Assembly: GCA_027923505.1 (NCBI GenBank)
Contig: BROI01000006.1
Location: forward strand, 310,001-374,000
Length of the DNA: 64,000 bases
Reading direction: 5' to 3'
Origin: Mayamaea pseudoterrestris
Lineage: Eukaryota
Part shown: one piece after another, positions 1-64,000 of the stretch
Numbering within the stretch: the first letter of the stretch is position 1
How the letters are laid out: every line of letters begins with the position of its first letter
Translations under genes and position numbers: made by a program
The notes under the pieces: generated by a model
What the model saw: only the letters and a program-made list of their open reading frames with translations
Told to the model about the DNA's origin: nothing
Database searches by the model: none

Positions 1-203
1 GCATCGTACTTCATATTATAATTGCAAAGCGGTGACTCAATCATCATGCGCGTCCTCTATAACTCTTCAACTACAGACTACAATTTGTGCTCTACAACGT
101 AATTCGCGGATATCATTCTATGAGTAGACTTTAATAATTAGACTCATAATAATGGCTAAAATACTATCTTATATGCATGCAACATTAACATTTGAACGAC
201 GCT

Positions 204-3200
204 TTAATCAGCGCATCGTTGGGTCTGCTCAGGTGACATTCCAGCTCCGACGGGCAAGAAGCACATTTCGCCGTCTGGTGCTTGGGCAGAAACTCGAAGA
301 ATATTCGCGATTATGTCATCGGTTGCGACTGCGGCTGTCCTGGCTTCGGACGGCGGGTAGATTTGCCAAAACTTTTGTTTCTCGGTCTCCCAATTATTCA
401 AAATCTCGTCGGCGCGTTCGCTTGATGTCAATTGGAAGTGACGCTCAATCATAGCTTTCAATTGCGCTTCCCCTTCAGTCGTTACAATTCTCTGCACTTT
501 GACAATTTCTGGATTCACTTTCTTCATGAATGTTCCGTCGTGATCGTAAAAGTAGCCAAGACCACCCGTCATGCCAGCACCGACGTTGCGTCCAACACTT
601 CCAAGCATCACTACAACGCCTCCTGTCATGTATTCGCAGCAATGGTCGCCAGCTCCTTCGGCAACTGCGAAGGCGCCACTATTACGAACTCCGAATCGTT
701 CACCGGCGCGGCCTTGAGCATGAAAGTCGCCACCTGTCGCCCCATACAGGCAAGCATTACCTACAATGCTTGCGTCTGCAGCGAGAAAGCCTGCTTCATC
801 CGGCGGAACGACCACGAGTTCTCCGCCGTGCATTCCCTTTCCAACATAATCATTCGCTTCTCCTGTGAGGCGGATTGTTGTGCCAGGCAAGGTGAATGCC
901 CCGAAGGATTGGCCTGCACTTCCGTCAAATTGAACTGTGATCTTCCCCATGAAATCCGAATTGCCATGAGCTCGTGCAATCTCACCTGATAGCATAGCTC
1001 CAGTACTGCGGTCGGTGTTCTTGATAGGAAAAGCGACGATGATTTCACCTTGGTTGTCTGCAATCACTTTCTTTACGTCAGGATGATTCGCAACTTCTCG
1101 GTCAAGGTCAGAACTAAAGCCGTTGACGTGCACAATTTCCTCTTTTCGAACAAGCTCTCCATTTTCAAGCGCAGCCCGAAGGAAATTACGATTGTCGCTC
1201 ACTTGTGGGACGCCAGAGAAGAAAGGGGTCAAATCGACGCCTCGGGTTTTGGCGACTCGTTTCGATTGAACTTCGCTTTGCTGTAATAGGTCCGCACGGC
1301 CGATCAGATCCTCAAATTTTGAATATCCAAGATGAGCCATGAGCTGTCGTACTTCTTCAGCAACAAGTGTGAAGAAATTAACGACGTGCTCGGGAGTGCC
1401 TGGGAATTTTTTACGCAGCTCCTCTTTCTGACTGGTCACTCCCACCGGGCAGGTATTTAGGTGACACACTCGCGCCATAATGCAGCCTTCTGAAATCATG
1501 GCAATCGTTCCAAAACCATATTCCTCCGCACCAAGCATAGCTCCAACGACCACGTCTCTGCCCGTACGGATTCCGCCGTCGACTCGAATTGTGACGCGAT
1601 CGCGAAGGCCATTGTTGAGCAAGGCAGAGTGAGCTTCAGTCAGGCCCAGCTCCCATGGACAGCCAGCATGCTTGATAGACGAAAGCGGGGATGCCCCAGT
1701 ACCACCATCATTGCCAGAAATTTGGATCACATCCGCGGATGCCTTCGCAACTCCACAAGCGACAGTACCAATGCCCACCGAAGAAACAAGTTTCACAGAA
1801 ACTCCAGCTTTTTCGTTGATTGCATGAAGGTCGTGAATCAACTGGGCGAGATCTTCGATACTGTAGATGTCGTGGTGCGGCGGAGGAGAAATAAGGGTCA
1901 CTCCCGGTTTGCTAGCCCGTAGACCTGCAATATACTCAGACACCTTGGGACCAGGAAGCTGACCACCTTCACCAGGCTTGGCACCCTGCGCCATTTTGAT
2001 CTCGAGTTGCTTGGCTGTCACCAGGAATTGGGGAGTGACACCGAAACGTCCACTTGCTACTTGATGCACAAACGAATTGGCACTGTCACCATTCTTCAAA
2101 CCCGCCAAATGTGGAAATGTCGCGCTGCGTCCCTTCTCATCGACGTCATTTATAGGAAGGCAACGAATGATGTCCTCTCCGCCTTCGCCAGAGTTAGACT
2201 TGCCTCCAATTCGATTGACTGCGATAGCGAGCGTCTCGTGGGCCTCCCGACTAAGAGCACCGAGCGACATGGCTCCTGTGCAGAAGCGAGTCATAATATC
2301 AGCAGCCGACTCAACCTCTTCGATCGGAATACTCTGTCGATCCGATTCAAAATCGAGCAAGTCGCGGATATTTGCCAAAGGAGCCGACTCGAGACTCTTC
2401 TTGAAGATCTCATAGTCGGCTGCACTTTTCGGATGGACGCCGTCATTCTCTAACTCATCCCGGTTGGTGGCAGCACTCACTGACTTGTCGAGACCTATTG
2501 CCTTGTGAAGAAGCTTTGCCATGTCGGACGAGTTTATATGATACTCTCCTAATGCTGGAACCGGCTTGTAAAACCCATTATTGATAAGCTTCATCTTTGC
2601 CTCAGCAGCTTCTGGACGCATCATAGCAATTTCATTTGCAATATCCTCCAACGTCATACCGCCGATGCGACTTGTCGTCCCTTTGAAACTTCTGTCAATG
2701 ACTTCTTGGCTGAGTCCCAAGGCCTCAAAAATTTGCGCACCTTGATATGATGTCAAGAGGGAGATTCCCATTTTAGACAAAATTTTAAGCAGTCCATTCT
2801 CCACCGATGTGCGATAGTTTTCCTGCGCTTGAGCGACAGTGGCTTTCATCAGTTTCCCAGCTTGCATCTGTTTCTGCACCTTTTCGCTGCTGTGCCACTG
2901 TTTGACAGTTTCCAAAGCGAGATATGGGTGAACCGCGTTCGCGCCATAGCCAACTAAGCAAGCGAAATGATGAGTCGACCAAGCCCCTCCAGTTTGAATA
3001 ACAATACCAGCGTCCATTCGAAGTCCCTCCTCAATTAGTCGGTGATGCACAGCGCCCACGGCCAACATTGGAGCGATATATGTCGTATCGTCCAGTTCAG
3101 CTTGATCCTTTGCCTTGTCGCTGAGTACAAGAACTTCAACCCCTCCACGAATTGTCTCCACTGCATCATCGCACAGTTTGTCCAAAGCCGCTTTTATCTC

Positions 3201-5333
3201 TGCTGGACCGCCCGCAAGAGAATAACGAGTTGATAGCGTTTCCTGCTTAAAGCCGCCATTCTCAGGATTGGCGTGCTCAAGTACACGGTCCATCTCTGTC
3301 TGAGTCAAAACTGGAGATTGCAGGTGGATGAGACGTGCACCCTTTTCAGAAACCTGGTAAATGCTTTCTTTCTTTCCCAGAGTTGTTCCAAGCGACATGA
3401 CAACACCTTCGCGAAGAGGATCGATCGGCGGATTCGTAACTTGAGCAAATCTTTGTTTAAAGTAGTTAAATAAGGGATGATTTCGCTCAGATAGAACGGA
3501 CATTGGCGCATCGTCACCCATAGAATAAGTCGTCTCTTTGGCAGACCCTGCCATATCTTGTATTTGCATGCCAATATCCTCCAAACTCCAGCCAAACGTC
3601 GCCTGGGCGAAAGTAGTCGTCTTGTCATCGTAAATTCTACTTTCATCTGGTTCCATTTTTACAACGTCCTTGCGTCCCTTTGCAATCCATTCACCATAAG
3701 GATGACCTGCGTCAAGAAGCGTGAGCAAGTCTAAAAGAAGCAGCCTATATGCAAATATTCATTCTCGATACTTACGTTTAGCAATCATGCTTTTGACAGC
3801 AATATTGTCCATGAATTCGCCGGTTTCCAAGTCGACATTAATCATTTCCCCGGGTCCTAAACGTCCCTTCTTTACAATATCCGCTTCGTTCAAATTCGGA
3901 ATGACTCCAGTTTCACTCATCATGTACACAGTTCCGTCCTTTTCGATCGAATACCGGGCAGGTCGCAAACCGTTTCTATCCAGCGATGCACCAACCGTTT
4001 TTCCGTCAGAGTACAGAAGTAGGGCAGGTCCGTCCCATGCCTCCAAGAGACCGCTGTGAAATTTGTAAAAATCAACAATCTCTGGATTGTTATCAAGACT
4101 TGGGTTATTTTCGTACGCCATTGGCACCATGGCCATGAGTGCACATGGAGCGCGATGCCGAGACTTTGTCATGAGTTCAAAAACGCCATCCAAGTTTGCC
4201 GAGTCAGAGCGATCCAAATCAACGACAGGTTCCAAAAAGAGAGGAACATCCTGCGTGTCGAGCATGGTAATTATATTCTCTGTTCTCTCGTAATCGACGA
4301 TGTCCATGCCGGAAACCTTGTTCTTAGCTGCCTCACGCGCCTTGACCCAGTTAACGTTACCAAGAAGTGTATTGATTTCTCCATTGTGACCAACAACGCG
4401 CATTGGTTGCGCCAAGGGCCATCGCGGATTAGTGTTTGTCGAAAATCGTCGATGGTAAATAACAAACTTGGAAGTGTAGTCTTCGTTAGTCAGGTCTTTG
4501 TAAAATGCCGGCAGTACTTCCGACTTGACCATGCCCTTGTATACAATGGTTCTGGAGCTAAAGGAAGCAAGGTAAACTTCATCATCATCCCAAACGAGCC
4601 CACGCTCACGTCGCACGACGCCAAATCGACGTCGCAACAAGTAAAGCGTACGTTCAAACCCATCACGCTCATTGTCATCATTCAAGCTCGCAGGAGCCTT
4701 GACGAAAAACTGCCAAATACTGGGCATTGCCTTGCGAGCGCTCTCTCCAAGCACGGACGGATTGACAGGAACTTCTCTCCATCCCAAGAATCCCAATTCA
4801 TTCGTCTTGCAAACATCCTCAATCAATTCCATCGACGCCTTTCGTCGATCATCATCACGCGGCAAAAACACCATGCCTACCCCAGGTTGCATGCAACTGT
4901 CCGATACAAAATCCTTGAACAGTTTCCATGGAATTTGCGTCATGATTCCGGCACCATCGCCCGACTCGCCGTCGCCTCCGCAGGCGCCCCGGTGCTCCAT
5001 GCAGCCCAAGGCTGACAAGCCTTGCTGCAGTACGCGATGCGTGGCCTGTTTGGTATTGGCAATGAACCCGACGCCGCAGGCGTCACGCTCCTTGACCAAT
5101 GGCATGGGACCGTCAAACATGTTGGAGGGGGCGTCCGTGGGAAAGGCGAAACGTTGCGTGGTGGTTGCTGTTGAAGTAGTGCTCGGGCGCGAGCAATGTG
5201 ATTGATCGGCATGCTGCCTAGAGTCGGGACGAGTCGCGACAGAGTATTGTAATAAACTCTTGGATGTCAGAGACTGCGGTGCAAAGGCCTCGACGCCAGC
5301 GGACACGAGCAGTAGGGAAAGAGCCGACTTCAT
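204..5333 (-). CDS. Ferredoxin-dependent glutamate synthase (Fd-GOGAT), plastid-targeted; 2 exons, intron 3707-3775
   Basis: ORFs 3759-5351 and 204-3728 join across a GTAAG...GCAG intron to read AKR/HPYGEW. Motifs: ERDACGVGF (amidotransferase Cys), HRRFSTNT, GKSNSGEGGED, CIMARVCHLNTCPVG (3Fe-4S) and GXGXG repeats. There is no NADPH beta-subunit fusion. Presequence MKSALSLLLVSAGVEA-FAP. Confidence 0.95.
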
Positions 5334-5810
5334 AATGATGGTGATGGCCAATGAAAGTGCGTCAGGCGTGTCGAAAGAAGAAACAGTGAGATGAACAAAG
5401 TAGCTATCCCTACGAAATGCTCAAGTCCTCAGTTTGTTCTTCTTCTTCACTTTCAGCTGCGACTGGAAGCCAACAAGAATAGAAGCAAAAGTACTGGCGG
5501 AGAAAACGAGAGACGTGAGCTGCGTTTGTTCCGACGTTTCTTCCTTGCAAATGCACCTTCGCGCAGTCAGTCGAGTTCGAAGCACCAGAACCACGAAAAT
5601 TGAGTACCGATGTGATATTCTTGTCACGGTACGACATTTTTGAAAATCCACGGAGGATTGCAATTTGCTCATGAGCGCTCATGAAACGAAGCTAGCGTGA
5701 TATTGAAGCACAGTATCAATCACAACAGTCGCTGGAGAGTACATTCGGGAAGCTCTCGCCAGCACCATGGCATCCTTCGCCCTCGATTACTGCTACATTA
5801 AGCCCATACC

Positions 5811-6443
5811 ATGTCGGACGCCAAGAGCATATTCCTCACCAACGAGAACTTGGCGTTTTCGTTGCCGTTGATTTCGGTGGTTTCCATTTACGTACGTTTC
5901 GAAGATGATTGTCCGTTGCATGCTCGACAAGCTTCTAAATCGTGGTTGGTCGACCAAAGTGATGTCCCTCATCTCACCATCATTCTTCTCTTTTTGTTTC
6001 CACAGCTCTACTTTAAGTTTATTCCCACGGGAATCGCCTTGTCGTTAATTGCAGGCGTCGCGCTGATTCTGTATCTGCGAAAGCAGGTCAAAGCCCGTAC
6101 GTTTCAATCGGATGATATTGTTTACGATTCTCGTCGTATTGCTAGTGGTTGTCAAGTCTAACGAATCTGTATCTCACAACAAACATCCCAATTCATTTCA
6201 GAAAAAGACCACAAGCTTACGAACCTTGACGAGAATTCGATTCGCGAGCTGGTTGGCGAGGAGCACGCTGGCGACAAGTTGCTGTCCAAGGCCAAGAGGC
6301 AGCAACTCAAGCAGCAACGAAAGCAGGTCAAGGCCCGACTGGCCAAGGACGGCATTGTCGCCGACGACGACAATGATCAAGGAGAGGACGATGAGGATGA
6401 TTTGGGTGTCTTTGCCAAGACGACAAAGGCCAAGAAGCGATAG
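5811..6443 (+). CDS. Small membrane protein, unknown function; 3 exons (introns 5892-6005, 6097-6201)
   Basis: GTACGT donors and CAG acceptors give a continuous frame with two hydrophobic segments, then a charged tail ending KTTKAKKR-TAG. Confidence 0.65.
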
Positions 6444-6540
6444 ATTGTTGGATTGTCGCGCGATGGAGAAGGCATATAAGGCTTATTCGATGGATAGCTA
6501 AAACATGTGCTGTGACATCTTTCACTTGAGTAAACCTATC

Positions 6541-7421
6541 TTACAACTCACCACATTCTACAATTCGAATGGGAATTTTCGGCTTGCTGCTATCAACTGG
6601 AGCTGCTTCCACCTTGCGAAGAGTCGTCATGCTATCCGCATCCAACACTTGACCAAAAACAACGTGCTTGCCATCCAGCCACTCGGCCTTGGCAGTTGTG
6701 ACAAAGAACTGACATCCATTTTGGTTTGGTTGCCCAGCATTGGCCATGGACAACCGGCCTGGTTGATCATGCTTGTGTAAAAAGTTTTCGTCGGCAAACG
6801 TTGTTGTTCCGTAGATGCACATTTGCCCGGATCCATCACCATTGACAATGTCTCCCCCCTATACAAGAGCGAAAGGTTAGTTAAGCCATTCGGAAAGTCT
6901 GCCCATAGTCGCTCTGACGCTGCATCAGCTACTGTCCATGCTCTCTTTGCATATTGCATACTCGCCTCTCGTCATCATGTTAAACTTACCTGTATCATGA
7001 ACCCAGCAATAATGCGATGAAATGCTGTATCCTTGTAGCCTACGGGTTGCTCATTCTGACGATATTCTCCAGTGCAAAGTTGGCGAAAGTTTTCGCAGGT
7101 TCGTGGGCACTGACATAAGGAATAAGGAATGATAGCATGCAATATGTGAGTGCAGGAGCGAGCAACGGTGACGTGCGGCATGACGGCCTTTTTGAACGTC
7201 GCTTTGCAGCTTGTCAACCAGATCAATACTCTACCAGTATTGACCTTAACAATCACACTGTATTTACGTACATCCTTGACAAAGAGCTCCAGTTTGATGC
7301 GACCGAGCGGAACAGCTTGATCCGCATTCGGTCCCATGGCTAAATCGAAAAAGACGACGACGTTTCCTCGCTCAATGGCGTCCATGACGGCCGGATCGGG
7401 ACCTGATGGAATGTTGCTCAT
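6541..7421 (-). CDS. Cyclophilin-type PPIase, cyclophilin H-like; introns 7110-7271 and 6859-6989
   Basis: Spliced frame reads [85 protein letters not shown]. Confidence 0.93.
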
Positions 7422-7778
7422 TTTGTTAATGGATCGCTGTGTCGTTGTATGATAGCAAATGCGATAGAAGTACAATACAATGCAAGTTCGACGGTATGAC
7501 GGCAATGGTCAAAGCGTGACAGTTGTCTCTTCGTTACTGCGGAGTACCGGAACGACGTCTCTTGACAGCCAATGCACGCAAAACACACTTGCTCGTGATC
7601 CTCACGACCACAACGCCTCTCAACTACCGCAAGAACAATCTTTCAATCGCTTCTTGCACATGTACAAGATCCGCAACGAACGTTGATATAATCTAATATC
7701 GTTTCCGGTCTTGTTTCAACGATTCTCGCAGCGTGAAAAAGTTGCCATCAACACTGCCACTCTCGACGAGGGTTCTGA

Positions 7779-10700
7779 ATGAGGCCCCTTTCTCATCGAG
7801 TCCAGCGTCAATTTGGACCTTTTTCATTCTATCTTATTTGCATCTCCTGGTGCTTTAACGGAATTCAGGCCTTTTCCAGTATGCTCCGAACGAGGCGGCT
7901 TGTTACGAATGCTACTGCTCGACGAGCAGTTGACGATTTGCTGCAAACCTCGCGTAGGCGCCTAGCACTAAATCACCTCATACGACCATGGCAAAGCCAA
8001 GGATCTTTCTACCCAACAGCAATAAAATTAGAAAACAATCATCGACTCTTCTCGACTGCGGCTCCGCAAGAAGTAGCAATCGCGCCCGCATACATTGACA
8101 TTGAACTCGATCCGATTGCAAATGAACTTGACTACGACCATCTTGATGGCGCCTTGCCTCCGCAGAACCACGATACAATAAATGAATCAGTGGAGCAACG
8201 CTTGCAGCGCCTCCAAATACGGAGTCAAACGAAACCCGGCGGAAATTGGAAACCTTCTCATCCTGTCGACTGGGCCAAGCACTTTGGCACTCGATCCGCG
8301 CACGATTCCGAACGTCTCAAGTCCCTCGTCCAACTGCCATCAGACCACCCAAACTACCATGACGTTTCCAACTTTTCCGCCCCCGACGGCGTGACCATGG
8401 TGCGTACGCGCGAGCACGCCAAACGAGTGGTGGCTCGACTCATGGACGCTGCCACGGATGGCAGCGTCATGCACGCCTGCGACACGGAGGTCATGGACAT
8501 TGATTTAAAGTCAGTCGGACCAGTGGGTAATGGTTATGTAACATGTTTGAGTGTTTACTCGGGTCCCGACTTTGACTATGGAGATGGGCCAGGCAAAATT
8601 TTATGGATTGACAATTTGGATGACGCTTGTGGAGTCTTGCAAGAGTTTAAGGAATGGCTGGAGGACGATCGACACTACAAGGTTTGGCACAATTACGGAT
8701 TTGATCGACATGTACTTTGGAATGAAGGCATTCTAGTAAAGGGCTTGGGAGGTGATACAATGCACATGGCGCGACTCGAGAACACAGCCCGGGCAAAGCC
8801 ACTGTCGGACGGCGGCGGTGGAAAGGGATATTCCTTGGAGGTGCTTACGGACGAGTTGGTCGGCAAACGGAAACGACCCATGAAGGAGGTGTTTGGAGTG
8901 CCGCGAACGCGAAAGGATGGATCGCCTGGGTCTTTGGTGGACATTCCGGCAGTAGAGGAACTGCAGCGCAATCCACAATTTCGGCAGCAGTGGATCGAAT
9001 ACAGTTGCTTTGACGCGCAAGGCACGTGGCTGATTCGCGACGCTTTGGAAGAGAAACTGAGACAACTGCCCTGGATTGTTCACGAACAGAAAAAGTACAC
9101 TCTCTACGAGTATTACATGATGCACATGCGACCATTCGCCGAGGTTTTGACGGATATGGAGCGTCGCGGCATTCGCGTCGACGCCAAGGATTACTTGGCA
9201 TCTGTAGAGATGCAAGCTCGCCAAGATCGAGCTCGACATTTTCAAAAGTTTCGGGAGTGGGCAGCGACAAAGATTGGACCAAATGCGCTGGCGCTGAATG
9301 TTGCTAGCTCGGTGCAACTGCAAACGCTGCTATTTGGCGGAGCAGTGAATGAAAAGACAAAAGAGATTGTCGAAGCGGTAAGAACTTTTAAAGTACCTCG
9401 TGAGGAGATACCGGAGGATGCACTGATTGCTTTGGCGAAGCGAGACGAGGAAGAACTTGCTGCGAGCGACCCGGCGGACGCGAAGGACCACCTTGAAGAC
9501 ATGAAGGCCGTGCAGTTGAAAGCTTTGTGCAAAGAGTACGGGCTTAAAGTGTCTGGCAAAAAAGCTGATCTTCAGGATCGTATCAGGCAACACCTCTTGT
9601 CTCTCACCGAGCCACAGCCTGCCGATGGAATCGAAGACCTTTCCGAAACTGACTTGCGTGACGCGCTCATTGCACGCGGAATTTCCTGCGAGGGCACCAA
9701 AGCGGAGCTATTGGAGCGATATCGCGAAGATATTGACTACACGGAGAAAATGGTGAAACTGCAGGCCGCCGATGGCCGCGACGATTACGCCGTTGTCAGT
9801 CAGATGCTGGAGCAGACGGCCTTACAAGGTGGAACCATGGCTGACCATTTAAGCCACATGCAGCAAAAAGCTACTGAGCCCTCCAAGTTTGTGGATGTAA
9901 CTATAAGTGGCCTTGGCCTGGCTCCAGAAAAGTACACAACGGGCGGAGCTCCGAGTGTCACGGCCGATGTCATTGCTCGCTTGGCTGGTGATCCCTTTTC
10001 TGATCCACCGAAATATGGTACCGCCTATGCCAAATTTGGAAAGGAAGGCTGCGAGGCTTTTGCAAGTCTTGCAGCAATTGGCTCGATTGATACTATGATT
10101 GCCAATTTTCTGACCAGCCTTCAGGAGCTTGCAGATTCGGAGAGTCGAGTGCATTGCTCACTCAATTTAAATACCGAAACTGGCCGCTTGTCGTCGCGAC
10201 GACCAAATCTGCAGAACCAACCGGCACTTGAGAAAGACAAGTACAAGATTCGGAAGGCCTTTCAATCATCGCCGGGAAACAATCTCATTGTTGCAGATTA
10301 CGGTCAGCTCGAATTGCGAATTCTTGCCAGCATTACACATTGTCAATCGATGATTGATGCATTTGATTCCGGGGGCGACTTTCACTCGAGAACCGCCATT
10401 GACATGTTCCCATACGTGAAGAATGCAGTGGATCAAGGTGATTGCCTCTTGGAATGGGACTACAGCCAGGGCTCGCCACCGAAACCTTTGCTGAAGGACG
10501 AGTACGCTTCGGAGCGTCGAAAAGCCAAGACGCTCAACTTTTCAATTGCCTACGGCAAGACTGCACACGGATTGAGCGCTGACTGGGGTGTATCGGTACA
10601 GGAAGCCGAAGAAATGCTGAAAGCTTGGTATGCTGCACGGCCCGAGGTGCAGAAGTGGCAGGCCAATACGAAACAGATTGCACGCGACTATGGCATTACG

Positions 10701-11060
10701 CGGACCCTGCACGGAAGGTATCGCCACCTTCCTGATGCCAGGACGAAGAACCGCAAGTTTTTAGGTCACGCCGAACGAGCGAGCATCAATACGCCAATTC
10801 AAGGTGGCGCCGCAGACATTGCCATGATGGCCATGATCAAGATTAATGAGAGCGAAAAGCTCAGACAGCTTGGGTGGATTTTGCTGCTGCAAATTCACGA
10901 TGAGGTGATTTTAGAAGGTCCAGAAGAAACGGCTGAAGAAGCTTTTGAGGAGGTGTTGAAGTGCATGCAGCAGCCTTGGGTTTTTGGCCTTGATCCCATG
11001 GCAGTGCCGCTGCTTGTGGATGGCTCATGCGAGCACAAGACTTGGTACGATGCTAAGTGA
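7779..11060 (+). CDS. Organellar family A DNA polymerase (POP-type) with 3'-5' exonuclease and two inserted SAP motifs
   Basis: Exonuclease motifs ACDTEV, WHNYGFD and YSCFDA. Polymerase motifs TETGRLSSRRPNLQNQP, VADYGQLELRILA, ERRKAKTLNFSIAYG and LLQIHDEVILE. N-terminal targeting-like extension. Confidence 0.92.
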   Translation: MRPLSHRVQRQFGPFSFYLICISWCFNGIQAFSSMLRTRRLVTNATARRAVDDLLQTSRRRLALNHLIRPWQSQGSFYPTAIKLENNHRLFSTAAPQEVAIAPAYIDIELDPIANELDYDHLDGALPPQNHDTINESVEQRLQRLQIRSQTKPGGNWKPSHPVDWAKHFGTRSAHDSERLKSLVQLPSDHPNYHDVSNFSAPDGVTMVRTREHAKRVVARLMDAATDGSVMHACDTEVMDIDLKSVGPVGNGYVTCLSVYSGPDFDYGDGPGKILWIDNLDDACGVLQEFKEWLEDDRHYKVWHNYGFDRHVLWNEGILVKGLGGDTMHMARLENTARAKPLSDGGGGKGYSLEVLTDELVGKRKRPMKEVFGVPRTRKDGSPGSLVDIPAVEELQRNPQFRQQWIEYSCFDAQGTWLIRDALEEKLRQLPWIVHEQKKYTLYEYYMMHMRPFAEVLTDMERRGIRVDAKDYLASVEMQARQDRARHFQKFREWAATKIGPNALALNVASSVQLQTLLFGGAVNEKTKEIVEAVRTFKVPREEIPEDALIALAKRDEEELAASDPADAKDHLEDMKAVQLKALCKEYGLKVSGKKADLQDRIRQHLLSLTEPQPADGIEDLSETDLRDALIARGISCEGTKAELLERYREDIDYTEKMVKLQAADGRDDYAVVSQMLEQTALQGGTMADHLSHMQQKATEPSKFVDVTISGLGLAPEKYTTGGAPSVTADVIARLAGDPFSDPPKYGTAYAKFGKEGCEAFASLAAIGSIDTMIANFLTSLQELADSESRVHCSLNLNTETGRLSSRRPNLQNQPALEKDKYKIRKAFQSSPGNNLIVADYGQLELRILASITHCQSMIDAFDSGGDFHSRTAIDMFPYVKNAVDQGDCLLEWDYSQGSPPKPLLKDEYASERRKAKTLNFSIAYGKTAHGLSADWGVSVQEAEEMLKAWYAARPEVQKWQANTKQIARDYGITRTLHGRYRHLPDARTKNRKFLGHAERASINTPIQGGAADIAMMAMIKINESEKLRQLGWILLLQIHDEVILEGPEETAEEAFEEVLKCMQQPWVFGLDPMAVPLLVDGSCEHKTWYDAK

Positions 11061-11405
11061 TGAAGCATTGTTTAAGACGGGCTGGATATCACTAGACCAA
11101 GCATTCGGCTCAGGTACCACTATGCAACTCTGGGAGAACGACAAGAAGGCTTTGATGCAGTACCTGTTAGTAATAAACTGCAGACTGTATCGGTACATAG
11201 CATTGGTATACATACGCAGCTACACTTTGCATACAACATAGCTAGTAGGAACTCGTGACTCAACTTCCTTGACTGTGAAGCCGGCGAATCTTCCAATCGG
11301 CGAGATCTTGTTTTGCTTTGACCGAGCGTACACAAAGTCAGCCTGCAACTCTCCATCATATCTCCCTGAAAGAGATATCTACAATAGAGAAAATGAAATA
11401 AGAGC

Positions 11406-11939
11406 ATGGACGAGTGCAGCGTTAAGGAACACGGCTTTGAAGCTGCCGTCACTTGCATCCTCACGTACGGAGGCAACCGCACCGATACGGCAATCAACTA
11501 CACGATTTTGCTTATTAATCTCGCGGCTTGTTACTTCATTGTTGCTAAGGAAAGGAACCATGCTCAAAGTATCTGTGCTATCAAGAGTTTTGCATTGGTT
11601 GTTTGCTTCCAGATTCTTCTCTGTCTTCTTGTTGGCTGCTCCGGAATTTCCATCATTTGGTGCGCCTGCGCTGGATGGATGATTCGAAGGATGAAACTTC
11701 ATGGACAAAGCAACGAATATACTGCCTTGGCTGCAGCTAGTGATACTGTGGATGCTACAGCTCGAACTCATCGATGCGACACGCAATGGCTGATTCTGGC
11801 GAGTCAACGAATAACTCTGGGCATTGATGCACTCGCTGTCATGTATTATTTTTGTACAACTGAGCTCATTACAACCATTGCGCATGTCTGTGCCGTGATT
11901 CTCGGCATGATGCTCTATAGTCCTAATCCACAGTCTTGA
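11406..11939 (+). CDS. Possible multi-pass membrane protein (hypothetical)
   Basis: 177-aa ATG ORF with about 4 hydrophobic segments. It competes with an antisense 215-aa ORF, and no family was recognised. Confidence 0.3.
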   Translation: MDECSVKEHGFEAAVTCILTYGGNRTDTAINYTILLINLAACYFIVAKERNHAQSICAIKSFALVVCFQILLCLLVGCSGISIIWCACAGWMIRRMKLHGQSNEYTALAAASDTVDATARTHRCDTQWLILASQRITLGIDALAVMYYFCTTELITTIAHVCAVILGMMLYSPNPQS

Positions 11940-12479
11940 GAAGAGCCGATCCCGTTGTTGCCTGATGTTGCCGATACACACAATGGTGCCTTTGCAAACT
12001 GAGAGTTGGCGAGTAACACAGCACATCTGCAGTAAACACCACCTTGCTTGCTGACGGGGCGCTGCTGGATTGCTCGGCCAATATTGCGGTCGATACTCTG
12101 GAGCCGACGCTTATGTCCTTAAACCACGGCGGTGCAGAAAAGGAAACGTTATGGGCAGGATTCTGCATCAGTGCCCGGTGCCCGAGGCTGCCCTCTGACA
12201 ATCTCGGCATTCTACACTACAAGTACTGACAATGATCTTTGGTGTCAAGGTATTGTTGAGCTGGTTCTCCCGATAGCTTACTATGGGAAGTATAAGCACA
12301 GTCATTGCGGTGTTTAACGAGTGACCCAGGGTCTCCGCTTTTTGCTTCTATACGTATGTGCCTTATATTACAGTATCCCTATTTATATACAAATTACTCA
12401 GGCTTTTAATGCTCAACATGTAAATGTTCTTAAGCGATATTCGATACGCAGTCCTCTTTCCTAGAGCAACGGTTGCTTG

Positions 12480-13271
12480 CTATCCAAAGAATGTCATGGT
12501 CAAAGTCGCTAGAACCATGAATATTCCCATTCGTACAAATGTACTAGACATGGTCTCTGACAGTGCTTGCGTCGGCTCAATTTCCAATTCCTCCTTGTAC
12601 CAATCCAAGTTTGGTCGCAGAATGAAAAAGTCAACCATGACATAGGCAATCGCAATGTACGGCAGCTTTTCCACAATCTGCAAAAAGTTGACACTCCAGT
12701 CCACCATGACGGCATATGCTTCCGGTGAGTTTTCCGCTGGAACCATGGCGCTGTGCTCCGGCAGCCAACCGTGATTTGCTTGAAAGCCTGGCATGACAGA
12801 TTCCGAAATCATTGCCTTGGCGTCAAGCAGTTTGTAGCCACTCTTGCTGATCGCAGTTTGTAGTGCCACTGGTACATCCTGCGGCGCCACTGATGTTTTG
12901 CTAATTCCCATGTCTAGCAGTGACTTGGCGGAAGGAGCAATGGATTTTCCAGCTTGCAGCAAGGGATCTGGTGGACCGAACAATGGATTGGAATGGCCCT
13001 GCGCGGGCATCAAGTTTGTAGTCGAGTACATGGTATTGAGTAAGGCTTCTGCATATTGCTCATAATTCAGTTGTTGCTGTGTTTGCGACGTAGCATCAGC
13101 CATTGTAGCAGGATCAATCACTGCGTTCATCGGCCATGGCGACGACATTCGACGAAGTGTCAAACTTTGCTGTCGTCGCGACACTGAAAATGAATGCAAC
13201 TTGCCGAGAAAGCTGCAACATAATAAGCAAGAGAGACGTATCGACAGCTTATTTCTTTTCCGTGAGATCAT
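12480..13271 (-). CDS. Hypothetical protein, probably plastid-targeted, with two C-terminal TM helices
   Basis: 263-aa ORF with a signal-like N-terminus followed by S-FSV and an R/S-rich transit-like segment; hydrophobic C-terminal helices. Confidence 0.65.
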   Translation of the reverse strand: MISRKRNKLSIRLSCLLCCSFLGKLHSFSVSRRQQSLTLRRMSSPWPMNAVIDPATMADATSQTQQQLNYEQYAEALLNTMYSTTNLMPAQGHSNPLFGPPDPLLQAGKSIAPSAKSLLDMGISKTSVAPQDVPVALQTAISKSGYKLLDAKAMISESVMPGFQANHGWLPEHSAMVPAENSPEAYAVMVDWSVNFLQIVEKLPYIAIAYVMVDFFILRPNLDWYKEELEIEPTQALSETMSSTFVRMGIFMVLATLTMTFFG

Positions 13272-13747
13272 GCTTGCCGTGTTATTGTACTGTCGCGTAA
13301 AATTAAGATCGATTGCAGGTTAATTGGGGATTCTTTGGTGTGTCGCGTGTCCGCGTGTCGCTTGTCGGCAAGCAGATTGAGCGATCGAGGGAGCTAATGT
13401 CGGGACTGCTTTGTGATCAGACGTAAGCAATTCAACTTTTCCTTTACTGTAAGCGCTAGTCGACAAGCAAAAAGTAGTTCTGTTTGATAATGTCAAGAAG
13501 CAAGGTGAAGTCAAGTTGTTGATGTGCATGTCGAATGTCGAACGAGCGGCCCTCCATCTCGCGTCCGATTTTCCATCACGAGTACCGGTATGATTTTCTG
13601 CCACGTGTCATCATGACTCATTGCCTGAACCTTTACCCTTATCTCATCCCATTTCAACTCGTCCCACGCTTGCGAACCGCGCAAAAGATCCAACACGATC
13701 CTCATCATCCACGCTCTTGCAACTAATCGAGAACCCTTTTGCAAACC

Positions 13748-14965
13748 ATGGCGACTCCTCAAAACGTGCTGGACGCGCTCAACAAGCTTGAAGCAAGCGA
13801 CAAGGGTAAGCGAAATAGAGTAGGAGGGTACAAATAGGAGATGCTTGACGACGAAGCCATTGTGCAACACGAAGCGGTTGTCAATCATTAGATTCACGTC
13901 ACGAATGCTGGAGACACTTCGCTTCACTCACAGCTTCTTGTTCTTGCCTCTGCAGAAACTGTGTTAAACTACATTACCAAGTTGCAAAAGGAGATGAGTG
14001 GCGACAGCGAAGATTCACCAATGCATGAGCACGAGACGGCCATGAAGGAGGAGGCCTTTCCACCCACGCATAATGACACTGATCTTTCCAGCGACGACCC
14101 AGACAAGACCATGACCAAGAAGCAGGAAGCTGTGGAAGCTTGCGAAGCTGGAGACATGCAAAAGGCTGTCGAATGCTACACGGAAGCCATCTTGAGCTCT
14201 CCGACGAACCCATCTGCCTTGCTTTACGCGAACCGCGCCACGTTGCTGTTGAAGCTGGACCGACCACTGGCGGCGGAACGCGACTGCAACTTGGCACTCG
14301 CCGTTAATCCAGACTCGGCCAAGGCCCTTCGCGTGCGAGGAAAAGTCTACAAGGCCTTGCAAAAGTGGGAGCTGGCGCTCAAGGACTTGTCAGCGGCACA
14401 GACAATTGACTTTGACGAAGGAACGGTGGAAGATTTAAAGGTTTGCTCGGACAAGCACTTGGAGCATGAAAAGGCTGTTGCGGAGGAGCGTAACCAAAAG
14501 GAAGAGGCGCTTCGTAAGAAGGCGCGTGACATTAAGGAAGCTCAGGAGCGTGCTCGACAGGAAGCGGAGGAGGAAGCTGGTGCAGGAATGGGTGGCGCAC
14601 CAAACATGGGCGGTATGCCCGGAATGGGAGGCATGCCAGGATTGGGAGGTGCTGGCATGGGCGGTATGGAAGGCTTAATGGGAGGACTCATGCAGGATCC
14701 AGATATTGTGGCTGGCTTGCAGAATCCGAAAGTTATGGCGGCGTTTTCGTCCATGATGAGTGGTGGCATGCCGGACGCTGCAAAGATGCAAGAGCTCCTG
14801 AAGGACCCCGAGGTCGGCCCAGTCATGCAAAAAATCATGTCCAAGTTTGGAGGCGGCGGCATGGGAGGAATGGGCGGCATGGGTGGCCAAGCACCGTCAG
14901 GTGGGGGCACCGGTGACGACGATGATGACATGGAAGGTATTCCCGATTTGGAAGAGAATTATTGA
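13748..14965 (+). CDS. Hsp70-interacting protein (Hip/ST13-like): TPR, GGMP repeats, STI1 domain; intron 13806-13955
   Basis: Three TPRs (YANRA..LLKL.RP.AA.RDC..AL..NPDSAK), GGMPGMGG repeats and DP-containing STI1 motifs. Exon 1 MATPQNVLDALNKLEASDK splices via GTAAG...TGCAG. Confidence 0.9.
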
Positions 14966-15291
14966 ATGCGTCTGACTCTTATACAGTAATTGTTGCAATA
15001 AAACAAATGTTTATGAAGATATGTAATGTACACTGGTCCTACGTTCTGTTGACGCTAATTCATCTCCCTCGCTGTCTGAGTGGACGGGGGTTCATACTCG
15101 GAGTCACTGGTGCTTGGCAACCAGCTTGATCTCGACACATCCCGCTCTCCTTCTTCCAAAATTATCCCACCCCTTGTCAGCCATTTGCAATAGCCACCCC
15201 AAATGACAGTGTTAAGCGGAATGGCAGCTGCTGGGATCACAAGGTCGACGATGATCGAATATATTATCCACATGGTGACTGCATCATTGCC

Positions 15292-15915
15292 TTGACAGGC
15301 ATTGTTTCATGATGTAGAAAGTGCAATGCAGTCAGTGCTAGCCCATCTAGTCTCCAAGTTCTGCGACAGGGACTGCAGAATTTGTGCCCCTACGCTTGTC
15401 CACAGTTGTTGGCTGCCTTAACCCACTCCAACAGCCAGAGAGGTGTAAACTGATAGCTGGCAGTTGACAAGCTTTTTTTATGATGTAGAAAGTGTAATGC
15501 AGTCATTGCTAGCCCATCTAGTCTCCAAGTTCTGCAACAGGGACTGCCAGAATTTTGTGCCCCCTGGCTTTTCCACAGTAGCTGGCTGCCATAACCCACT
15601 CCAACAGCCAGAGAGGTGTAAACTGATAGCTGGCAGTTGACAAGCTTTTTTTATGATGTAGAAAGTGTAATGCAGTCATTGCTAGCCCATCTAGTCTCCA
15701 TGTTCTGCATCAGGGACTGCCAGAATTTTGTGTCCCCAGGCTTGTCCACAGTAGCTTGCTGCTATAACCCACTCCAACAGACAGAGGTGTGTAAACTGAT
15801 AGCTGGCAGTTGACAGGCAATGCTTCATGATGTAGAAAGTGCAATGCAGTCATTGCTAGCCCATCTACTAGCCTCCAAGTTCTGTGACAGGGACTGCCAG
15901 AATTTCGTGCCCCTA
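15292..15915. repeat. Tandem satellite, unit about 171-174 bp, about 3.6 copies
   Basis: TGATGTAGAAAGTG recurs at 15310, 15481, 15654 and 15828. Confidence 0.92.
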
Positions 15916-16101
15916 CCATCCCTTTGGGAATTGTCTTGAAAGTTTGAAAGGACCAATGAGGCGTGCACCTCGCTCACGCTGTAGATGGCATTTCAATAAT
16001 CTTTTTAGCTAGCGGGAAGCATTTCAAGCCGGGTGATCCGTCATCACAAATCAGCCAGTGCGCCTCAATGATTTAAATTGTTGCTTGCATTCTCCCCATT
16101 C

Positions 16102-16416
16102 ACGAACCTTTATTCCAGTGACTACAATGGACTAGGAGCGATCAACCTCTTCGTCCAGCGTAAAGCAAATAAACAAACTCAATTGCTAGAATAGTGCGTG
16201 CTACTCGCTACTCTACATACTCGTGCTCTTCTTCTCTGTTCTCACTGGTTCACAGTCGAGGTTCACGCCTCGATCATCAGCGAATTCATTCATGTATGTG
16301 AGGATTTGGTCACATGAGTGACTCAATCCAACACAGGATTCAAATGCATACAAATACAGGTAGCTAACCGTCTTGTCATAAGACGCAGGTCAACTCAACT
16401 CAATAATATTGTGTCA
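16102..16416 (-). mobile_element. LTR relic, same family as 30044-30377, truncated at its left end
   Basis: About 310 bp of clear similarity to 30061-30377, ending ...AATAATATTGTGTCA directly against the 371-bp satellite. Confidence 0.75.
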
Positions 16417-19400
16417 TTTGATGTGGTGGAACCACTTGGAGGAACCTACTTGCTATATTCACGCATAACCACTGGATGACTGGCTTCCAAATTGGAACAT
16501 CTCAACCTTTGACTTTGTCAAACATCTTATCCTGATTGCCATGGCATGCTCAGAATCATGCTAGCAAGGTTGGATCATCACACAAATCCCAACTGAAACT
16601 TTGCTGTGTTTGGCACATGAAACACCCTCCTTGTTTCAGTCTCAGTCACACCCCAGCCACTGCCAGAATAGCTGCTGTTTTCAAAGTTCCAAGCCTTGGA
16701 CCTTGTGAAGCACCTTATGCGGATTGCAGTAGCAGGTTCAGATTCGTGCTGGCCAGGTTGCATCACTATACAAATTCCATCTGAAACTTTGATGTGGTGG
16801 AACCACTTGGAGAAACCTACTTGCTATATTCATGCTTGACCACTGGCTGACTGGCTTCCAAATTGGAACATCTCAACCTTTGACTTTGTCAAACATCTTA
16901 TCCTGATTGCCATGGCATGCTCAGAATCATGCTAGCAAGGTTGGATCATCACATAAATCCCAACTGAAACTTTGCTGTGTTTGGCACATGGAGCACCCTC
17001 CTTGTTTCAGTCTCAGTCACACCACAGCCACTGCCAGAATAGCTGCTGTTTTCAAAGTTCCAAGCCTTCAACCTTGTGAAACGCCTTCTGTGGATTGCAG
17101 TAGCAGGTTCAGATTCTTGCTGGCCAGGTTGCATCATTATACAAATCCCATCTGAAACTTTGATGTGGTGGAACCACTTGGAGGAACCTACTTGCTACCG
17201 TCACTTTGAAAAGTCTTTGCAACAAATCTTGTGCGGAGGTGTTCTCAATGGCTATATTTTGCAGCAATATTCTAAATAGCCTATAACATTCTTCAATACT
17301 CTGCGGGTGTTATAGAGGTTGTCCCGTTTGAATTGACTAGATGGTCCCGCCAAACACCTCGTCGCAAGCTGAGGATCGATGAGTCGTCAAAAAGACTGGC
17401 TCGCGCGCATGGTACTTAACCCACGTGGCTTACGTGGAGCTTGTTTTCGCCTTGCGGGACCCCCACCAGACATAGGCAACCATTTCACTGCTTGAAACTA
17501 CTCATTGATACATAAGTAATTGATGAATGAACATGTCCTTGGGCAATAGAGCTATATTGAATAGGTCGTGACACGACTTTTCAAAGTGACGGTATATTCA
17601 CGCTTGACCACTGGCTGACTGGCTTCCAAATTGGAACATCTCAACATTTGACTTTGTCAAACATCTTATCCTGATTGCCATGGCATGCTCAGAATCATGC
17701 TAGCAAGGTTGGATCATCACATAAATCCCAACTGAAACTTTGCTGTGTTTGGCACATGGAACACCCTCCTTGTTTCAGTCTCAGTCACACCACAGCCACT
17801 GCCAGAATAGCTGCTGTTTTCAAAGTTCCAAGCCGTCAACCTTGTGAAACACCTTCTGCGGATTGCAGTAGCAGGTTCAGAATCTTGCTTGCCAGGTTGC
17901 ATCACTATACAAATCCCATCTGAAACTTTGATGTGGTGGAACCACTTGGAGGAACCTACTTGCTATATTCACGCTTGATCACTGGCTGACTGGCTTTCAA
18001 ATTGGAACATCTCAACATTTGACTTTGTCAAACATCTTATCCTGATTGCCATGGCATGCTCAGAATCATGCTAGCAAGGTTGGATCATCACATAAATCCC
18101 AACTGAAACTTTGCTGTGTTTGTCACATGGAGCACCCTCCTTGTTTCAGTCTCAGTCACACCACAGCCACTGCCAGAATAGCTGCTGTTTTCAAAGTTCC
18201 AAGCCATCAACCTTGTGAAACACCTTCTGCGGATTGCAGTAGCAGGTTCAGAATCTTGCTTGCCAGGTTGCATCACTATACAAATTCCATCTGCGGTGTT
18301 TGGCACATGGAACACCCTCCTTGTTTCAGTCTCAGTCACACCACAGCCACTGCCAGAATAGCTGCTGTTTTCAAAGTTCCAAGCCTTGGACCTTGTCAAG
18401 CACCTTCTGCAGATTGCAGTAGCAGGTTCAGGTTCTTGCTGGCCAGGTTGCAACACTATACAAATCCCATCTGAAACTTTGATGTGGTGGAACCACTTGG
18501 AGGAACCTACTTGCTATATTCACGCTTGACCACTGGCTGACTGGCTTCCAAATTGGAACATCTCAACATTTGACTTTGTCAAACATCTTATACTGATTGC
18601 CATGGCATGCTCAGAATCATGCTAGCAAGGTTGGATCATCACATAAATCTCAACTGAAACTTTGCTGTGTTTGGCACATGGAGCACCCTCCTTGTTTCAG
18701 TCTCAGTCACACCACAGCCACTGCCAGAATAGCTGCTGTTTTCAAAGTTTCAAGCCGTCAACCTTGTGAAACACCTTCTGCAGATTGCAGTAGCAGGTTC
18801 AGAATCTTGCTTGCCAGGTTGCATCACTATACAAATCCCATCTGAAACTTTGATGTGGTGGAACCACTTGGAGAAACCTACTTGCTATATTCATGCTTGA
18901 CCACTGGCTGACTGGCTTCCAAATTGGATCATCTCAACATTTGACTTTGTCAGACATCTTATCCTGATTGCCATGGCATGCTCAGAATCATGCTAGCAAG
19001 GTTGGATCATCACATAAATCCCAACTGAAACTTTGCTGTGTTTGGCACATGGAGCACCCTCCTTGTTTCAGTCTCAGTCACACCACAGCCACTGCCAGAA
19101 TAGCTGCTGTTTTCAAAGTTCCAAGCCATCAACCTTGTGAAGCACCTTCTGGGGATTGCAGTAGCAGGTTCAGATTCTTGCTGGCCAGGTTGCATCACTA
19201 TACAAATCCCATCTGAAACTTTGATGTGGTGGAACCACTTGTAGGAACCTACTTGCTATATTCACGCTTGACCACTGGCTGACTGGCTTCCAAATTGAAA
19301 CATCTCAACCTTTGACTTTGTCAAACATCTTATCCTGATTGCCATGGCATGCTCAGAATCATGCTAGCAAGGTTGGATCATCACATAAATCTCAACTGAA

Positions 19401-20545
19401 ACTTTGCTGTGTTGGGCACATGGAACACCCTACTTGATTCAGTTGCATTCACACTACAGCCACTGCCAGAATAGTTGCTGTTTTCAAAGTTCCAAGCCTT
19501 CAACCTTGTGAAGCACCTTCTGCAGATTGCAGTAGCAGGTTCAGATTCTTGCTGGCCAGGTTGCATCACTATACAAATCCCATCTGAATTTTTGATGTGG
19601 TGGAACCACTTGGAGAAACCTACTTGCTATATTCACGCATAACCACCGACTGACTGGCTTCAAAAGTTGGAACATCTCAACCTTTGACTTTGTCAAACAT
19701 CTTATCCTGATTGCCATGGCATGCTCAGAATCATGCTAGCAAGGTTGGATCATCACACAAATCCCATCTGAAACTTTGCAGTGTTTTGCACATGGAACAC
19801 CCTACTTGTTTCAGTCTCAGTCACACCACAGCCACTGCCAGAATAGCTGCTGTTTTCAAAGTTCCAAGCCGTCAACCTTGTGAAACACCTTCTGCGGATT
19901 GCAGTAGCAGGTTCAGAATCTTGCTTGCCAGGTTGCATCATTATACAAATCCCATCTGAAACCTTGATGTGGTGGAACCACTTGGAGAAACCTACTTGCT
20001 ATATTCACGCATAACCACTGGCTGACTGGCTTCCAAATTGGAACATCTCAACATTTGACTTTGTCAAACATCTTATCCTGATTGCCATGGCATGCTCAGA
20101 ATCATGCTAGCAAGGTTGGATCATCACATAAATCCCAACTGAAACTTTGCTGTGTTTGGCACATGGAACACCCTACTTGTTTCAGTCTCAGTCACACCCC
20201 AGCCACTGCCAGAATAGCTGCTGTTTTCAAAGTTCCAAGCCTTCAACCTTGTCAAGCACCTTCTGCGGATTGCAGTAGCAGGTTCAGGTTCATGCTGGCG
20301 AGGTTGCATCATTATACAAATCCCATCTGAATTTTTGATGTGGTGGAACCACTTGGAGAAACCTACTTGCTATATTCACGCATAACCACCGACTGACTGG
20401 CTTCAAAATTGGAACATCTCAACCTTTGACTTTGTCAAACATCTTATCCTGATTGCCATGGCTTGCTCAGAATCATGCTAGCAAGGTTGGATCATCACAT
20501 AAATCCCAACTGAAACTTTGCTGTGTTTGGCACATGGAACACCCT
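16417..20545. repeat. 371-bp tandem satellite array (9 full units plus 1 partial); each unit is a dimer of related 188- and 183-bp monomers
   Basis: Unit starts at about 16417, 16788, 17159, 17927, 18478, 18849, 19220, 19591, 19963 and 20334. Unit 3 carries a MITE (+397 bp) and unit 4 an extra monomer (+180 bp). Confidence 0.97.
17198..17592. mobile_element. 395-bp MITE, Tc1/mariner-type (TA target duplication)
   Basis: Perfect 18-bp TIR CCGTCACTTTGAAAAGTC with TA on both sides. The empty site CTTGCTATATTC is visible in the other satellite units. Confidence 0.93.
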
Positions 20546-23500
20546 TTGCAGGATGCGAACGAAAACAGCGAAAATCGGGCAAGTCACACCGAATATCCGA
20601 TAGGGTGACACAGCGGCACTCGCGGCTCACCACAGCCTCACGATCGCGTGATGCGTGGCAGCGACGGCTTCGAAGCGATTCAACGAGTATATTGCTGAAA
20701 CTAGTGCGATATAGAGTAGAAACAAGCAGACTTACTAAGCTTGAAGAGTTAAGAAAGCGATTTATTCGTCTCTCGTATTGTAGCAACTGCAAGCTTGGAT
20801 TGGCCATCCAAGGACAGCTACAAGCGAAAGGTGCAACGATTTGATTTACAAGTTACAAGATTAACAGTCTTGAGACTCATTGCCTCGGCATAGAGACTTT
20901 ATCGACGAAGAGTACTATTGATTTACGAAGTAACGTGGACGCACGTTGGTTCTTGGCCCGGAAAGTTCCGCAGGTGATAGCAAGAACATTGTCACGACGA
21001 CAACGATGGCGGAAACTCGCGCGCAGAAAGACGCGGCGTTTGCGCATGTTTACGAAGAGAACGTAGGCGTTTTCCAAGATCCTCAGTTCAAGGAGTTATT
21101 CGACGAACTCGGAGTAGAATCGCTTACGCAATTGATTGAGATGGAGTACGACGATTTCGCGACGAAGTGGAACGTCACGACGACGACAACGACGACGACT
21201 GACGATGGCGACAATGTCACGCAGGAAACGAGCGAACACTCGCTAACGAAGATGAAACAACGCACGATCACGAACGCGATCGAATGGTATTTGGCGCAAG
21301 AGTCGCCGGACATCAAGACATGGTCGCAACTGACCACCGAAACGCTGGCGACGTTCGTCACAGCACGAGCGAAGGAACGAGTCCAAGCGCGCAACATTGC
21401 GAGCGTGGGCAGCGGAAGCGGAGCGAAACCTCCAGCGAAGGAAAGCGAAACGGAATCCAAGAAGGACGAATCCAAGGACTCCACGCTAACGAACGAAGGC
21501 GACGAGTCGAAGCCCGACTCGGCCGACAAGGTGCCACCGACGAGCGTGGACGTGGACACGAAGCAGTCACCGACATCCGTACTGGACCTCGGTGACGACG
21601 AAGACGACGAGAAGTATTCAGACCAATTTACGAAGTCTATCAAGTTCTCGGCGAAGGATTGTAAAGAAATGAAGCTGGATTCCTCGTGGAAACAGTGGAT
21701 TTCCGAGTTGAAAGTCATCGCTACATTGCACGACTTCCACGAAGTCTTTGACGACGATTATGACCCGAAGGAAAAGGGACCAAAGGAACAGAAGGCGTAT
21801 GCAAAGAAGAATGTGTTTGTGTACAGGATCTTTCTCACGCACTGTCGAACTCCGTCTGCATCACTCGCAGTACAGCAGTTCAAGAAGACGATGGATGGAC
21901 GCGAAGTCTACCAACGATTGCGAACGCGATACGAAGAGGGCGCTACTGCTCACATCGAGAAGGAACGCGCGCGAACGGAACTGCAGGGAATGCGGCTGAC
22001 CGAGAAGTGGTCAAGGCCGACGATCGAATTTCTCGCACTGTTCTACAAGAAAGTCATCTGGCTGCTCGAAATGGACGCAGAAGCTCTGACAGGTTTACAA
22101 CGATACGACATGCTACGCGACGCTTTCTCTGAGCACACTGGATTCAGCGCATCACTAGCAGGTTTTGACGGAATGATTGCCATCAAGAAACACATGGGGC
22201 AACACGACTCGGAAGACAATTTCGCGCAGTTGTACGCGCACTTAGAAGAGTGCTGCATCAAGTATGACAAGAAACATCCATCGACGACGAAGACTAAGCG
22301 CACAATCAATCAAGCGCAGTCTAGTGGAACGAAAGGAGGCGGCGGCGGCAATGGCGGCGCGACTCCAAGCGGCTTATCGGCGGAACGATTTGCAGCGATC
22401 ATGAAGAAACCTCACGCGAGCGTGAAGGATGAAGTCTGGTTGGAGATGAAGTTCGATCAGCGAAAGCAGTTGAAGGACAAGCGTGCGACGGCGCCCAAGA
22501 CACCCGAAAACGGATGGCGACCGCGCAACCAACGAGGCACGGCTACGACGCAGACGCAAGTCAACGCGGCGCATCAAGAGCGTCACGCGACGGAATCTGT
22601 AGCGAACGATCACGCAAGCGTTCCTGGCACGATTAATATTCAGCCAGGCAATAGTGGAATGTCAGTCCAAACGGCTGCACGATCGGTTCTGCAAGCGAAC
22701 AATGCGAGTACTACAACTCAGCAAGTGACAGGATCGTTGACGACTGATAACACCGGACGAGGTACATTCAGCTTCAACATGCATCGTCGTATGCGCGTCA
22801 ATCGCGCACACTACGAGCGGATCAACGAAGGCGCGCTCATCGACAGCGGCGCGAACGGAGGCTTATGCGGAGGAGACATGCTCGTCGTTTCGGAAACGAA
22901 CGCCGAGGTGGATGTGACTGGTATTGACGATCATATTGTCCCAGCTCTCAAGATTGGCACTGCAGCTGGACTGGCAAAGACCCTTAGTGGCGAAACCATT
23001 CTGCTTTTGTGTCACCAGTATGCTTTAAAGCGAGACGGACCGACGATTCATTGCCCGAATCAATTGCGCGCAATGGGACATCGCGTCGACGATATTCCGA
23101 CCATGTTTGGCGGAACGCAACGAATTACGACGAACATTGGAGGCTACGTTTTGCCATTGGCAATTCGCGATGGCCTGGTGTACTTGGACGTGACGAAACC
23201 CACGTTCGATGATTTGGATAAGTATCCGACTGTCATCATGACGTCGGACGTGCCGTGGGACCCGACTGTTTACGATGTCGAGCACGCGCACGACGATTTC
23301 GACGAACGAGATCACGATTATGGATCTTTCGACGAACGATTCGATGATGACGGTATCACGCACCGCAATCGTCACACGCCGACACGCACTGGCGACGAAC
23401 TTGACGTACTGATCAATCGGTGCGTGCGACACGCTCAGTTTTCACGCGTTAATTTGCGGAAGCTAAGAAGCAAGGAACCGGACTATAATGCTCTTCGGCC

Positions 23501-26500
23501 GTACCTCGGATGGGTCCCGACTGAGCGAGTTCAACAGACTTTACGTCACACGGAAGCATGGTATCATCTCAGCGAACATCCGCGATTACCATTTCGACAC
23601 CTCACGAAATCACGATTTCCGGCCGCGAACGTTCAGCGGTTGCGCGAACTATTCGCCACGGACACGATACACTCTGACACGCCAGCTTTGGATGATGGAA
23701 TTCTAGGGCATGGGGGAGCTACTAAGATGCAGCTCTTTGTTGGACGAGAAAGTTTTTACACGCGCGGCTACCCGATGAAGTCGGAGAGCGAAATGTCAAA
23801 CGCGTTAGAGGATTTTATCCGCGAAGTGGGCGCTCCTAACGGACTGCTCAGCGACAATGCCAAGTCGGAGACTGGCAAGGCTGTGAGGGATCTCTGTCGG
23901 ATGTACAATATTCCTCAAGTGACCACAGAACCGGGTCATCCAGAACAAAATCCATGCGAACGTCACACGTCGCACATTAAGCCAATGATGGAGAACCTCC
24001 AACGAGATTCGGGTTCGCCAGGCCATTGCTGGGTTTTGCTGATTAAATTCGTAATCATGATTCTGAACGTCCTCGCGACGAAATCGCTGGGATGGCGCAC
24101 TCCAACGGAAGTTGCGTTCGGAAATTTGCCGGATATTTCGCCTTTGTTACATTTCAAGTGGTGGGAACCGGTCACGTTTGAGGCGCAGGGGAGTTTTCCC
24201 TCGGCGGTACGATCTGGCAACGGCCGATTCGTGGGCATCGCAGAGAATAGCGGTCCGCACATGACTTTTCTCGTTCTGACGGACGATACGCTTCAGGCGA
24301 TTCCGCGCTCCAACGTGGTCTCGCGCAGCTACTTGTTACCACGAGAGTTGCCTTCCTTCCCTGAGTCTGGAGGGGAGATTTCTGAAGAAGCTACACGCGC
24401 AAGCGAACGAAATTTTGAAACTCCAGATCTCGCGACAGGACGCTACCATAGCACGAATGCGACAGAAAGTAGTCACGACAACTACGAAGGAAACGACGAC
24501 GAAACGATTCCGATGGCGAACCACGCCAACGTACCAGCGAAGTTCTTCAGAAGGGCTGAGCAAGAATCAGGGAATAAATGCCCTCTGTTCTCTCCAAGCA
24601 AACTCATCGGACGCACGTTCGTAAGGGAACACGAAAACGGTCAGAAAATGCGAGCGACTGTATGCGAATATATCGAAGTACGCGATAACGAGCTACTCGA
24701 AACGACGAAAGGTTTCTTGATCCAGATGGGAGAAGAGCCAGCGAAAGACTTAATAAGTTACAACGAACTGTCGGATTTAATCGAACGACAGATGGACGAA
24801 GATATACGAAACGATCCGGCGACTCAGTGGGTATTCACGAAGGTAATCGGACACGAGCTTAATTTGAAACCGAACGATCCGACATACAAAGGAAGTTCAA
24901 GTAACGTTCTCGTCGAGTGGACTGACGGAACAACGACGTGGGAGCCTCTCGCGATCATGAAGAAGGACGATCCGATAACGATCGCAGAGTATGGACTCAA
25001 GCACGGCTTACTCGACAAGCCAGGATGGAAGCAGCTGGAACATTACACTCGGAAGCGAAAGAAGTTTCGACAGATGGTGACAGCAGCGAAACGAAAATCG
25101 AAAGCAAACGGCGTACGCTACAAATTCGGCGTAAGGTTGCCGCGCAATTATAAAGATGCGAAAGCTCTCGACGAGATCAACGGCAACACGCTGTGGACGG
25201 ACGCGATTCGAACGGAATTAAATCAGATAAATGATTACGACACGTTCGCAGATCAAGGAGTCGGTAAGGTTATGCCGGCGCCGTGGAAACGAATAAACGT
25301 GCACATGATATTCGATGTCAAGCACGATTTGCGACGGAAAGCACGACTCGTCGCAGGAGGACATATGACAGAGCCGCCGAAGGATTCAGTTTACTCGGGC
25401 GTTGTGTCATTGCGAAGTCTACGAATGGTAGCGATGTTAGCGGAACTCAACGGTCTGGAACTGTGGGCAGCTGACGTCGGCAACGCATACTTGGAAGCGA
25501 AAACGAAAGAGAAGGTTTATATCGTGGCAGGTCCGGAGTTCGGGGAGCTCGAGGGTCACACGCTCACGATCGTGAAGGCATTATACGGTCTTCGCACGTC
25601 AGGCGCACGCTGGCACGAGCACTTTGCAGACACGCTCCGCGACATTGGCTTCACGCCGTGTATCGCAGAACCGGACGTGTGGATGCGCGATAAAGGCACG
25701 CACTACGAATACGTTTGTGTGTATGTCGACGATTTAGCGATAGCGATGAAGAATCCGAAGGAACTAACGGATCTTTTAATTGAGAACTACAACTACAAGT
25801 TGAAGGGCGTCGGTCCATTGGCATATCATTTGGGCGCAGACGTTTGGCGAGACGACGACGGCGTACTCTGCTTCGGAGCGAAGAAGTACGTCACAAGACT
25901 ACTAGCGAACTACAAAGAAATGTTCGGCGAGGAACCGCGACCGCAGACAAGTCCACTACGCGACGGCGATCATCCGGAACTCGACGAAACGAAAGAACTT
26001 GACGACGACGGAATTGCGAAGTATCAATCGATCATTGGTGCGTTGCAATGGGCAGTAAGTTTATGTCGATTCGACATTCACTGTGCTGTCATGACTATGG
26101 GGAGATTCCGAGCTGCGCCACGAGCGGGGCACTTGGAACGGTTGAAGCATATTTGCGGATACTTACGAAGATACCCGGATGGAGCGATTCGATTCAACGT
26201 TTCGATTCCAACGGACGAGCGATACGCGACAGTTGACAAGATGGATTGGGATTACAGTGTGTACGGCAAGATCTGCGAAGAGCTTCCGTGGAACATGCCC
26301 ACGCCGCGCGGCAAGGCGGTGCGAATGTCAACGTTCGAAGATGCGAACCTGTACCACGATTACACGACGGGACGGGCAGCGATGGGCATGCTACACATGT
26401 TGAATGGAACAGTCGTCGATTGGTTTTCGAAACGCCAAGCGACGGTCGAGACGGCGACGTACGGCTCGGAGTTTGTAGCAGCGAGAGTGAGCACGGAGCA

Positions 26501-27128
26501 GATCATGGATCTTCGCTTCACGCTACGCATGTTGGGAGTTCCGCTCGACGGACCTTCATGGATGTTTGGAGACAACAAGTCGGTAACGCAAAGCAGCAAC
26601 CTACCGCACTCTAGTCTGACGAAGCGACACAATGCACTGGCATTTCACCGTGTACGCGAAGCGATTGCGGCGGGAATTATTAATTTCAACCACATCATGG
26701 GAACGACAAACCCGGCGGATGTACTTACCAAGTTTCTTCCACGGGCTACGGCAAGCAAGCACTTAAAGAACCTGCTCTTCAAGGAATCTAACTATTAGGT
26801 ATGACTTGAGGGGAGTTGCAGGATGCGAACGAAAACAGCGAAAATCGGGCAAGTCACACCGAATGTCCGATAGGGTGACACAGCGGCACTCGCGGCTCAC
26901 CACAGCCTCACGATCGCGTGATGCGTGGCAGCGACGGCTTCGAAGCGATTCAACAAGCATATTGCTGAAACTAGTGCGATATAGAGTAGAAACAAGCAGA
27001 CTTACTAAGCTTGAAGAGTTAAGAAAGCGATTTATTCGTCTCTCGTATTGTAGCAACTGCAAGCTTGGATTGGCCATCCAAGGACAGCTACAAGCGAAAG
27101 GTGCAACGATTTGATTTACAAGTTACAA
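20546..27128 (+). mobile_element. Full-length Ty1/copia (CoDi-like) LTR retrotransposon; LTRs 20546-20858 and 26816-27128
   Basis: 313-bp direct repeats differing at 3 positions, PBS at 20859-20872, PPT GAGGGGAG before the 3' LTR, and an intact gag-pol ORF. No target-site duplication. Confidence 0.96.
21006..26798 (+). CDS. Copia Gag-Pol polyprotein (Gag-PR-IN-chromo-like-RT-RNaseH), single ORF
   Basis: Protease LIDSGA; integrase ATDT..LLSDNA..QNPCER; RT KARLVAGGH, DVGNAYL, KALYGL, YVDD; RNaseH EDAN..GSEF..GDNKS..NPADVLTK. The IN-before-RT order identifies copia. Confidence 0.96.
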   Translation: MAETRAQKDAAFAHVYEENVGVFQDPQFKELFDELGVESLTQLIEMEYDDFATKWNVTTTTTTTTDDGDNVTQETSEHSLTKMKQRTITNAIEWYLAQESPDIKTWSQLTTETLATFVTARAKERVQARNIASVGSGSGAKPPAKESETESKKDESKDSTLTNEGDESKPDSADKVPPTSVDVDTKQSPTSVLDLGDDEDDEKYSDQFTKSIKFSAKDCKEMKLDSSWKQWISELKVIATLHDFHEVFDDDYDPKEKGPKEQKAYAKKNVFVYRIFLTHCRTPSASLAVQQFKKTMDGREVYQRLRTRYEEGATAHIEKERARTELQGMRLTEKWSRPTIEFLALFYKKVIWLLEMDAEALTGLQRYDMLRDAFSEHTGFSASLAGFDGMIAIKKHMGQHDSEDNFAQLYAHLEECCIKYDKKHPSTTKTKRTINQAQSSGTKGGGGGNGGATPSGLSAERFAAIMKKPHASVKDEVWLEMKFDQRKQLKDKRATAPKTPENGWRPRNQRGTATTQTQVNAAHQERHATESVANDHASVPGTINIQPGNSGMSVQTAARSVLQANNASTTTQQVTGSLTTDNTGRGTFSFNMHRRMRVNRAHYERINEGALIDSGANGGLCGGDMLVVSETNAEVDVTGIDDHIVPALKIGTAAGLAKTLSGETILLLCHQYALKRDGPTIHCPNQLRAMGHRVDDIPTMFGGTQRITTNIGGYVLPLAIRDGLVYLDVTKPTFDDLDKYPTVIMTSDVPWDPTVYDVEHAHDDFDERDHDYGSFDERFDDDGITHRNRHTPTRTGDELDVLINRCVRHAQFSRVNLRKLRSKEPDYNALRPYLGWVPTERVQQTLRHTEAWYHLSEHPRLPFRHLTKSRFPAANVQRLRELFATDTIHSDTPALDDGILGHGGATKMQLFVGRESFYTRGYPMKSESEMSNALEDFIREVGAPNGLLSDNAKSETGKAVRDLCRMYNIPQVTTEPGHPEQNPCERHTSHIKPMMENLQRDSGSPGHCWVLLIKFVIMILNVLATKSLGWRTPTEVAFGNLPDISPLLHFKWWEPVTFEAQGSFPSAVRSGNGRFVGIAENSGPHMTFLVLTDDTLQAIPRSNVVSRSYLLPRELPSFPESGGEISEEATRASERNFETPDLATGRYHSTNATESSHDNYEGNDDETIPMANHANVPAKFFRRAEQESGNKCPLFSPSKLIGRTFVREHENGQKMRATVCEYIEVRDNELLETTKGFLIQMGEEPAKDLISYNELSDLIERQMDEDIRNDPATQWVFTKVIGHELNLKPNDPTYKGSSSNVLVEWTDGTTTWEPLAIMKKDDPITIAEYGLKHGLLDKPGWKQLEHYTRKRKKFRQMVTAAKRKSKANGVRYKFGVRLPRNYKDAKALDEINGNTLWTDAIRTELNQINDYDTFADQGVGKVMPAPWKRINVHMIFDVKHDLRRKARLVAGGHMTEPPKDSVYSGVVSLRSLRMVAMLAELNGLELWAADVGNAYLEAKTKEKVYIVAGPEFGELEGHTLTIVKALYGLRTSGARWHEHFADTLRDIGFTPCIAEPDVWMRDKGTHYEYVCVYVDDLAIAMKNPKELTDLLIENYNYKLKGVGPLAYHLGADVWRDDDGVLCFGAKKYVTRLLANYKEMFGEEPRPQTSPLRDGDHPELDETKELDDDGIAKYQSIIGALQWAVSLCRFDIHCAVMTMGRFRAAPRAGHLERLKHICGYLRRYPDGAIRFNVSIPTDERYATVDKMDWDYSVYGKICEELPWNMPTPRGKAVRMSTFEDANLYHDYTTGRAAMGMLHMLNGTVVDWFSKRQATVETATYGSEFVAARVSTEQIMDLRFTLRMLGVPLDGPSWMFGDNKSVTQSSNLPHSSLTKRHNALAFHRVREAIAAGIINFNHIMGTTNPADVLTKFLPRATASKHLKNLLFKESNY

Positions 27129-27172
27129 TAGCAGGTATGCAACAGAAAGTAGTATCACTATGCCGTTAAAAG

Positions 27173-27254
27173 TAGCGCACCTCGGAATCGAACCAAGGAT
27201 AACCGGCTATATCACCTCTAAACACGCTGCTACTTTTCCGTCTGCTAGTGTACT
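27173..27254 (-). ncRNA. tRNA-like Pol III unit inside the TRIM 3' LTR
   Basis: Acceptor AGTACAC/GTGCGCT, A-box-like TAGCAGACGG, variable hairpin, T-arm CTTGG-TTCGATT-CCGAG (B box) and downstream TTTT. The anticodon stem does not pair. Confidence 0.7.
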
Positions 27255-27642
27255 ATATGCTGCATACAAGGCACCATGCACTATGACAAGTAAAGGTATC
27301 GCTCTGGTTGCTGTTTTTCGTGTGCAACCTGCTACTCCCCTAGCTTTGCGCGTCATAGTGCTAACTCGTCTTCCGTTTCAGCTGGCATTTTCGTCTCGCG
27401 GGGGAATGTCACTTTTCAGTTTTTCCTGCGGCGTTTCGGGCTCGGCGCATCTTTGTGCACTCCCCAGGGTCCGCGACTCCCCATCGTTCGTTCGTGACAA
27501 ACCCGTGCAACCAGTGAATTTTTGCTTTTTCTTCGCTTGATTCGATCGCAACTCGAACCAGCAGCCTCAGTCCAGATCTCTCGATAGGGACGCTACCATA
27601 GCAGGTATGCAACAGAAAGTAGTATCACTATGCCGTTAAAAG

Positions 27643-27724
27643 TAGCGCACCTCGGAATCGAACCAAGGATAACCGGCTATATCACCTCTAAACACGCTGC
27701 TACTTTTCCGTCTGCTAGTGTACT
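27643..27724 (-). ncRNA. tRNA-like Pol III unit inside the TRIM 5' LTR
   Basis: Identical copy of 27173-27254. Confidence 0.7.
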
Positions 27725-27804
27725 ATATGCTGCATACAAGGCACCATGCACTATGACAAGTAAAGGTATCGCTCTGGTTGCTGTTTTTCGTGTGCAACCT
27801 GCTA

Positions 27805-29824
27805 CGAGTACGAGACGTTTCAAGATCTTGGTCCGAGTTCCATCACAGCACCACCAACTGGTTACCAAAAGATCCGAGTCCATTTTGTGTACGATGTCAA
27901 GCATGATTTGCGATACAAGGCACGTCTTGTTGCAGGCGGCCACTTGACGAAGGACAACGACGATGCCTACTCCAGTGTTATCTCATTGAAGGCAATGCGT
28001 CTAGCTCTCGTCATTGGAGAAGCAAACGGCAAGAAGTGCATGGTCGGTGACATTGGGAATGCTTATCTCGAAGCGTTCACTAAGGAGAAGGTATACTTCG
28101 TTGGAGGCCCCGAGTTCGGTGAGCGCGAAGGACACATCCTGGTCATCGCCAAGGCTTTGTACGGATTGCGAACGAGCGGAGCACGATTTCACGAACGCTT
28201 AGCCGACGCCCTACTTGCGGAAGGATGGAAGCCGTCCTATTGCGATTCCGATCTGTGGATCAAGGACGCCGGCGACAGCTACGACTACCTCTGTGTGTGG
28301 GTCGACGATCTGTTGAATATTTCAGACGATCCAGCAGCGTTCTTCAAGATGCTAGAGGAGAAGTACAAGTTTACGCTCAAAGGTGTTGGACATCCCGAGT
28401 ATCATCTCGGCGGTGACTTTGGACGAGACCCTGACGGAACTCTTTACTGGTCGGCCAAGACCTACGTTGCGAAACTCTTGGCGCAGTACGAGCGTTTGTT
28501 TGAAGGTCCTCCGAAGAAGTACTCATCACCGATCGACAAAGACGACCATCCAGAACTTGACCAAAGCGAGCTACTGAACGACCAAGAGAAGAAGATTTAC
28601 CAGTCTCTAGTCGGAGCACTTCAGTGGGCGATTACTTTGGGACGATTTGACATTGCCGTTGCAGTTGTGAGTCTGTCGCGATTCCGTGTGGAGCCGCGCA
28701 AGGGACACCTGCAGCGGGTGAAGCGAGTCTGTGGATATTTGCGAGAGTTACCGGACGCAGCAATCCGTTTCCGTACGAAGTGGCCAGCCAACGAGGAGCA
28801 CTTCGGCACCATGGAGGAACAAGATTGGGAGCGCAGCGTTTACGGGAAGGACGGAGTTGATGAGATGTTGGACGTCTACCCACCGCCAAAGGGTGTGACC
28901 GTGCGAACATCAACTTTCGAGGATGCGTGTCTCATGCATTGCATGGTGACAGGCAAGTCATTGGAAGGAGTTTTGTCATTTGTCAACCAGACGCCTGTCG
29001 ACTGGCATTGCAAACTCCAGGCTACAGTCGAGACTGCGACCTTCGGATCGGAATTCGGCGTAGCAAAGAGCGGAACGGATATCAGCATTTCTCTACGCGC
29101 GTCGCTCATGGCTATGGGCGTACCATTGGAGAAGTCTGCCTGGATGTACGGAGAAAACCAAGCAGTGATTACGCAATCTACAATCCCGAGTTTGACGTTG
29201 TCCAAGCGACACAATGCGTTGGCCTACCATTGTGTTCGTTGGGCAGTTGCTGCGGGGATTATCAAGTTTGTAAAGATTGACGGAAAGGAGAACATTGCGG
29301 ACGTACTGACGAAGTACCTGCCGTACTGTGATGCGATGCCATTGCTCAAGCCAGTATTGTTTTGGCGCGGCGATACATCGTATGCGATTGTGAAGGACAA
29401 GAATGCGGCTACGACGAGCAGCGAACCCGAGGGGAGTGACGAGTCGCAGAGCGGCGAAGTCAAGAGCCCGAACCCTAATTAGCTTGTGTCGAGTCCGCAG
29501 CTGTCGTATGTGACATGTGAATGAAGAAAGTGCGCAACCGCCGTGTGGATGCGTTGTATGAATGGAACGACCAGTTACGACTGATGTAATGTGATTGAAA
29601 GAAACGGATTGATCAGATGATCTTCCGAGTGGTCGATGTAGCGATGTAGCGATAAGCTCACAATATATAGAACTACTAGTTTGCGACGAGAGTGCAGTCG
29701 TATTCGTGTAGTGGCGAGCGCAAGACTATTCGACGAGCCATCTCCATCAAGAGCTGTACAGACCGTGGCCAAGGACCCTGTATCGGAGCTTTTTGGAGGT
29801 AAGACGTTGACTGCGAAATCGTCA
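27805..29824 (+). mobile_element. 5'-truncated copia: RT-RNaseH (open frame to 29482) plus 3' LTR 29437-29824
   Basis: EYETFQDLG..YDVKHDLRYKARLVAGGH, WVDD and ENIADVLTK. PPT GAGGGGAG is followed by an LTR with TGACGA...TCGTCA termini. Confidence 0.92.
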
Positions 29825-30377
29825 ACGGTGTTAAATACCTCGCTTTCCGCAAGTCCTTACTCAAACAACAACCACTCTCAATGCAGTCGAGCCTTATATG
29901 ATCCTTTTATACGCACTCATGCCAAGTTTTTGGATTGACGACACCACAAGGAATCTGCTCTTTCTCTCTCAAACTCTCGATTCTTTCACTCTCTCTTTCG
30001 CACAGCTCTCTCAGGTCAAGACAAGCTAGCAAGACTGTTAATCTGACACGATAATATTAGACGAACTTTTACTCCAGCAATTACAATGGACTAGGAGTGA
30101 TCAACCTCTTCGTCCAGCGTACAGCAAACAAACAAACTCAATTGCTAGAATATTGCATGTTACTCGCTACTCTACTCGTGCTCTTCTTCTCTGTTCTCAC
30201 TGGGTTCACGGTTGAGGTTCACACCTCAATCGTCAGCGAATTCATTCATGTATGTGAGGATTCGGTCACATAAGTGACTCAATCCAACACAGGATTCATG
30301 TCAAATGCATACAAAAACAGGTAGCTAACCGTCTTGTCATAAGACGCAGGTCAACTCAACTCAATAATATTGTGTCA
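29825..30377 (-). mobile_element. 5' LTR (30044-30377), PBS (30030-30043) and leader of a further LTR element, interrupted by the 27805-29824 copia
   Basis: TGACAC...GTGTCA termini, followed immediately on the minus strand by GATTAACAGTCTTG, the same PBS as the full-length copia. Confidence 0.8.
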
Positions 30378-32092
30378 CTTACCAGGTCCTTCTTGGTTGC
30401 CGCTCATGTTTAGTCAAGATGAATGAATCGCTTTCGAGAAGATGGGCCAACACCACTTTGTAGATGGATCAATTTTGTGGAGGTGCGATGCGTGAGCAAC
30501 TGAAGGGACGGACTCGTGCCAAGAAATTTTGCCTTCTGTTGAATTCTCTTGATTTGCAAATCACAACAGTTTGTAGCTATGTAAATCAGTCGTGTCTGTC
30601 AGTTGGCTTTGGACTTTTAATTTTTTTGATCAGTTTGGATTGTGCACTTGCATTCATATAAAAAAGCATGAGTGCGAGTTATATTTCAATCTTGTCTACC
30701 AGTACCAGTCAATACCTTGATGTGCATTTGTATTACATAAGTCAACACGAGCTCACTTGCTACAAACAGCATTGATGCATTCCCACTGGCGGCTTTGTAA
30801 GGAAGCGTCAGTCTTGGATTAATGGTCGAAGCATGCTCCACTTGCATGTCTGCACGCGTGCGTGTGTCAACATATCTGTTGTTTACCTCCAACGGTAGGC
30901 ACTTCATGGCAATCCAAGCCCAAGGGGTTGTCACAGGCCAACGCCAAACTGCAGGCCACCAAGCCTGGAGAGTGTGTCTCAATTGACCAACTGGTGTCTT
31001 AAATGCCATCCTCATAGCCCAGCTCAGAGGAACCCCCACCAAGTGGCGCTACCAGTGCTCTACAGTATTTGTGGACCAATTCAGCCACTTCTCCTACGTC
31101 CACCTCCAGAAAGCCTTTTCAGCAGAAGAGACACTGGAGGCCAAGGCCGCGTTTGAAGTGCATGCTAGTTCAGTGGGAGTGAAAGTCCAACATTATAGGC
31201 CGACAATGGCTTCTTTGCTGACAGTCAATGGCAGCCACCTGCGCAAGGAGCGGCCAGGTACTCACCCTCTGCAGGGTCCACGCCCACTTCCAGAACGGCA
31301 TCACTGAGCAACACATAAGGGAGCTGCAGGATCAAGCCTGCACCATGATGATACACACCACCAGAAGGTGGCCCTCCGCCTACAATGCAAACCTTTGGCT
31401 GTACGCCCTGCGAATGGCTAATGAGTCCAAAGATATCACCCTTGCCCCAAGGCTACAGGTTCATTGCACTGCCCTCCCACATCACACTGGCAAGACAAGT
31501 GTCATTTCTTCACAACCAACAAGGGAGAGTCACCCCCAGAGGCACTACATCCGGACAACAAAAGCCTGCTCAGTCGGGCCTCCCAAGTTTCCTTCCCCAA
31601 GGCAAACAACCTCCCACCCAAGGCAGATGTTGCCAATCCCAAGGCTATACAACCGTGCCAGCGGATTCAGCTCTGCTGGACACTCCACCCACCGGTGCAA
31701 CCCCACTGACTGCTCCACCAACTGAAGATCCTGCCAATAATTCAACAAGGGTGGCAGCTAGCCCACCTCTGCAGCACTCCCAACACCAGCGCAAGCTGAC
31801 CAAGGAAGGTTGACAGTATTGATCACAACTCAGAGGAGGCCGTAACGTCACAGAGATGATCCAGGCCATGCGGACGGAGCTGCTCAAACTTCATCCAAAT
31901 CCATCTTACTACAAATATCTAGCCAAAGCCATGCGCATGAACTGCAGGACGCGCAAGGGAGCCTGGTGGCCTATGAGGCGCTTGCCATGCCTCAAGAGTA
32001 CCATTCCCCTCAGGATCCACCAAAGACACCACCATGTACTGGCATCAAACCATGCAATCCAAGGACCAAGTACAGTTCCTACAGGCCGCTCA

Positions 32093-33543
32093 GGGCCGGT
32101 CTTATCGAGTGCCAAAAGTGCCAAAATTTGGCACTCATGACGTCATGTAAAACGTGTTATTGCGACTTATTTAGCTGCCGGTCTTATCGGGTGCCAAACT
32201 TTGGCACTTTTGGCAACCATTGCGACGTCATCATTAGCCAATCAAAATGATGCAGTTTTCGTCGCGTCGCATTGGTAATCTTCTTCGCGCATCGTCTCGC
32301 GGCTATATAAAAAGCCATTTGCTATCGTAAGCTTGGCCAGTGATCCCGAATAATGAACAAATATAATGAAAGAAGTGTATTACACTATAACTCTAAGAGG
32401 TGCGTACGACCATTGCCTCCATTTGGACGACGCAGATGCAGTTTATCGTACACTCTCTCAACAAGTTTGTCACGTTGCATGGACCATTGCGCTCTTACTC
32501 TAGTGAGAGGCTCTAGATTATGAAGCTCCTCTCGCTCAACCTCTGCTGCTGTCATTCGCTGATCATGGAGTTCTTGGGTGAACTGTAGATCTGAGCCTGT
32601 GAAGGTTGATGGGGCGTATCCTTAGTCAAGACGCTCATTAATGCAAAAATTGTGGAGACGTGCTATATTGATAGTGACCTTGAAGAACTGTGTTACATTT
32701 GTTGTTTCTGCTTTGGCTGGTACTTTGATCTTCAGCAGCCAACCATCGATTGCACCGACGCATCCATCAATAGCACCGTAGTGGCTCAGTCCCTCAAATC
32801 CTTCCGCTGCAGCGACACATTCTTCTCGCGTCTTGGGAAAGGAAGGCGCAAGATGAGGGCATGCAGTAATAGCTTCAATGGTACGCCACAAAATGCGGTA
32901 GAATGATGGTTTGGAGATTCCACAAGTGAGCATAATATCAGAGTATGATCCACCAGCAAGCCATCGAATGGTGCAGTAGAGGCAAATCTCGGGTTGAATT
33001 ACACCTCCTCGCAATGCGGCCATGCGTTCATCTGCAATAAGATCATCTCTGACAAAGGATAGTAGCTTGTCAAATGATTGTTTTGTCATCCGTAGGTGGG
33101 TTCGGAAGAACGACGTGCTTCCATAAATGTCAAGGAATTGTTGCCAAACCATTCGCGGCGCAAACAGTGCGGGACCACGATCAATGGTTGTTTCACATTG
33201 AAACTGGAGAACTGCCATTAATAATGTCTGCCAATCATCATCATTATCATCCGCTGTAACTAATGCAAGTAAGTTGTTTACATTGGAAGGAGGAGTCGCC
33301 ATTCTAGTTGTTTGTTGTTCGTGACGAGACGAGACGAAGATGAGCAATTTCGGCCAGTCACGGTGAGACGGTCAGTCTCGGTGAGACTTTTCGATGAGTC
33401 ACAAAAGTGCCAAATTGTCATTTGGCACTTTTAGTCACGAGTAGTTGCCAAAGTGTAATTTGGCAACTCGACGACCATTTAACGGCTATTTAACGATATT
33501 TTGCCAAATTACGTCACACTTTGGCACTCGATAAGACCGACCC
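32093..33543 (-). mobile_element. PIF/Harbinger DNA transposon, internally deleted, 1451 bp
   Basis: About 27-bp TIR GGG(C/T)CGGTCTTATCGAGTGCCAAA with a 3-bp duplication TCA (32090-32092 and 33544-33546); subterminal GTGCCAAA repeats. Confidence 0.88.
32622..33303 (-). pseudogene. Harbinger (DDE_4/HARBI1-like) transposase with the catalytic core deleted
   Basis: FRTHLRMTKQSFDKL, TIRWLAGGSY and GCVGAIDG jump almost directly to ARLHNFC. The second D and the E region are missing, and there is a premature stop. Confidence 0.85.
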
Positions 33544-36320
33544 TCAAAGGAGATAGACGACCAGGCCAGCAACGGCATATGGGAGAAAGTTTCTCACACT
33601 CAAGTGCCCAAGGGAGTGGCTCCGCTGCCTGCAGTGTGGGCCATGGAGAGGAAAAGATAAATTGCCATGGGAGACATCTACAAGTGGGGCTTGCCTCAAC
33701 CTACCGGTAGATGGCTCCAAGCAAATCAAGGGACTACAACCAGACCTACCGGTATGCTCCAGTTGCCTCGTGGGCCACCATCCGGCTATTCATTGCCAAA
33801 GCGCTGCAACTAAAGGGGCACACTCATCAGATAGACTTCGTCCAAGCATATAACCAGGCCGAAGCATAAAGATCCCCAAAGGTTTCGCTTACCCCGGTGC
33901 CAGTCCAGGCAAGTACCCTGCACATCAAGAAGAAAATTTACGGAGGCTGCGACTCTGGATGAACATGGAACAAGCATCTTGTGGCTAAACTTAAGAGTGT
34001 GGGCTTCAGTCAGAGCAAGGACAAGTGTCTATTCTTCCGAGGGTCATCACTGTACATGCTCTACTGTGACAATAGCATCCTTTGTGGTCCCAACAAAGGT
34101 GAGACACCAGCATCAACCTCACAGTAGAAGGCACACTGGGAGATTTTTTGGCGTCAAGATCAAGCAGAAGGGATAAGCGATCCACCTCACCCAACAGCCT
34201 TAAATTGAGCAAGTTCTGAAGATTGTGGCCCTCGACCTACCTTACGTCGCAATCAAGAAGACCCCAGAATGCACCTCAAAGATCCTTATGCGGCACACAG
34301 GCTCAGAGCCATTCGACAACAGCTTTGACTATCGGTTAATGCTTGGCAAGCTCAACCACCTGGAACGCTGCTCACGCCCCAATATAGCTCAGGCAGTTCA
34401 CCAGTGCGCGCGATTCTCCAGCAACCCCAAACAAGAGCACGGCAAGGCAATCAAGTGGATCTGCAGGTACCTAGCAGGATCCCGCGACAAAGGCATGATA
34501 TACAGACCTACCGACGACTCTTTCGAGTGCTATGTCGACGCCAACTGGATAGGTGACTAGGACCCGGCCGAGGCGCCTACTGACACCGACACAGCCAGGT
34601 CGCGAACGGGTCATCATATACTACGCCGGCTGCCCGCTGGTGTGGGCGAGCAAGATGCAGACTCAGATAGCTCTATCCACCACGGAGTCGGAGTACATTG
34701 CACTCAGCATCGCGCTCCGGGAAGTCATCCCATTGATGGAACTAACCAAGGAGCTCAAGGCTGCAGGATTCAAGTTCGAGACGACCACCCCCACCTTGCA
34801 CTGCAAAGTGTTTGAGGACAACAGCGCATGCCTCGAGATCAGCAACGTTCACAAAATGCGCCCCCGCACCAAGCACATCCTTGTGCAATACCACCATTTC
34901 CGCCAATACGTCAACTCCGGCGAGATCAGCATCCTGCCCATCGACACAAGTCCCATTGGAAACACTAACCAAGCACCGTCTCACATTGCAAGGTTGGTAA
35001 GGCGACAGCACAAAAAGGGAGTGTTGGATATCCATGCGACATCATTAGGCTAGGCGCAATTCGTTTCCGTCACCACCAACCTGCCTCGCAAACAGGTGCA
35101 CCATGGCGATCCATCACATCACCTGATTCACCCGTCTATTTGTTCATCAACTCTCAATGATGGTTACAACATCAAAGCACCCTAATTACCCACAATACCA
35201 AACGGCTTCTGGATGGCAAAAGGCAGCAAGCCAGCTCCTCGGCGAGGACTCGCCAGCAAAGGTGCGAACATCCAATATAACAGTAAATATAAACAATCTC
35301 AATTGCACCTACAGTTACGCTTCTAGTAGCCACTGAACCTTCAGTTGCCTATCAACTGAATTAATAGAAAAACTAAGATTTCCTTCCATCTCATATTGAT
35401 AATTAACCAAAAGTAACTAAACAGTTGCGGTCTACCAAATCTTTTCCACAAACTGCAGATGTTCTTTCACCTCATCCAGCAGTAAGGGTAACAAGACATT
35501 TATGATGGACCAAACCTAATAAGATGTACAAAACAGGCGAAACTGCTCATAGCAAGGAGGAAAACATTAAAAGGAACTGCTTAAAAATTGATAGGAATGG
35601 AAGACGTTTGGATGTTAGCGGGTCTATTTTTTCAGGCAGAGAGTTGCAATCGGCCGGTAAGTCAGGTTATGTTGAATAATAGAAAAAAATTTATTATAGT
35701 CCAAATCTGATATTCTTTGTCATCATCGAAATCAGTTACGAGCGGGCATTACAAAGTTGGTCAATGTCAGAAAGGGTTGATAGAAAGGGAAAGAAGAAGG
35801 ATGGATGTTAGCATTCTACAATTGAAAAATAGGTCTTTTTGTCAGCTGCTATATAAAACGGATGCTGCGGGAAAGCGCTGTGTTATTGAATGAACACTTA
35901 CTCTTATTACTATCTTGCGTCATCATGTCAATCAAGGCAGCAAAGCAGCAAGCTGTTTGATGAGTTGAATTGATAAATAGGTAAATAATTTGACTTCCCC
36001 CCTGTCCCCGCAGATCCAGTGATTAGAGGGTAAAGCTTTAAACACTATCTAATGAAGTAGTGGAGCCTCGATATCTGTTATTGACATTGTGCATGCGATG
36101 CTTTCGTTATGCACCGTGTAGTTATACTGGTATGTAAATTTTTCTCGTTGATTTCAATTGCCTAGGGTGGCTTTCATCCATGCACCGGAATGACTGCCAC
36201 CAGTTTGCAGATATCCAGCCCATTTAAGCAGTTAGTTAAATGGAGTGACGAGTAAGTGCTAACAGGCATTTAACACGCCCGACCTATGCCCAGTTTCGCT
36301 TCAAAGAATGAGAATTCAGG

Positions 36321-36990
36321 TCAGAAGAAAACTGGGTGGGATTGGAGCGGGGAGTCAAGGAGTGCGGGAAAGAAAGTTGGGAATTGGTGCATGGCGGGTA
36401 GGGTTTTAACGTGACGGGAACGGATCATGGTGTCGGATTGCCAGCGATGCGGTCGAAGTCTACGTTGGAGGATAGAAGAGCTTCGGTGCCGCTCTGTCGG
36501 TAGGCTGAATGCCCAGGGCGATAGCGGAAGGCGGCAGTGATGTGCCCAGAGCAAAGAAGTACGGAATGGCCAGCGGCATGGGTGAAGCATTCGGGTGGGC
36601 GCGTAGGTGGAGAGCTGCTGGCGTAGGATGGCATGTGAGGCAGAGGAGGCGGTCGCCCGTGAGACCATGGGTGAAGACCTCACCGCGGTTCCATTCTTTT
36701 GGTTGGTTGAATCTTGTGAAACATGCCAGATTGGCAGCGGGGGCAATGGTAACGATTCAGCGACCACCAAAACAGCTCATCTGTCGGAGAGGCCAGTGTT
36801 TTTGCCGGGGCAGGAGGAAGAATAGGCAAAAATGTGGACATGTCAGCAATGATAATCTGCGGGAGAAGTCAAGGGGAATAATTTATCTCTCATGGGCGCA
36901 GTGTACCGGGGGAATGTGTGTGGTGTCCCGAACATGCATGCACTACTCCAAAGCACCATCCACTTTATCTCCACGACAACACTCCCGCTG
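36321..36990 (-). mobile_element. Degenerate tyrosine-recombinase fragment (DIRS/Ngaro-like retroelement)
   Basis: Frameshifted NQKNG.RGEV..HG..G....C and RWQSDTMIR..HV..LP.M..F motifs; DNA similarity to 43740-44000. Confidence 0.6.
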
Positions 36991-37208
36991 TTGCTTGGCA
37001 GCGCAAGGGCCACTAGCCACACCCAGCCGCACACCTAGAGCAAAGATCGCTACGTCCCATCCATGATTACATACATTCCCGGTCCAGTGAATGATTTGGC
37101 TGTGGCATTTGACTGACTCTGAATTACCTACTTTAATACAGCCTTTACCCTGGCAACTGTACCCACCTGACCCAAGCTGCTCGAGCATGATCATCGCACT
37201 GTCAAAGA

Positions 37209-37513
37209 TTAAACCTCAGCTATAAGCTATGTCTGGTTGTCGCAGCGGAATGACTATCACTAACGCTACTCAATGAATCCGTTTGTGGGTGCCGTTTAGC
37301 CTGCTACAATGATTCTGCTCAGCGGTTATTAGGCTGTATTCACTGCAGACTAACCGTTACTAGTAAGTTTGTCCGTTTCCGGCCAATTATGCAGCAGTTG
37401 CAACACTGGTTGGTGGCCGATAGGTAGGGCCACTGGATACTTGCCGGTTGGTCTCCACGTTCCTGCTTCTGAATCAACTGGGAGTAATCCTAGACTTATA
37501 GCTGAAGGCTTAA
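37209..37513. mobile_element. Old MITE-like element, about 300 bp
   Basis: Imperfect inverted repeats TTAAACCTCAGCTATAAG / CTTATAGCTGAAGGCTTAA with TTA/TAA flanks. Confidence 0.45.
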
Positions 37514-37859
37514 TATAGGCTTGCTGTTACGGATAACAATAGTGTTGAAGGGCCGCAAGGTACTACAGCAGACACTCAAAGCAGACTAGTTCAATATCGT
37601 TGAATTGATACATTAATGAGCTCATTGCGGTAAGCGCCAGGAGACTCTTGCTAATCGAGTGGCTGAGAGCAAAGCGATGGAATGGATGGTGGACAGAAAA
37701 GGATATTAATGAGTCATGGCGAGTGCGTATTCATAACAAATAGGTCTAAGGCATGCTTTTAGATAAGGAGTACAAAGAAAGTTGAGCTCACTCTGAGCTC
37801 CGGCATGGCGCAGTCCATCAGTCTTGTGGTGCAGCCTGTGGTGTTCATCGACTGATGCG

Positions 37860-38005
37860 GCAAAGCCCTCATAACCAGGGGCACAGCATGTGTCGCCTTT
37901 TCGATGGACACAGCGAAGCCCTCATAACCAAGGGCTTATCACGTGTTGCCTTTCCACTGACGTGGCAAAGCCCTCATAACCAAGGGCATAAAACGTGTTG
38001 CCTTT
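37860..38005. repeat. Three imperfect tandem repeats of about 52-55 bp
   Basis: AAGCCCTCATAACCA recurs at about 37863, 37916 and 37968. Confidence 0.75.
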
Positions 38006-38970
38006 CAACTGGCGCAAGCGGTAAAGTCCCCGCAGCCAATTCTTTGGAGGTAGCTAAATACATGTACTGCCAGACATGTTCCAACATCCTCCCCGGCTTC
38101 AAGCGTCGTGAAGCCAGGAAAGGAACAGGCCTGGGAATGGACTCCATGCTGACGAACGAGATAATGTTGTGCGACAGGGTCGTCGTGAGCTATGAGAGTC
38201 TTATTTGAGCGCGGTAGGTGGGCCAAAATGGCCCATGGTGCGACGGGCGTGACGGGCATAGAGAACCCAGCCAAGTGCTTTCGTCAATTGATTGGTGGGT
38301 TGATGACGCTGGGCAAATTAGCATGTTTGACAATACGCCGCGCTCGCCACTCTGGAATGGCAAAGTATTGCACCTCATTGTGGCAAGAGCGCACAGTAGG
38401 CTGATTGCTGTTGACCATGATGTAGTGCGTACGGCCAGTATTTTGGTTCATGGGCGGCGCCAATTACGGAGGTCTGTACTCCAGCGGCAATGGACTGGTG
38501 AGGCCGCTCGATGGGGCCATTCTGTTGAGACAAATCAGATGCAGTGGTTTCAACAGCATAGCCAGCAGTGGTGAACAGTTCCACGAGCGTCGTGCATCAG
38601 CCCAGCTCGCCACCAAGGTCAAAGCGGACGTAGCGATCACATCCGTCTCCTGGGTTGTGAGCAGCAAGAAACTCGTTGAGATACGCAATGGGTGGTGCTT
38701 TGGTGCAAAACGTGGTCTTCAATCAAGCAGTAGCAGGTCTCGCCGTTTACGCTGGTAAGATTGTGGACCCGGTTGGAGTTCGATGACTTCTGAACCATGA
38801 AGCCGAAATCAATTGAAAGGCCTTGAAAGGGAACGGTCACACGGCAAAAGTCGTCATGACCGCGGGCGGCACGAGTCAGCTTAGCCTGTTGGCAGGTGGG
38901 GCATGTATCGAGTCCATCCTTGAGAGGTATCTTGGAGATGCCCTGGACGTGCTGCCAGAGCTGGGACATG
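38005..38970 (-). mobile_element. Degenerate copia integrase fragment
   Basis: CPTCQQAK (zinc finger), QGLSIDFGF and SQQNGPIERPH..KYWPYAL, with frameshifts. Confidence 0.75.
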
Positions 38971-39369
38971 CAGCAACAACCAGGAGTGCCATATGATGTT
39001 CGTCCCCCAATTTTGAATCATCAACTGCCATCTGCTCTGACTCGCCCATCTGCTTTAATGGAAACGAGCAAGCACAGCAATGCAATAAACTTAAAAAAGC
39101 AGGATGAGCTATTCCCACAGCCTGAGCTGCAGCATCAAGGATAGCAAGCATCGTATCATTTCAATCTACTGCGATTGGTGCTGCTGGAGAGAGGAGCACA
39201 GCCAACAGCAATGGGGACAATGAGAATCGTGACAACTCCAAAAAGTAGGAACAACAGCAAGCATCTGTATCGTTTCAATCTACTGCAATCGGAGCTGTCG
39301 CAGAGAGGAGCATAGCCAACAGCAACGGGGACAATAAGAATCATGACAGTCAATGCGGCAAGCTGATTT

Positions 39370-41470
<2,101 letters not shown>

Positions 41471-43074
41471 AGCTGGCTCAATCTTGATTTCATGTACCGC
41501 AGTGACCAGATGAGCTATTGGGTTAATTATATGGGGCTTATGCGCATGATATCACAAACTTATCCACCTATGTTCATGAGTTGCTTGTGAAGCCAGCCAG
41601 CATATGCTGGATCACTTTTTCAGCTGTATCATCATAAATATGCTTGTATGGACGCAAAACGTCACTTGATGTGGACTTTTCGAAACCTTGCGGTGGCATT
41701 TCCTTTTGTCACTGATACAGGGTGTGCGTTTTTTGACTTTGCGCTCAAAATATTGCATATGGGCCCCCGGACGGAGTATAGCGAGATTCATGCAAATGCT
41801 TTCGAGTTATGTTCTAACAGCTACCCCCCAGCAATGGATTACAAGAAGCGTTTCCTTCTGGATGGGGGCTTTATAATCAGTCTTGTCGTTTTTCTTGCTG
41901 GTACCAATGTACGTTGCATCTACAATCATGTGGCTCAAAATGAATACTTCCTCACTCTCTCTCTCTTCCATTTTACAGGTGGTTGCTGCTAAAGCTGCTT
42001 TGGAGGCAGTGACCAATATCCTATCAGATGTTTGCGATGTTAGCAATTGGTTCAACCATGGTGGAATTAGCTGCGTCAGGAAGTGGGTCCGGAACGCAGA
42101 CGACGATGTGTGATTTCACGCGTGTAACGCTCTTCTTAATATTGCCTCCAAAGGATCGAAGGTGCATCCACAAGCATTGGTCAATTCCACTGATAAACCT
42201 AAGAATTTGTTCATTGAGAGGCTCAAGGCAGGGGATGCCGCGGACGATGCAGGTAAACTTATACACATGTACTCAAGGTCTTTAAAAGGATTCTACCAAG
42301 TCCACCGGATGCCTCAAGTATTCTCGGCTGAACGCCAAGCAAAGGTAATAGCTGCTGTCATTGCTGTTAGGAATCAAGACCCCACAGTCATGTAGTGGGT
42401 GACTGAACTTCAGCAGTCATTTCATTGGTAGTGTACTTTAAATATAAACTCGTTTACTTACTGAGCAATAGTTAACTATTTATCGGAGCCGTCGAGCCTC
42501 CACCATCTTATTGCGTTGCGGCACTGATGAGCAAAGCCGGTGGCTGTATCATGCATAATGAGCCAATTATGGCCTTGCTTATGAGTGAGGGATGCTAAAG
42601 TCCAAATGCAAGGGTCCGTCGCGCCATTCATTTCGAGACCTCGAGTCATAAACATCTTGTAGACCATTGCATTAGTGGTTCAAATTTTTTAAACAACGTG
42701 CGACAGGCGCCAACGTTCGTGTGTGCATAATATTTCTTCTCCTTCTCATCAAGCACAATTCTCTCGATGCCACATTCACCTCAACTCTATCATGCAGCTC
42801 CCACAAGGCGTCAAGTTTCTGAGGGAAGTGTCTTCGACCAAAAATCATCTCTCGCCACGCAAAGAAAACCATTGGCGGCACCGCATTCTTTGCGCGTTTG
42901 CTTGACGATGGTGGTGGTGTAACTGCAACCTTCTCTGCCTCAATTAATTGCTGCTGTTTATAAATTGATGCAACCTGCCTTTCGCATCTCATGCAAATGC
43001 TTTTGCAAGGCTTTTGAAGCTCTGCTGGAACAGCCATGAGCCAATGCTCGAGGCAATCTCCTTCAATGGTTTGA

Positions 43075-43211
43075 AGCAAGCAGACTTACTAAGCTTGAAG
43101 AGTTAAGAAAGCAAATTATTTGTCTCTCGTATTGTAGCAACTTCAAGCTTGGATTGGCCATCCAAGGACAGCTACAAGCAAAAGGTGCACAATTTGATTT
43201 ACAAGTTACAA
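43075..43211 (+). mobile_element. 3' half of an older LTR of the 20546-27128 copia family
   Basis: Matches 20722-20858 with several CpG>TpG/CpA changes; ends AGTTACAA. Confidence 0.9.
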
Positions 43212-43540
43212 GCCTTGTAGAACTTTCCAAAATAAGGGGGCTGGATCCCTTCCATGTGAGAAGGTGGGAGATCATGGCCCAGCGCTTGCGCGCCTGCATG
43301 ACATTCCTGTGCACTGCCGGCCAGTCGCTGTCAAAATAGTTCAATGGGCGGCCCAAGTACACAAATGTTTATCCTGGAGGAGGGCTCCACTGCGCTACCG
43401 CGTTGTGAGCTCTGCGACATGTTTGTTCCATATTCTGCTCTGAAGACCAGCCACCAAACCTGCTGTCCGGAAACAGCAGTGGCACGCAGCAGAGGATACC
43501 AGGCGACTCACCAACCCACATCACATCTAATTCACACCTT
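43212..43540. mobile_element. Non-LTR (LINE-like) retrotransposon fragments in opposite orientations
   Basis: Minus strand: YLGRPL..DSDWPAV.RN..ARKRW..FYKA. Plus strand: ILEEG..LPRCELCDMFVP..HQT.C. Confidence 0.55.
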
Positions 43541-43599
43541 CTAGTAAAGTGACTTTCACCCAGCTACAGTATTTGTACCTTAGAGACTATTGTATGCAT

Positions 43600-44600
43600 A
43601 TAAAGCAGTAAGACGAGAGCAGCAAAAGGAATGTTTAACCAATGAGGTGAGTGCGGTCAAAGTCCACGTTGGTGCAGAGTTAGAGTTTGGGTGCCGCCCT
43701 GTTGGTGCCCAGGGTGGGGCACAGTTACATTACAGTGTTGTGGAGGGCGACAGTGTATTCCGGAGCAATGAGTGTACAATGCCGGTAGAAAGATGGTGGC
43801 CAGAGGCATGGTAGGAGCAGCAGGGTGAAGGTGTAGGTGGAGCAGGCGGCGTAAGATGGCCAATTGGGGCAGAGGAGGGGGTCGCCCGTGAGACCCTGGG
43901 TGACAACTTCACCGCGGTTCCATTCTTTTTGGTTGGTTGAATCCTGTGAAACATGCCAGATCAGCAGCGAAGGCAGTGGTAAGGTCCCAGCGACAACCAC
44001 TCACAAAAAGCAGAATGGCACCAAGTCAATGGTGAGGCCCAGCAGTGTACTTGCTGGGGCAAACCAAGGAAGAATTAAGCAATGGTGGTCACATCATCGA
44101 TGGCTTGCAGGACCAGTGTACTGGCAGGGAATGTGTGCTGTCCCAGACATGCATGCACTACTTAGATCGGCAGGGGCTTGACGCGATTCGGTTTTGGATT
44201 GGTGCGGCCAAAGTATTTTGATCAGGCAATGGAGCCGAATGTCGATTTTGCCCATGGTGTTGAAGCGGATGTCACGGGTCCCTAGGAGGGTGAAGGCCTG
44301 GCCAATGACATGAAGGTTGTCACTCACGGTGCTAGCCCGGATGGGTCGACAGCGGGGAGTGATGTCTCCTGATCGGTAGTGCTGTGCAAAGAGTAGTAGG
44401 GTTGGATTGGGACAACATAATGGGGCACTGTGGGAGTCAATCCATAGCGCGGGTGCAGAAGGAGGTCCAACAGTGGCTAGGCGGTGTCGGCAGATTGGGC
44501 CAAGGGGGATGTAAATTTCTCCTCCTTGGATTGGGCAGTGGAAGAACAATGCCATGTCGGACGCCATACGCATTGCAACAAGGGGTGATTGCAGAGCTTC
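43600..44600 (-). mobile_element. Degenerate tyrosine-recombinase gene (DIRS/Ngaro-like), second copy
   Basis: TVSDNLHVIGQAFTLLGTRDIR..GKIDIRL, NRGEVVTQGLTGDPLLCP and ILRRLLHL..HPAAPTMPLA, frameshifted. Confidence 0.62.
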
Positions 44601-45223
44601 TTGCGGGTCACAGGTGGCAGAGTGTCCAAGGCTTTTTATAGGCTTACTGTTTGGCATAACAATAGGTCTGTGGCATAATTTTAGATTCAAGCTGAATGAC
44701 TCATTGGATACTTCACCGCGTTCACTGTGCGGATCAATTCACTGCTCCAATGCAATCCTTTATGGGGAAATCAACCCAATTTGTAACAATGGGGTCGAAC
44801 TGTGCAAGGGGTGGTACAGTCAGCTATGCGCAAGCAAGTGAATGGCCCACCACTCCTAACCTATTTGGTGCAGTAAGGGCAAATTGGGGCCTCCATGGAT
44901 GTGACAGTGGATTGGCAGGCCGCCTTCAAAACATGCAAAATGTTGCCTCTGGGACACCAATAGCATTCGACAAAAATTATAATTTCCAAGTTTGTGGCCA
45001 TCTGGCACCGCACCAAATAGTGGAACCATAGTCAATAGGACACCTGCCCATGGTGCCTTCAAACTCCCCACACTGATCCGGTCACAGAATCTGTTGACCA
45101 CCTTTACAATAGTTCCAGTAATATCCTCTGGAATGAGCACATGAAGAAATAGAACAGTAAACTCCTCCACCTTGAAACCATGGACCCCATTCACCTTGCA
45201 ATTGTGGAGGGACCCAAAGCCAC

Positions 45224-45762
45224 ACAGCTCCACTGCTACATTCCATGCCAGCAATTGAGGCTTTGATGGATGCCCAGAATCGCCTTGGGTGGCATCTCAG
45301 CACTCCAACTTTGCCGGGCTGCGACAAACTCATGCAGCCTGGAAACCCCCTTACCCATCAATGCAAGACAAGTAAATTGGTTGGTGCTTTAACCTCTATG
45401 GCAACGGCGTTCAGGTGGTGCCCATGCACTTGCGTGCTTACAAAGTTTGTGGTGTCCTTTTCTGGGCTCTTGATTGATTGGAGGGACTCAAAGCATGGCA
45501 CTTTCATACAGCTCCACTGGTACATTCCATGCCAGCAATCGAGGCTTTGATGGATGCCCAGAATTGCCTTGGGTGGCATCTTGGCACTCCAACTTTGCCG
45601 GGCTGCAACTACTCATGCAGCCTGGATACCCCCGTACCCATCAATGCAAGACAAGTATATTGGTCAGTGCTTTGACCTCTATGGCAACGGCGTTCAGGTG
45701 GTGCTCATGCACTTGCTTGATTACAAAGTTTGCAGTGTCTTTTTCTGAGCTCTTGATTGATC
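45224..45762. repeat. Tandem repeat, 284-bp unit, about 1.9 copies
   Basis: ACAGCTCCACTG(C/G)TACATTCCATGCCAGCAAT at 45224 and 45508. Confidence 0.9.
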
Positions 45763-45956
45763 TGGTAGATCTGGATGAATGATGACTTTCAATAAATCTT
45801 GTTATGTCACTTTATTTCCGCTATTTGTACTTGAACTTCATTACTGGATCTTAACAAAGGTGTAGTGAAGTGACAGCTGTTTCTCAAGACCAGTATGGAC
45901 CCTCCTCATGAGCAAATTTTGTGCAGCAGCAGTATAGACCATGATAAACACAAGCA

Positions 45957-46066
45957 AATGTTTAAATTTGCTTGACAAGTTGATTATTGCTTTAATGTTA
46001 CTACTCCTGTAATGTTTAAATTTGCTTGACAAGTTGATTATTGCTTTAATGTTACTACTCCTGTAA
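45957..46066. repeat. Perfect 54-bp tandem duplication overlapping the stop codon of the adjacent gene
   Basis: AATGTTTAAATTTGCTTGACAAG...CTACTCCTGT at 45957 and 46011. Confidence 0.92.
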
Positions 46067-47674
46067 GTATGAACCAAACTTCTGACCCCACACAGAGTTG
46101 ACACCAGAAGAAGCTCCAGCACCAAGGGGAACAAAGTCGTCATCCGCCAAGTTGAAAGTCTTCCCAGGCTTAGAGGCAGATGCTGATGCACCGTTCTCGA
46201 AAACATTTCCGGACGACTTGGCATTTTTCTCCATTACCTTACGCATCTCCTTAGCTGTAGGAACACTGCCACGAGGCTGCGCGGAGTACCACTCCTTCTT
46301 AGCGCGAAGTTCCTTAACAGCGCTAGAAACTTGGTCGATTGACGTAGGCGGATCAAGATTCAATAGGCCAAACTGCTCGAATGTGTCTACCGAGAGCGTG
46401 AATGGGCCCGACACATTGTCCTGCTTCTTGTCTCGCACTCGCTTCTTCTTTGACTTTCCTTTTCCAAAGTAGTCGTCTTCTTCTTTCTTGTTCACCGGTC
46501 TTAATCCCGCGAAAGGATCGTCGTTGACAGGTGTTACAGCGTCCGACTTGTTTTCGTTCAAGACAACCTCGTCGGCAGATGGCGCAAGGTAGGTCTTCTC
46601 CAGAAAGTCAGCCAGGAATGCACAAAGCGCCTGCTCTTCCTCGTAGGGAATTTTCTTGGCTTCTTCCTCTTCTAGCTTGGCTAGTTCCGCAGCATGCTGT
46701 TCTTCCCGTACCTTTTTCTCCGCTTCGTACTGTGCCTTTTTCTGCGCGCGGACGGCGCGCTGGTAATTGTACCAGACATTATTCAGCTCTCGAATTTCAT
46801 CACGAAGGGAATCTCTTTTCTTTAAAGTCTCACCAATTGTGATTTTAATGCCATCGCGTTTTTTGAAAAGCTCATTGAGAGACTCTCGCTTCTTAGTGTC
46901 GGCATCTGAAATCTCCTTGATAACTGCCATGACAGCATCGATTTTACTTGAGACTTCGTCAATTTCCTTGTCCTTGGCGGCCATGCGCTGTTGAATGGCT
47001 TTACGTTGCTCCTTGACGCTCTCCATGGCTTGATCTTTCGACTTGAGATCCGTCACAAAGCGTTTGGATCCCTGCAATGCTTCCATTTCCTTGATTAATC
47101 TCTTCTCGTCGTTCAAAGACATGGTAGTGGTTTCCTGCTGACGTTTAAGTTTGGCCACAGCTGCATCAATTTCTTCAACTGTTCCAAATTTCATGTTGGA
47201 TTTCGCGTCCTTCTTTTCCTTCACCAGCTTGTCGGTGCTCTCCTTGGCGCTGTCGAGCAGTGCTCTCATTGCCTTCTTCTCCGTGATGAGCTCGTTTCTC
47301 TGCGACTTGAGCTGATTAAGCTCAGTTCGAGCGACTTGCAGACGAGCTTTAGCTTCCGGATTGTCCATGGCAAGATCGACCTTATCCTGAATGGCCTGAC
47401 GATCCGTTTTCAGATTCTCGATTGTCTCGGTCAGCTCCACGATCATCGCATCATACTTTGATTTATCGGGCTTTTCGACCTAAACAGGTTATTGATCAAG
47501 CAAAAATGTAAGGACAAACAAAATAAAAGTCTTTAAATCATACAATGATAAACTTACCCGAGGAATCGGCTTGCTCAAATCATACAGCTCCTCGATTGGC
47601 GTTTCATCGCGCTCGCGAGGCTTGCGATTTTTCCCTCCAGCCGAAGCTTCGACTGCGACGGCTTCGTCAGTCAT
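46055..47674 (-). CDS. Coiled-coil protein, BFR1/proton-pump-interactor-like; intron 47480-47557
   Basis: Long K/E-rich coiled coil with EEIDAAV..L...ETTTMSLNDEKRLIKEM..L, PYEEE..LC..L and F..L.L.PP motifs. The GTAAG...TAG intron is in frame. Confidence 0.8.
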
Positions 47675-48178
47675 CACTCGTGTACAAAGATGAGACCGGT
47701 GATGGGAGATAACTCTTGTTGACTCAGTCAAGGACAAGTGAGAGGTTAGCAATGCACAACTGCAGGCACTGATTGACCTCCGACTGGCAAGGCGCGAGCG
47801 AATGTGTGGTTTGTGTGTGCTCGCGCTCCATGATGATCGACGGCACTGGCAGAGGCGTGTAGTTCGAAATGCTGTCGCACGCTGAGAGTATGTGTAAACC
47901 GATGCGACGTTATCCCATCGGTGACTGTATTGCATTGCCGTGTACCGTAATACTACCGTATACCTCGCCCTCATTGCTATGCGCTGTCAGTATATACATA
48001 TAGACAACGGAGCTCAATAAGCGTAGGAGTCATATAAGCTGAGGGACTAGCGTCTATCCGACTGTCTATCAAGATTGTACGTCGCCTTGTAGACTGACCG
48101 GTGCCCATCGCATGCGTGCGCAGCATAGTAGCGCAATGTCAGCCAATCGCAAGCATCAATCTATATTTTTAATTATTG

Positions 48179-49255
48179 TTAAGCTCTCATATGCTTTGAA
48201 TGGCTGCTGTCGCATCCGTTACTGTCCAGGACTATCGACTTGACTGCAGAAGCCAGTGCTCTGCTTACAGGATGCATTGGAAGACCCATCACCTGAGAAA
48301 AACAAACCCGCAAGATTGGATCAGATTTCATAAAGACACAACACTTGCTATACTGCACCATACAGGTTAAACTTACAGTAAAAAAGTCGCCTTCGATGCG
48401 ACTGACCAATTGACCACCAACTCCTTGAATTCCGTACGAACCAGCTTTGTCCATAGGTTCTCTTGTATCAATGTACGCATTAATGTCATCGTCGCTCAAT
48501 TCAGCAAAAATCACTTCAGCTGTATCAACAAAGGAAGCCTGCAGTGTTGCTTCTCTTTCAAGCGACGACTCATCCGATGCTTGCACTTTGAACAAAGCGA
48601 CGCTAGTATGCACCTTGTGCTGTCGGCCCGACAAAGAGCGTAGCATACACCTTGCAGCGGCAATGTCCTTCGGTTTCTCCAAAATATGGTTATCAAGTTC
48701 GACAATAGTGTCACTGCCCAAAACAAGGATCGTCTGACCATCGCATCGCCCATCGTCATTACTGTTGCTCGTTAGCTTACTGTTAGTCTCGGATATGAGC
48801 TTTTCTGCCAATGCGCGCGCCTTTTCCTCGGCCAATATTCGCGTATACTGAATCGGCGAAAGTTGACTGTTGTCTGCTATAAGTGATTGCTGCAGAGCCG
48901 TCTCGTCTAGAGGCGAAGGTATGGCTTCAAACCGACCTTGCAAGCCCATCATGTCGAGAATCTCTCGCCTTCGAGGACTCTGACTAGCGAGTATCAGGCG
49001 AACATTACCTAAGTTTTCAGTTTCGTGCAATTTATCGACATGTCGAAAGTATTTTTGAAGAGAAATGATTAATGATGCATCCGGTAGGTTGGGCGTAGCA
49101 GCATGTTCGGCATCAGCTGAGGCTGATCTCAATGCTGGTAATGACATTAGAATAGTTGTGGGTCGAAAGCGGTGTAATGTTGGTTTCACAAACGACTTGG
49201 CTACTGTTAATTGCCCCATCAATAGTATTGAGCGCACAGCGACGTGAAGCAGCAT
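48179..49255 (-). CDS. Maf-family nucleoside-triphosphate pyrophosphatase with N-terminal presequence; intron 48293-48376
   Basis: LILASQSPRRREIL, GSDTIV, ILEKP, LSGRQH.V, EPMDKAGSYGIQG and GDFFT/VMGLP. Confidence 0.92.
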   Translation of the reverse strand: MLLHVAVRSILLMGQLTVAKSFVKPTLHRFRPTTILMSLPALRSASADAEHAATPNLPDASLIISLQKYFRHVDKLHETENLGNVRLILASQSPRRREILDMMGLQGRFEAIPSPLDETALQQSLIADNSQLSPIQYTRILAEEKARALAEKLISETNSKLTSNSNDDGRCDGQTILVLGSDTIVELDNHILEKPKDIAAARCMLRSLSGRQHKVHTSVALFKVQASDESSLEREATLQASFVDTAEVIFAELSDDDINAYIDTREPMDKAGSYGIQGVGGQLVSRIEGDFFTVSLTCMVQYSKCCVFMKSDPILRVCFSQVMGLPMHPVSRALASAVKSIVLDSNGCDSSHSKHMRA

Positions 49256-49658
49256 GATCCCACATCTATCGTCGAGAGGCCAAGAAAAGTGTTGCTCGTC
49301 GAAATCTTCGAGTCGTTCTGGTAATCAGCTTAGCTACCGCTGCCTTACAGGCTTCGTAATGCTGTCAACAAACATAATAGAAAACATGAAGTGTTAACAT
49401 ATCTCTGCCAAATATGGAGTGCGCTTTTCCGAGGTGTTAGCTTTACTCAAGAGCAATGTGGGTATATATGGAATGATGCCATACCGGCTCCGATTTGACG
49501 CATTTGGAGTCTTTTTAACGTCCAGTCTAATGTCACTCTCTCTGTCAAAGCGTATCTTGCTGGAGCTTAAAACAGTGCAAGCAAATTGTTGTCTTTTTTG
49601 AGCTGCAATTCCAGGACTCAGCTTCTCATCGGCATCCGCTTATTGCGCACCTATCATA

Positions 49659-51770
49659 TTACTCCTGCTCAAATGGACGGCCGTGATGCGAGATATGAAA
49701 ATTACGGCGCATTAAATCTGATCGTTGTGGAAGAAATCCTTCTTGACGGATATTACGCGTCCATGCCGCAGGGAATGGCCAATCAGGAAAAACGTCATCT
49801 CGGCATCGCCTACTTTCCTCTATGGTCCAGCCGTCATAGTAGACAGGACCGTTGACGATTGCCCGGATCAGCGGCCGGCTCATCAAACCTTGCTCACAAC
49901 ACTCAACAACATAAATGCGAATGAACTCTCCTCGCCTCCGATCATGTTGCTCTTGCGACATGACCACAAGGCCAGTTTGTATGAGCCGCGCGTAATGGAG
50001 ACAGTCCACCGCGTGATGCGATTCTTTCAGCTGTTCAAACATTTCAGTGGCTAGTTCGAGTGCGCGAAAATGTTTAGCGCACTTCCGAGTTGCGCTTAAA
50101 AACATCGAATACCAGTCAACTGAGGATAGCACGTTCCTTTGATCTCCCTTGTCTTGCTGTGCGACATATCGCATGAGCGTTGCAGCAGCCTCGAGCCCTT
50201 GATGACTGCCATTATTGGCGACGGCAAGCCATGCCTTGATAACAGCCGCATATGACTCCGTATTTGGCGATAAATTTATGAATCCTCCGTACTCTCCCAG
50301 ACGCGTCAATTCTGTTAAACATTTTTCTGCTTCAGTAGGTTCGCCGAGCGCGGCCCACACTTGCATTACAAGATTATACGAGTGTGTAGTTGGCTGCAAG
50401 GCGTCATAGCCTTCAAACTCATAATCACCCCATTGCTTCTGCAACCACCAAGTTACGCGGCTGCCCCGACCTGGTTTGTCAGAATTCTTCCAAGCCCGCA
50501 TTACCATTTGAAAGCTACTGCTATCGGGCGAAGCAATTATTTCGCCTTGGTCTCGTGCGCGAATCATGAATTGTAATACCTTTTCCGCCTCAAATGGAGC
50601 CTCCGGATGCATGGGCGACGAGATATTCGCCCAGGCTGAGATAAGAACATTGTAAATGTGCGTACTTGGCTCAAGTTTGGTAACTTTGTTGACTCGCATG
50701 TAAGCAATTATTTCTTTCAGTAGTTTGATATCGTCCATGCCATTCTGCGCTGGATCGTTCCAAAGATGCTTCTTGTGAATGTTCTGCTGGACCGTCTGTC
50801 TAGCGCGTACCGCGATCGCGTCCATGACCATGGTGTAGGACTTTAGATCAGGTTTGACCCTCTCATCCATCGTCTCTTGGTATTGTTCCAACAAGCGCAA
50901 AACTTCCATGGATTTGTCGGCAATAGAAGGATCGAATCGCATGCGAGTAAATGCCCGAATCACATAGTTGAAAGAATCCGTATTGGGCGACTTACGAGAT
51001 TGGTCGACTCCACGACGCTTCGCATCAGCAATCATTTCCAATAAAGTGTGTTCGGCTTTCAGTGCATGCTGTCGAACAAGCCACCTGCCTTTGGTTCCAT
51101 CTTTGAGTGCTCGTCCTTTGGAACAGAGATCCAAAAAAGCATTGTAGCAGGCAGTATCCGGTTGCGTCAGAGAACTTTCCTCGTTATAGTTTTGCAGCCA
51201 TCTTTCCGCCCGAGTCAAGGCAATGGCAGGATCTTCCGTGAGAGCAGCGGCCCAAGCTTCAATCACGCGTTGGTAACATTCCGATGACACAGTTAGCCTG
51301 CCTTGGTCGTCGTCATTGCCATGCAGGCGTCGATGTTCCATTAGGCGTAACAGCCATCGCTCGGCACGCAAGGCTGCATCGGGCAAGTCAGATACCGCCA
51401 AAGCTCGAAGCACAATCAGAAAGGCTTCAGTATCTAGTTCAATAGTCTTAGTCTTTAGCAAGCTCTTGAGCCAAGCTTCCTTGTCTAGAGCATCTTGTTT
51501 GTACATGAAATTGGGATGATGCCATTCTTTCGGCAGATGAAGTCCTCGTGGCAAGAAGGAGGAAGCGCTGCTGCTAAGACGACAGCTTGAGTACTTGCGC
51601 TTCAGGAAAGATAACATTTGTTGTTCGTGTTGCTGAAATATGGGCTTGTTTATAGCGAAATATGAGAGTCCAACTCGAAGAGCGACAAGGCCGTAGTTGC
51701 AGATCGCGACGCCATGCCGATCGGCCACCATCAGCCGGCGCACGAAAGCACTGCAGATTGCAACATTCAT
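49659..51770 (-). CDS. Pentatricopeptide-repeat-like protein, organellar
   Basis: Repeated P(D/N)xxxYNxxIxAW...AE..L helical units. Confidence 0.8.
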   Translation of the reverse strand: MNVAICSAFVRRLMVADRHGVAICNYGLVALRVGLSYFAINKPIFQQHEQQMLSFLKRKYSSCRLSSSASSFLPRGLHLPKEWHHPNFMYKQDALDKEAWLKSLLKTKTIELDTEAFLIVLRALAVSDLPDAALRAERWLLRLMEHRRLHGNDDDQGRLTVSSECYQRVIEAWAAALTEDPAIALTRAERWLQNYNEESSLTQPDTACYNAFLDLCSKGRALKDGTKGRWLVRQHALKAEHTLLEMIADAKRRGVDQSRKSPNTDSFNYVIRAFTRMRFDPSIADKSMEVLRLLEQYQETMDERVKPDLKSYTMVMDAIAVRARQTVQQNIHKKHLWNDPAQNGMDDIKLLKEIIAYMRVNKVTKLEPSTHIYNVLISAWANISSPMHPEAPFEAEKVLQFMIRARDQGEIIASPDSSSFQMVMRAWKNSDKPGRGSRVTWWLQKQWGDYEFEGYDALQPTTHSYNLVMQVWAALGEPTEAEKCLTELTRLGEYGGFINLSPNTESYAAVIKAWLAVANNGSHQGLEAAATLMRYVAQQDKGDQRNVLSSVDWYSMFLSATRKCAKHFRALELATEMFEQLKESHHAVDCLHYARLIQTGLVVMSQEQHDRRRGEFIRIYVVECCEQGLMSRPLIRAIVNGPVYYDGWTIEESRRCRDDVFPDWPFPAAWTRNIRQEGFLPQRSDLMRRNFHISHHGRPFEQE

Positions 51771-52081
51771 GGCGCTAAGTCCATTATAAGTCTTGCCCTG
51801 CCAAAGTTGACATAACTGTTGTCATGATGCTGTGCGCAAGGGGAAGAAGTGAAAGAAAGACTCGCGTCGTCGGTTCAGGCAAGCAATTGTCGCACCGTGA
51901 ATGAGGTTTTCCATGTGTACGACGTCGACGTAGTTCACTGGTAGTCGTACGTTGCCTAAACGACAATGCCAAAAGAACATACCCAAACGATGAATAAACA
52001 TGGTAATGCTATTGGCTAATTCCAATTTAACGTGTCTGCTGTCTGTAACAAAAAAGCCCCACCGCTGCAGTAAGCGTCATT

Positions 52082-52993
52082 TTAATCCGTTCCCATGAAG
52101 GACGTAATTTCAGAGTAAAGCACCAACACAAGGGCAGCTCCAATGGTACGAAGAGCATTGGCACCAGCTCCCTTGAACAAGGCCGAAGTGCCTTCATCCT
52201 TCATAATCTTCTTGAAGCAGTCCGCAGTTCCGCTGTAATGCCATTCCGCCCTGGGCTTCTCCGACTGCATCTGCAAACGACGACGGACCGTGTCAAAGGG
52301 GTACGACGCGTAACCAGCGGCAATGGCTGAAATCTGGGCGCAGCCAAACTTGCTCGCGGCGCGGAACAAGTTATTCTCCGACTTTTGGTAGGGATTGTAT
52401 CCCGACAAGGTGTCAAAGAGACCAAAGTAGGCTCCACGGTATGGAATGATACCGACAATGGACACACCGATACCATTGTAGAGTCCTTTAACTCCGCTGC
52501 TCTTGACAGTCTTGGTCAAGCAGTCAATGAGACCGTTGAATTGCTGCTTGCCGGTACCGACGTCACTCGCAAGACGGGTACGAGCATAGTCGAGCGGGTA
52601 GACAATCATGAGGGAACCAGCTCCGGCAATACCCCCAGATGCCATGTTGATCATAAAGAACTTTCCAAACTCGGTATTCTTGTCAACCTTGGGGAACATG
52701 GCCTTGAGTGTATCCTTAAAGGCAAAGTTGAAGGCCTGCGTCGGAAAGTAACGAATGATATTGGTCATGTTTCCGCGCCAAAAGGCCTTGATTCCTTGTT
52801 CCGAAGAAACACGGGTAAAGCAGTCGACAATGCCAGTGTAACGCTTGACTTCTCCGCTGATAATTTTGGGATTGGCATCTTGGGTCTGAATGAGGAGCTT
52901 GACGCGCTCAATGGGCGCAGTCGTTGTCTTGGCAACGGCACCCGAGACACCGCCGGCCAAGAAATTGATGATAAAGTCAGTACTGTTGGACAT
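52082..52993 (-). CDS. Mitochondrial ADP/ATP carrier
   Basis: APIERVKLLIQTQ, FWRGN..NIIRYFPTQAFNFAFKD, YPLDYARTRL and YPFDTVRRRLQMQS (RRRMMM-type signature). Confidence 0.96.
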   Translation of the reverse strand: MSNSTDFIINFLAGGVSGAVAKTTTAPIERVKLLIQTQDANPKIISGEVKRYTGIVDCFTRVSSEQGIKAFWRGNMTNIIRYFPTQAFNFAFKDTLKAMFPKVDKNTEFGKFFMINMASGGIAGAGSLMIVYPLDYARTRLASDVGTGKQQFNGLIDCLTKTVKSSGVKGLYNGIGVSIVGIIPYRGAYFGLFDTLSGYNPYQKSENNLFRAASKFGCAQISAIAAGYASYPFDTVRRRLQMQSEKPRAEWHYSGTADCFKKIMKDEGTSALFKGAGANALRTIGAALVLVLYSEITSFMGTD

Positions 52994-53823
52994 CTTGGTA
53001 AAGGTGATCTGTTTTATAAGTATTGACAATTAAAGTGAGCGCGTGAGAATAGTTTATCGCAAAGAGTCATCGCTCGAGCAATTCAGCGATGAATCTCGCC
53101 CTGAACAACGCAGGGCAGGGTCCAAAGGCCATGCACGACAATAAAGCAAGCGAAAATGCTCCTTCGCTCATATTGTCAATAGAAGATGGATAGCCAAAAG
53201 ACTTCAACGTCGTTCAAGTGCCGATGAAATAGGAAGAACAAATGGACCGGCCTTGCTTGCCGCCGAATCCTTTCTTCGCCAATGCACCGGCCAAAAACAA
53301 AGCTCATTTGCCCATGCTAACACTCACAAGACACTCTCTGCTATAACAATAGTATCAAAGACCAAAGACTGCTGCAATGCTATAATGACTCGTCGAATTC
53401 CTTACCTGCTTACGTTTCCGGACGAGAAAGTGCTGTGACGAGCAATAACGAGGCGCACGGCCAAGGACGAACGAGGCGAAAGACCTTGGCGGTCGCTGGC
53501 CCGTCGAGTGGCCCTCGTTGCGCCAACGATGCGGCACTCACGTTCCTTCGTTCGTGACTCGGGGTTGCAACGGGTGGTGGTTGCGTCAACTATCAAGCTC
53601 ATATCCGAATGACGCGTCACCGTAACCGGTGGATAACCGACCGATCGACAGGCTCGCCGATTGTGTCCGTTGGAGAGGCTTCCTCGCGATCGAGATTTCA
53701 CAGGCGACGACGACCATGGCCGTCGCAACCATCTGCATCGTCTAAATTCCAAAAATACCCGCTACTTTACACAATACTGTCAATCTACATTCTCCATTTA
53801 ATACTACATATCACTAATCAACT

Positions 53824-56685
53824 ATGGCCGCCAAGCAAGGACTAACGGCTCATTTATCGCAAGCAAGCGAAGACGCCAAGCGCGCCGTCTTGTCACGAAC
53901 GACTCTCACCACAAGCACTTGGTTTTCCAACCTCAATACAGTCTGCACCATTAAATCAGCGCCTCCAAAGACTCCAGATGTTTTACAAATGCTCGCATCA
54001 AAATCGGGATGGCTGTACAAGCGCAACGAGCAGCATGTTTGGCAGGCGCGATGGTGCTGCGTGGTGCCACACACGTTTCTGTACTATTTTGATGCAACAC
54101 CCTTGACGGCGAATGGAAATACAGCGAACCATGGAAATGCAACGAGTAACAATAATCAAATTGGAGACGATGCAGCAGCAGTAGCAGCAACTGTCCATCC
54201 GCCGACGCCCGCCCAGCAGGAGGAGTGGAACCGCGCCGTTCAAAATGGGTACGGCAAGCATCGCAAGCAACCTGAGAAGCGGAGCAACTTTTACCTCTTT
54301 TCAGGAACTGGCGCGGGAAGCGATAAAGATTGCAAGGAGATGAGCGCTTGCGCCAATGAAAGCACGAATGACGCGACGACTGCGACACACCCCGAGCTCT
54401 CCAACGACCATGACGACGATCACCCACCAACGTCTTTATATCCCACTTCCATGCTCGCCGGTCCCGACGCTTCCAAATTCTCTTCTCTACAACCCGCTGG
54501 TATCATTGACCTGGAATGCTACTCGCGCGTCCAGCGCAGCAGCACCAATCCACTCGTGCTGGAACTAGGTGGAGACGATCAAGTGAATCCTGATTTACGA
54601 CAATTCTATTTTACCGCGGCACATGTCGATGACGCGGATGACTGGAGCGACGCCTTGCTGAATCAGCGACATTCGGCCCTCGTGGATGAGTGCGACGCCT
54701 ACAAGCAAGTGTGCGACGGCTTTGCCCAGCAATTGCAGCAGCTGCACATTGATTTGGATCATTCGACGCGCGCCACGGAGGAGTCGCAGGAGGAACTGTA
54801 TCGGGTGCGGAGTCAGTTGGAACTGGATCGACGTAACTGCTGGAACATGGTGGAGGAAGTTTTGGAAGCGACGGCTACCGCGACGGTTAATGGTAGTTGT
54901 GACGACTTTCGAACCAATTTGGATCGGGCGAGACGACAAGATCTCGGCGTAGCAACGGCTGTTCAGCTATTGCGAGACTATACTCAAAGTGTCATCAAAA
55001 GGAATATGGAGCTTGAGGAGCGCAACGCGCAACTCGAGGCGCAGCTGCAACAAACTGGCCAGTCTGATCAACAAAAGGTGTCAGTTGTACAGGAACAAAT
55101 GCTAGCGGCGCAGGCACAGCATGATATTGACAAGCAGTCGTGGGAATCGCAGCTGGATATCATGACAGCAAAGCATGGCCAGTTACAAAAAGAACTGCAG
55201 GATGTTCAAAAAGAGCTGAGTAGCACGCGCATGGAAATGACAATGTATCAGACGCAGCAAAAGAACAAAACGACGGAGCTGCTCGAGCACAAGAGAATTT
55301 TGAAAAAGGAAGTGATTGATTTGCGTACCAAGCTCGATGATGCGTTGGCGGAAGTCACGTCGCTCAAGCACGAACAAACGAGCGCGTCGAATGTCGCGCA
55401 GCAGGAGCGCGAAAAGAACAAGCTTCTTGAACGTTACGTTGAAAAGATTGAATCGCAAGTCAAGGTCCAGCATAGCATGATGGAAATCATGTCACATTCG
55501 GCAGCATGTAGCGTGTATGGGGGGGACCGGAGTGTCGATTTAAACGCGGGTGGTGGTAGTGTGCGGGGAAGTCTTCCTCCGCTTGACTTTAAGCGCAATA
55601 TTGGTTCTGTCCACGGTGGCAAGGAGCAGAGAGTAATCGATAGCGCAAAATCAAACCCCGTTATGAATGATGAGGATGAAGGCGACGATGAGGACGAAGA
55701 GGATGATGATGGCGACGGTGACGTCAATGAGATGATGATGCCAGTTATATCACCACGAGGACGAAGATTGTTTGCTGCCGTTGAAGACGACGCTAAAAGC
55801 CACATGTCGGAACTTACCGAAGACAGGACTCAACGGCACTTTGATAGTTTTCGGGAATCATTCTCTCCATATCAAGATGCTAGTCCCCGCCCTTATTTAA
55901 AACAACAACCAGTCAGCGCATCACCACATGTGCGGCCGCCGCCGTATGTGATTGGAGGTAGCCCCCCAACTGGCAGAGAGTCTCGGCGGCCAAATAATGA
56001 TCCTGCTCGAAATAATAGGTTGTCCACCAATAGCCTACCGCCATCTTCTGCATCGTCGCGAAGACTTCGAATTCCGAAGGCGGGAAATCATGATAATGAC
56101 GCCACGTCCGTTACGTCGGAACAGCGCCTGTCGGTTGCTCAGAAAGCCCGACTGGAAGCCGACGAGAGATCTACCACTGTGCCCGTAAGAGTAGACGAGG
56201 CCGCCGAAGCAAGTCTGAAAAAGAAGAAAAAGTTGTTTGGCTTTGTTGGTGGCGGCAGCAAAAGCAGCGACCAGTCTCAAAAGGACAATGCCTCAGTAGA
56301 ATCGGGACTTTGGAGGCACGTCGAAGAAGCCATTCTTGGTCCGCGGCCAGAAGACATGCTTTCGGATTCTGGTTCGGTCTCTGAGGAGCAATCAATTGAT
56401 TCACCTAGGTCGCCGCGAGAGCCACAGTCCGACTCCAAGCAGTCCAAAGCAATGTCCTGTAGAACAAACGATACGGATTCGCAGTCTTCAGCAGTAAGCT
56501 TTTTGAAGTCACTGGTAGTTTAGCACCCTGCCTATGTTTTCACATCGCTTACACTCTTATCATGTTCGTTGCCACAGAGGCTGTCGATTCAGGAACGGGC
56601 GCAGTTGCAACGGGCGCGGCAGAAGGAGTTTTTACGAAATCAAGGCTTGGAACCTAATCAGCCCCGTGCGGAGCGGGCTTCTTGA
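53824..56685 (+). CDS. Split PH-domain, coiled-coil protein; intron 56494-56577
   Basis: KSGWLYKRN..WQARWCCVVPHTFLYYF..PAGIIDLE..FYFTA..W..AL, then a long coiled coil and a low-complexity tail. The last exon reads RLSIQERAQLQR..TGA. Confidence 0.82.
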
Positions 56686-56972
56686 ATTGCGTAGCTGAAG
56701 CAATTTGCTTTCTTAATTCGTCTTTCTCTTCTCATGCGTTGTCGCATAATGGAACAAAAAATTTGAACATGATGAAGAAACGTAACTACGTAATGAGCGC
56801 TTGTCAAGGGTTGCGATCCGACGCATGTCAGCGGTCGTAGCGCAATGTGCATAAGTCATTATGGTCAATGAACGAAAGTACAAGAAGAAAGAGGTAGCAA
56901 TACTTGTACAGATATTTTTAATAGCTACTATATAATAGTGGCCGGTCCTCCAACGGCCATCCACCGTGGCCT

Positions 56973-59111
56973 TTAAATAACAAAATCTCCTCCAAGTCCA
57001 ATGCTCGGCTTGAGTCGCAAGCGATTGTTAATATTCTCGGGCGAGTAGCATAGGTCAAGCTTCAGAGGAAAGCCTTTGACATTCTTTCGCACCCCGAATC
57101 CAACGCTCGACTTCATAGTAAAAGGAGAAGAGTTCTCCTTGCATGCATACAGCCAGTCTCCAAAGAAAACGATGCTTGCGTCTTGTTGTATTGGCAAAGG
57201 TATTGGTACCGGAATTCGCAATTCCATTGTTCCTTGCACTGCCGAACTAACCTCATCATTGGTGGTTGAGCCTCGAATGCTGCTGGCTATCCCTTGCGCT
57301 TTTGCAACATGTCGAGGCAGGTGACGTGTAGATGCAATGACGGAATGCCGCAAGGCTAGCAGTAAGGGTCGAGCCTCGGAGCCAATGCCATTGACAAGCC
57401 TCGAATTCGTCAAGGGAAAGGTTTGTCGTGTTGTTGCAGTCGCTGAAAAGTATGGGAGAAAGGACTTTCCAGACAAAAGCGAGCGCGAGTACTCATTATC
57501 GCCTTCGAGGGGATTCACAAGCCGGGTGCCTGTAGTAATAGCAGTTTCAACATTCATTCTTGCATTCATCGGCAAATCTTTCACAAATGGTCCAACGCTA
57601 ATGGTGGTGCTGCCAATGTTTTCGTATCGACCAGCCTTCGTGACGGTTTGCTCCATGGATAAACTACTTGTACTTTTGCGAAATACCTTATCATGCAATC
57701 GAAACGTTGCCCCTTTGCGATTCAATGTCGGATCATAGTCAGTAGTACGCATAATGGTACCGTTGTTTTCCTGTCCGTCGCCAATGTATTCGCTAAACAA
57801 GTCGCAGTCGTAGCCACCGGCACGACCAAATCTAGCGTCGCTAAAGCTCAAGCGCGCCGACGGTTCCGCATCCTTGGTGCCGCGCTTTACACTCAAACCA
57901 AGTCGTTCTCCACCGCCCAATACATTGACATGTTCAAAGTCCAATGCACCCTCCCAAGAGCCTGAATACATGGATCGGCCGACACCGTACTCCAAATGTC
58001 GCGCTGGTGCTTCCGTCGCCAGAATTTGCAGCTGGATTGTTCCATCCGGCAACTGTGTTGGTGTCGCGTGCAACACTTTGGTAAAAATGCCACTTGCCAG
58101 TACTCGATTCCACCGACCAGCGTCCCACTGAAACGGTTGCTTCGGCACAAGCCCCAACGCCGAAGCGATGCGCAAGGGATTGGTACGTCCACTGGAAGGA
58201 ACAAGAGTCATGTTGAGCTGATCTTTGGATATGGAGTCGTTTCCAAAACCAAAGCTCTTTCGCTGCTCATGATGATTCTTGTACTGCCGCAGCGTCATGA
58301 CTGCTCCCGACTTGTTATCCACCACCATTTCCTTGCAAAACTGTATATGCACCGGACTCGGATGCGCGCACTGCGGCTCATTCACGGCAATCTCCGCCGT
58401 GGCCGTGTCCGTGTTCAGCGTAGCGCCCGTGACGCCGTGCAGCACAAAGCCGTTGCGGTGATACCAGGCTTTGAGTGCGTGCGCAAACTGCTGCACGCGA
58501 TCCGTCTGCAGTGGCTGGCCCAGCAAGCCGGAGCGCTTGGCGGCGATGCGGACCACTTCGCGCGGCAAGACTGTCTCATTGTTGGAGATTGTGACGCGTT
58601 GAATGGGAAGTGTTTGTAGTTGTTTCATGAGTGCAACCTGTTGCTTTTGTTGCTTGCTTTGAAAGATGGACTTGGCGGGGCTTGATATCATGCGAAATGG
58701 TTTGGTAATGGCGGATTGAATTGAGTGAACTGCTCGCGACCAATAGCTAGCTGTAGAAGCTAGCGTTGCCTGCGTTCCCTTGACGACGTTGTCGGCATTG
58801 TGCAAGGACGAGGACGACGATGCTCCTCCGCGGAATCGACGTGACGATCGTTCGTCGGTTGCAGTATCATCCGTGTCATTTCTTCTAGACGGCAGTAGCT
58901 TCAAATTCGATGGAAATGAATGCTCGTAACTACCAAAGTCAGCCTTGCGGTGAAACAGGTTGGTTGGAGGTGGCGGCTTGTTCCCATGATTATTACCGTT
59001 TCCTCCCGACGACCGGTGTGAATGCAGTCTTCGGCCTGACGGCGACTGCGGCGGCAGAAAAGCATCGGCAGTCCAAAGCAAGAGAGCAACTCCAGCTAGT
59101 TTTGCAATCAT
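56973..59111 (-). CDS. Omp85/BamA-family (OEP80/Toc75-like) beta-barrel protein, plastid-targeted
   Basis: Signal peptide then ADA-FLPP; POTRA-like L.AWY..NGF segment; barrel motifs FEHVNVLGGGERL, GTMELRIP, FFGD and SVGFGVR..PLKLD; C-terminal F. Confidence 0.72.
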   Translation of the reverse strand: MIAKLAGVALLLWTADAFLPPQSPSGRRLHSHRSSGGNGNNHGNKPPPPTNLFHRKADFGSYEHSFPSNLKLLPSRRNDTDDTATDERSSRRFRGGASSSSSLHNADNVVKGTQATLASTASYWSRAVHSIQSAITKPFRMISSPAKSIFQSKQQKQQVALMKQLQTLPIQRVTISNNETVLPREVVRIAAKRSGLLGQPLQTDRVQQFAHALKAWYHRNGFVLHGVTGATLNTDTATAEIAVNEPQCAHPSPVHIQFCKEMVVDNKSGAVMTLRQYKNHHEQRKSFGFGNDSISKDQLNMTLVPSSGRTNPLRIASALGLVPKQPFQWDAGRWNRVLASGIFTKVLHATPTQLPDGTIQLQILATEAPARHLEYGVGRSMYSGSWEGALDFEHVNVLGGGERLGLSVKRGTKDAEPSARLSFSDARFGRAGGYDCDLFSEYIGDGQENNGTIMRTTDYDPTLNRKGATFRLHDKVFRKSTSSLSMEQTVTKAGRYENIGSTTISVGPFVKDLPMNARMNVETAITTGTRLVNPLEGDNEYSRSLLSGKSFLPYFSATATTRQTFPLTNSRLVNGIGSEARPLLLALRHSVIASTRHLPRHVAKAQGIASSIRGSTTNDEVSSAVQGTMELRIPVPIPLPIQQDASIVFFGDWLYACKENSSPFTMKSSVGFGVRKNVKGFPLKLDLCYSPENINNRLRLKPSIGLGGDFVI

Positions 59112-59443
59112 TGCTGCAGTTGCTTGTTTGCTTTGATGCTATGAAACTGGAAGTCTGTAGAAGGGAGTGGCAGTGCAGTCAAGGACGATGGACGTCGGAA
59201 GATCTTCGTCGTTTGATCACGTGTCATTAATGTCGTGTTGAGGTCGCACCGGAAGTAAGAAGCGCCAGCCCGTCGCACGCGTCTTGGAAACGGATGCCAT
59301 TCACAATTTCAATCGTACGAACGCACCAATTTGACACAGCCCGTTTCCGGAGCGGCCAGTCACAAATCGGCAGGGGCACTTTCCGCGAGAACCCTTTCAT
59401 CTCACGCTTCATACACTGAGGCTTGAAAATTGGTACACGCATC

Positions 59444-60484
59444 ATGACTCTTCCCAAAATAGGAACTGGGCGTAATAATGTCATCCTTTTACTGTGTGCA
59501 CTCTGCATGACGCTTCTGTATTGCATGGGAACATTCAGCAGTGCGAACGGTGACTTTCTGAAAACGATTGCGCAAAAGGACGTTCGATTGACTGCCGCCA
59601 AGGCTCTGCAAATGCCTCCTCAAAACTTTCGCATCATCAAAGGCGCGGACCAGCTAGTGACATCTTCTTCAACGGTGGTCACTGGCTACTTCTACACGGC
59701 ATCCAAACATTCAACTGACGAGTACACAAAGTGGATGACGAACATGCTCAGCACGCTAGATCCAGTCGTGGTCTTTACGGAGACTGTTTTGGTTGACAAG
59801 GTTTTATTGCTTCGACAACACGCACTCAATGCCACTGTCATTATTGAAACAACGTTGCAGGATCTGCCCATTTCAAAAATTCGTTCCGATCGCTTCAACT
59901 CCTCGCAACTGTTTTGGCAAAACGAGCTTGACGTTGACCCGGAAAAGCACATACACAAATCCTATCAGCTTTTTTGGATATGGCTTTCAAAGTCGTGGTG
60001 GGTCAATACAGCAATCCAGTACAACTTTTTCAGTTCCAACTTTTACATGTACACAGACATTGGATGTTACAGAGATGGTCACTACAATGGTGAACGGATT
60101 GTTCAGCACGAGGATGTTGTACCAGAAGGAGCAACTTTGTGGGCCGCGCATCAAACGGTACGGCAGCCACCAACGCGGTTGTGGCATGAGAAGCTTGGTG
60201 CAGATCAATTTTTCTACCACTCGGGCTCACAAGGCGCTGGCACATCAGCGGCTTGGAAAAACTATCATCGGGTCTTTAGTGAGACGATAGATGCATTCAT
60301 TGAGCGCGGGTGGTTCATTGGTGAAGATCAAATGCTGCTACAAAGTGCGTGCCAATTGGAACCAATGCTGTGTGCATATGCGCCAGGGAATCAAATCGAT
60401 GATATCAACTACTTTGCTGTGCGACATGTGTTACACTATGGAACTGATGTGGAGCTGATAAGGCTAAATGCTACTGCTGGGTAA
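59444..60484 (+). CDS. HtrL/YibB-like type II membrane protein (putative glycosyltransferase-like)
   Basis: N-terminal TM anchor; TVVTGYF..SKHS..EY..WM.N.L, Y..IWLSK, F.S.F.M.TDIGC.R and FIGEDQ. Confidence 0.65.
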   Translation: MTLPKIGTGRNNVILLLCALCMTLLYCMGTFSSANGDFLKTIAQKDVRLTAAKALQMPPQNFRIIKGADQLVTSSSTVVTGYFYTASKHSTDEYTKWMTNMLSTLDPVVVFTETVLVDKVLLLRQHALNATVIIETTLQDLPISKIRSDRFNSSQLFWQNELDVDPEKHIHKSYQLFWIWLSKSWWVNTAIQYNFFSSNFYMYTDIGCYRDGHYNGERIVQHEDVVPEGATLWAAHQTVRQPPTRLWHEKLGADQFFYHSGSQGAGTSAAWKNYHRVFSETIDAFIERGWFIGEDQMLLQSACQLEPMLCAYAPGNQIDDINYFAVRHVLHYGTDVELIRLNATAG

Positions 60485-60982
60485 TTGTAACGCAATGGTG
60501 GAGCTACAGAAGTATGGTTAGCTTCGCGAGCTTTAGATGCCATGGCTGTTTTGTATGCCTCTATATTGCCATGCAGCACATTGTTGCGCGTGTGACTCTT
60601 TCTTGCTTTGGAAATATGACTTTAAACATTCCGTAGCAACTTTAGCAGAACTATTGGTATTGCGTTAGGATACTGAAAGTACATAGGTTTTCCAAAGCTG
60701 GGACAGTTAGCCCAGTTAGGTCCTTCTCCAATTTATAAAGGCAGATGTGCCGCGTGCAGTAAAGTGTCCTGGCTTTGCTATACTCTAATTATTGTCACAC
60801 TACTGTCCATCATTGCCACTGCCTTTATGGCGCTGGCAGAGACGACCTGAAAGCAAGTGATACAATTGTTCGATTACTGTTTTCACATCGCTTTTCTCTA
60901 CCACCGGCACAAAGTAGTATTATGGTTGTGTAGTTGTATCACGGTACATAATCTAAAACATTTTCATTTAACTCTAATGCAC

Positions 60983-61066
60983 GCAAGTATGCCCGAGTGG
61001 TCTAAGGGGGTGCACTTAAGATGCACTATTCGTCAGAATGCGAGGGTTCAAACCCCTCTGCTTGCA
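60983..61066 (+). tRNA. tRNA-Leu(TAA)
   Basis: Acceptor GCAAGTA/TGCTTGC, anticodon arm GTGCA-CTTAAGA-TGCAC, long variable arm, T arm GAGGG-TTCAAAC-CCCTC and downstream T-runs. Confidence 0.95.
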
Positions 61067-61331
61067 TTTTATTTTTTGCTTGCCGGAAGCATTGTCTATT
61101 TTATACAACATGCTGCAATTGTAGACGTAGCGGTAAATTGCATCTCTCAACGATGCAATGCTATAAAAGCCGTTCCTTCTCTGCTCCACGTAAACGTCAC
61201 AAAGCCGCACCGTTGACCGGTCGGATGCTTTCAAAGCGTTCGCTGGTTTACATGTAAATTCATTCGCTTCCAACTCAACATGTTGCAGAGTTTCACAGTC
61301 CTTGCTATCAGCGAGCACTGTTTCGAAGGAA

Positions 61332-63251
61332 ATGGCGACCAGTAAAGAGTTACGACCCTACCAGGCTCGCATTGTCGAAAATGTTGGACAGTCCAACGCT
61401 ATTCTCAAAATGCCAACTGGCAGTGGCAAAACCATTGTCGCTGCCGAACTCATTCGACGCTCGCTGGAGAGCTATCCATCCTACAGAATCCTATTTCTTG
61501 TGCCAACCTGTGAGCTCGTATCCCAGCAAAGCAATGTCATTCGAAATTGGGTTAGCACTGCCGTTGTTGCGGGATTCACAGGTGGCATGGCTGACCCAGA
61601 AGTTTCCGATTTTCACGTGCTAGTCGCCACGCCTGCTGCGTACTTGTCGCTCAAGGTCCGCAAGGAGTATCCATGGGGCTGGTATCGATTAGTGGTGTTT
61701 GACGAAGTCCATCATGTGCTGAAGGAGCATCCGTACCGAACGATTGCTCTCGCTCTCAAAGACCACTGCTGCAGTGAAAAGAATGCCCCAGTGCAAATTT
61801 TGGGATTGTCGGCAAGCTTGACTTATCAAATTGCCGACGAGGCTATTCAAAAGACTTTGGAGCGACTGTGTTACGAACTCGACATTGTCAAGATGGAGTC
61901 ACCGACGCCGCAAGAGTTGAAAGATGGTGGGTACGTTGCTCAAGAACGTGGAGACAATGTTGAACTCGACGTGTCGAGCGACGTGCCCGATGGAGTGCTT
62001 CCGCAGCGACTGCGCCAGCCCCACAATATGCTGGAGTTGTTTCGAAAGCGGATTAAGATGAATGAAACTACGCCGCTTGCAGCCTTGGTGTGGCAAGTTG
62101 TCGTCGCTCTCGAAAGATTTTGCGAATCCGCTTATTCACAGTTTACCTCGCCGCTTCAAACTTCGTCGAGGGTTGGCGAGTGGGAAGAATATGCGCATGG
62201 CCTTGCAATATCTGACTCTGCGTTAGCTGCTGATCACTCGCTATTTTTTCAAAGGCTTGAGGTATGGTATGTTGCTCTCCGCGTCTTGGTGACAACGTGG
62301 GAGGAAGACGAGCAGGTGGTCCTGCAATGGCTGCAAATGAACGACGCTCTCACTGAGTCGACGTATGACAGCGATGATTTGCTGGAATTAATCGCTAATC
62401 TTCGACAACGTGCCAGCAACCAGTACATTTACTTTAAGTGGAACAGACTGAAACATCACTTGGAGGAAAAGAAAAGGCGGTTTGGAGATCATGTTCGTTG
62501 CATTGTTTTTGTTCAGCAGCGCATCACGTCGTATGTATTGGCAAAGATGATAAATGACCACCATTTCGCCCTAGGACTTTGTGCGGGCTTCGTGTCGTCA
62601 CGAGGAAGCAAGATCACCCCGAGCATCAAGGTGTCAAAATCCATGGTTGCCGAAAGCATACAAAAATTTCGCGATGGCCAGTTAAACGTCCTCGTCGCTA
62701 CATCAGTCGTTGAGGAAGGCATAGACATTCCTGAAGCCAATGTTGTGATTCTTTATGATTCCATGAAGGATTCCGTGGAGCTGTGTCAGCGGTTTGGCCG
62801 AGCGAGGGCGCATCAGTCGTCTATCGTTATCTTAGACGAACGCAATGACCGCCCGGTAGTGCTTTTAGAAAGCGTCCGCAATATCCAGGACACGCTTGTT
62901 AACGAGTTTGATCCTGTTACTATCGGTATTAATGTCGCTGAAGAGCGCCTAAGGCAAAAGGGTCGCGAGCAAGGTGGGTATCGGAGTGTTCTATGCCATG
63001 AAAAATGTGTTAAAACGCCTATTCTCGCGCTGAACGAATACAAAGTGAAGACAAAGGCGTACCTAACGGAACAGTGGAGTAATTGCGATTGTCACTTTCG
63101 GTGCAATATGGAGTATAAAAGCATCCTTAGGACCTTGAATGCCACTGGTGAGGGTGCAACTAAGCAGGGAGCGAAGATTCTCTGCGCCGACAACCTTCTC
63201 CGCGAGCTAAAGCGAGTGACAGCAGGCATGGCACAATCAGGTCTTAACTAA
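61332..63251 (+). CDS. Dicer/RIG-I-family DExD/H RNA helicase with a C-terminal dsRBD-like domain
   Basis: LRPYQ, MPTGSGKT, FLVPT..LV.QQ, DEVHH, GLSAS, IVFVQQR, LVATSVVEEGIDIP and QRFGRAR; C-terminal P..ALNEY..F.C..GEG.TKQ.AK..A..LL..L. Confidence 0.85.
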   Translation: MATSKELRPYQARIVENVGQSNAILKMPTGSGKTIVAAELIRRSLESYPSYRILFLVPTCELVSQQSNVIRNWVSTAVVAGFTGGMADPEVSDFHVLVATPAAYLSLKVRKEYPWGWYRLVVFDEVHHVLKEHPYRTIALALKDHCCSEKNAPVQILGLSASLTYQIADEAIQKTLERLCYELDIVKMESPTPQELKDGGYVAQERGDNVELDVSSDVPDGVLPQRLRQPHNMLELFRKRIKMNETTPLAALVWQVVVALERFCESAYSQFTSPLQTSSRVGEWEEYAHGLAISDSALAADHSLFFQRLEVWYVALRVLVTTWEEDEQVVLQWLQMNDALTESTYDSDDLLELIANLRQRASNQYIYFKWNRLKHHLEEKKRRFGDHVRCIVFVQQRITSYVLAKMINDHHFALGLCAGFVSSRGSKITPSIKVSKSMVAESIQKFRDGQLNVLVATSVVEEGIDIPEANVVILYDSMKDSVELCQRFGRARAHQSSIVILDERNDRPVVLLESVRNIQDTLVNEFDPVTIGINVAEERLRQKGREQGGYRSVLCHEKCVKTPILALNEYKVKTKAYLTEQWSNCDCHFRCNMEYKSILRTLNATGEGATKQGAKILCADNLLRELKRVTAGMAQSGLN

Positions 63252-63398
63252 ACGAGTAGGATCTGAAGGCTTTGTTAATGCTCAGTGTTTATATGAATGC
63301 GTTCGTAGTACGCCGTAGCTCCGCTTCCCATGCTCATCCTATGTGCACTCACACATGTGGCGATGTTCCCCTTGCGTATCTTATGTGAACCCAATGAA

Positions 63399-64000
63399 TC
63401 AAACTCTCTGGGCTTCTTCATAGCCCGACATCTCATCTGCTTTAATGTTCTCCAATTGCTTTGTCTTGCTAAGTCCAACCTTTCCCGAAATGTCCCCGCT
63501 CAAAAGAGAATCCTGTCGCTCGCCGCTGCTCGTGACGCGTAAGACTGTAATTGCCGACACATGTACATTTTCCTCCAAGGTAGCAGACAAGTCCAACTGC
63601 TTGCCTGTGTAATCAATGCTCCAAAAGAGAATCTCTCCATGTTCGTGTCCTGTCACCACAGATATCCCATTCTCCATCCACTCTGGGCAATTTGTTGAGA
63701 CAGCACAGGTGGGCAGGCTCGCCTTGTGGTTAACTAGTCTTGCAATCAAATTTCCATTAATGTCGAAAATAGTGACCAGCGAACCGACAAGCGTTACCAC
63801 GTTGCCGTTGCTGTTGTTTATTGAAATGGATATGACCGGATCTTTTGCTTCGCTTATCTCCAGCCTTCGCACGAAAGTGTACGTTCTTAAGTCCCATAAA
63901 AGACAAGAGCCTTCCCCGCAACCGCTTGCAATCATTCCAAACTCCGTAGAAATATCAATGCAGGTGATGTGTGATCCTTCATGTCCGCAAAGCGTGCATT
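63399..64000 (-). CDS. C-terminal WD40 region, probably of a BEACH-domain protein (5' part lies outside the window)
   Basis: TLCGHEG..ITCIDIS.EFG.IASG..SCLLWDL, VTGH..GEI.FW and LLSGD.SG. Confidence 0.7.
   Translation of the reverse strand, partial: CTLCGHEGSHITCIDISTEFGMIASGCGEGSCLLWDLRTYTFVRRLEISEAKDPVISISINNSNGNVVTLVGSLVTIFDINGNLIARLVNHKASLPTCAVSTNCPEWMENGISVVTGHEHGEILFWSIDYTGKQLDLSATLEENVHVSAITVLRVTSSGERQDSLLSGDISGKVGLSKTKQLENIKADEMSGYEEAQRV

What the first reader, a model, noticed from the sequence alone, without database searches (positions are those of the whole stretch)
20859..20872. Two unrelated LTR families share a PBS complementary to a tRNA-Asn anticodon arm (half-tRNA priming)
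Seen: GATTAACAGTCTTG follows the 5' LTR of the intact copia, and also follows the dissimilar LTR at 30044-30377 on the minus strand (30030-30043). It lacks the TGG of a normal PBS. Its reverse complement CAAGA-CT-GTT-AA-TC reads as tRNA positions 27-40 with anticodon GTT. Established: Drosophila copia and yeast Ty5 prime with a tRNA-iMet half cut in the anticodon arm. Inference: these diatom elements use a cleaved tRNA-Asn 5' half, which could tie transposition to stress-induced tRNA cleavage.
Basis: partly seen in the sequence, partly recalled or inferred. Interest (0 to 1): 0.72.

Follow-up and report, generated by a model that had tools for sequence, protein, structure and literature searches.

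The report
Copia primer site matching tRNA-Asn arm
Two different retrotransposon ends in this window carry the same primer-binding site, which is the exact complement of a tRNA-Asn anticodon arm, so these elements most likely start reverse transcription from a cut tRNA-Asn, a known trick not previously noted for this host group.

Summary
GATTAACAGTCTTG directly follows the 5' LTR of an intact Ty1/copia element (20859-20872, +). It also directly follows a dissimilar LTR at 30044-30377 (30030-30043, -).

Its complement has the shape of an anticodon arm with anticodon GTT. In copia 1 the complementarity extends to 17 nt, the whole arm. A metagenome scan with that 17-mer put 59 of 120 matches exactly on the anticodon arm of tRNA-Asn(GTT) genes.

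Published tRNA tables show that diatom arms vary. T. pseudonana differs at one base, which still pairs as G-U. F. cylindrus differs at six.

Contigs from runs holding this window contain a tRNA gene matching a 57-nt tRNA-Asn core with 3 substitutions whose positions were not reported. At least one is inferred to lie in the T stem. The host arm therefore differs from the primer-site complement at no more than 2 of 17 positions. An exact match is not shown.

Priming from an internal tRNA segment is already published for Met, Ile, Arg, Lys, Tyr, Asp and, once, Asn-GTT in rust fungi. This is a new member of a known kind. The proposed link to stress-induced tRNA cleavage is not supported: the predicted cut lies in the stem after nt 40, not in the loop.

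The parts
20546..20858 (+). 5' LTR of copia 1 (313 bp, TTG...CAA termini)
   Evidence: 99% identical to 26816-27128
20859..20872 (+). Primer-binding site, complement of tRNA-Asn(GUU) positions 27-40. Complementarity to the whole arm (27-43) runs over 20856-20872.
   Evidence: The 17-mer lies on the anticodon arm of 59 tRNA-Asn(GTT) genes.
20934..26798 (+). Single gag-pol open frame of copia 1, 1954 aa, integrase before reverse transcriptase
   Evidence: rve at residues 943-1003 (below the Pfam cutoff) and RVT_2 at 1448-1659. D-S-G motif near residue 637 seen.
26808..26815 (+). Polypurine tract GAGGGGAG abutting the 3' LTR
26816..27128 (+). 3' LTR of copia 1
30044..30377 (-). Second LTR family (LTRb), TGACAC...GTGTCA termini, oriented so that the 14-mer follows it
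   Evidence: No similarity to the copia 1 LTR.
30030..30043 (-). Same 14-nt primer-binding site directly after LTRb
16102..16416 (-). Second LTRb copy, 91% identical, same orientation, 3' end and primer site missing
27806..29482 (+). 5'-truncated RT-RNase H fragment of another copia (copia 2), 51% aa identity to copia 1. It lies on the opposite strand to LTRb, so it is not LTRb's coding region.

Best explanation
The 14-mer is the minus-strand primer-binding site of two LTR retrotransposon families. It pairs with the anticodon arm of cytoplasmic tRNA-Asn(GUU), positions 27-40, not with a tRNA 3' end. A primer needs a free 3' OH opposite the first base after U5. So the inferred primer is a 5' fragment of tRNA-Asn of about 40 nt, cut in the 3' strand of the anticodon stem. 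This is the half-tRNA priming known from Drosophila copia, Ty5 and several plant and fungal copia lineages. Shown: the position and identity of the site in both elements, its fit to an anticodon arm, and the existence of that arm in natural tRNA-Asn genes. Inferred: that the host's tRNA-Asn has this arm, that it is cleaved after nt 40, and that the fragment is used as primer.
For: (1) The site abuts the LTR end with no spacer in both elements.
(2) Its complement reads as a 5-nt stem, a 7-nt loop C-T-G-T-T-A-A with T33 and A37, then the start of the returning stem. In copia 1 the last LTR bases complete the arm to 17 nt.
(3) In the metagenome scan of the 17-mer, 59 of 120 matches lie in ARAGORN tRNA-Asn(GTT) genes with the 17-mer exactly on the anticodon arm. 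These give 44 distinct sequences. At least 4 more matches have tRNA-like flanks by eye.
(4) T. pseudonana tRNA-Asn has the arm CGAGA-CTGTTAA-TCTTG, one difference that still pairs as G-U (supplementary file 4 of PMC4156623).
(5) Contigs of 3 of 4 runs that hold the window contain a tRNA gene that aligns to the 57-nt core of L069's tRNA-Asn with 3 substitutions and no gaps. Its loose ends give a perfect 7-bp acceptor stem, discriminator G and a T-run. One substitution is needed to keep the T stem paired.
(6) Identical sites behind dissimilar LTRs argue for a primer supplied in trans.
(7) Neither LTR has significant complementarity to the site. LTRa's best match is 8 of 14, reached by 492 of 500 shuffles. 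LTRb's is 10 of 14, reached by 60 of 500.
Against: The positions of the 3 substitutions in the host tRNA gene were not reported (table 3 is empty). So an exact host match is not shown, and its anticodon was not read directly.
Diatom tRNA-Asn arms vary. F. cylindrus has TGCGA...TCGCA, sharing only 11 contiguous nt with the site's complement. Membership of the group does not guarantee a match.
No related retroelement with this site was found elsewhere. 0 of 118 metagenome loci hit the copia 1 protein at E<=1e-5. 58 downstream frames from 35 of the 59 non-tRNA matches gave a best E of 0.018; the 24 short loci were not examined. No relative was found in viral contigs.
The second element has no identified coding region, and its LTR/site boundary rests on a terminal inverted repeat alone.
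Copia 1 has no target-site duplication (CACCC versus TAGCA).
No primer fragment was observed.
Confidence: 0.75

Rival explanations
1. The primer is a stress-induced tRNA-Asn 5' half, cut in the anticodon loop, so transposition is gated by stress-dependent tRNA cleavage.
For: tRNA-derived small RNAs are abundant and stress-induced in diatoms. In the supplementary table of PMC4156623, Asn-GTT has the third-highest weighted count listed for F. cylindrus (passages). Long tRNA fragments rise under iron starvation in P. tricornutum (passages of PMC4247016).
Against: The site pairs through nt 40 and abuts U5, so the primer 3' end must lie in the stem, beyond the loop. A loop-cut half would end 3-7 nt short of the U5 edge. 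Neither paper mentions tRNA-Asn in its main text ('Asn': 0 occurrences). No fragment ending at nt 40 was seen.
Confidence: 0.1
2. The site pairs with another RNA that shares the stem, for example tRNA-Phe(GAA), or with an unidentified small RNA.
For: T. pseudonana tRNA-Phe(GAA) has the same stem, CAAGA/TCTTG. A second host contig fits a tRNA-Phe-like gene: discriminator A and exactly the 4 differences expected if its D-loop and anticodon loop match those of T. pseudonana tRNA-Phe (by inference).
Against: The tRNA-Phe loop CTGAAGA mismatches the site at 3 central positions, giving 11 of 14 against 14 of 14 for the Asn arm. In the two published diatom tRNA sets, CAAGACT occurs only in tRNA-Phe, and the loop CTGTTAA occurs only in the Asn and pseudo-GTT entries.
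Confidence: 0.07
3. Self-priming as in Tf1: the 5' end of the element's own transcript folds back on the site.
For: The copia 1 site region can form a hairpin as RNA (-7.8 kcal/mol, z = -2.8).
Against: That hairpin is simply the anticodon-arm palindrome, and the LTRb site does not fold better than shuffles (z = +0.7). There is no significant complement in either LTR. Identical sites behind unrelated LTRs are not expected under self-priming.
Confidence: 0.03
4. The second site does not belong to an independent autonomous family. LTRb is a non-autonomous or truncated element that uses the same primer because a copia 1-like element mobilises it.
For: No coding region lies downstream of LTRb on its strand, and the only frame there has no Pfam hit. 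The adjacent RT fragment is on the opposite strand. Fungal TRIMs share anticodon-loop sites with their copia partners (section 3.6 of PMC10886601).
Against: Only one damaged locus was seen. Nested insertions (copia 2, a TRIM, copia 1, a satellite) lie between the two LTRb copies and could have replaced an internal region.
Confidence: 0.35

Closest known systems
Drosophila copia and yeast Ty5 (Hemivirus-type priming by a tRNA-iMet fragment)
   Same: Ty1/copia architecture. The primer site lies directly after the 5' LTR, lacks TGG, and is complementary to the anticodon stem-loop, implying a cut in the 3' strand of the anticodon stem. [quoted passage not shown] The titles of the two primary papers were seen in a reference list. 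The 39/40 cleavage site in copia is recalled, not read here.
   Different: The tRNA is Asn(GUU), not initiator Met. CoDi-like diatom elements are placed in copia Branch 1 with Pseudovirus, not with the copia-like hemiviruses (passage of PMC2774666). Whether copia 1 is CoDi-like was not tested.
Rust-fungus Copia families and Helenus TRIMs (Kojima 2024, PMC10886601)
   Same: [quoted passage not shown] Unrelated LTRs share a site with a copia partner (section 3.6 read).
   Different: The hosts are fungi. There the Asn case is a non-autonomous TRIM lineage. Here an intact autonomous copia carries the site.
Plant Bianca (half tRNA-Ile) and Osser/Bryco/Gymco-II (half tRNA-Met) lineages (Neumann 2019, PMC6317226)
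   Same: Half-molecule tRNA primers generated by cleavage in the anticodon stem, found only in Ty1/copia (passages).
   Different: Different tRNA and different host kingdom. tRNA-Asn is listed there only among primers that use the tRNA 3' end.
Candida albicans gamma/Tca2 group (internal tRNA-Arg UCU) and fungal FunCo1 (internal tRNA-Lys)
   Same: The site is complementary to an internal tRNA region. Several LTR families in one genome share a site class (passages). The FunCo1 site ATTAAGAGTCT differs from the core of this one at a single base, the one pairing with the first anticodon base.
   Different: Different tRNA species. Those reports gave no host-level check of the kind attempted here.

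Membership tests
Ty1/copia LTR retrotransposon (Pseudoviridae) | Direct LTRs flanking an internal region | tested here: met
   313-bp LTRs, 99% identical
Ty1/copia LTR retrotransposon (Pseudoviridae) | Integrase upstream of reverse transcriptase, with an RVT_2-type RT | tested here: met
   rve at residues 943-1003 (E 4.5e-4, below the Pfam cutoff). RVT_2 at 1448-1659 (E 3e-25).
Ty1/copia LTR retrotransposon (Pseudoviridae) | Primer site after the 5' LTR and polypurine tract before the 3' LTR | tested here: met
   Primer site at 20859-20872 and GAGGGGAG at 26808-26815
Ty1/copia LTR retrotransposon (Pseudoviridae) | 5-bp target-site duplication | tested here: not met
   The flanks CACCC and TAGCA differ. 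The 3' flank is a TRIM end and the 5' flank a satellite, so the locus is rearranged. This bears on this copy, not on the family.
Half-tRNA (Hemivirus-type) priming | Primer site complementary to an internal tRNA segment (anticodon arm), not to the 3' CCA end | tested here: met
   No TGG. The complement is the exact anticodon arm of 59 natural tRNA-Asn(GTT) genes.
Half-tRNA (Hemivirus-type) priming | The host's own tRNA carries the complementary segment | tested here: inconclusive
   The host tRNA gene is within 3 substitutions of a 57-nt Asn core, so the arm has at most 2 differences. Their positions were not reported. T. pseudonana has 1 difference (G-U) and F. cylindrus has 6.
Half-tRNA (Hemivirus-type) priming | A cleaved tRNA fragment is packaged and extended by RT | not testable with these tools
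   Needs primer mapping in particles
Genus Hemivirus / CoDi-like clades (phylogenetic membership) | Position of RT-RH in the copia tree | not tested

The most novel reading that the evidence does not exclude
Unrelated LTR retrotransposon families in this alga have converged on one host molecule, a roughly 40-nt 5' fragment of tRNA-Asn(GUU). Production of that fragment would then be a shared bottleneck that couples bursts of retrotransposition to conditions that raise tRNA-Asn cleavage, such as nutrient or oxidative stress.
Probability: 0.1. Interest if true: 0.7.

Novelty: new member of a known kind. Interest (0 to 1): 0.35.

Why it matters
The finding extends half-tRNA priming with a non-initiator tRNA to an intact copia element of a photosynthetic protist. 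It also shows two dissimilar LTRs sharing that primer.

It offers a clean comparative test. Published diatom tRNA-Asn arms differ between species. If the reading is right, primer sites of related elements should co-vary with each host's arm.

It does not change the known mechanism. The stress-cleavage idea that made the finding attractive is the least supported part.

Tried and rejected
- **Host genome:** none is held for this window, so no direct tRNA scan was possible. The window itself holds only tRNA-Leu(TAA).
- **Retroelements in the metagenome scan:** none found. Only 35 of the 59 non-tRNA matches were examined for downstream frames.
- **Diatom contig among the tRNA-Asn hits:** none identified. 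L018 and L049 look like large DNA viruses (capsid domains or capsid-like frames). L026 and L041 are AT-rich tRNA clusters. L001 has no frames.
- **Copia 1 RT-RH in viral contigs:** no relative found.
- **Sequence-word search of papers:** 0 papers for the 14- to 15-mers.
- **Main-text searches:** Maumus 2009 (PMC2806351) has 0 occurrences of 'primer binding' or 'tRNA'. Llorens 2009 (PMC2774666) has 0 occurrences of PBS. Supplements of these two papers were not examined.
- **P. tricornutum small-RNA paper:** the single supplement held as text had no Asn entry, and its Table S3 was not visible.
- **RNA runs:** no RNA holder is listed among the runs.
- **Run X4:** laid no contig.
- **LTRa against LTRb:** no similarity in either orientation.
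- **Rfam on 27100-27850:** the eye-spotted tRNA-like stretch gave no match at E<=1.
- **36567-36769 and 43797-43999 as an LTR pair:** 82% similar, but with no clear LTR ends.

Full report
**The observation**

GATTAACAGTCTTG occurs exactly twice in the window, at 20859-20872 (+) and 30030-30043 (-). A third hit with two mismatches (53772-53785) lies in ordinary sequence near a gene start and is taken as chance. Allowing two mismatches, 0 of 100 shuffles reach three hits.

**Copia 1**

- The two LTRs are 20546-20858 and 26816-27128. They are 313 bp, 99% identical, with TTG...CAA termini.
- The 14-mer starts at the first base after the 5' LTR.
- One open frame (20934-26798, 1954 aa) carries an integrase core before an RVT_2 reverse transcriptase. 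A D-S-G protease motif is visible.
- GAGGGGAG (26808-26815) abuts the 3' LTR.
- There is no target-site duplication: the flanks are CACCC and TAGCA. The left flank is a 371-bp satellite and the right flank is the end of a small terminal-repeat element, so the locus has been rearranged.

**The second site**

- On the minus strand an LTR runs from 30377 to 30044, with termini TGACAC...GTGTCA, and the 14-mer follows it directly.
- A second copy of this LTR lies at 16102-16416 (91% identical, same orientation). It fixes the 5' edge but has lost the last ~17 nt and any primer site. The edge next to the 14-mer therefore rests on the terminal inverted repeat.
- The LTR is unrelated in sequence to the copia 1 LTR in either orientation.
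- The neighbouring RT-RNase H fragment (27806-29482, 51% identical to copia 1) is on the plus strand and cannot be this LTR's coding region.
- The 547 bp between it and the primer site has no detectable gag. It could be this element's leader, or the 3' LTR of the plus-strand fragment nested just behind the primer site.
- The second family is thus known only by its LTR and primer site.

**What the site matches**

Its complement reads as a 5-nt stem, a 7-nt loop C-T-G-T-T-A-A (T at 33, anticodon GTT, A at 37), then the start of the returning stem. In copia 1 the last three LTR bases complete the returning stem, so 20856-20872 is the complement of a whole 17-nt arm.

I scanned the metagenome collection with that 17-mer.
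- ARAGORN placed 59 matches inside tRNA-Asn(GTT) genes with the 17-mer exactly on the anticodon arm, giving 44 distinct sequences.
- 2 matches fell in calls labelled tRNA-Ala.
- 59 matches fell outside any call. At least four of these have tRNA-like flanks by eye.
- None is a retroelement (only 35 of the 59 were examined for frames).

The arm is therefore a real and common tRNA-Asn arm. The contigs I could judge were phage-like, bacterial or giant-virus contigs, not the host.

**Diatom tRNAs in print**

Supplementary file 4 of PMC4156623 lists tRNAs of two diatoms (passages only).
- T. pseudonana tRNA-Asn has the arm CGAGA-CTGTTAA-TCTTG. This is one difference from the complement of the site, at position 28, and it would still pair as G-U.
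- F. cylindrus has TGCGA-CTGTTAA-TCGCA, which is six differences.
- T. pseudonana tRNA-Phe(GAA) has the same stem as the site's complement but a different loop.

The arm varies within the group, so the host itself has to be checked.

**The host check**

Five runs hold the window's DNA in large part. I laid the contigs of four of them on the tRNA-Asn gene of locus L069, which has the exact arm and D and T arms like those of F. cylindrus. Three runs each gave two contigs. X4 gave none.

- **First contig.** It aligns over 57 nt (D arm, anticodon arm, variable loop and most of the T arm) with 3 substitutions and no gaps. Its unaligned ends supply a perfectly paired 7-bp acceptor stem, a G discriminator as in the published Asn tRNAs, and a T-run five bases downstream. 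Keeping the T stem paired requires one of the three substitutions to lie there. The tool's table of differing letters was empty, so the other two are unlocated.
- **Second contig.** It aligns over 41 nt with 4 substitutions, has discriminator A and a T arm like that of T. pseudonana tRNA-Phe. Four is exactly the number expected if its D-loop and anticodon loop match those of that tRNA-Phe.
- **Conclusion.** The host has a tRNA gene of the Asn type whose anticodon arm differs from the complement of the site at no more than 2 of 17 positions. An F. cylindrus-type arm is excluded for this gene. An exact match is likely but not shown.
- **A further argument, by inference.** The primer's sequence is copied into new element copies at each cycle. 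Two young, unrelated elements with the same exact site therefore probably report the host arm faithfully.

**Mechanism**

Reverse transcriptase extends a 3' OH paired opposite the first base after U5. The site therefore implies a tRNA-Asn fragment ending at C40, or at 41-43 in copia 1 where pairing can run into the LTR. That means a cut in the 3' strand of the anticodon stem, as described for half-molecule primers (passage in PMC6317226). Self-priming is not supported.

Those halves are described as cut in the loop and would end short of the U5 edge. tRNA-Asn-derived small RNAs are abundant in the two diatoms surveyed, but nothing seen shows a fragment ending at nt 40.

**Comparison with what is known**

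Internal-tRNA priming is the trait by which hemiviruses are set apart. It is no longer restricted to initiator Met.
- Half tRNA-Ile in plant Bianca elements.
- Internal tRNA-Arg(UCU) in Candida families.
- Internal tRNA-Lys in fungal FunCo1.
- Anticodon loops of Tyr, Ile, Asp and, once, Asn-GTT in rust-fungus Copia and Helenus elements.

I found no statement about primer sites of diatom copia elements. This is main-text searching only, and supplements of the diatom element papers were not seen.

The finding is a new member of a known kind. It is of moderate interest, mainly because species differences in the tRNA-Asn arm give a ready co-variation test.

Noticed in passing
window 27129-27805 (minus strand): A 677-bp terminal-repeat element in miniature. 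It has 207-bp direct repeats (27129-27335 and 27599-27805, 99.5% identical) with inverted termini TAGCAGGT...ACCTGCTA. A classical TGG-type primer site, TGGTAGCGTCCC (27598-27587), follows the 5' repeat, and AGGGGA precedes the 3' repeat. Its first 8 nt match the 3' end of the E. huxleyi Met-CAT tRNA listed in PMC4156623. The repeats contain a stretch that looks like a tRNA T arm by eye, but Rfam finds nothing at E<=1. It sits exactly between the copia 1 3' LTR and the copia 2 fragment.
   Followed up: partly
window 16417-20545 and 15292-15913: A 371-bp satellite of about 11 copies fills the space between the truncated LTRb copy and the copia 1 5' LTR. A separate 173-bp tandem repeat of 3.6 copies lies just upstream.
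   Followed up: no
window 43073-43212: A 140-bp fragment of the copia 1 LTR (94% identical) ends in ...ACAAG. That is the LTR end plus the first base of the primer site, after which the similarity breaks off. It is a remnant of a 5' LTR junction.
   Followed up: partly
window 40106-40942 (+): A third copia RNase H fragment, 48% aa identity to copia 1 residues 1672-1949, inside the frame 40025-41230. No LTR or primer site was identified for it.
   Followed up: no
host contigs laid on L069:781-821: A second host tRNA gene, probably tRNA-Phe(GAA), appears to share the CAAGA/TCTTG anticodon stem with the site's complement, as T. pseudonana tRNA-Phe does.
   Followed up: partly
L018, L019, L066, L010; L026, L041; L049: Giant-virus-like metagenome contigs carry tRNA-Asn(GTT) genes with the same 17-nt arm. 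Those of L026 and L041 sit in tRNA clusters. L018 encodes an NCLDV major capsid protein and ThyX.
   Followed up: partly
window 36567-36769 and 43797-43999: An 82% similar repeat pair 7.2 kb apart, GC-rich, without recognisable LTR ends.
   Followed up: partly
window 204-5420 (-): A glutamate synthase reading frame is split by one stop at 3758/3759 into 553-aa and 1184-aa frames. This may be an intron or a sequencing issue.
   Followed up: no

Follow-up and report, generated by a model that had tools for sequence, protein, structure and literature searches.

A 676-bp mini element with a tRNA-like unit in each LTR: a candidate Helenus-type TRIM from an apparent diatom

TRIMs that carry tRNA-derived sequence in their LTRs are a kind of element that has already been described, under the name Helenus (= TRIMp3), by Kojima 2024 (PMC10886601). 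According to the sections of that paper drawn on here, Helenus elements occur in fungi, six animal phyla and Selaginella, measure 311–1263 bp, have target site duplications (TSDs) of 4 or 5 bp, and contain a box A of the form TRGCY...YGG and a box B of the form GGTTC. Most of them are unlikely to encode working tRNAs, the fungal families have been connected with Copia partners, and the Pol III promoter function was not validated in that study. The same sections describe Ajax as a 5S-bearing TRIM from a nemertean, and Cassandra as a plant TRIM, restricted to land plants, with a 5S rRNA-derived Pol III unit in its LTRs that has been shown experimentally to be transcribed by Pol III. A preliminary description of the locus treated here had named Ajax as a tRNA-bearing element of plants; by these sections it had swapped the two names, Helenus being the tRNA type.

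For diatoms, the part of Rastogi et al. 2018 (PMC5859163) considered here lists 27 ‘putative TRIM/LARD’ pieces (7,291 bp) from the automatic annotation of Phaeodactylum tricornutum, as well as 13 ‘putative SINE’ pieces from Phaeodactylum. As a category, TRIM-like elements are therefore no novelty in diatoms. The text of Kojima 2024 (PMC10886601) contains none of the words diatom, stramenopile and protist, and names of diatoms or stramenopiles are absent from the portion of its supplement text that was searched. No report of tRNA-bearing TRIMs from diatoms came up in our literature search, and Filloramo 2021 (PMC8147415) contains no occurrence of TRIM, SINE, LARD, non-autonomous or solo LTR.

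Here, we describe a mini element from a 64-kb stretch of DNA, the whole of which is called the window below. We regard it, with moderate confidence, as a Helenus-type TRIM of 676 bp that is non-coding and lies on the minus strand. It is probably a Helenus-type TRIM in a host group for which the literature searched describes no Helenus and, as it stands, the copy is a well-formed example rather than a demonstrated active element. The parts of the mini element are the following.

27129–27334, minus strand: 3′ LTR in element sense, 206 nt; its outer end adjoins the last base (27128) of the 3′ LTR of the neighbouring Copia element, Copia1
27172–27254, minus strand: tRNA-like unit of the 3′ LTR (ARAGORN, -ps98), with an A-box-like motif at 27238–27247, a B box at 27184–27194 and TTTT at 27168–27171
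27335–27598, minus strand: non-coding interior (core), 264 nt, with no Pfam match for the 3 ORFs that overlap it
27335–27341, minus strand: polypurine tract (PPT)-like AGGGGAG, directly before the 3′ LTR; homologous to the PPT/LTR junction of Copia1 at 26808–26839
27587–27598, minus strand: primer binding site (PBS)-like TGGTAGCGTCCC, directly 3′ of the 5′ LTR
27599–27804, minus strand: 5′ LTR in element sense, 206 nt, identical to 27129–27334
27642–27724, minus strand: tRNA-like unit of the 5′ LTR (ARAGORN, -ps98), with an A-box-like motif at 27708–27717, a B box at 27654–27664 and TTTT at 27638–27641

The element was delimited from a direct repeat of 212 nt (27124–27335 versus 27594–27805) whose copies differ only at 27127/27597. 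Since the left 212-nt copy begins with five bases of the Copia1 LTR, the LTR proper was set at 206 nt, over which the two copies, 27129–27334 and 27599–27804, are identical. The LTR ends, TAGCAGGT...ACCTGCTA, form an 8-bp inverted repeat, and the LTR termini are TA...TA, not TG...CA. With 206 + 264 + 206 = 676 bp in total and the minus strand as the sense strand, the element falls within the size range by which TRIMs are recognized (a whole element of about 1 kb or less with short direct LTRs). None of the three stop-to-stop ORFs overlapping it matched Pfam, and blastx against Copia1 gave only short, non-significant matches inside it. Sequence comparison thus agrees with the preliminary description of two identical 206-bp LTRs with 8-bp inverted termini around a 264-bp non-coding interior. 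The TGG-starting PBS and the purine tract of that description are also in place, both at the positions expected on the minus strand: read in that direction, the PBS-like sequence, which starts with TGG, adjoins the end of the 5′ LTR directly, and the PPT-like sequence stands immediately 5′ of the 3′ LTR.

A link to a retrotransposon lineage is found at this PPT/LTR junction, where the mini element resembles its left neighbour.

20546–27128, plus strand: Copia1, an intact Ty1/copia element, with a 5′ LTR at 20546–20858, an open frame at 20934–26798 (1954 aa) and a 3′ LTR at 26816–27128
24421–24473, plus strand: 53-nt stretch in the Copia1 reading frame, 47/53 alike to 27570–27623 and antisense to the mini element

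The LTRs of Copia1 are 99.0% alike over 313 nt, and its frame contains rve (integrase) and RVT_2 domains as detected with Pfam. The mini-element junction TAGGGGAGTAGCAGGTTGCACACGAAAAACAG matches Copia1 26808–26839 at 23 of 32 positions without gaps; allowing one gap gives more matches, and a weaker likeness extends over about 20 nt upstream of the PPT. Outside the mini element, neither strand of the window contained another junction-like site with up to 11 mismatches. Judged by this alignment, the PPT and the first approximately 24 nt of the mini LTR are homologous to the same junction in Copia1. The position of the match at the structurally equivalent PPT/LTR junction identifies the minus strand as the element sense. 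A Copia1-like lineage is, on this sequence likeness, probably the source of the reverse transcriptase and integrase for the mini element. The PBS regions of the two elements differ, Copia1 carrying GATTAACAG... after its LTR versus TGGTAGCGTCCC in the mini element.

The same junction bears on whether the structure is a retroelement at all. It could be read as 1.44 copies of a 470-bp tandem duplication comparable to the nearby satellites, since arrays with periods of 173, 371 and 283 bp lie in the same window, a 470-bp periodicity would also give the closed 500-nt contig found in sequencing runs (see below), and a TSD is lacking. A match at the equivalent PPT/LTR junction disfavours an arbitrary tandem duplication, however: the repeat is bounded precisely by a PBS starting with TGG and by a PPT|LTR junction that is homologous to the Copia1 one, and it has 8-bp inverted ends, whereas a slipped duplication would have arbitrary borders. 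We therefore consider this reading extremely unlikely.

A second likeness to Copia1, the 53-nt stretch listed above, corresponds to the final 25 nt of the mini LTR together with the PBS and the next 16 nt. It is situated in the low-complexity linker between the integrase and the reverse transcriptase (RT) of Copia1, and was found again in Copia1-type contigs of four sequencing runs (X1, X2, X4 and X9). The stretch may be what is left of a related mini element that long ago inserted in antisense into an ancestor of Copia1. Capture of strong-stop DNA together with its tRNA was considered for this match and rejected, since the 16 nt past the PBS form no T arm.

Within each LTR, ARAGORN detected an 83-nt class-II cloverleaf, directly followed by TTTT, at 98% of its default threshold; the default run missed the unit, which was reported in both LTRs from -ps98 downward. 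All five cloverleaf arms are at canonical spacing. The acceptor stem forms six of seven pairs, the D stem three of four with GG in its loop, the T arm five of five and the long variable arm 4 bp; the anticodon stem, said to be unpaired in the preliminary description, forms four of five pairs, two of them G-U, and has a loop of 8 nt. With its mispairs and an anticodon loop of this size, the unit is unlikely to function as a tRNA. Box B reads GGTTCGATTCC and fits GGTTC, and box A reads TAGCA..CGG, in which TRGC and YGG fit and the Y position is A. Apart from the anticodon stem, the tRNA-like module proposed for each LTR is thus present, with its cloverleaf, A- and B-box-like motifs and T run.

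To calibrate the cloverleaf, ARAGORN was applied to 150 dinucleotide-preserving shuffles of the whole 64-kb window. Matches numbered 0 at ps100, 1 at 99, 2 at 98 and 10 at 95, giving a chance rate at ps98 of about 0.013 per 64 kb, or about 4e-5 per 206-nt LTR. The B-box pattern GGTTCGANNCC has two matches in the window, both in the LTRs, against 0.30 expected. The TTTT after the unit is the only run of four or more T on the sense strand (470 non-redundant bases), on which such runs are not significantly depleted (1 seen, 0.70 expected) and runs of four or more A number 7 versus 2.2 expected (P 0.003). We conclude that the tRNA-likeness of the unit is beyond chance. Because of the ARAGORN calibration, the B box confined to the LTRs and the position of the T run, we derive the unit from a tRNA gene or from an element of tRNA origin.

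Other tests were negative. The Rfam covariance model for tRNA (RF00005) gave no match at E<=10 on either 1.1 kb or 111 nt of sequence, an outcome that the preliminary description had listed among those refuting it; the remaining Rfam matches were sub-threshold and at chance level (sno_ncR3 with 16.4 bits against a gathering threshold of 88, mir-728 and RMST_1). A plain RNA fold of the unit (90 nt) was no better than that of shuffled sequences (z 0.17), and the free-energy fold prefers a 9-bp stem, AAAAGUAGC/GCUACUUUU, a rival to the acceptor stem, over the cloverleaf. These results would suit a genuine TRIM that lacks a Pol III unit and is driven by an ordinary Pol II promoter, its tRNA resemblance being accidental or functionless, as would the imperfect box A and the changed boxes of a diverged contig described below. 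Set against this, there were only two ps98 matches in the 150 shuffled windows, the five arms are canonically spaced, and the TTTT follows the discriminator directly as the only such run in 470 nt; we consider an accidental resemblance quite unlikely. The unit was also considered as a read-through copy of the primer tRNA, which was rejected because such a copy would be located antisense beside the PBS, not in sense orientation within the LTR. The sole find of ARAGORN at its default setting was a class-II tRNA-Leu(TAA) gene at 60983–61066, with a T run after it; compared by eye, this gene and the LTR unit are alike only in the generic class-II layout.

The Helenus-type reading is supported by the LTR pair with its inverted ends and the positions of PBS and PPT, the PPT/LTR junction match, the cloverleaf at ps98, the B box restricted to the LTRs, the position of the T run, the intact Copia1 element and the layout common to published Helenus consensus sequences. 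It is weakened by the lack of a TSD, the single copy in the window, the missing Rfam signal, the z of 0.17, the TA...TA ends, the deviating box A and a PBS unlike that of Copia1. Under the Helenus-type reading, each LTR would consist of a U3-like part of about 80 nt, the 83-nt module as a decayed class-II tRNA-like sequence, the four-T run and a 39-nt tail, and the core would start with a PBS of the tRNA-3′-end type and end with the PPT. The module may go back to the insertion of a tRNA gene, or of a SINE derived from a tRNA, into an ancestral LTR. It would recruit TFIIIC and Pol III to produce an RNA of about 85 nt ending at the T run; alternatively, Pol III might read through this terminator and provide a full-length template, with the module serving as R. 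The enzymes that copy the element in trans, now or formerly, would be the reverse transcriptase and integrase of the Copia1 lineage.

The 3′ end of the module is complementary to the PBS of the element. By hand pairing, the 3′ end of the unit plus CCA pairs with this PBS at 12 of 13 positions, one of the pairs being G-U and the remaining position a mismatch (unit end ...GAGGUGCGCUACCA versus PBS UGGUAGCGUCCCU). Ten of the positions lie outside CCA, and the chance of at least 9 of these 10 pairing is about 1e-3 (analytic, with a pairing probability of 6/16). A self-priming TRIM could be imagined, in which the Pol III unit RNA, trimmed and provided with CCA, would anneal to the PBS of its own element and only the enzymes would come from the Copia partner; we regard this as very unlikely. 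More ordinarily, a ...CGCUA acceptor end may simply be common to the PBS, the LTR unit and a cellular primer tRNA. An end of this type is typical of the initiator tRNA-type primers of Ty1/copia elements, and the PBS may match an initiator-tRNA-type end (...CGCUACCA). A cellular tRNA fitting the PBS TGGTAGCGTCCC would end in ...GGGACGCUACCA.

Compared with Helenus as presented in the sections of Kojima 2024 referred to above, the mini element has the same plan of two short LTRs with a PBS and a PPT bounding a short non-coding core, and its 676 bp lie within the published range of 311–1263 bp. It also shares a tRNA-like module that has box A- and box B-like motifs but probably does not work as a tRNA, and a probable link to a Copia partner, as in fungal Helenus. 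In the portion of Data S1 (PMC10886601) that was compared, the Helenus consensus likewise has a T run after the tRNA-like part and a core running from TGGTA... to ...GGGGAG. The differences, as far as these sections go, are that the mini element has no TSD versus 4 or 5 bp in Helenus, that its LTRs have TA...TA ends whereas the Helenus consensus in Data S1 has TG...CA, and that its box A begins with TAGCA instead of TRGCY. The link of the mini element to its partner consists of the PPT and the LTR start, whereas Helenus elements share the PBS or internal parts, not the LTRs, with theirs. Complementarity between the 3′ end of the unit and the PBS was looked for in Helenus and not found (PMC10886601), and the host of the mini element appears to be a diatom. 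In the supplement text of that paper (PMC10886601), as far as it was searched, the 14-nt T-arm word of the mini LTR is absent, and the generic 11-nt B box occurs 15 times.

Two other systems are less close. [quoted passage not shown] The TRIM/LARD pieces of Phaeodactylum are likewise short, non-autonomous elements of the LTR type, from a diatom genome in which Copia-type elements dominate, but they come from automatic annotation only, and a tRNA-like LTR is not described for them in the part of PMC5859163 considered here.

If a family of such elements exists, tRNA-bearing TRIMs (Helenus/TRIMp3) would reach beyond fungi, animals and one plant to an apparent diatom, which would support a repeated origin of the tRNA/TRIM hybrid. 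It would also be a rare case in which the lineage of the autonomous partner can be named from a common PPT and LTR-terminus sequence. Units of this kind may inflate or confuse the annotation of tRNA pseudogenes and SINEs, and would place TFIIIC/Pol III-type boxes inside transposon-rich and probably silenced regions.

The full mini element is present once in the 64-kb window, which contains no second copy of the 264-nt core. Exact and degenerate T-arm patterns had no match in metagenome and viral contigs, collections that may lack the host organism. Eight sequencing-run rows from two studies, one of which rows may be the source of the assembly, contain most of the sampled words of 27050–27900, and four runs (X1, X2, X4 and X9) were compared with the locus at the contig level. 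A 500-nt contig (470 + 30, a closed LTR-plus-core cycle) with 0–1 differences was present in three DNA runs of one study, and these contigs show that the mini element exists outside this assembly. In X1, X2 and X4 the depth of the mini-element contig, which is not a copy number, is similar to that of the flanks, and gives no pointer to a high-copy family. Run X9 (a small share) yielded Copia1-type parts only and carries no evidence that the mini element is absent.

Further LTR copies are hinted at by two contigs of low depth. A 151-nt contig of X1 (depth 2.5) matches 27598–27724 with 14 differences in 127 nt and has a different upstream flank. It contains two changes in the B box and one at the base of the acceptor stem, and has lost the TTTT, so that this single diverged copy shows no sparing of the boxes or the T run. 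Extra conservation of the A and B boxes, the absence of which the preliminary description had likewise listed as refuting it, is thus not seen in the sole diverged copy (X1, depth 2.5). In X4, a 68-nt contig (depth 3.6) joins the end of the mini LTR (27804) to palindromic sequence that is absent from the window. Either a minority of cells carries the element at a second site, or the contig is a chimeric-read artefact; palindromic flanks are typical of chimeric reads. Both contigs, with depths below 5 and from two of the four runs, may be errors or stem from another organism. Taken as sequence, they hint at a dispersed family of mini elements.

The ends of the mini element do not have the appearance of a simple insertion. 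On the left it directly adjoins 27128, the final base of the Copia1 3′ LTR, in tail-to-tail orientation, and its right end meets a second Copia element.

27805–29482, plus strand: Copia2, the 5′-truncated RT/RNase H part of a second Copia element, forming the right flank of the mini element

The RT of Copia2 has a best match of 82% in a protein search. Bacillariophyta was the commonest phylum in the Atlas, on 1 and 5 members of known phylum, a weak lead to a diatom host. No TSD of 3–6 bp was found when the LTR borders were shifted by 0–5 nt, where 5 bp would be expected of a Copia-dependent element, the flanks reading ...GTTACAA| on the left and |CGAGTAC... on the right, so that the TSDs of 4–6 bp looked for in the preliminary description are absent at this locus. 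Copia1 has no TSD either, its 5′ LTR adjoining the 371-bp satellite array and its 3′ LTR the mini element. The characterization of the element as ‘young, mobile’ finds no backing in a single window copy that lacks a TSD, has both ends at Copia junctions and has no relatives in the metagenome and viral contigs. A simple insertion of the mini element into Copia2 was considered and rejected, as the upstream part of Copia2 is nowhere in the window. Copia2-related contigs in X1 and X2 have a different sequence leftwards from 27804; this upstream sequence had no match in the window, and tblastn for the missing 5′ part returned 3′ Copia parts only. Across 27128/27129 and 27804/27805 there was no bridging contig with 31 letters on each side among the matches listed, and both junctions therefore rest on the assembly. 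We conclude from the lack of a TSD and the end-to-end position with the Copia1 3′ LTR and the truncated Copia2 that the locus has been rearranged. Either recombination between element copies that swapped flanks or end-joining of complete linear cDNAs at a chromosome break fits this arrangement; capture of cDNA at chromosome breaks is known in yeast.

An alternative reading is that the mini element is a one-off relic, in which a larger LTR element, autonomous or LARD-like, lost its inside in place and the 676 bp never transposed as such. The single window copy without a TSD, the nest of truncated Copia pieces and satellites around it, and the resemblance of about 20 nt before the PPT to the 3′ end of Copia1 would all be in keeping with such a loss. 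A deletion would, however, have to leave a 264-nt core that keeps exactly the PBS and the PPT at its ends and no coding trace by blastx against Copia1 or in the Pfam search of the three ORFs. Moreover, the window contains no larger element with the same LTRs, and the low-depth contigs hint at further LTR copies. We consider the origin in place unlikely, and retain the Helenus-type TRIM as the preferred reading.

The window as a whole looks repeat-rich, with nested transposons. A second PBS candidate at 31043–31054 (2 mismatches) was dismissed as a chance match, as it has no LTR beside it. Tandem arrays are located at 15292–15913 (period 173), 16417–20545 (period 371, approximately 11 copies in two sub-blocks) and 45224–45761 (283 bp). 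A further 3′ fragment of a Copia polyprotein, 48% identical to Copia1, is found at 40106–40942, and 43073–43212 holds 140 nt of a Copia1-type LTR (94%).
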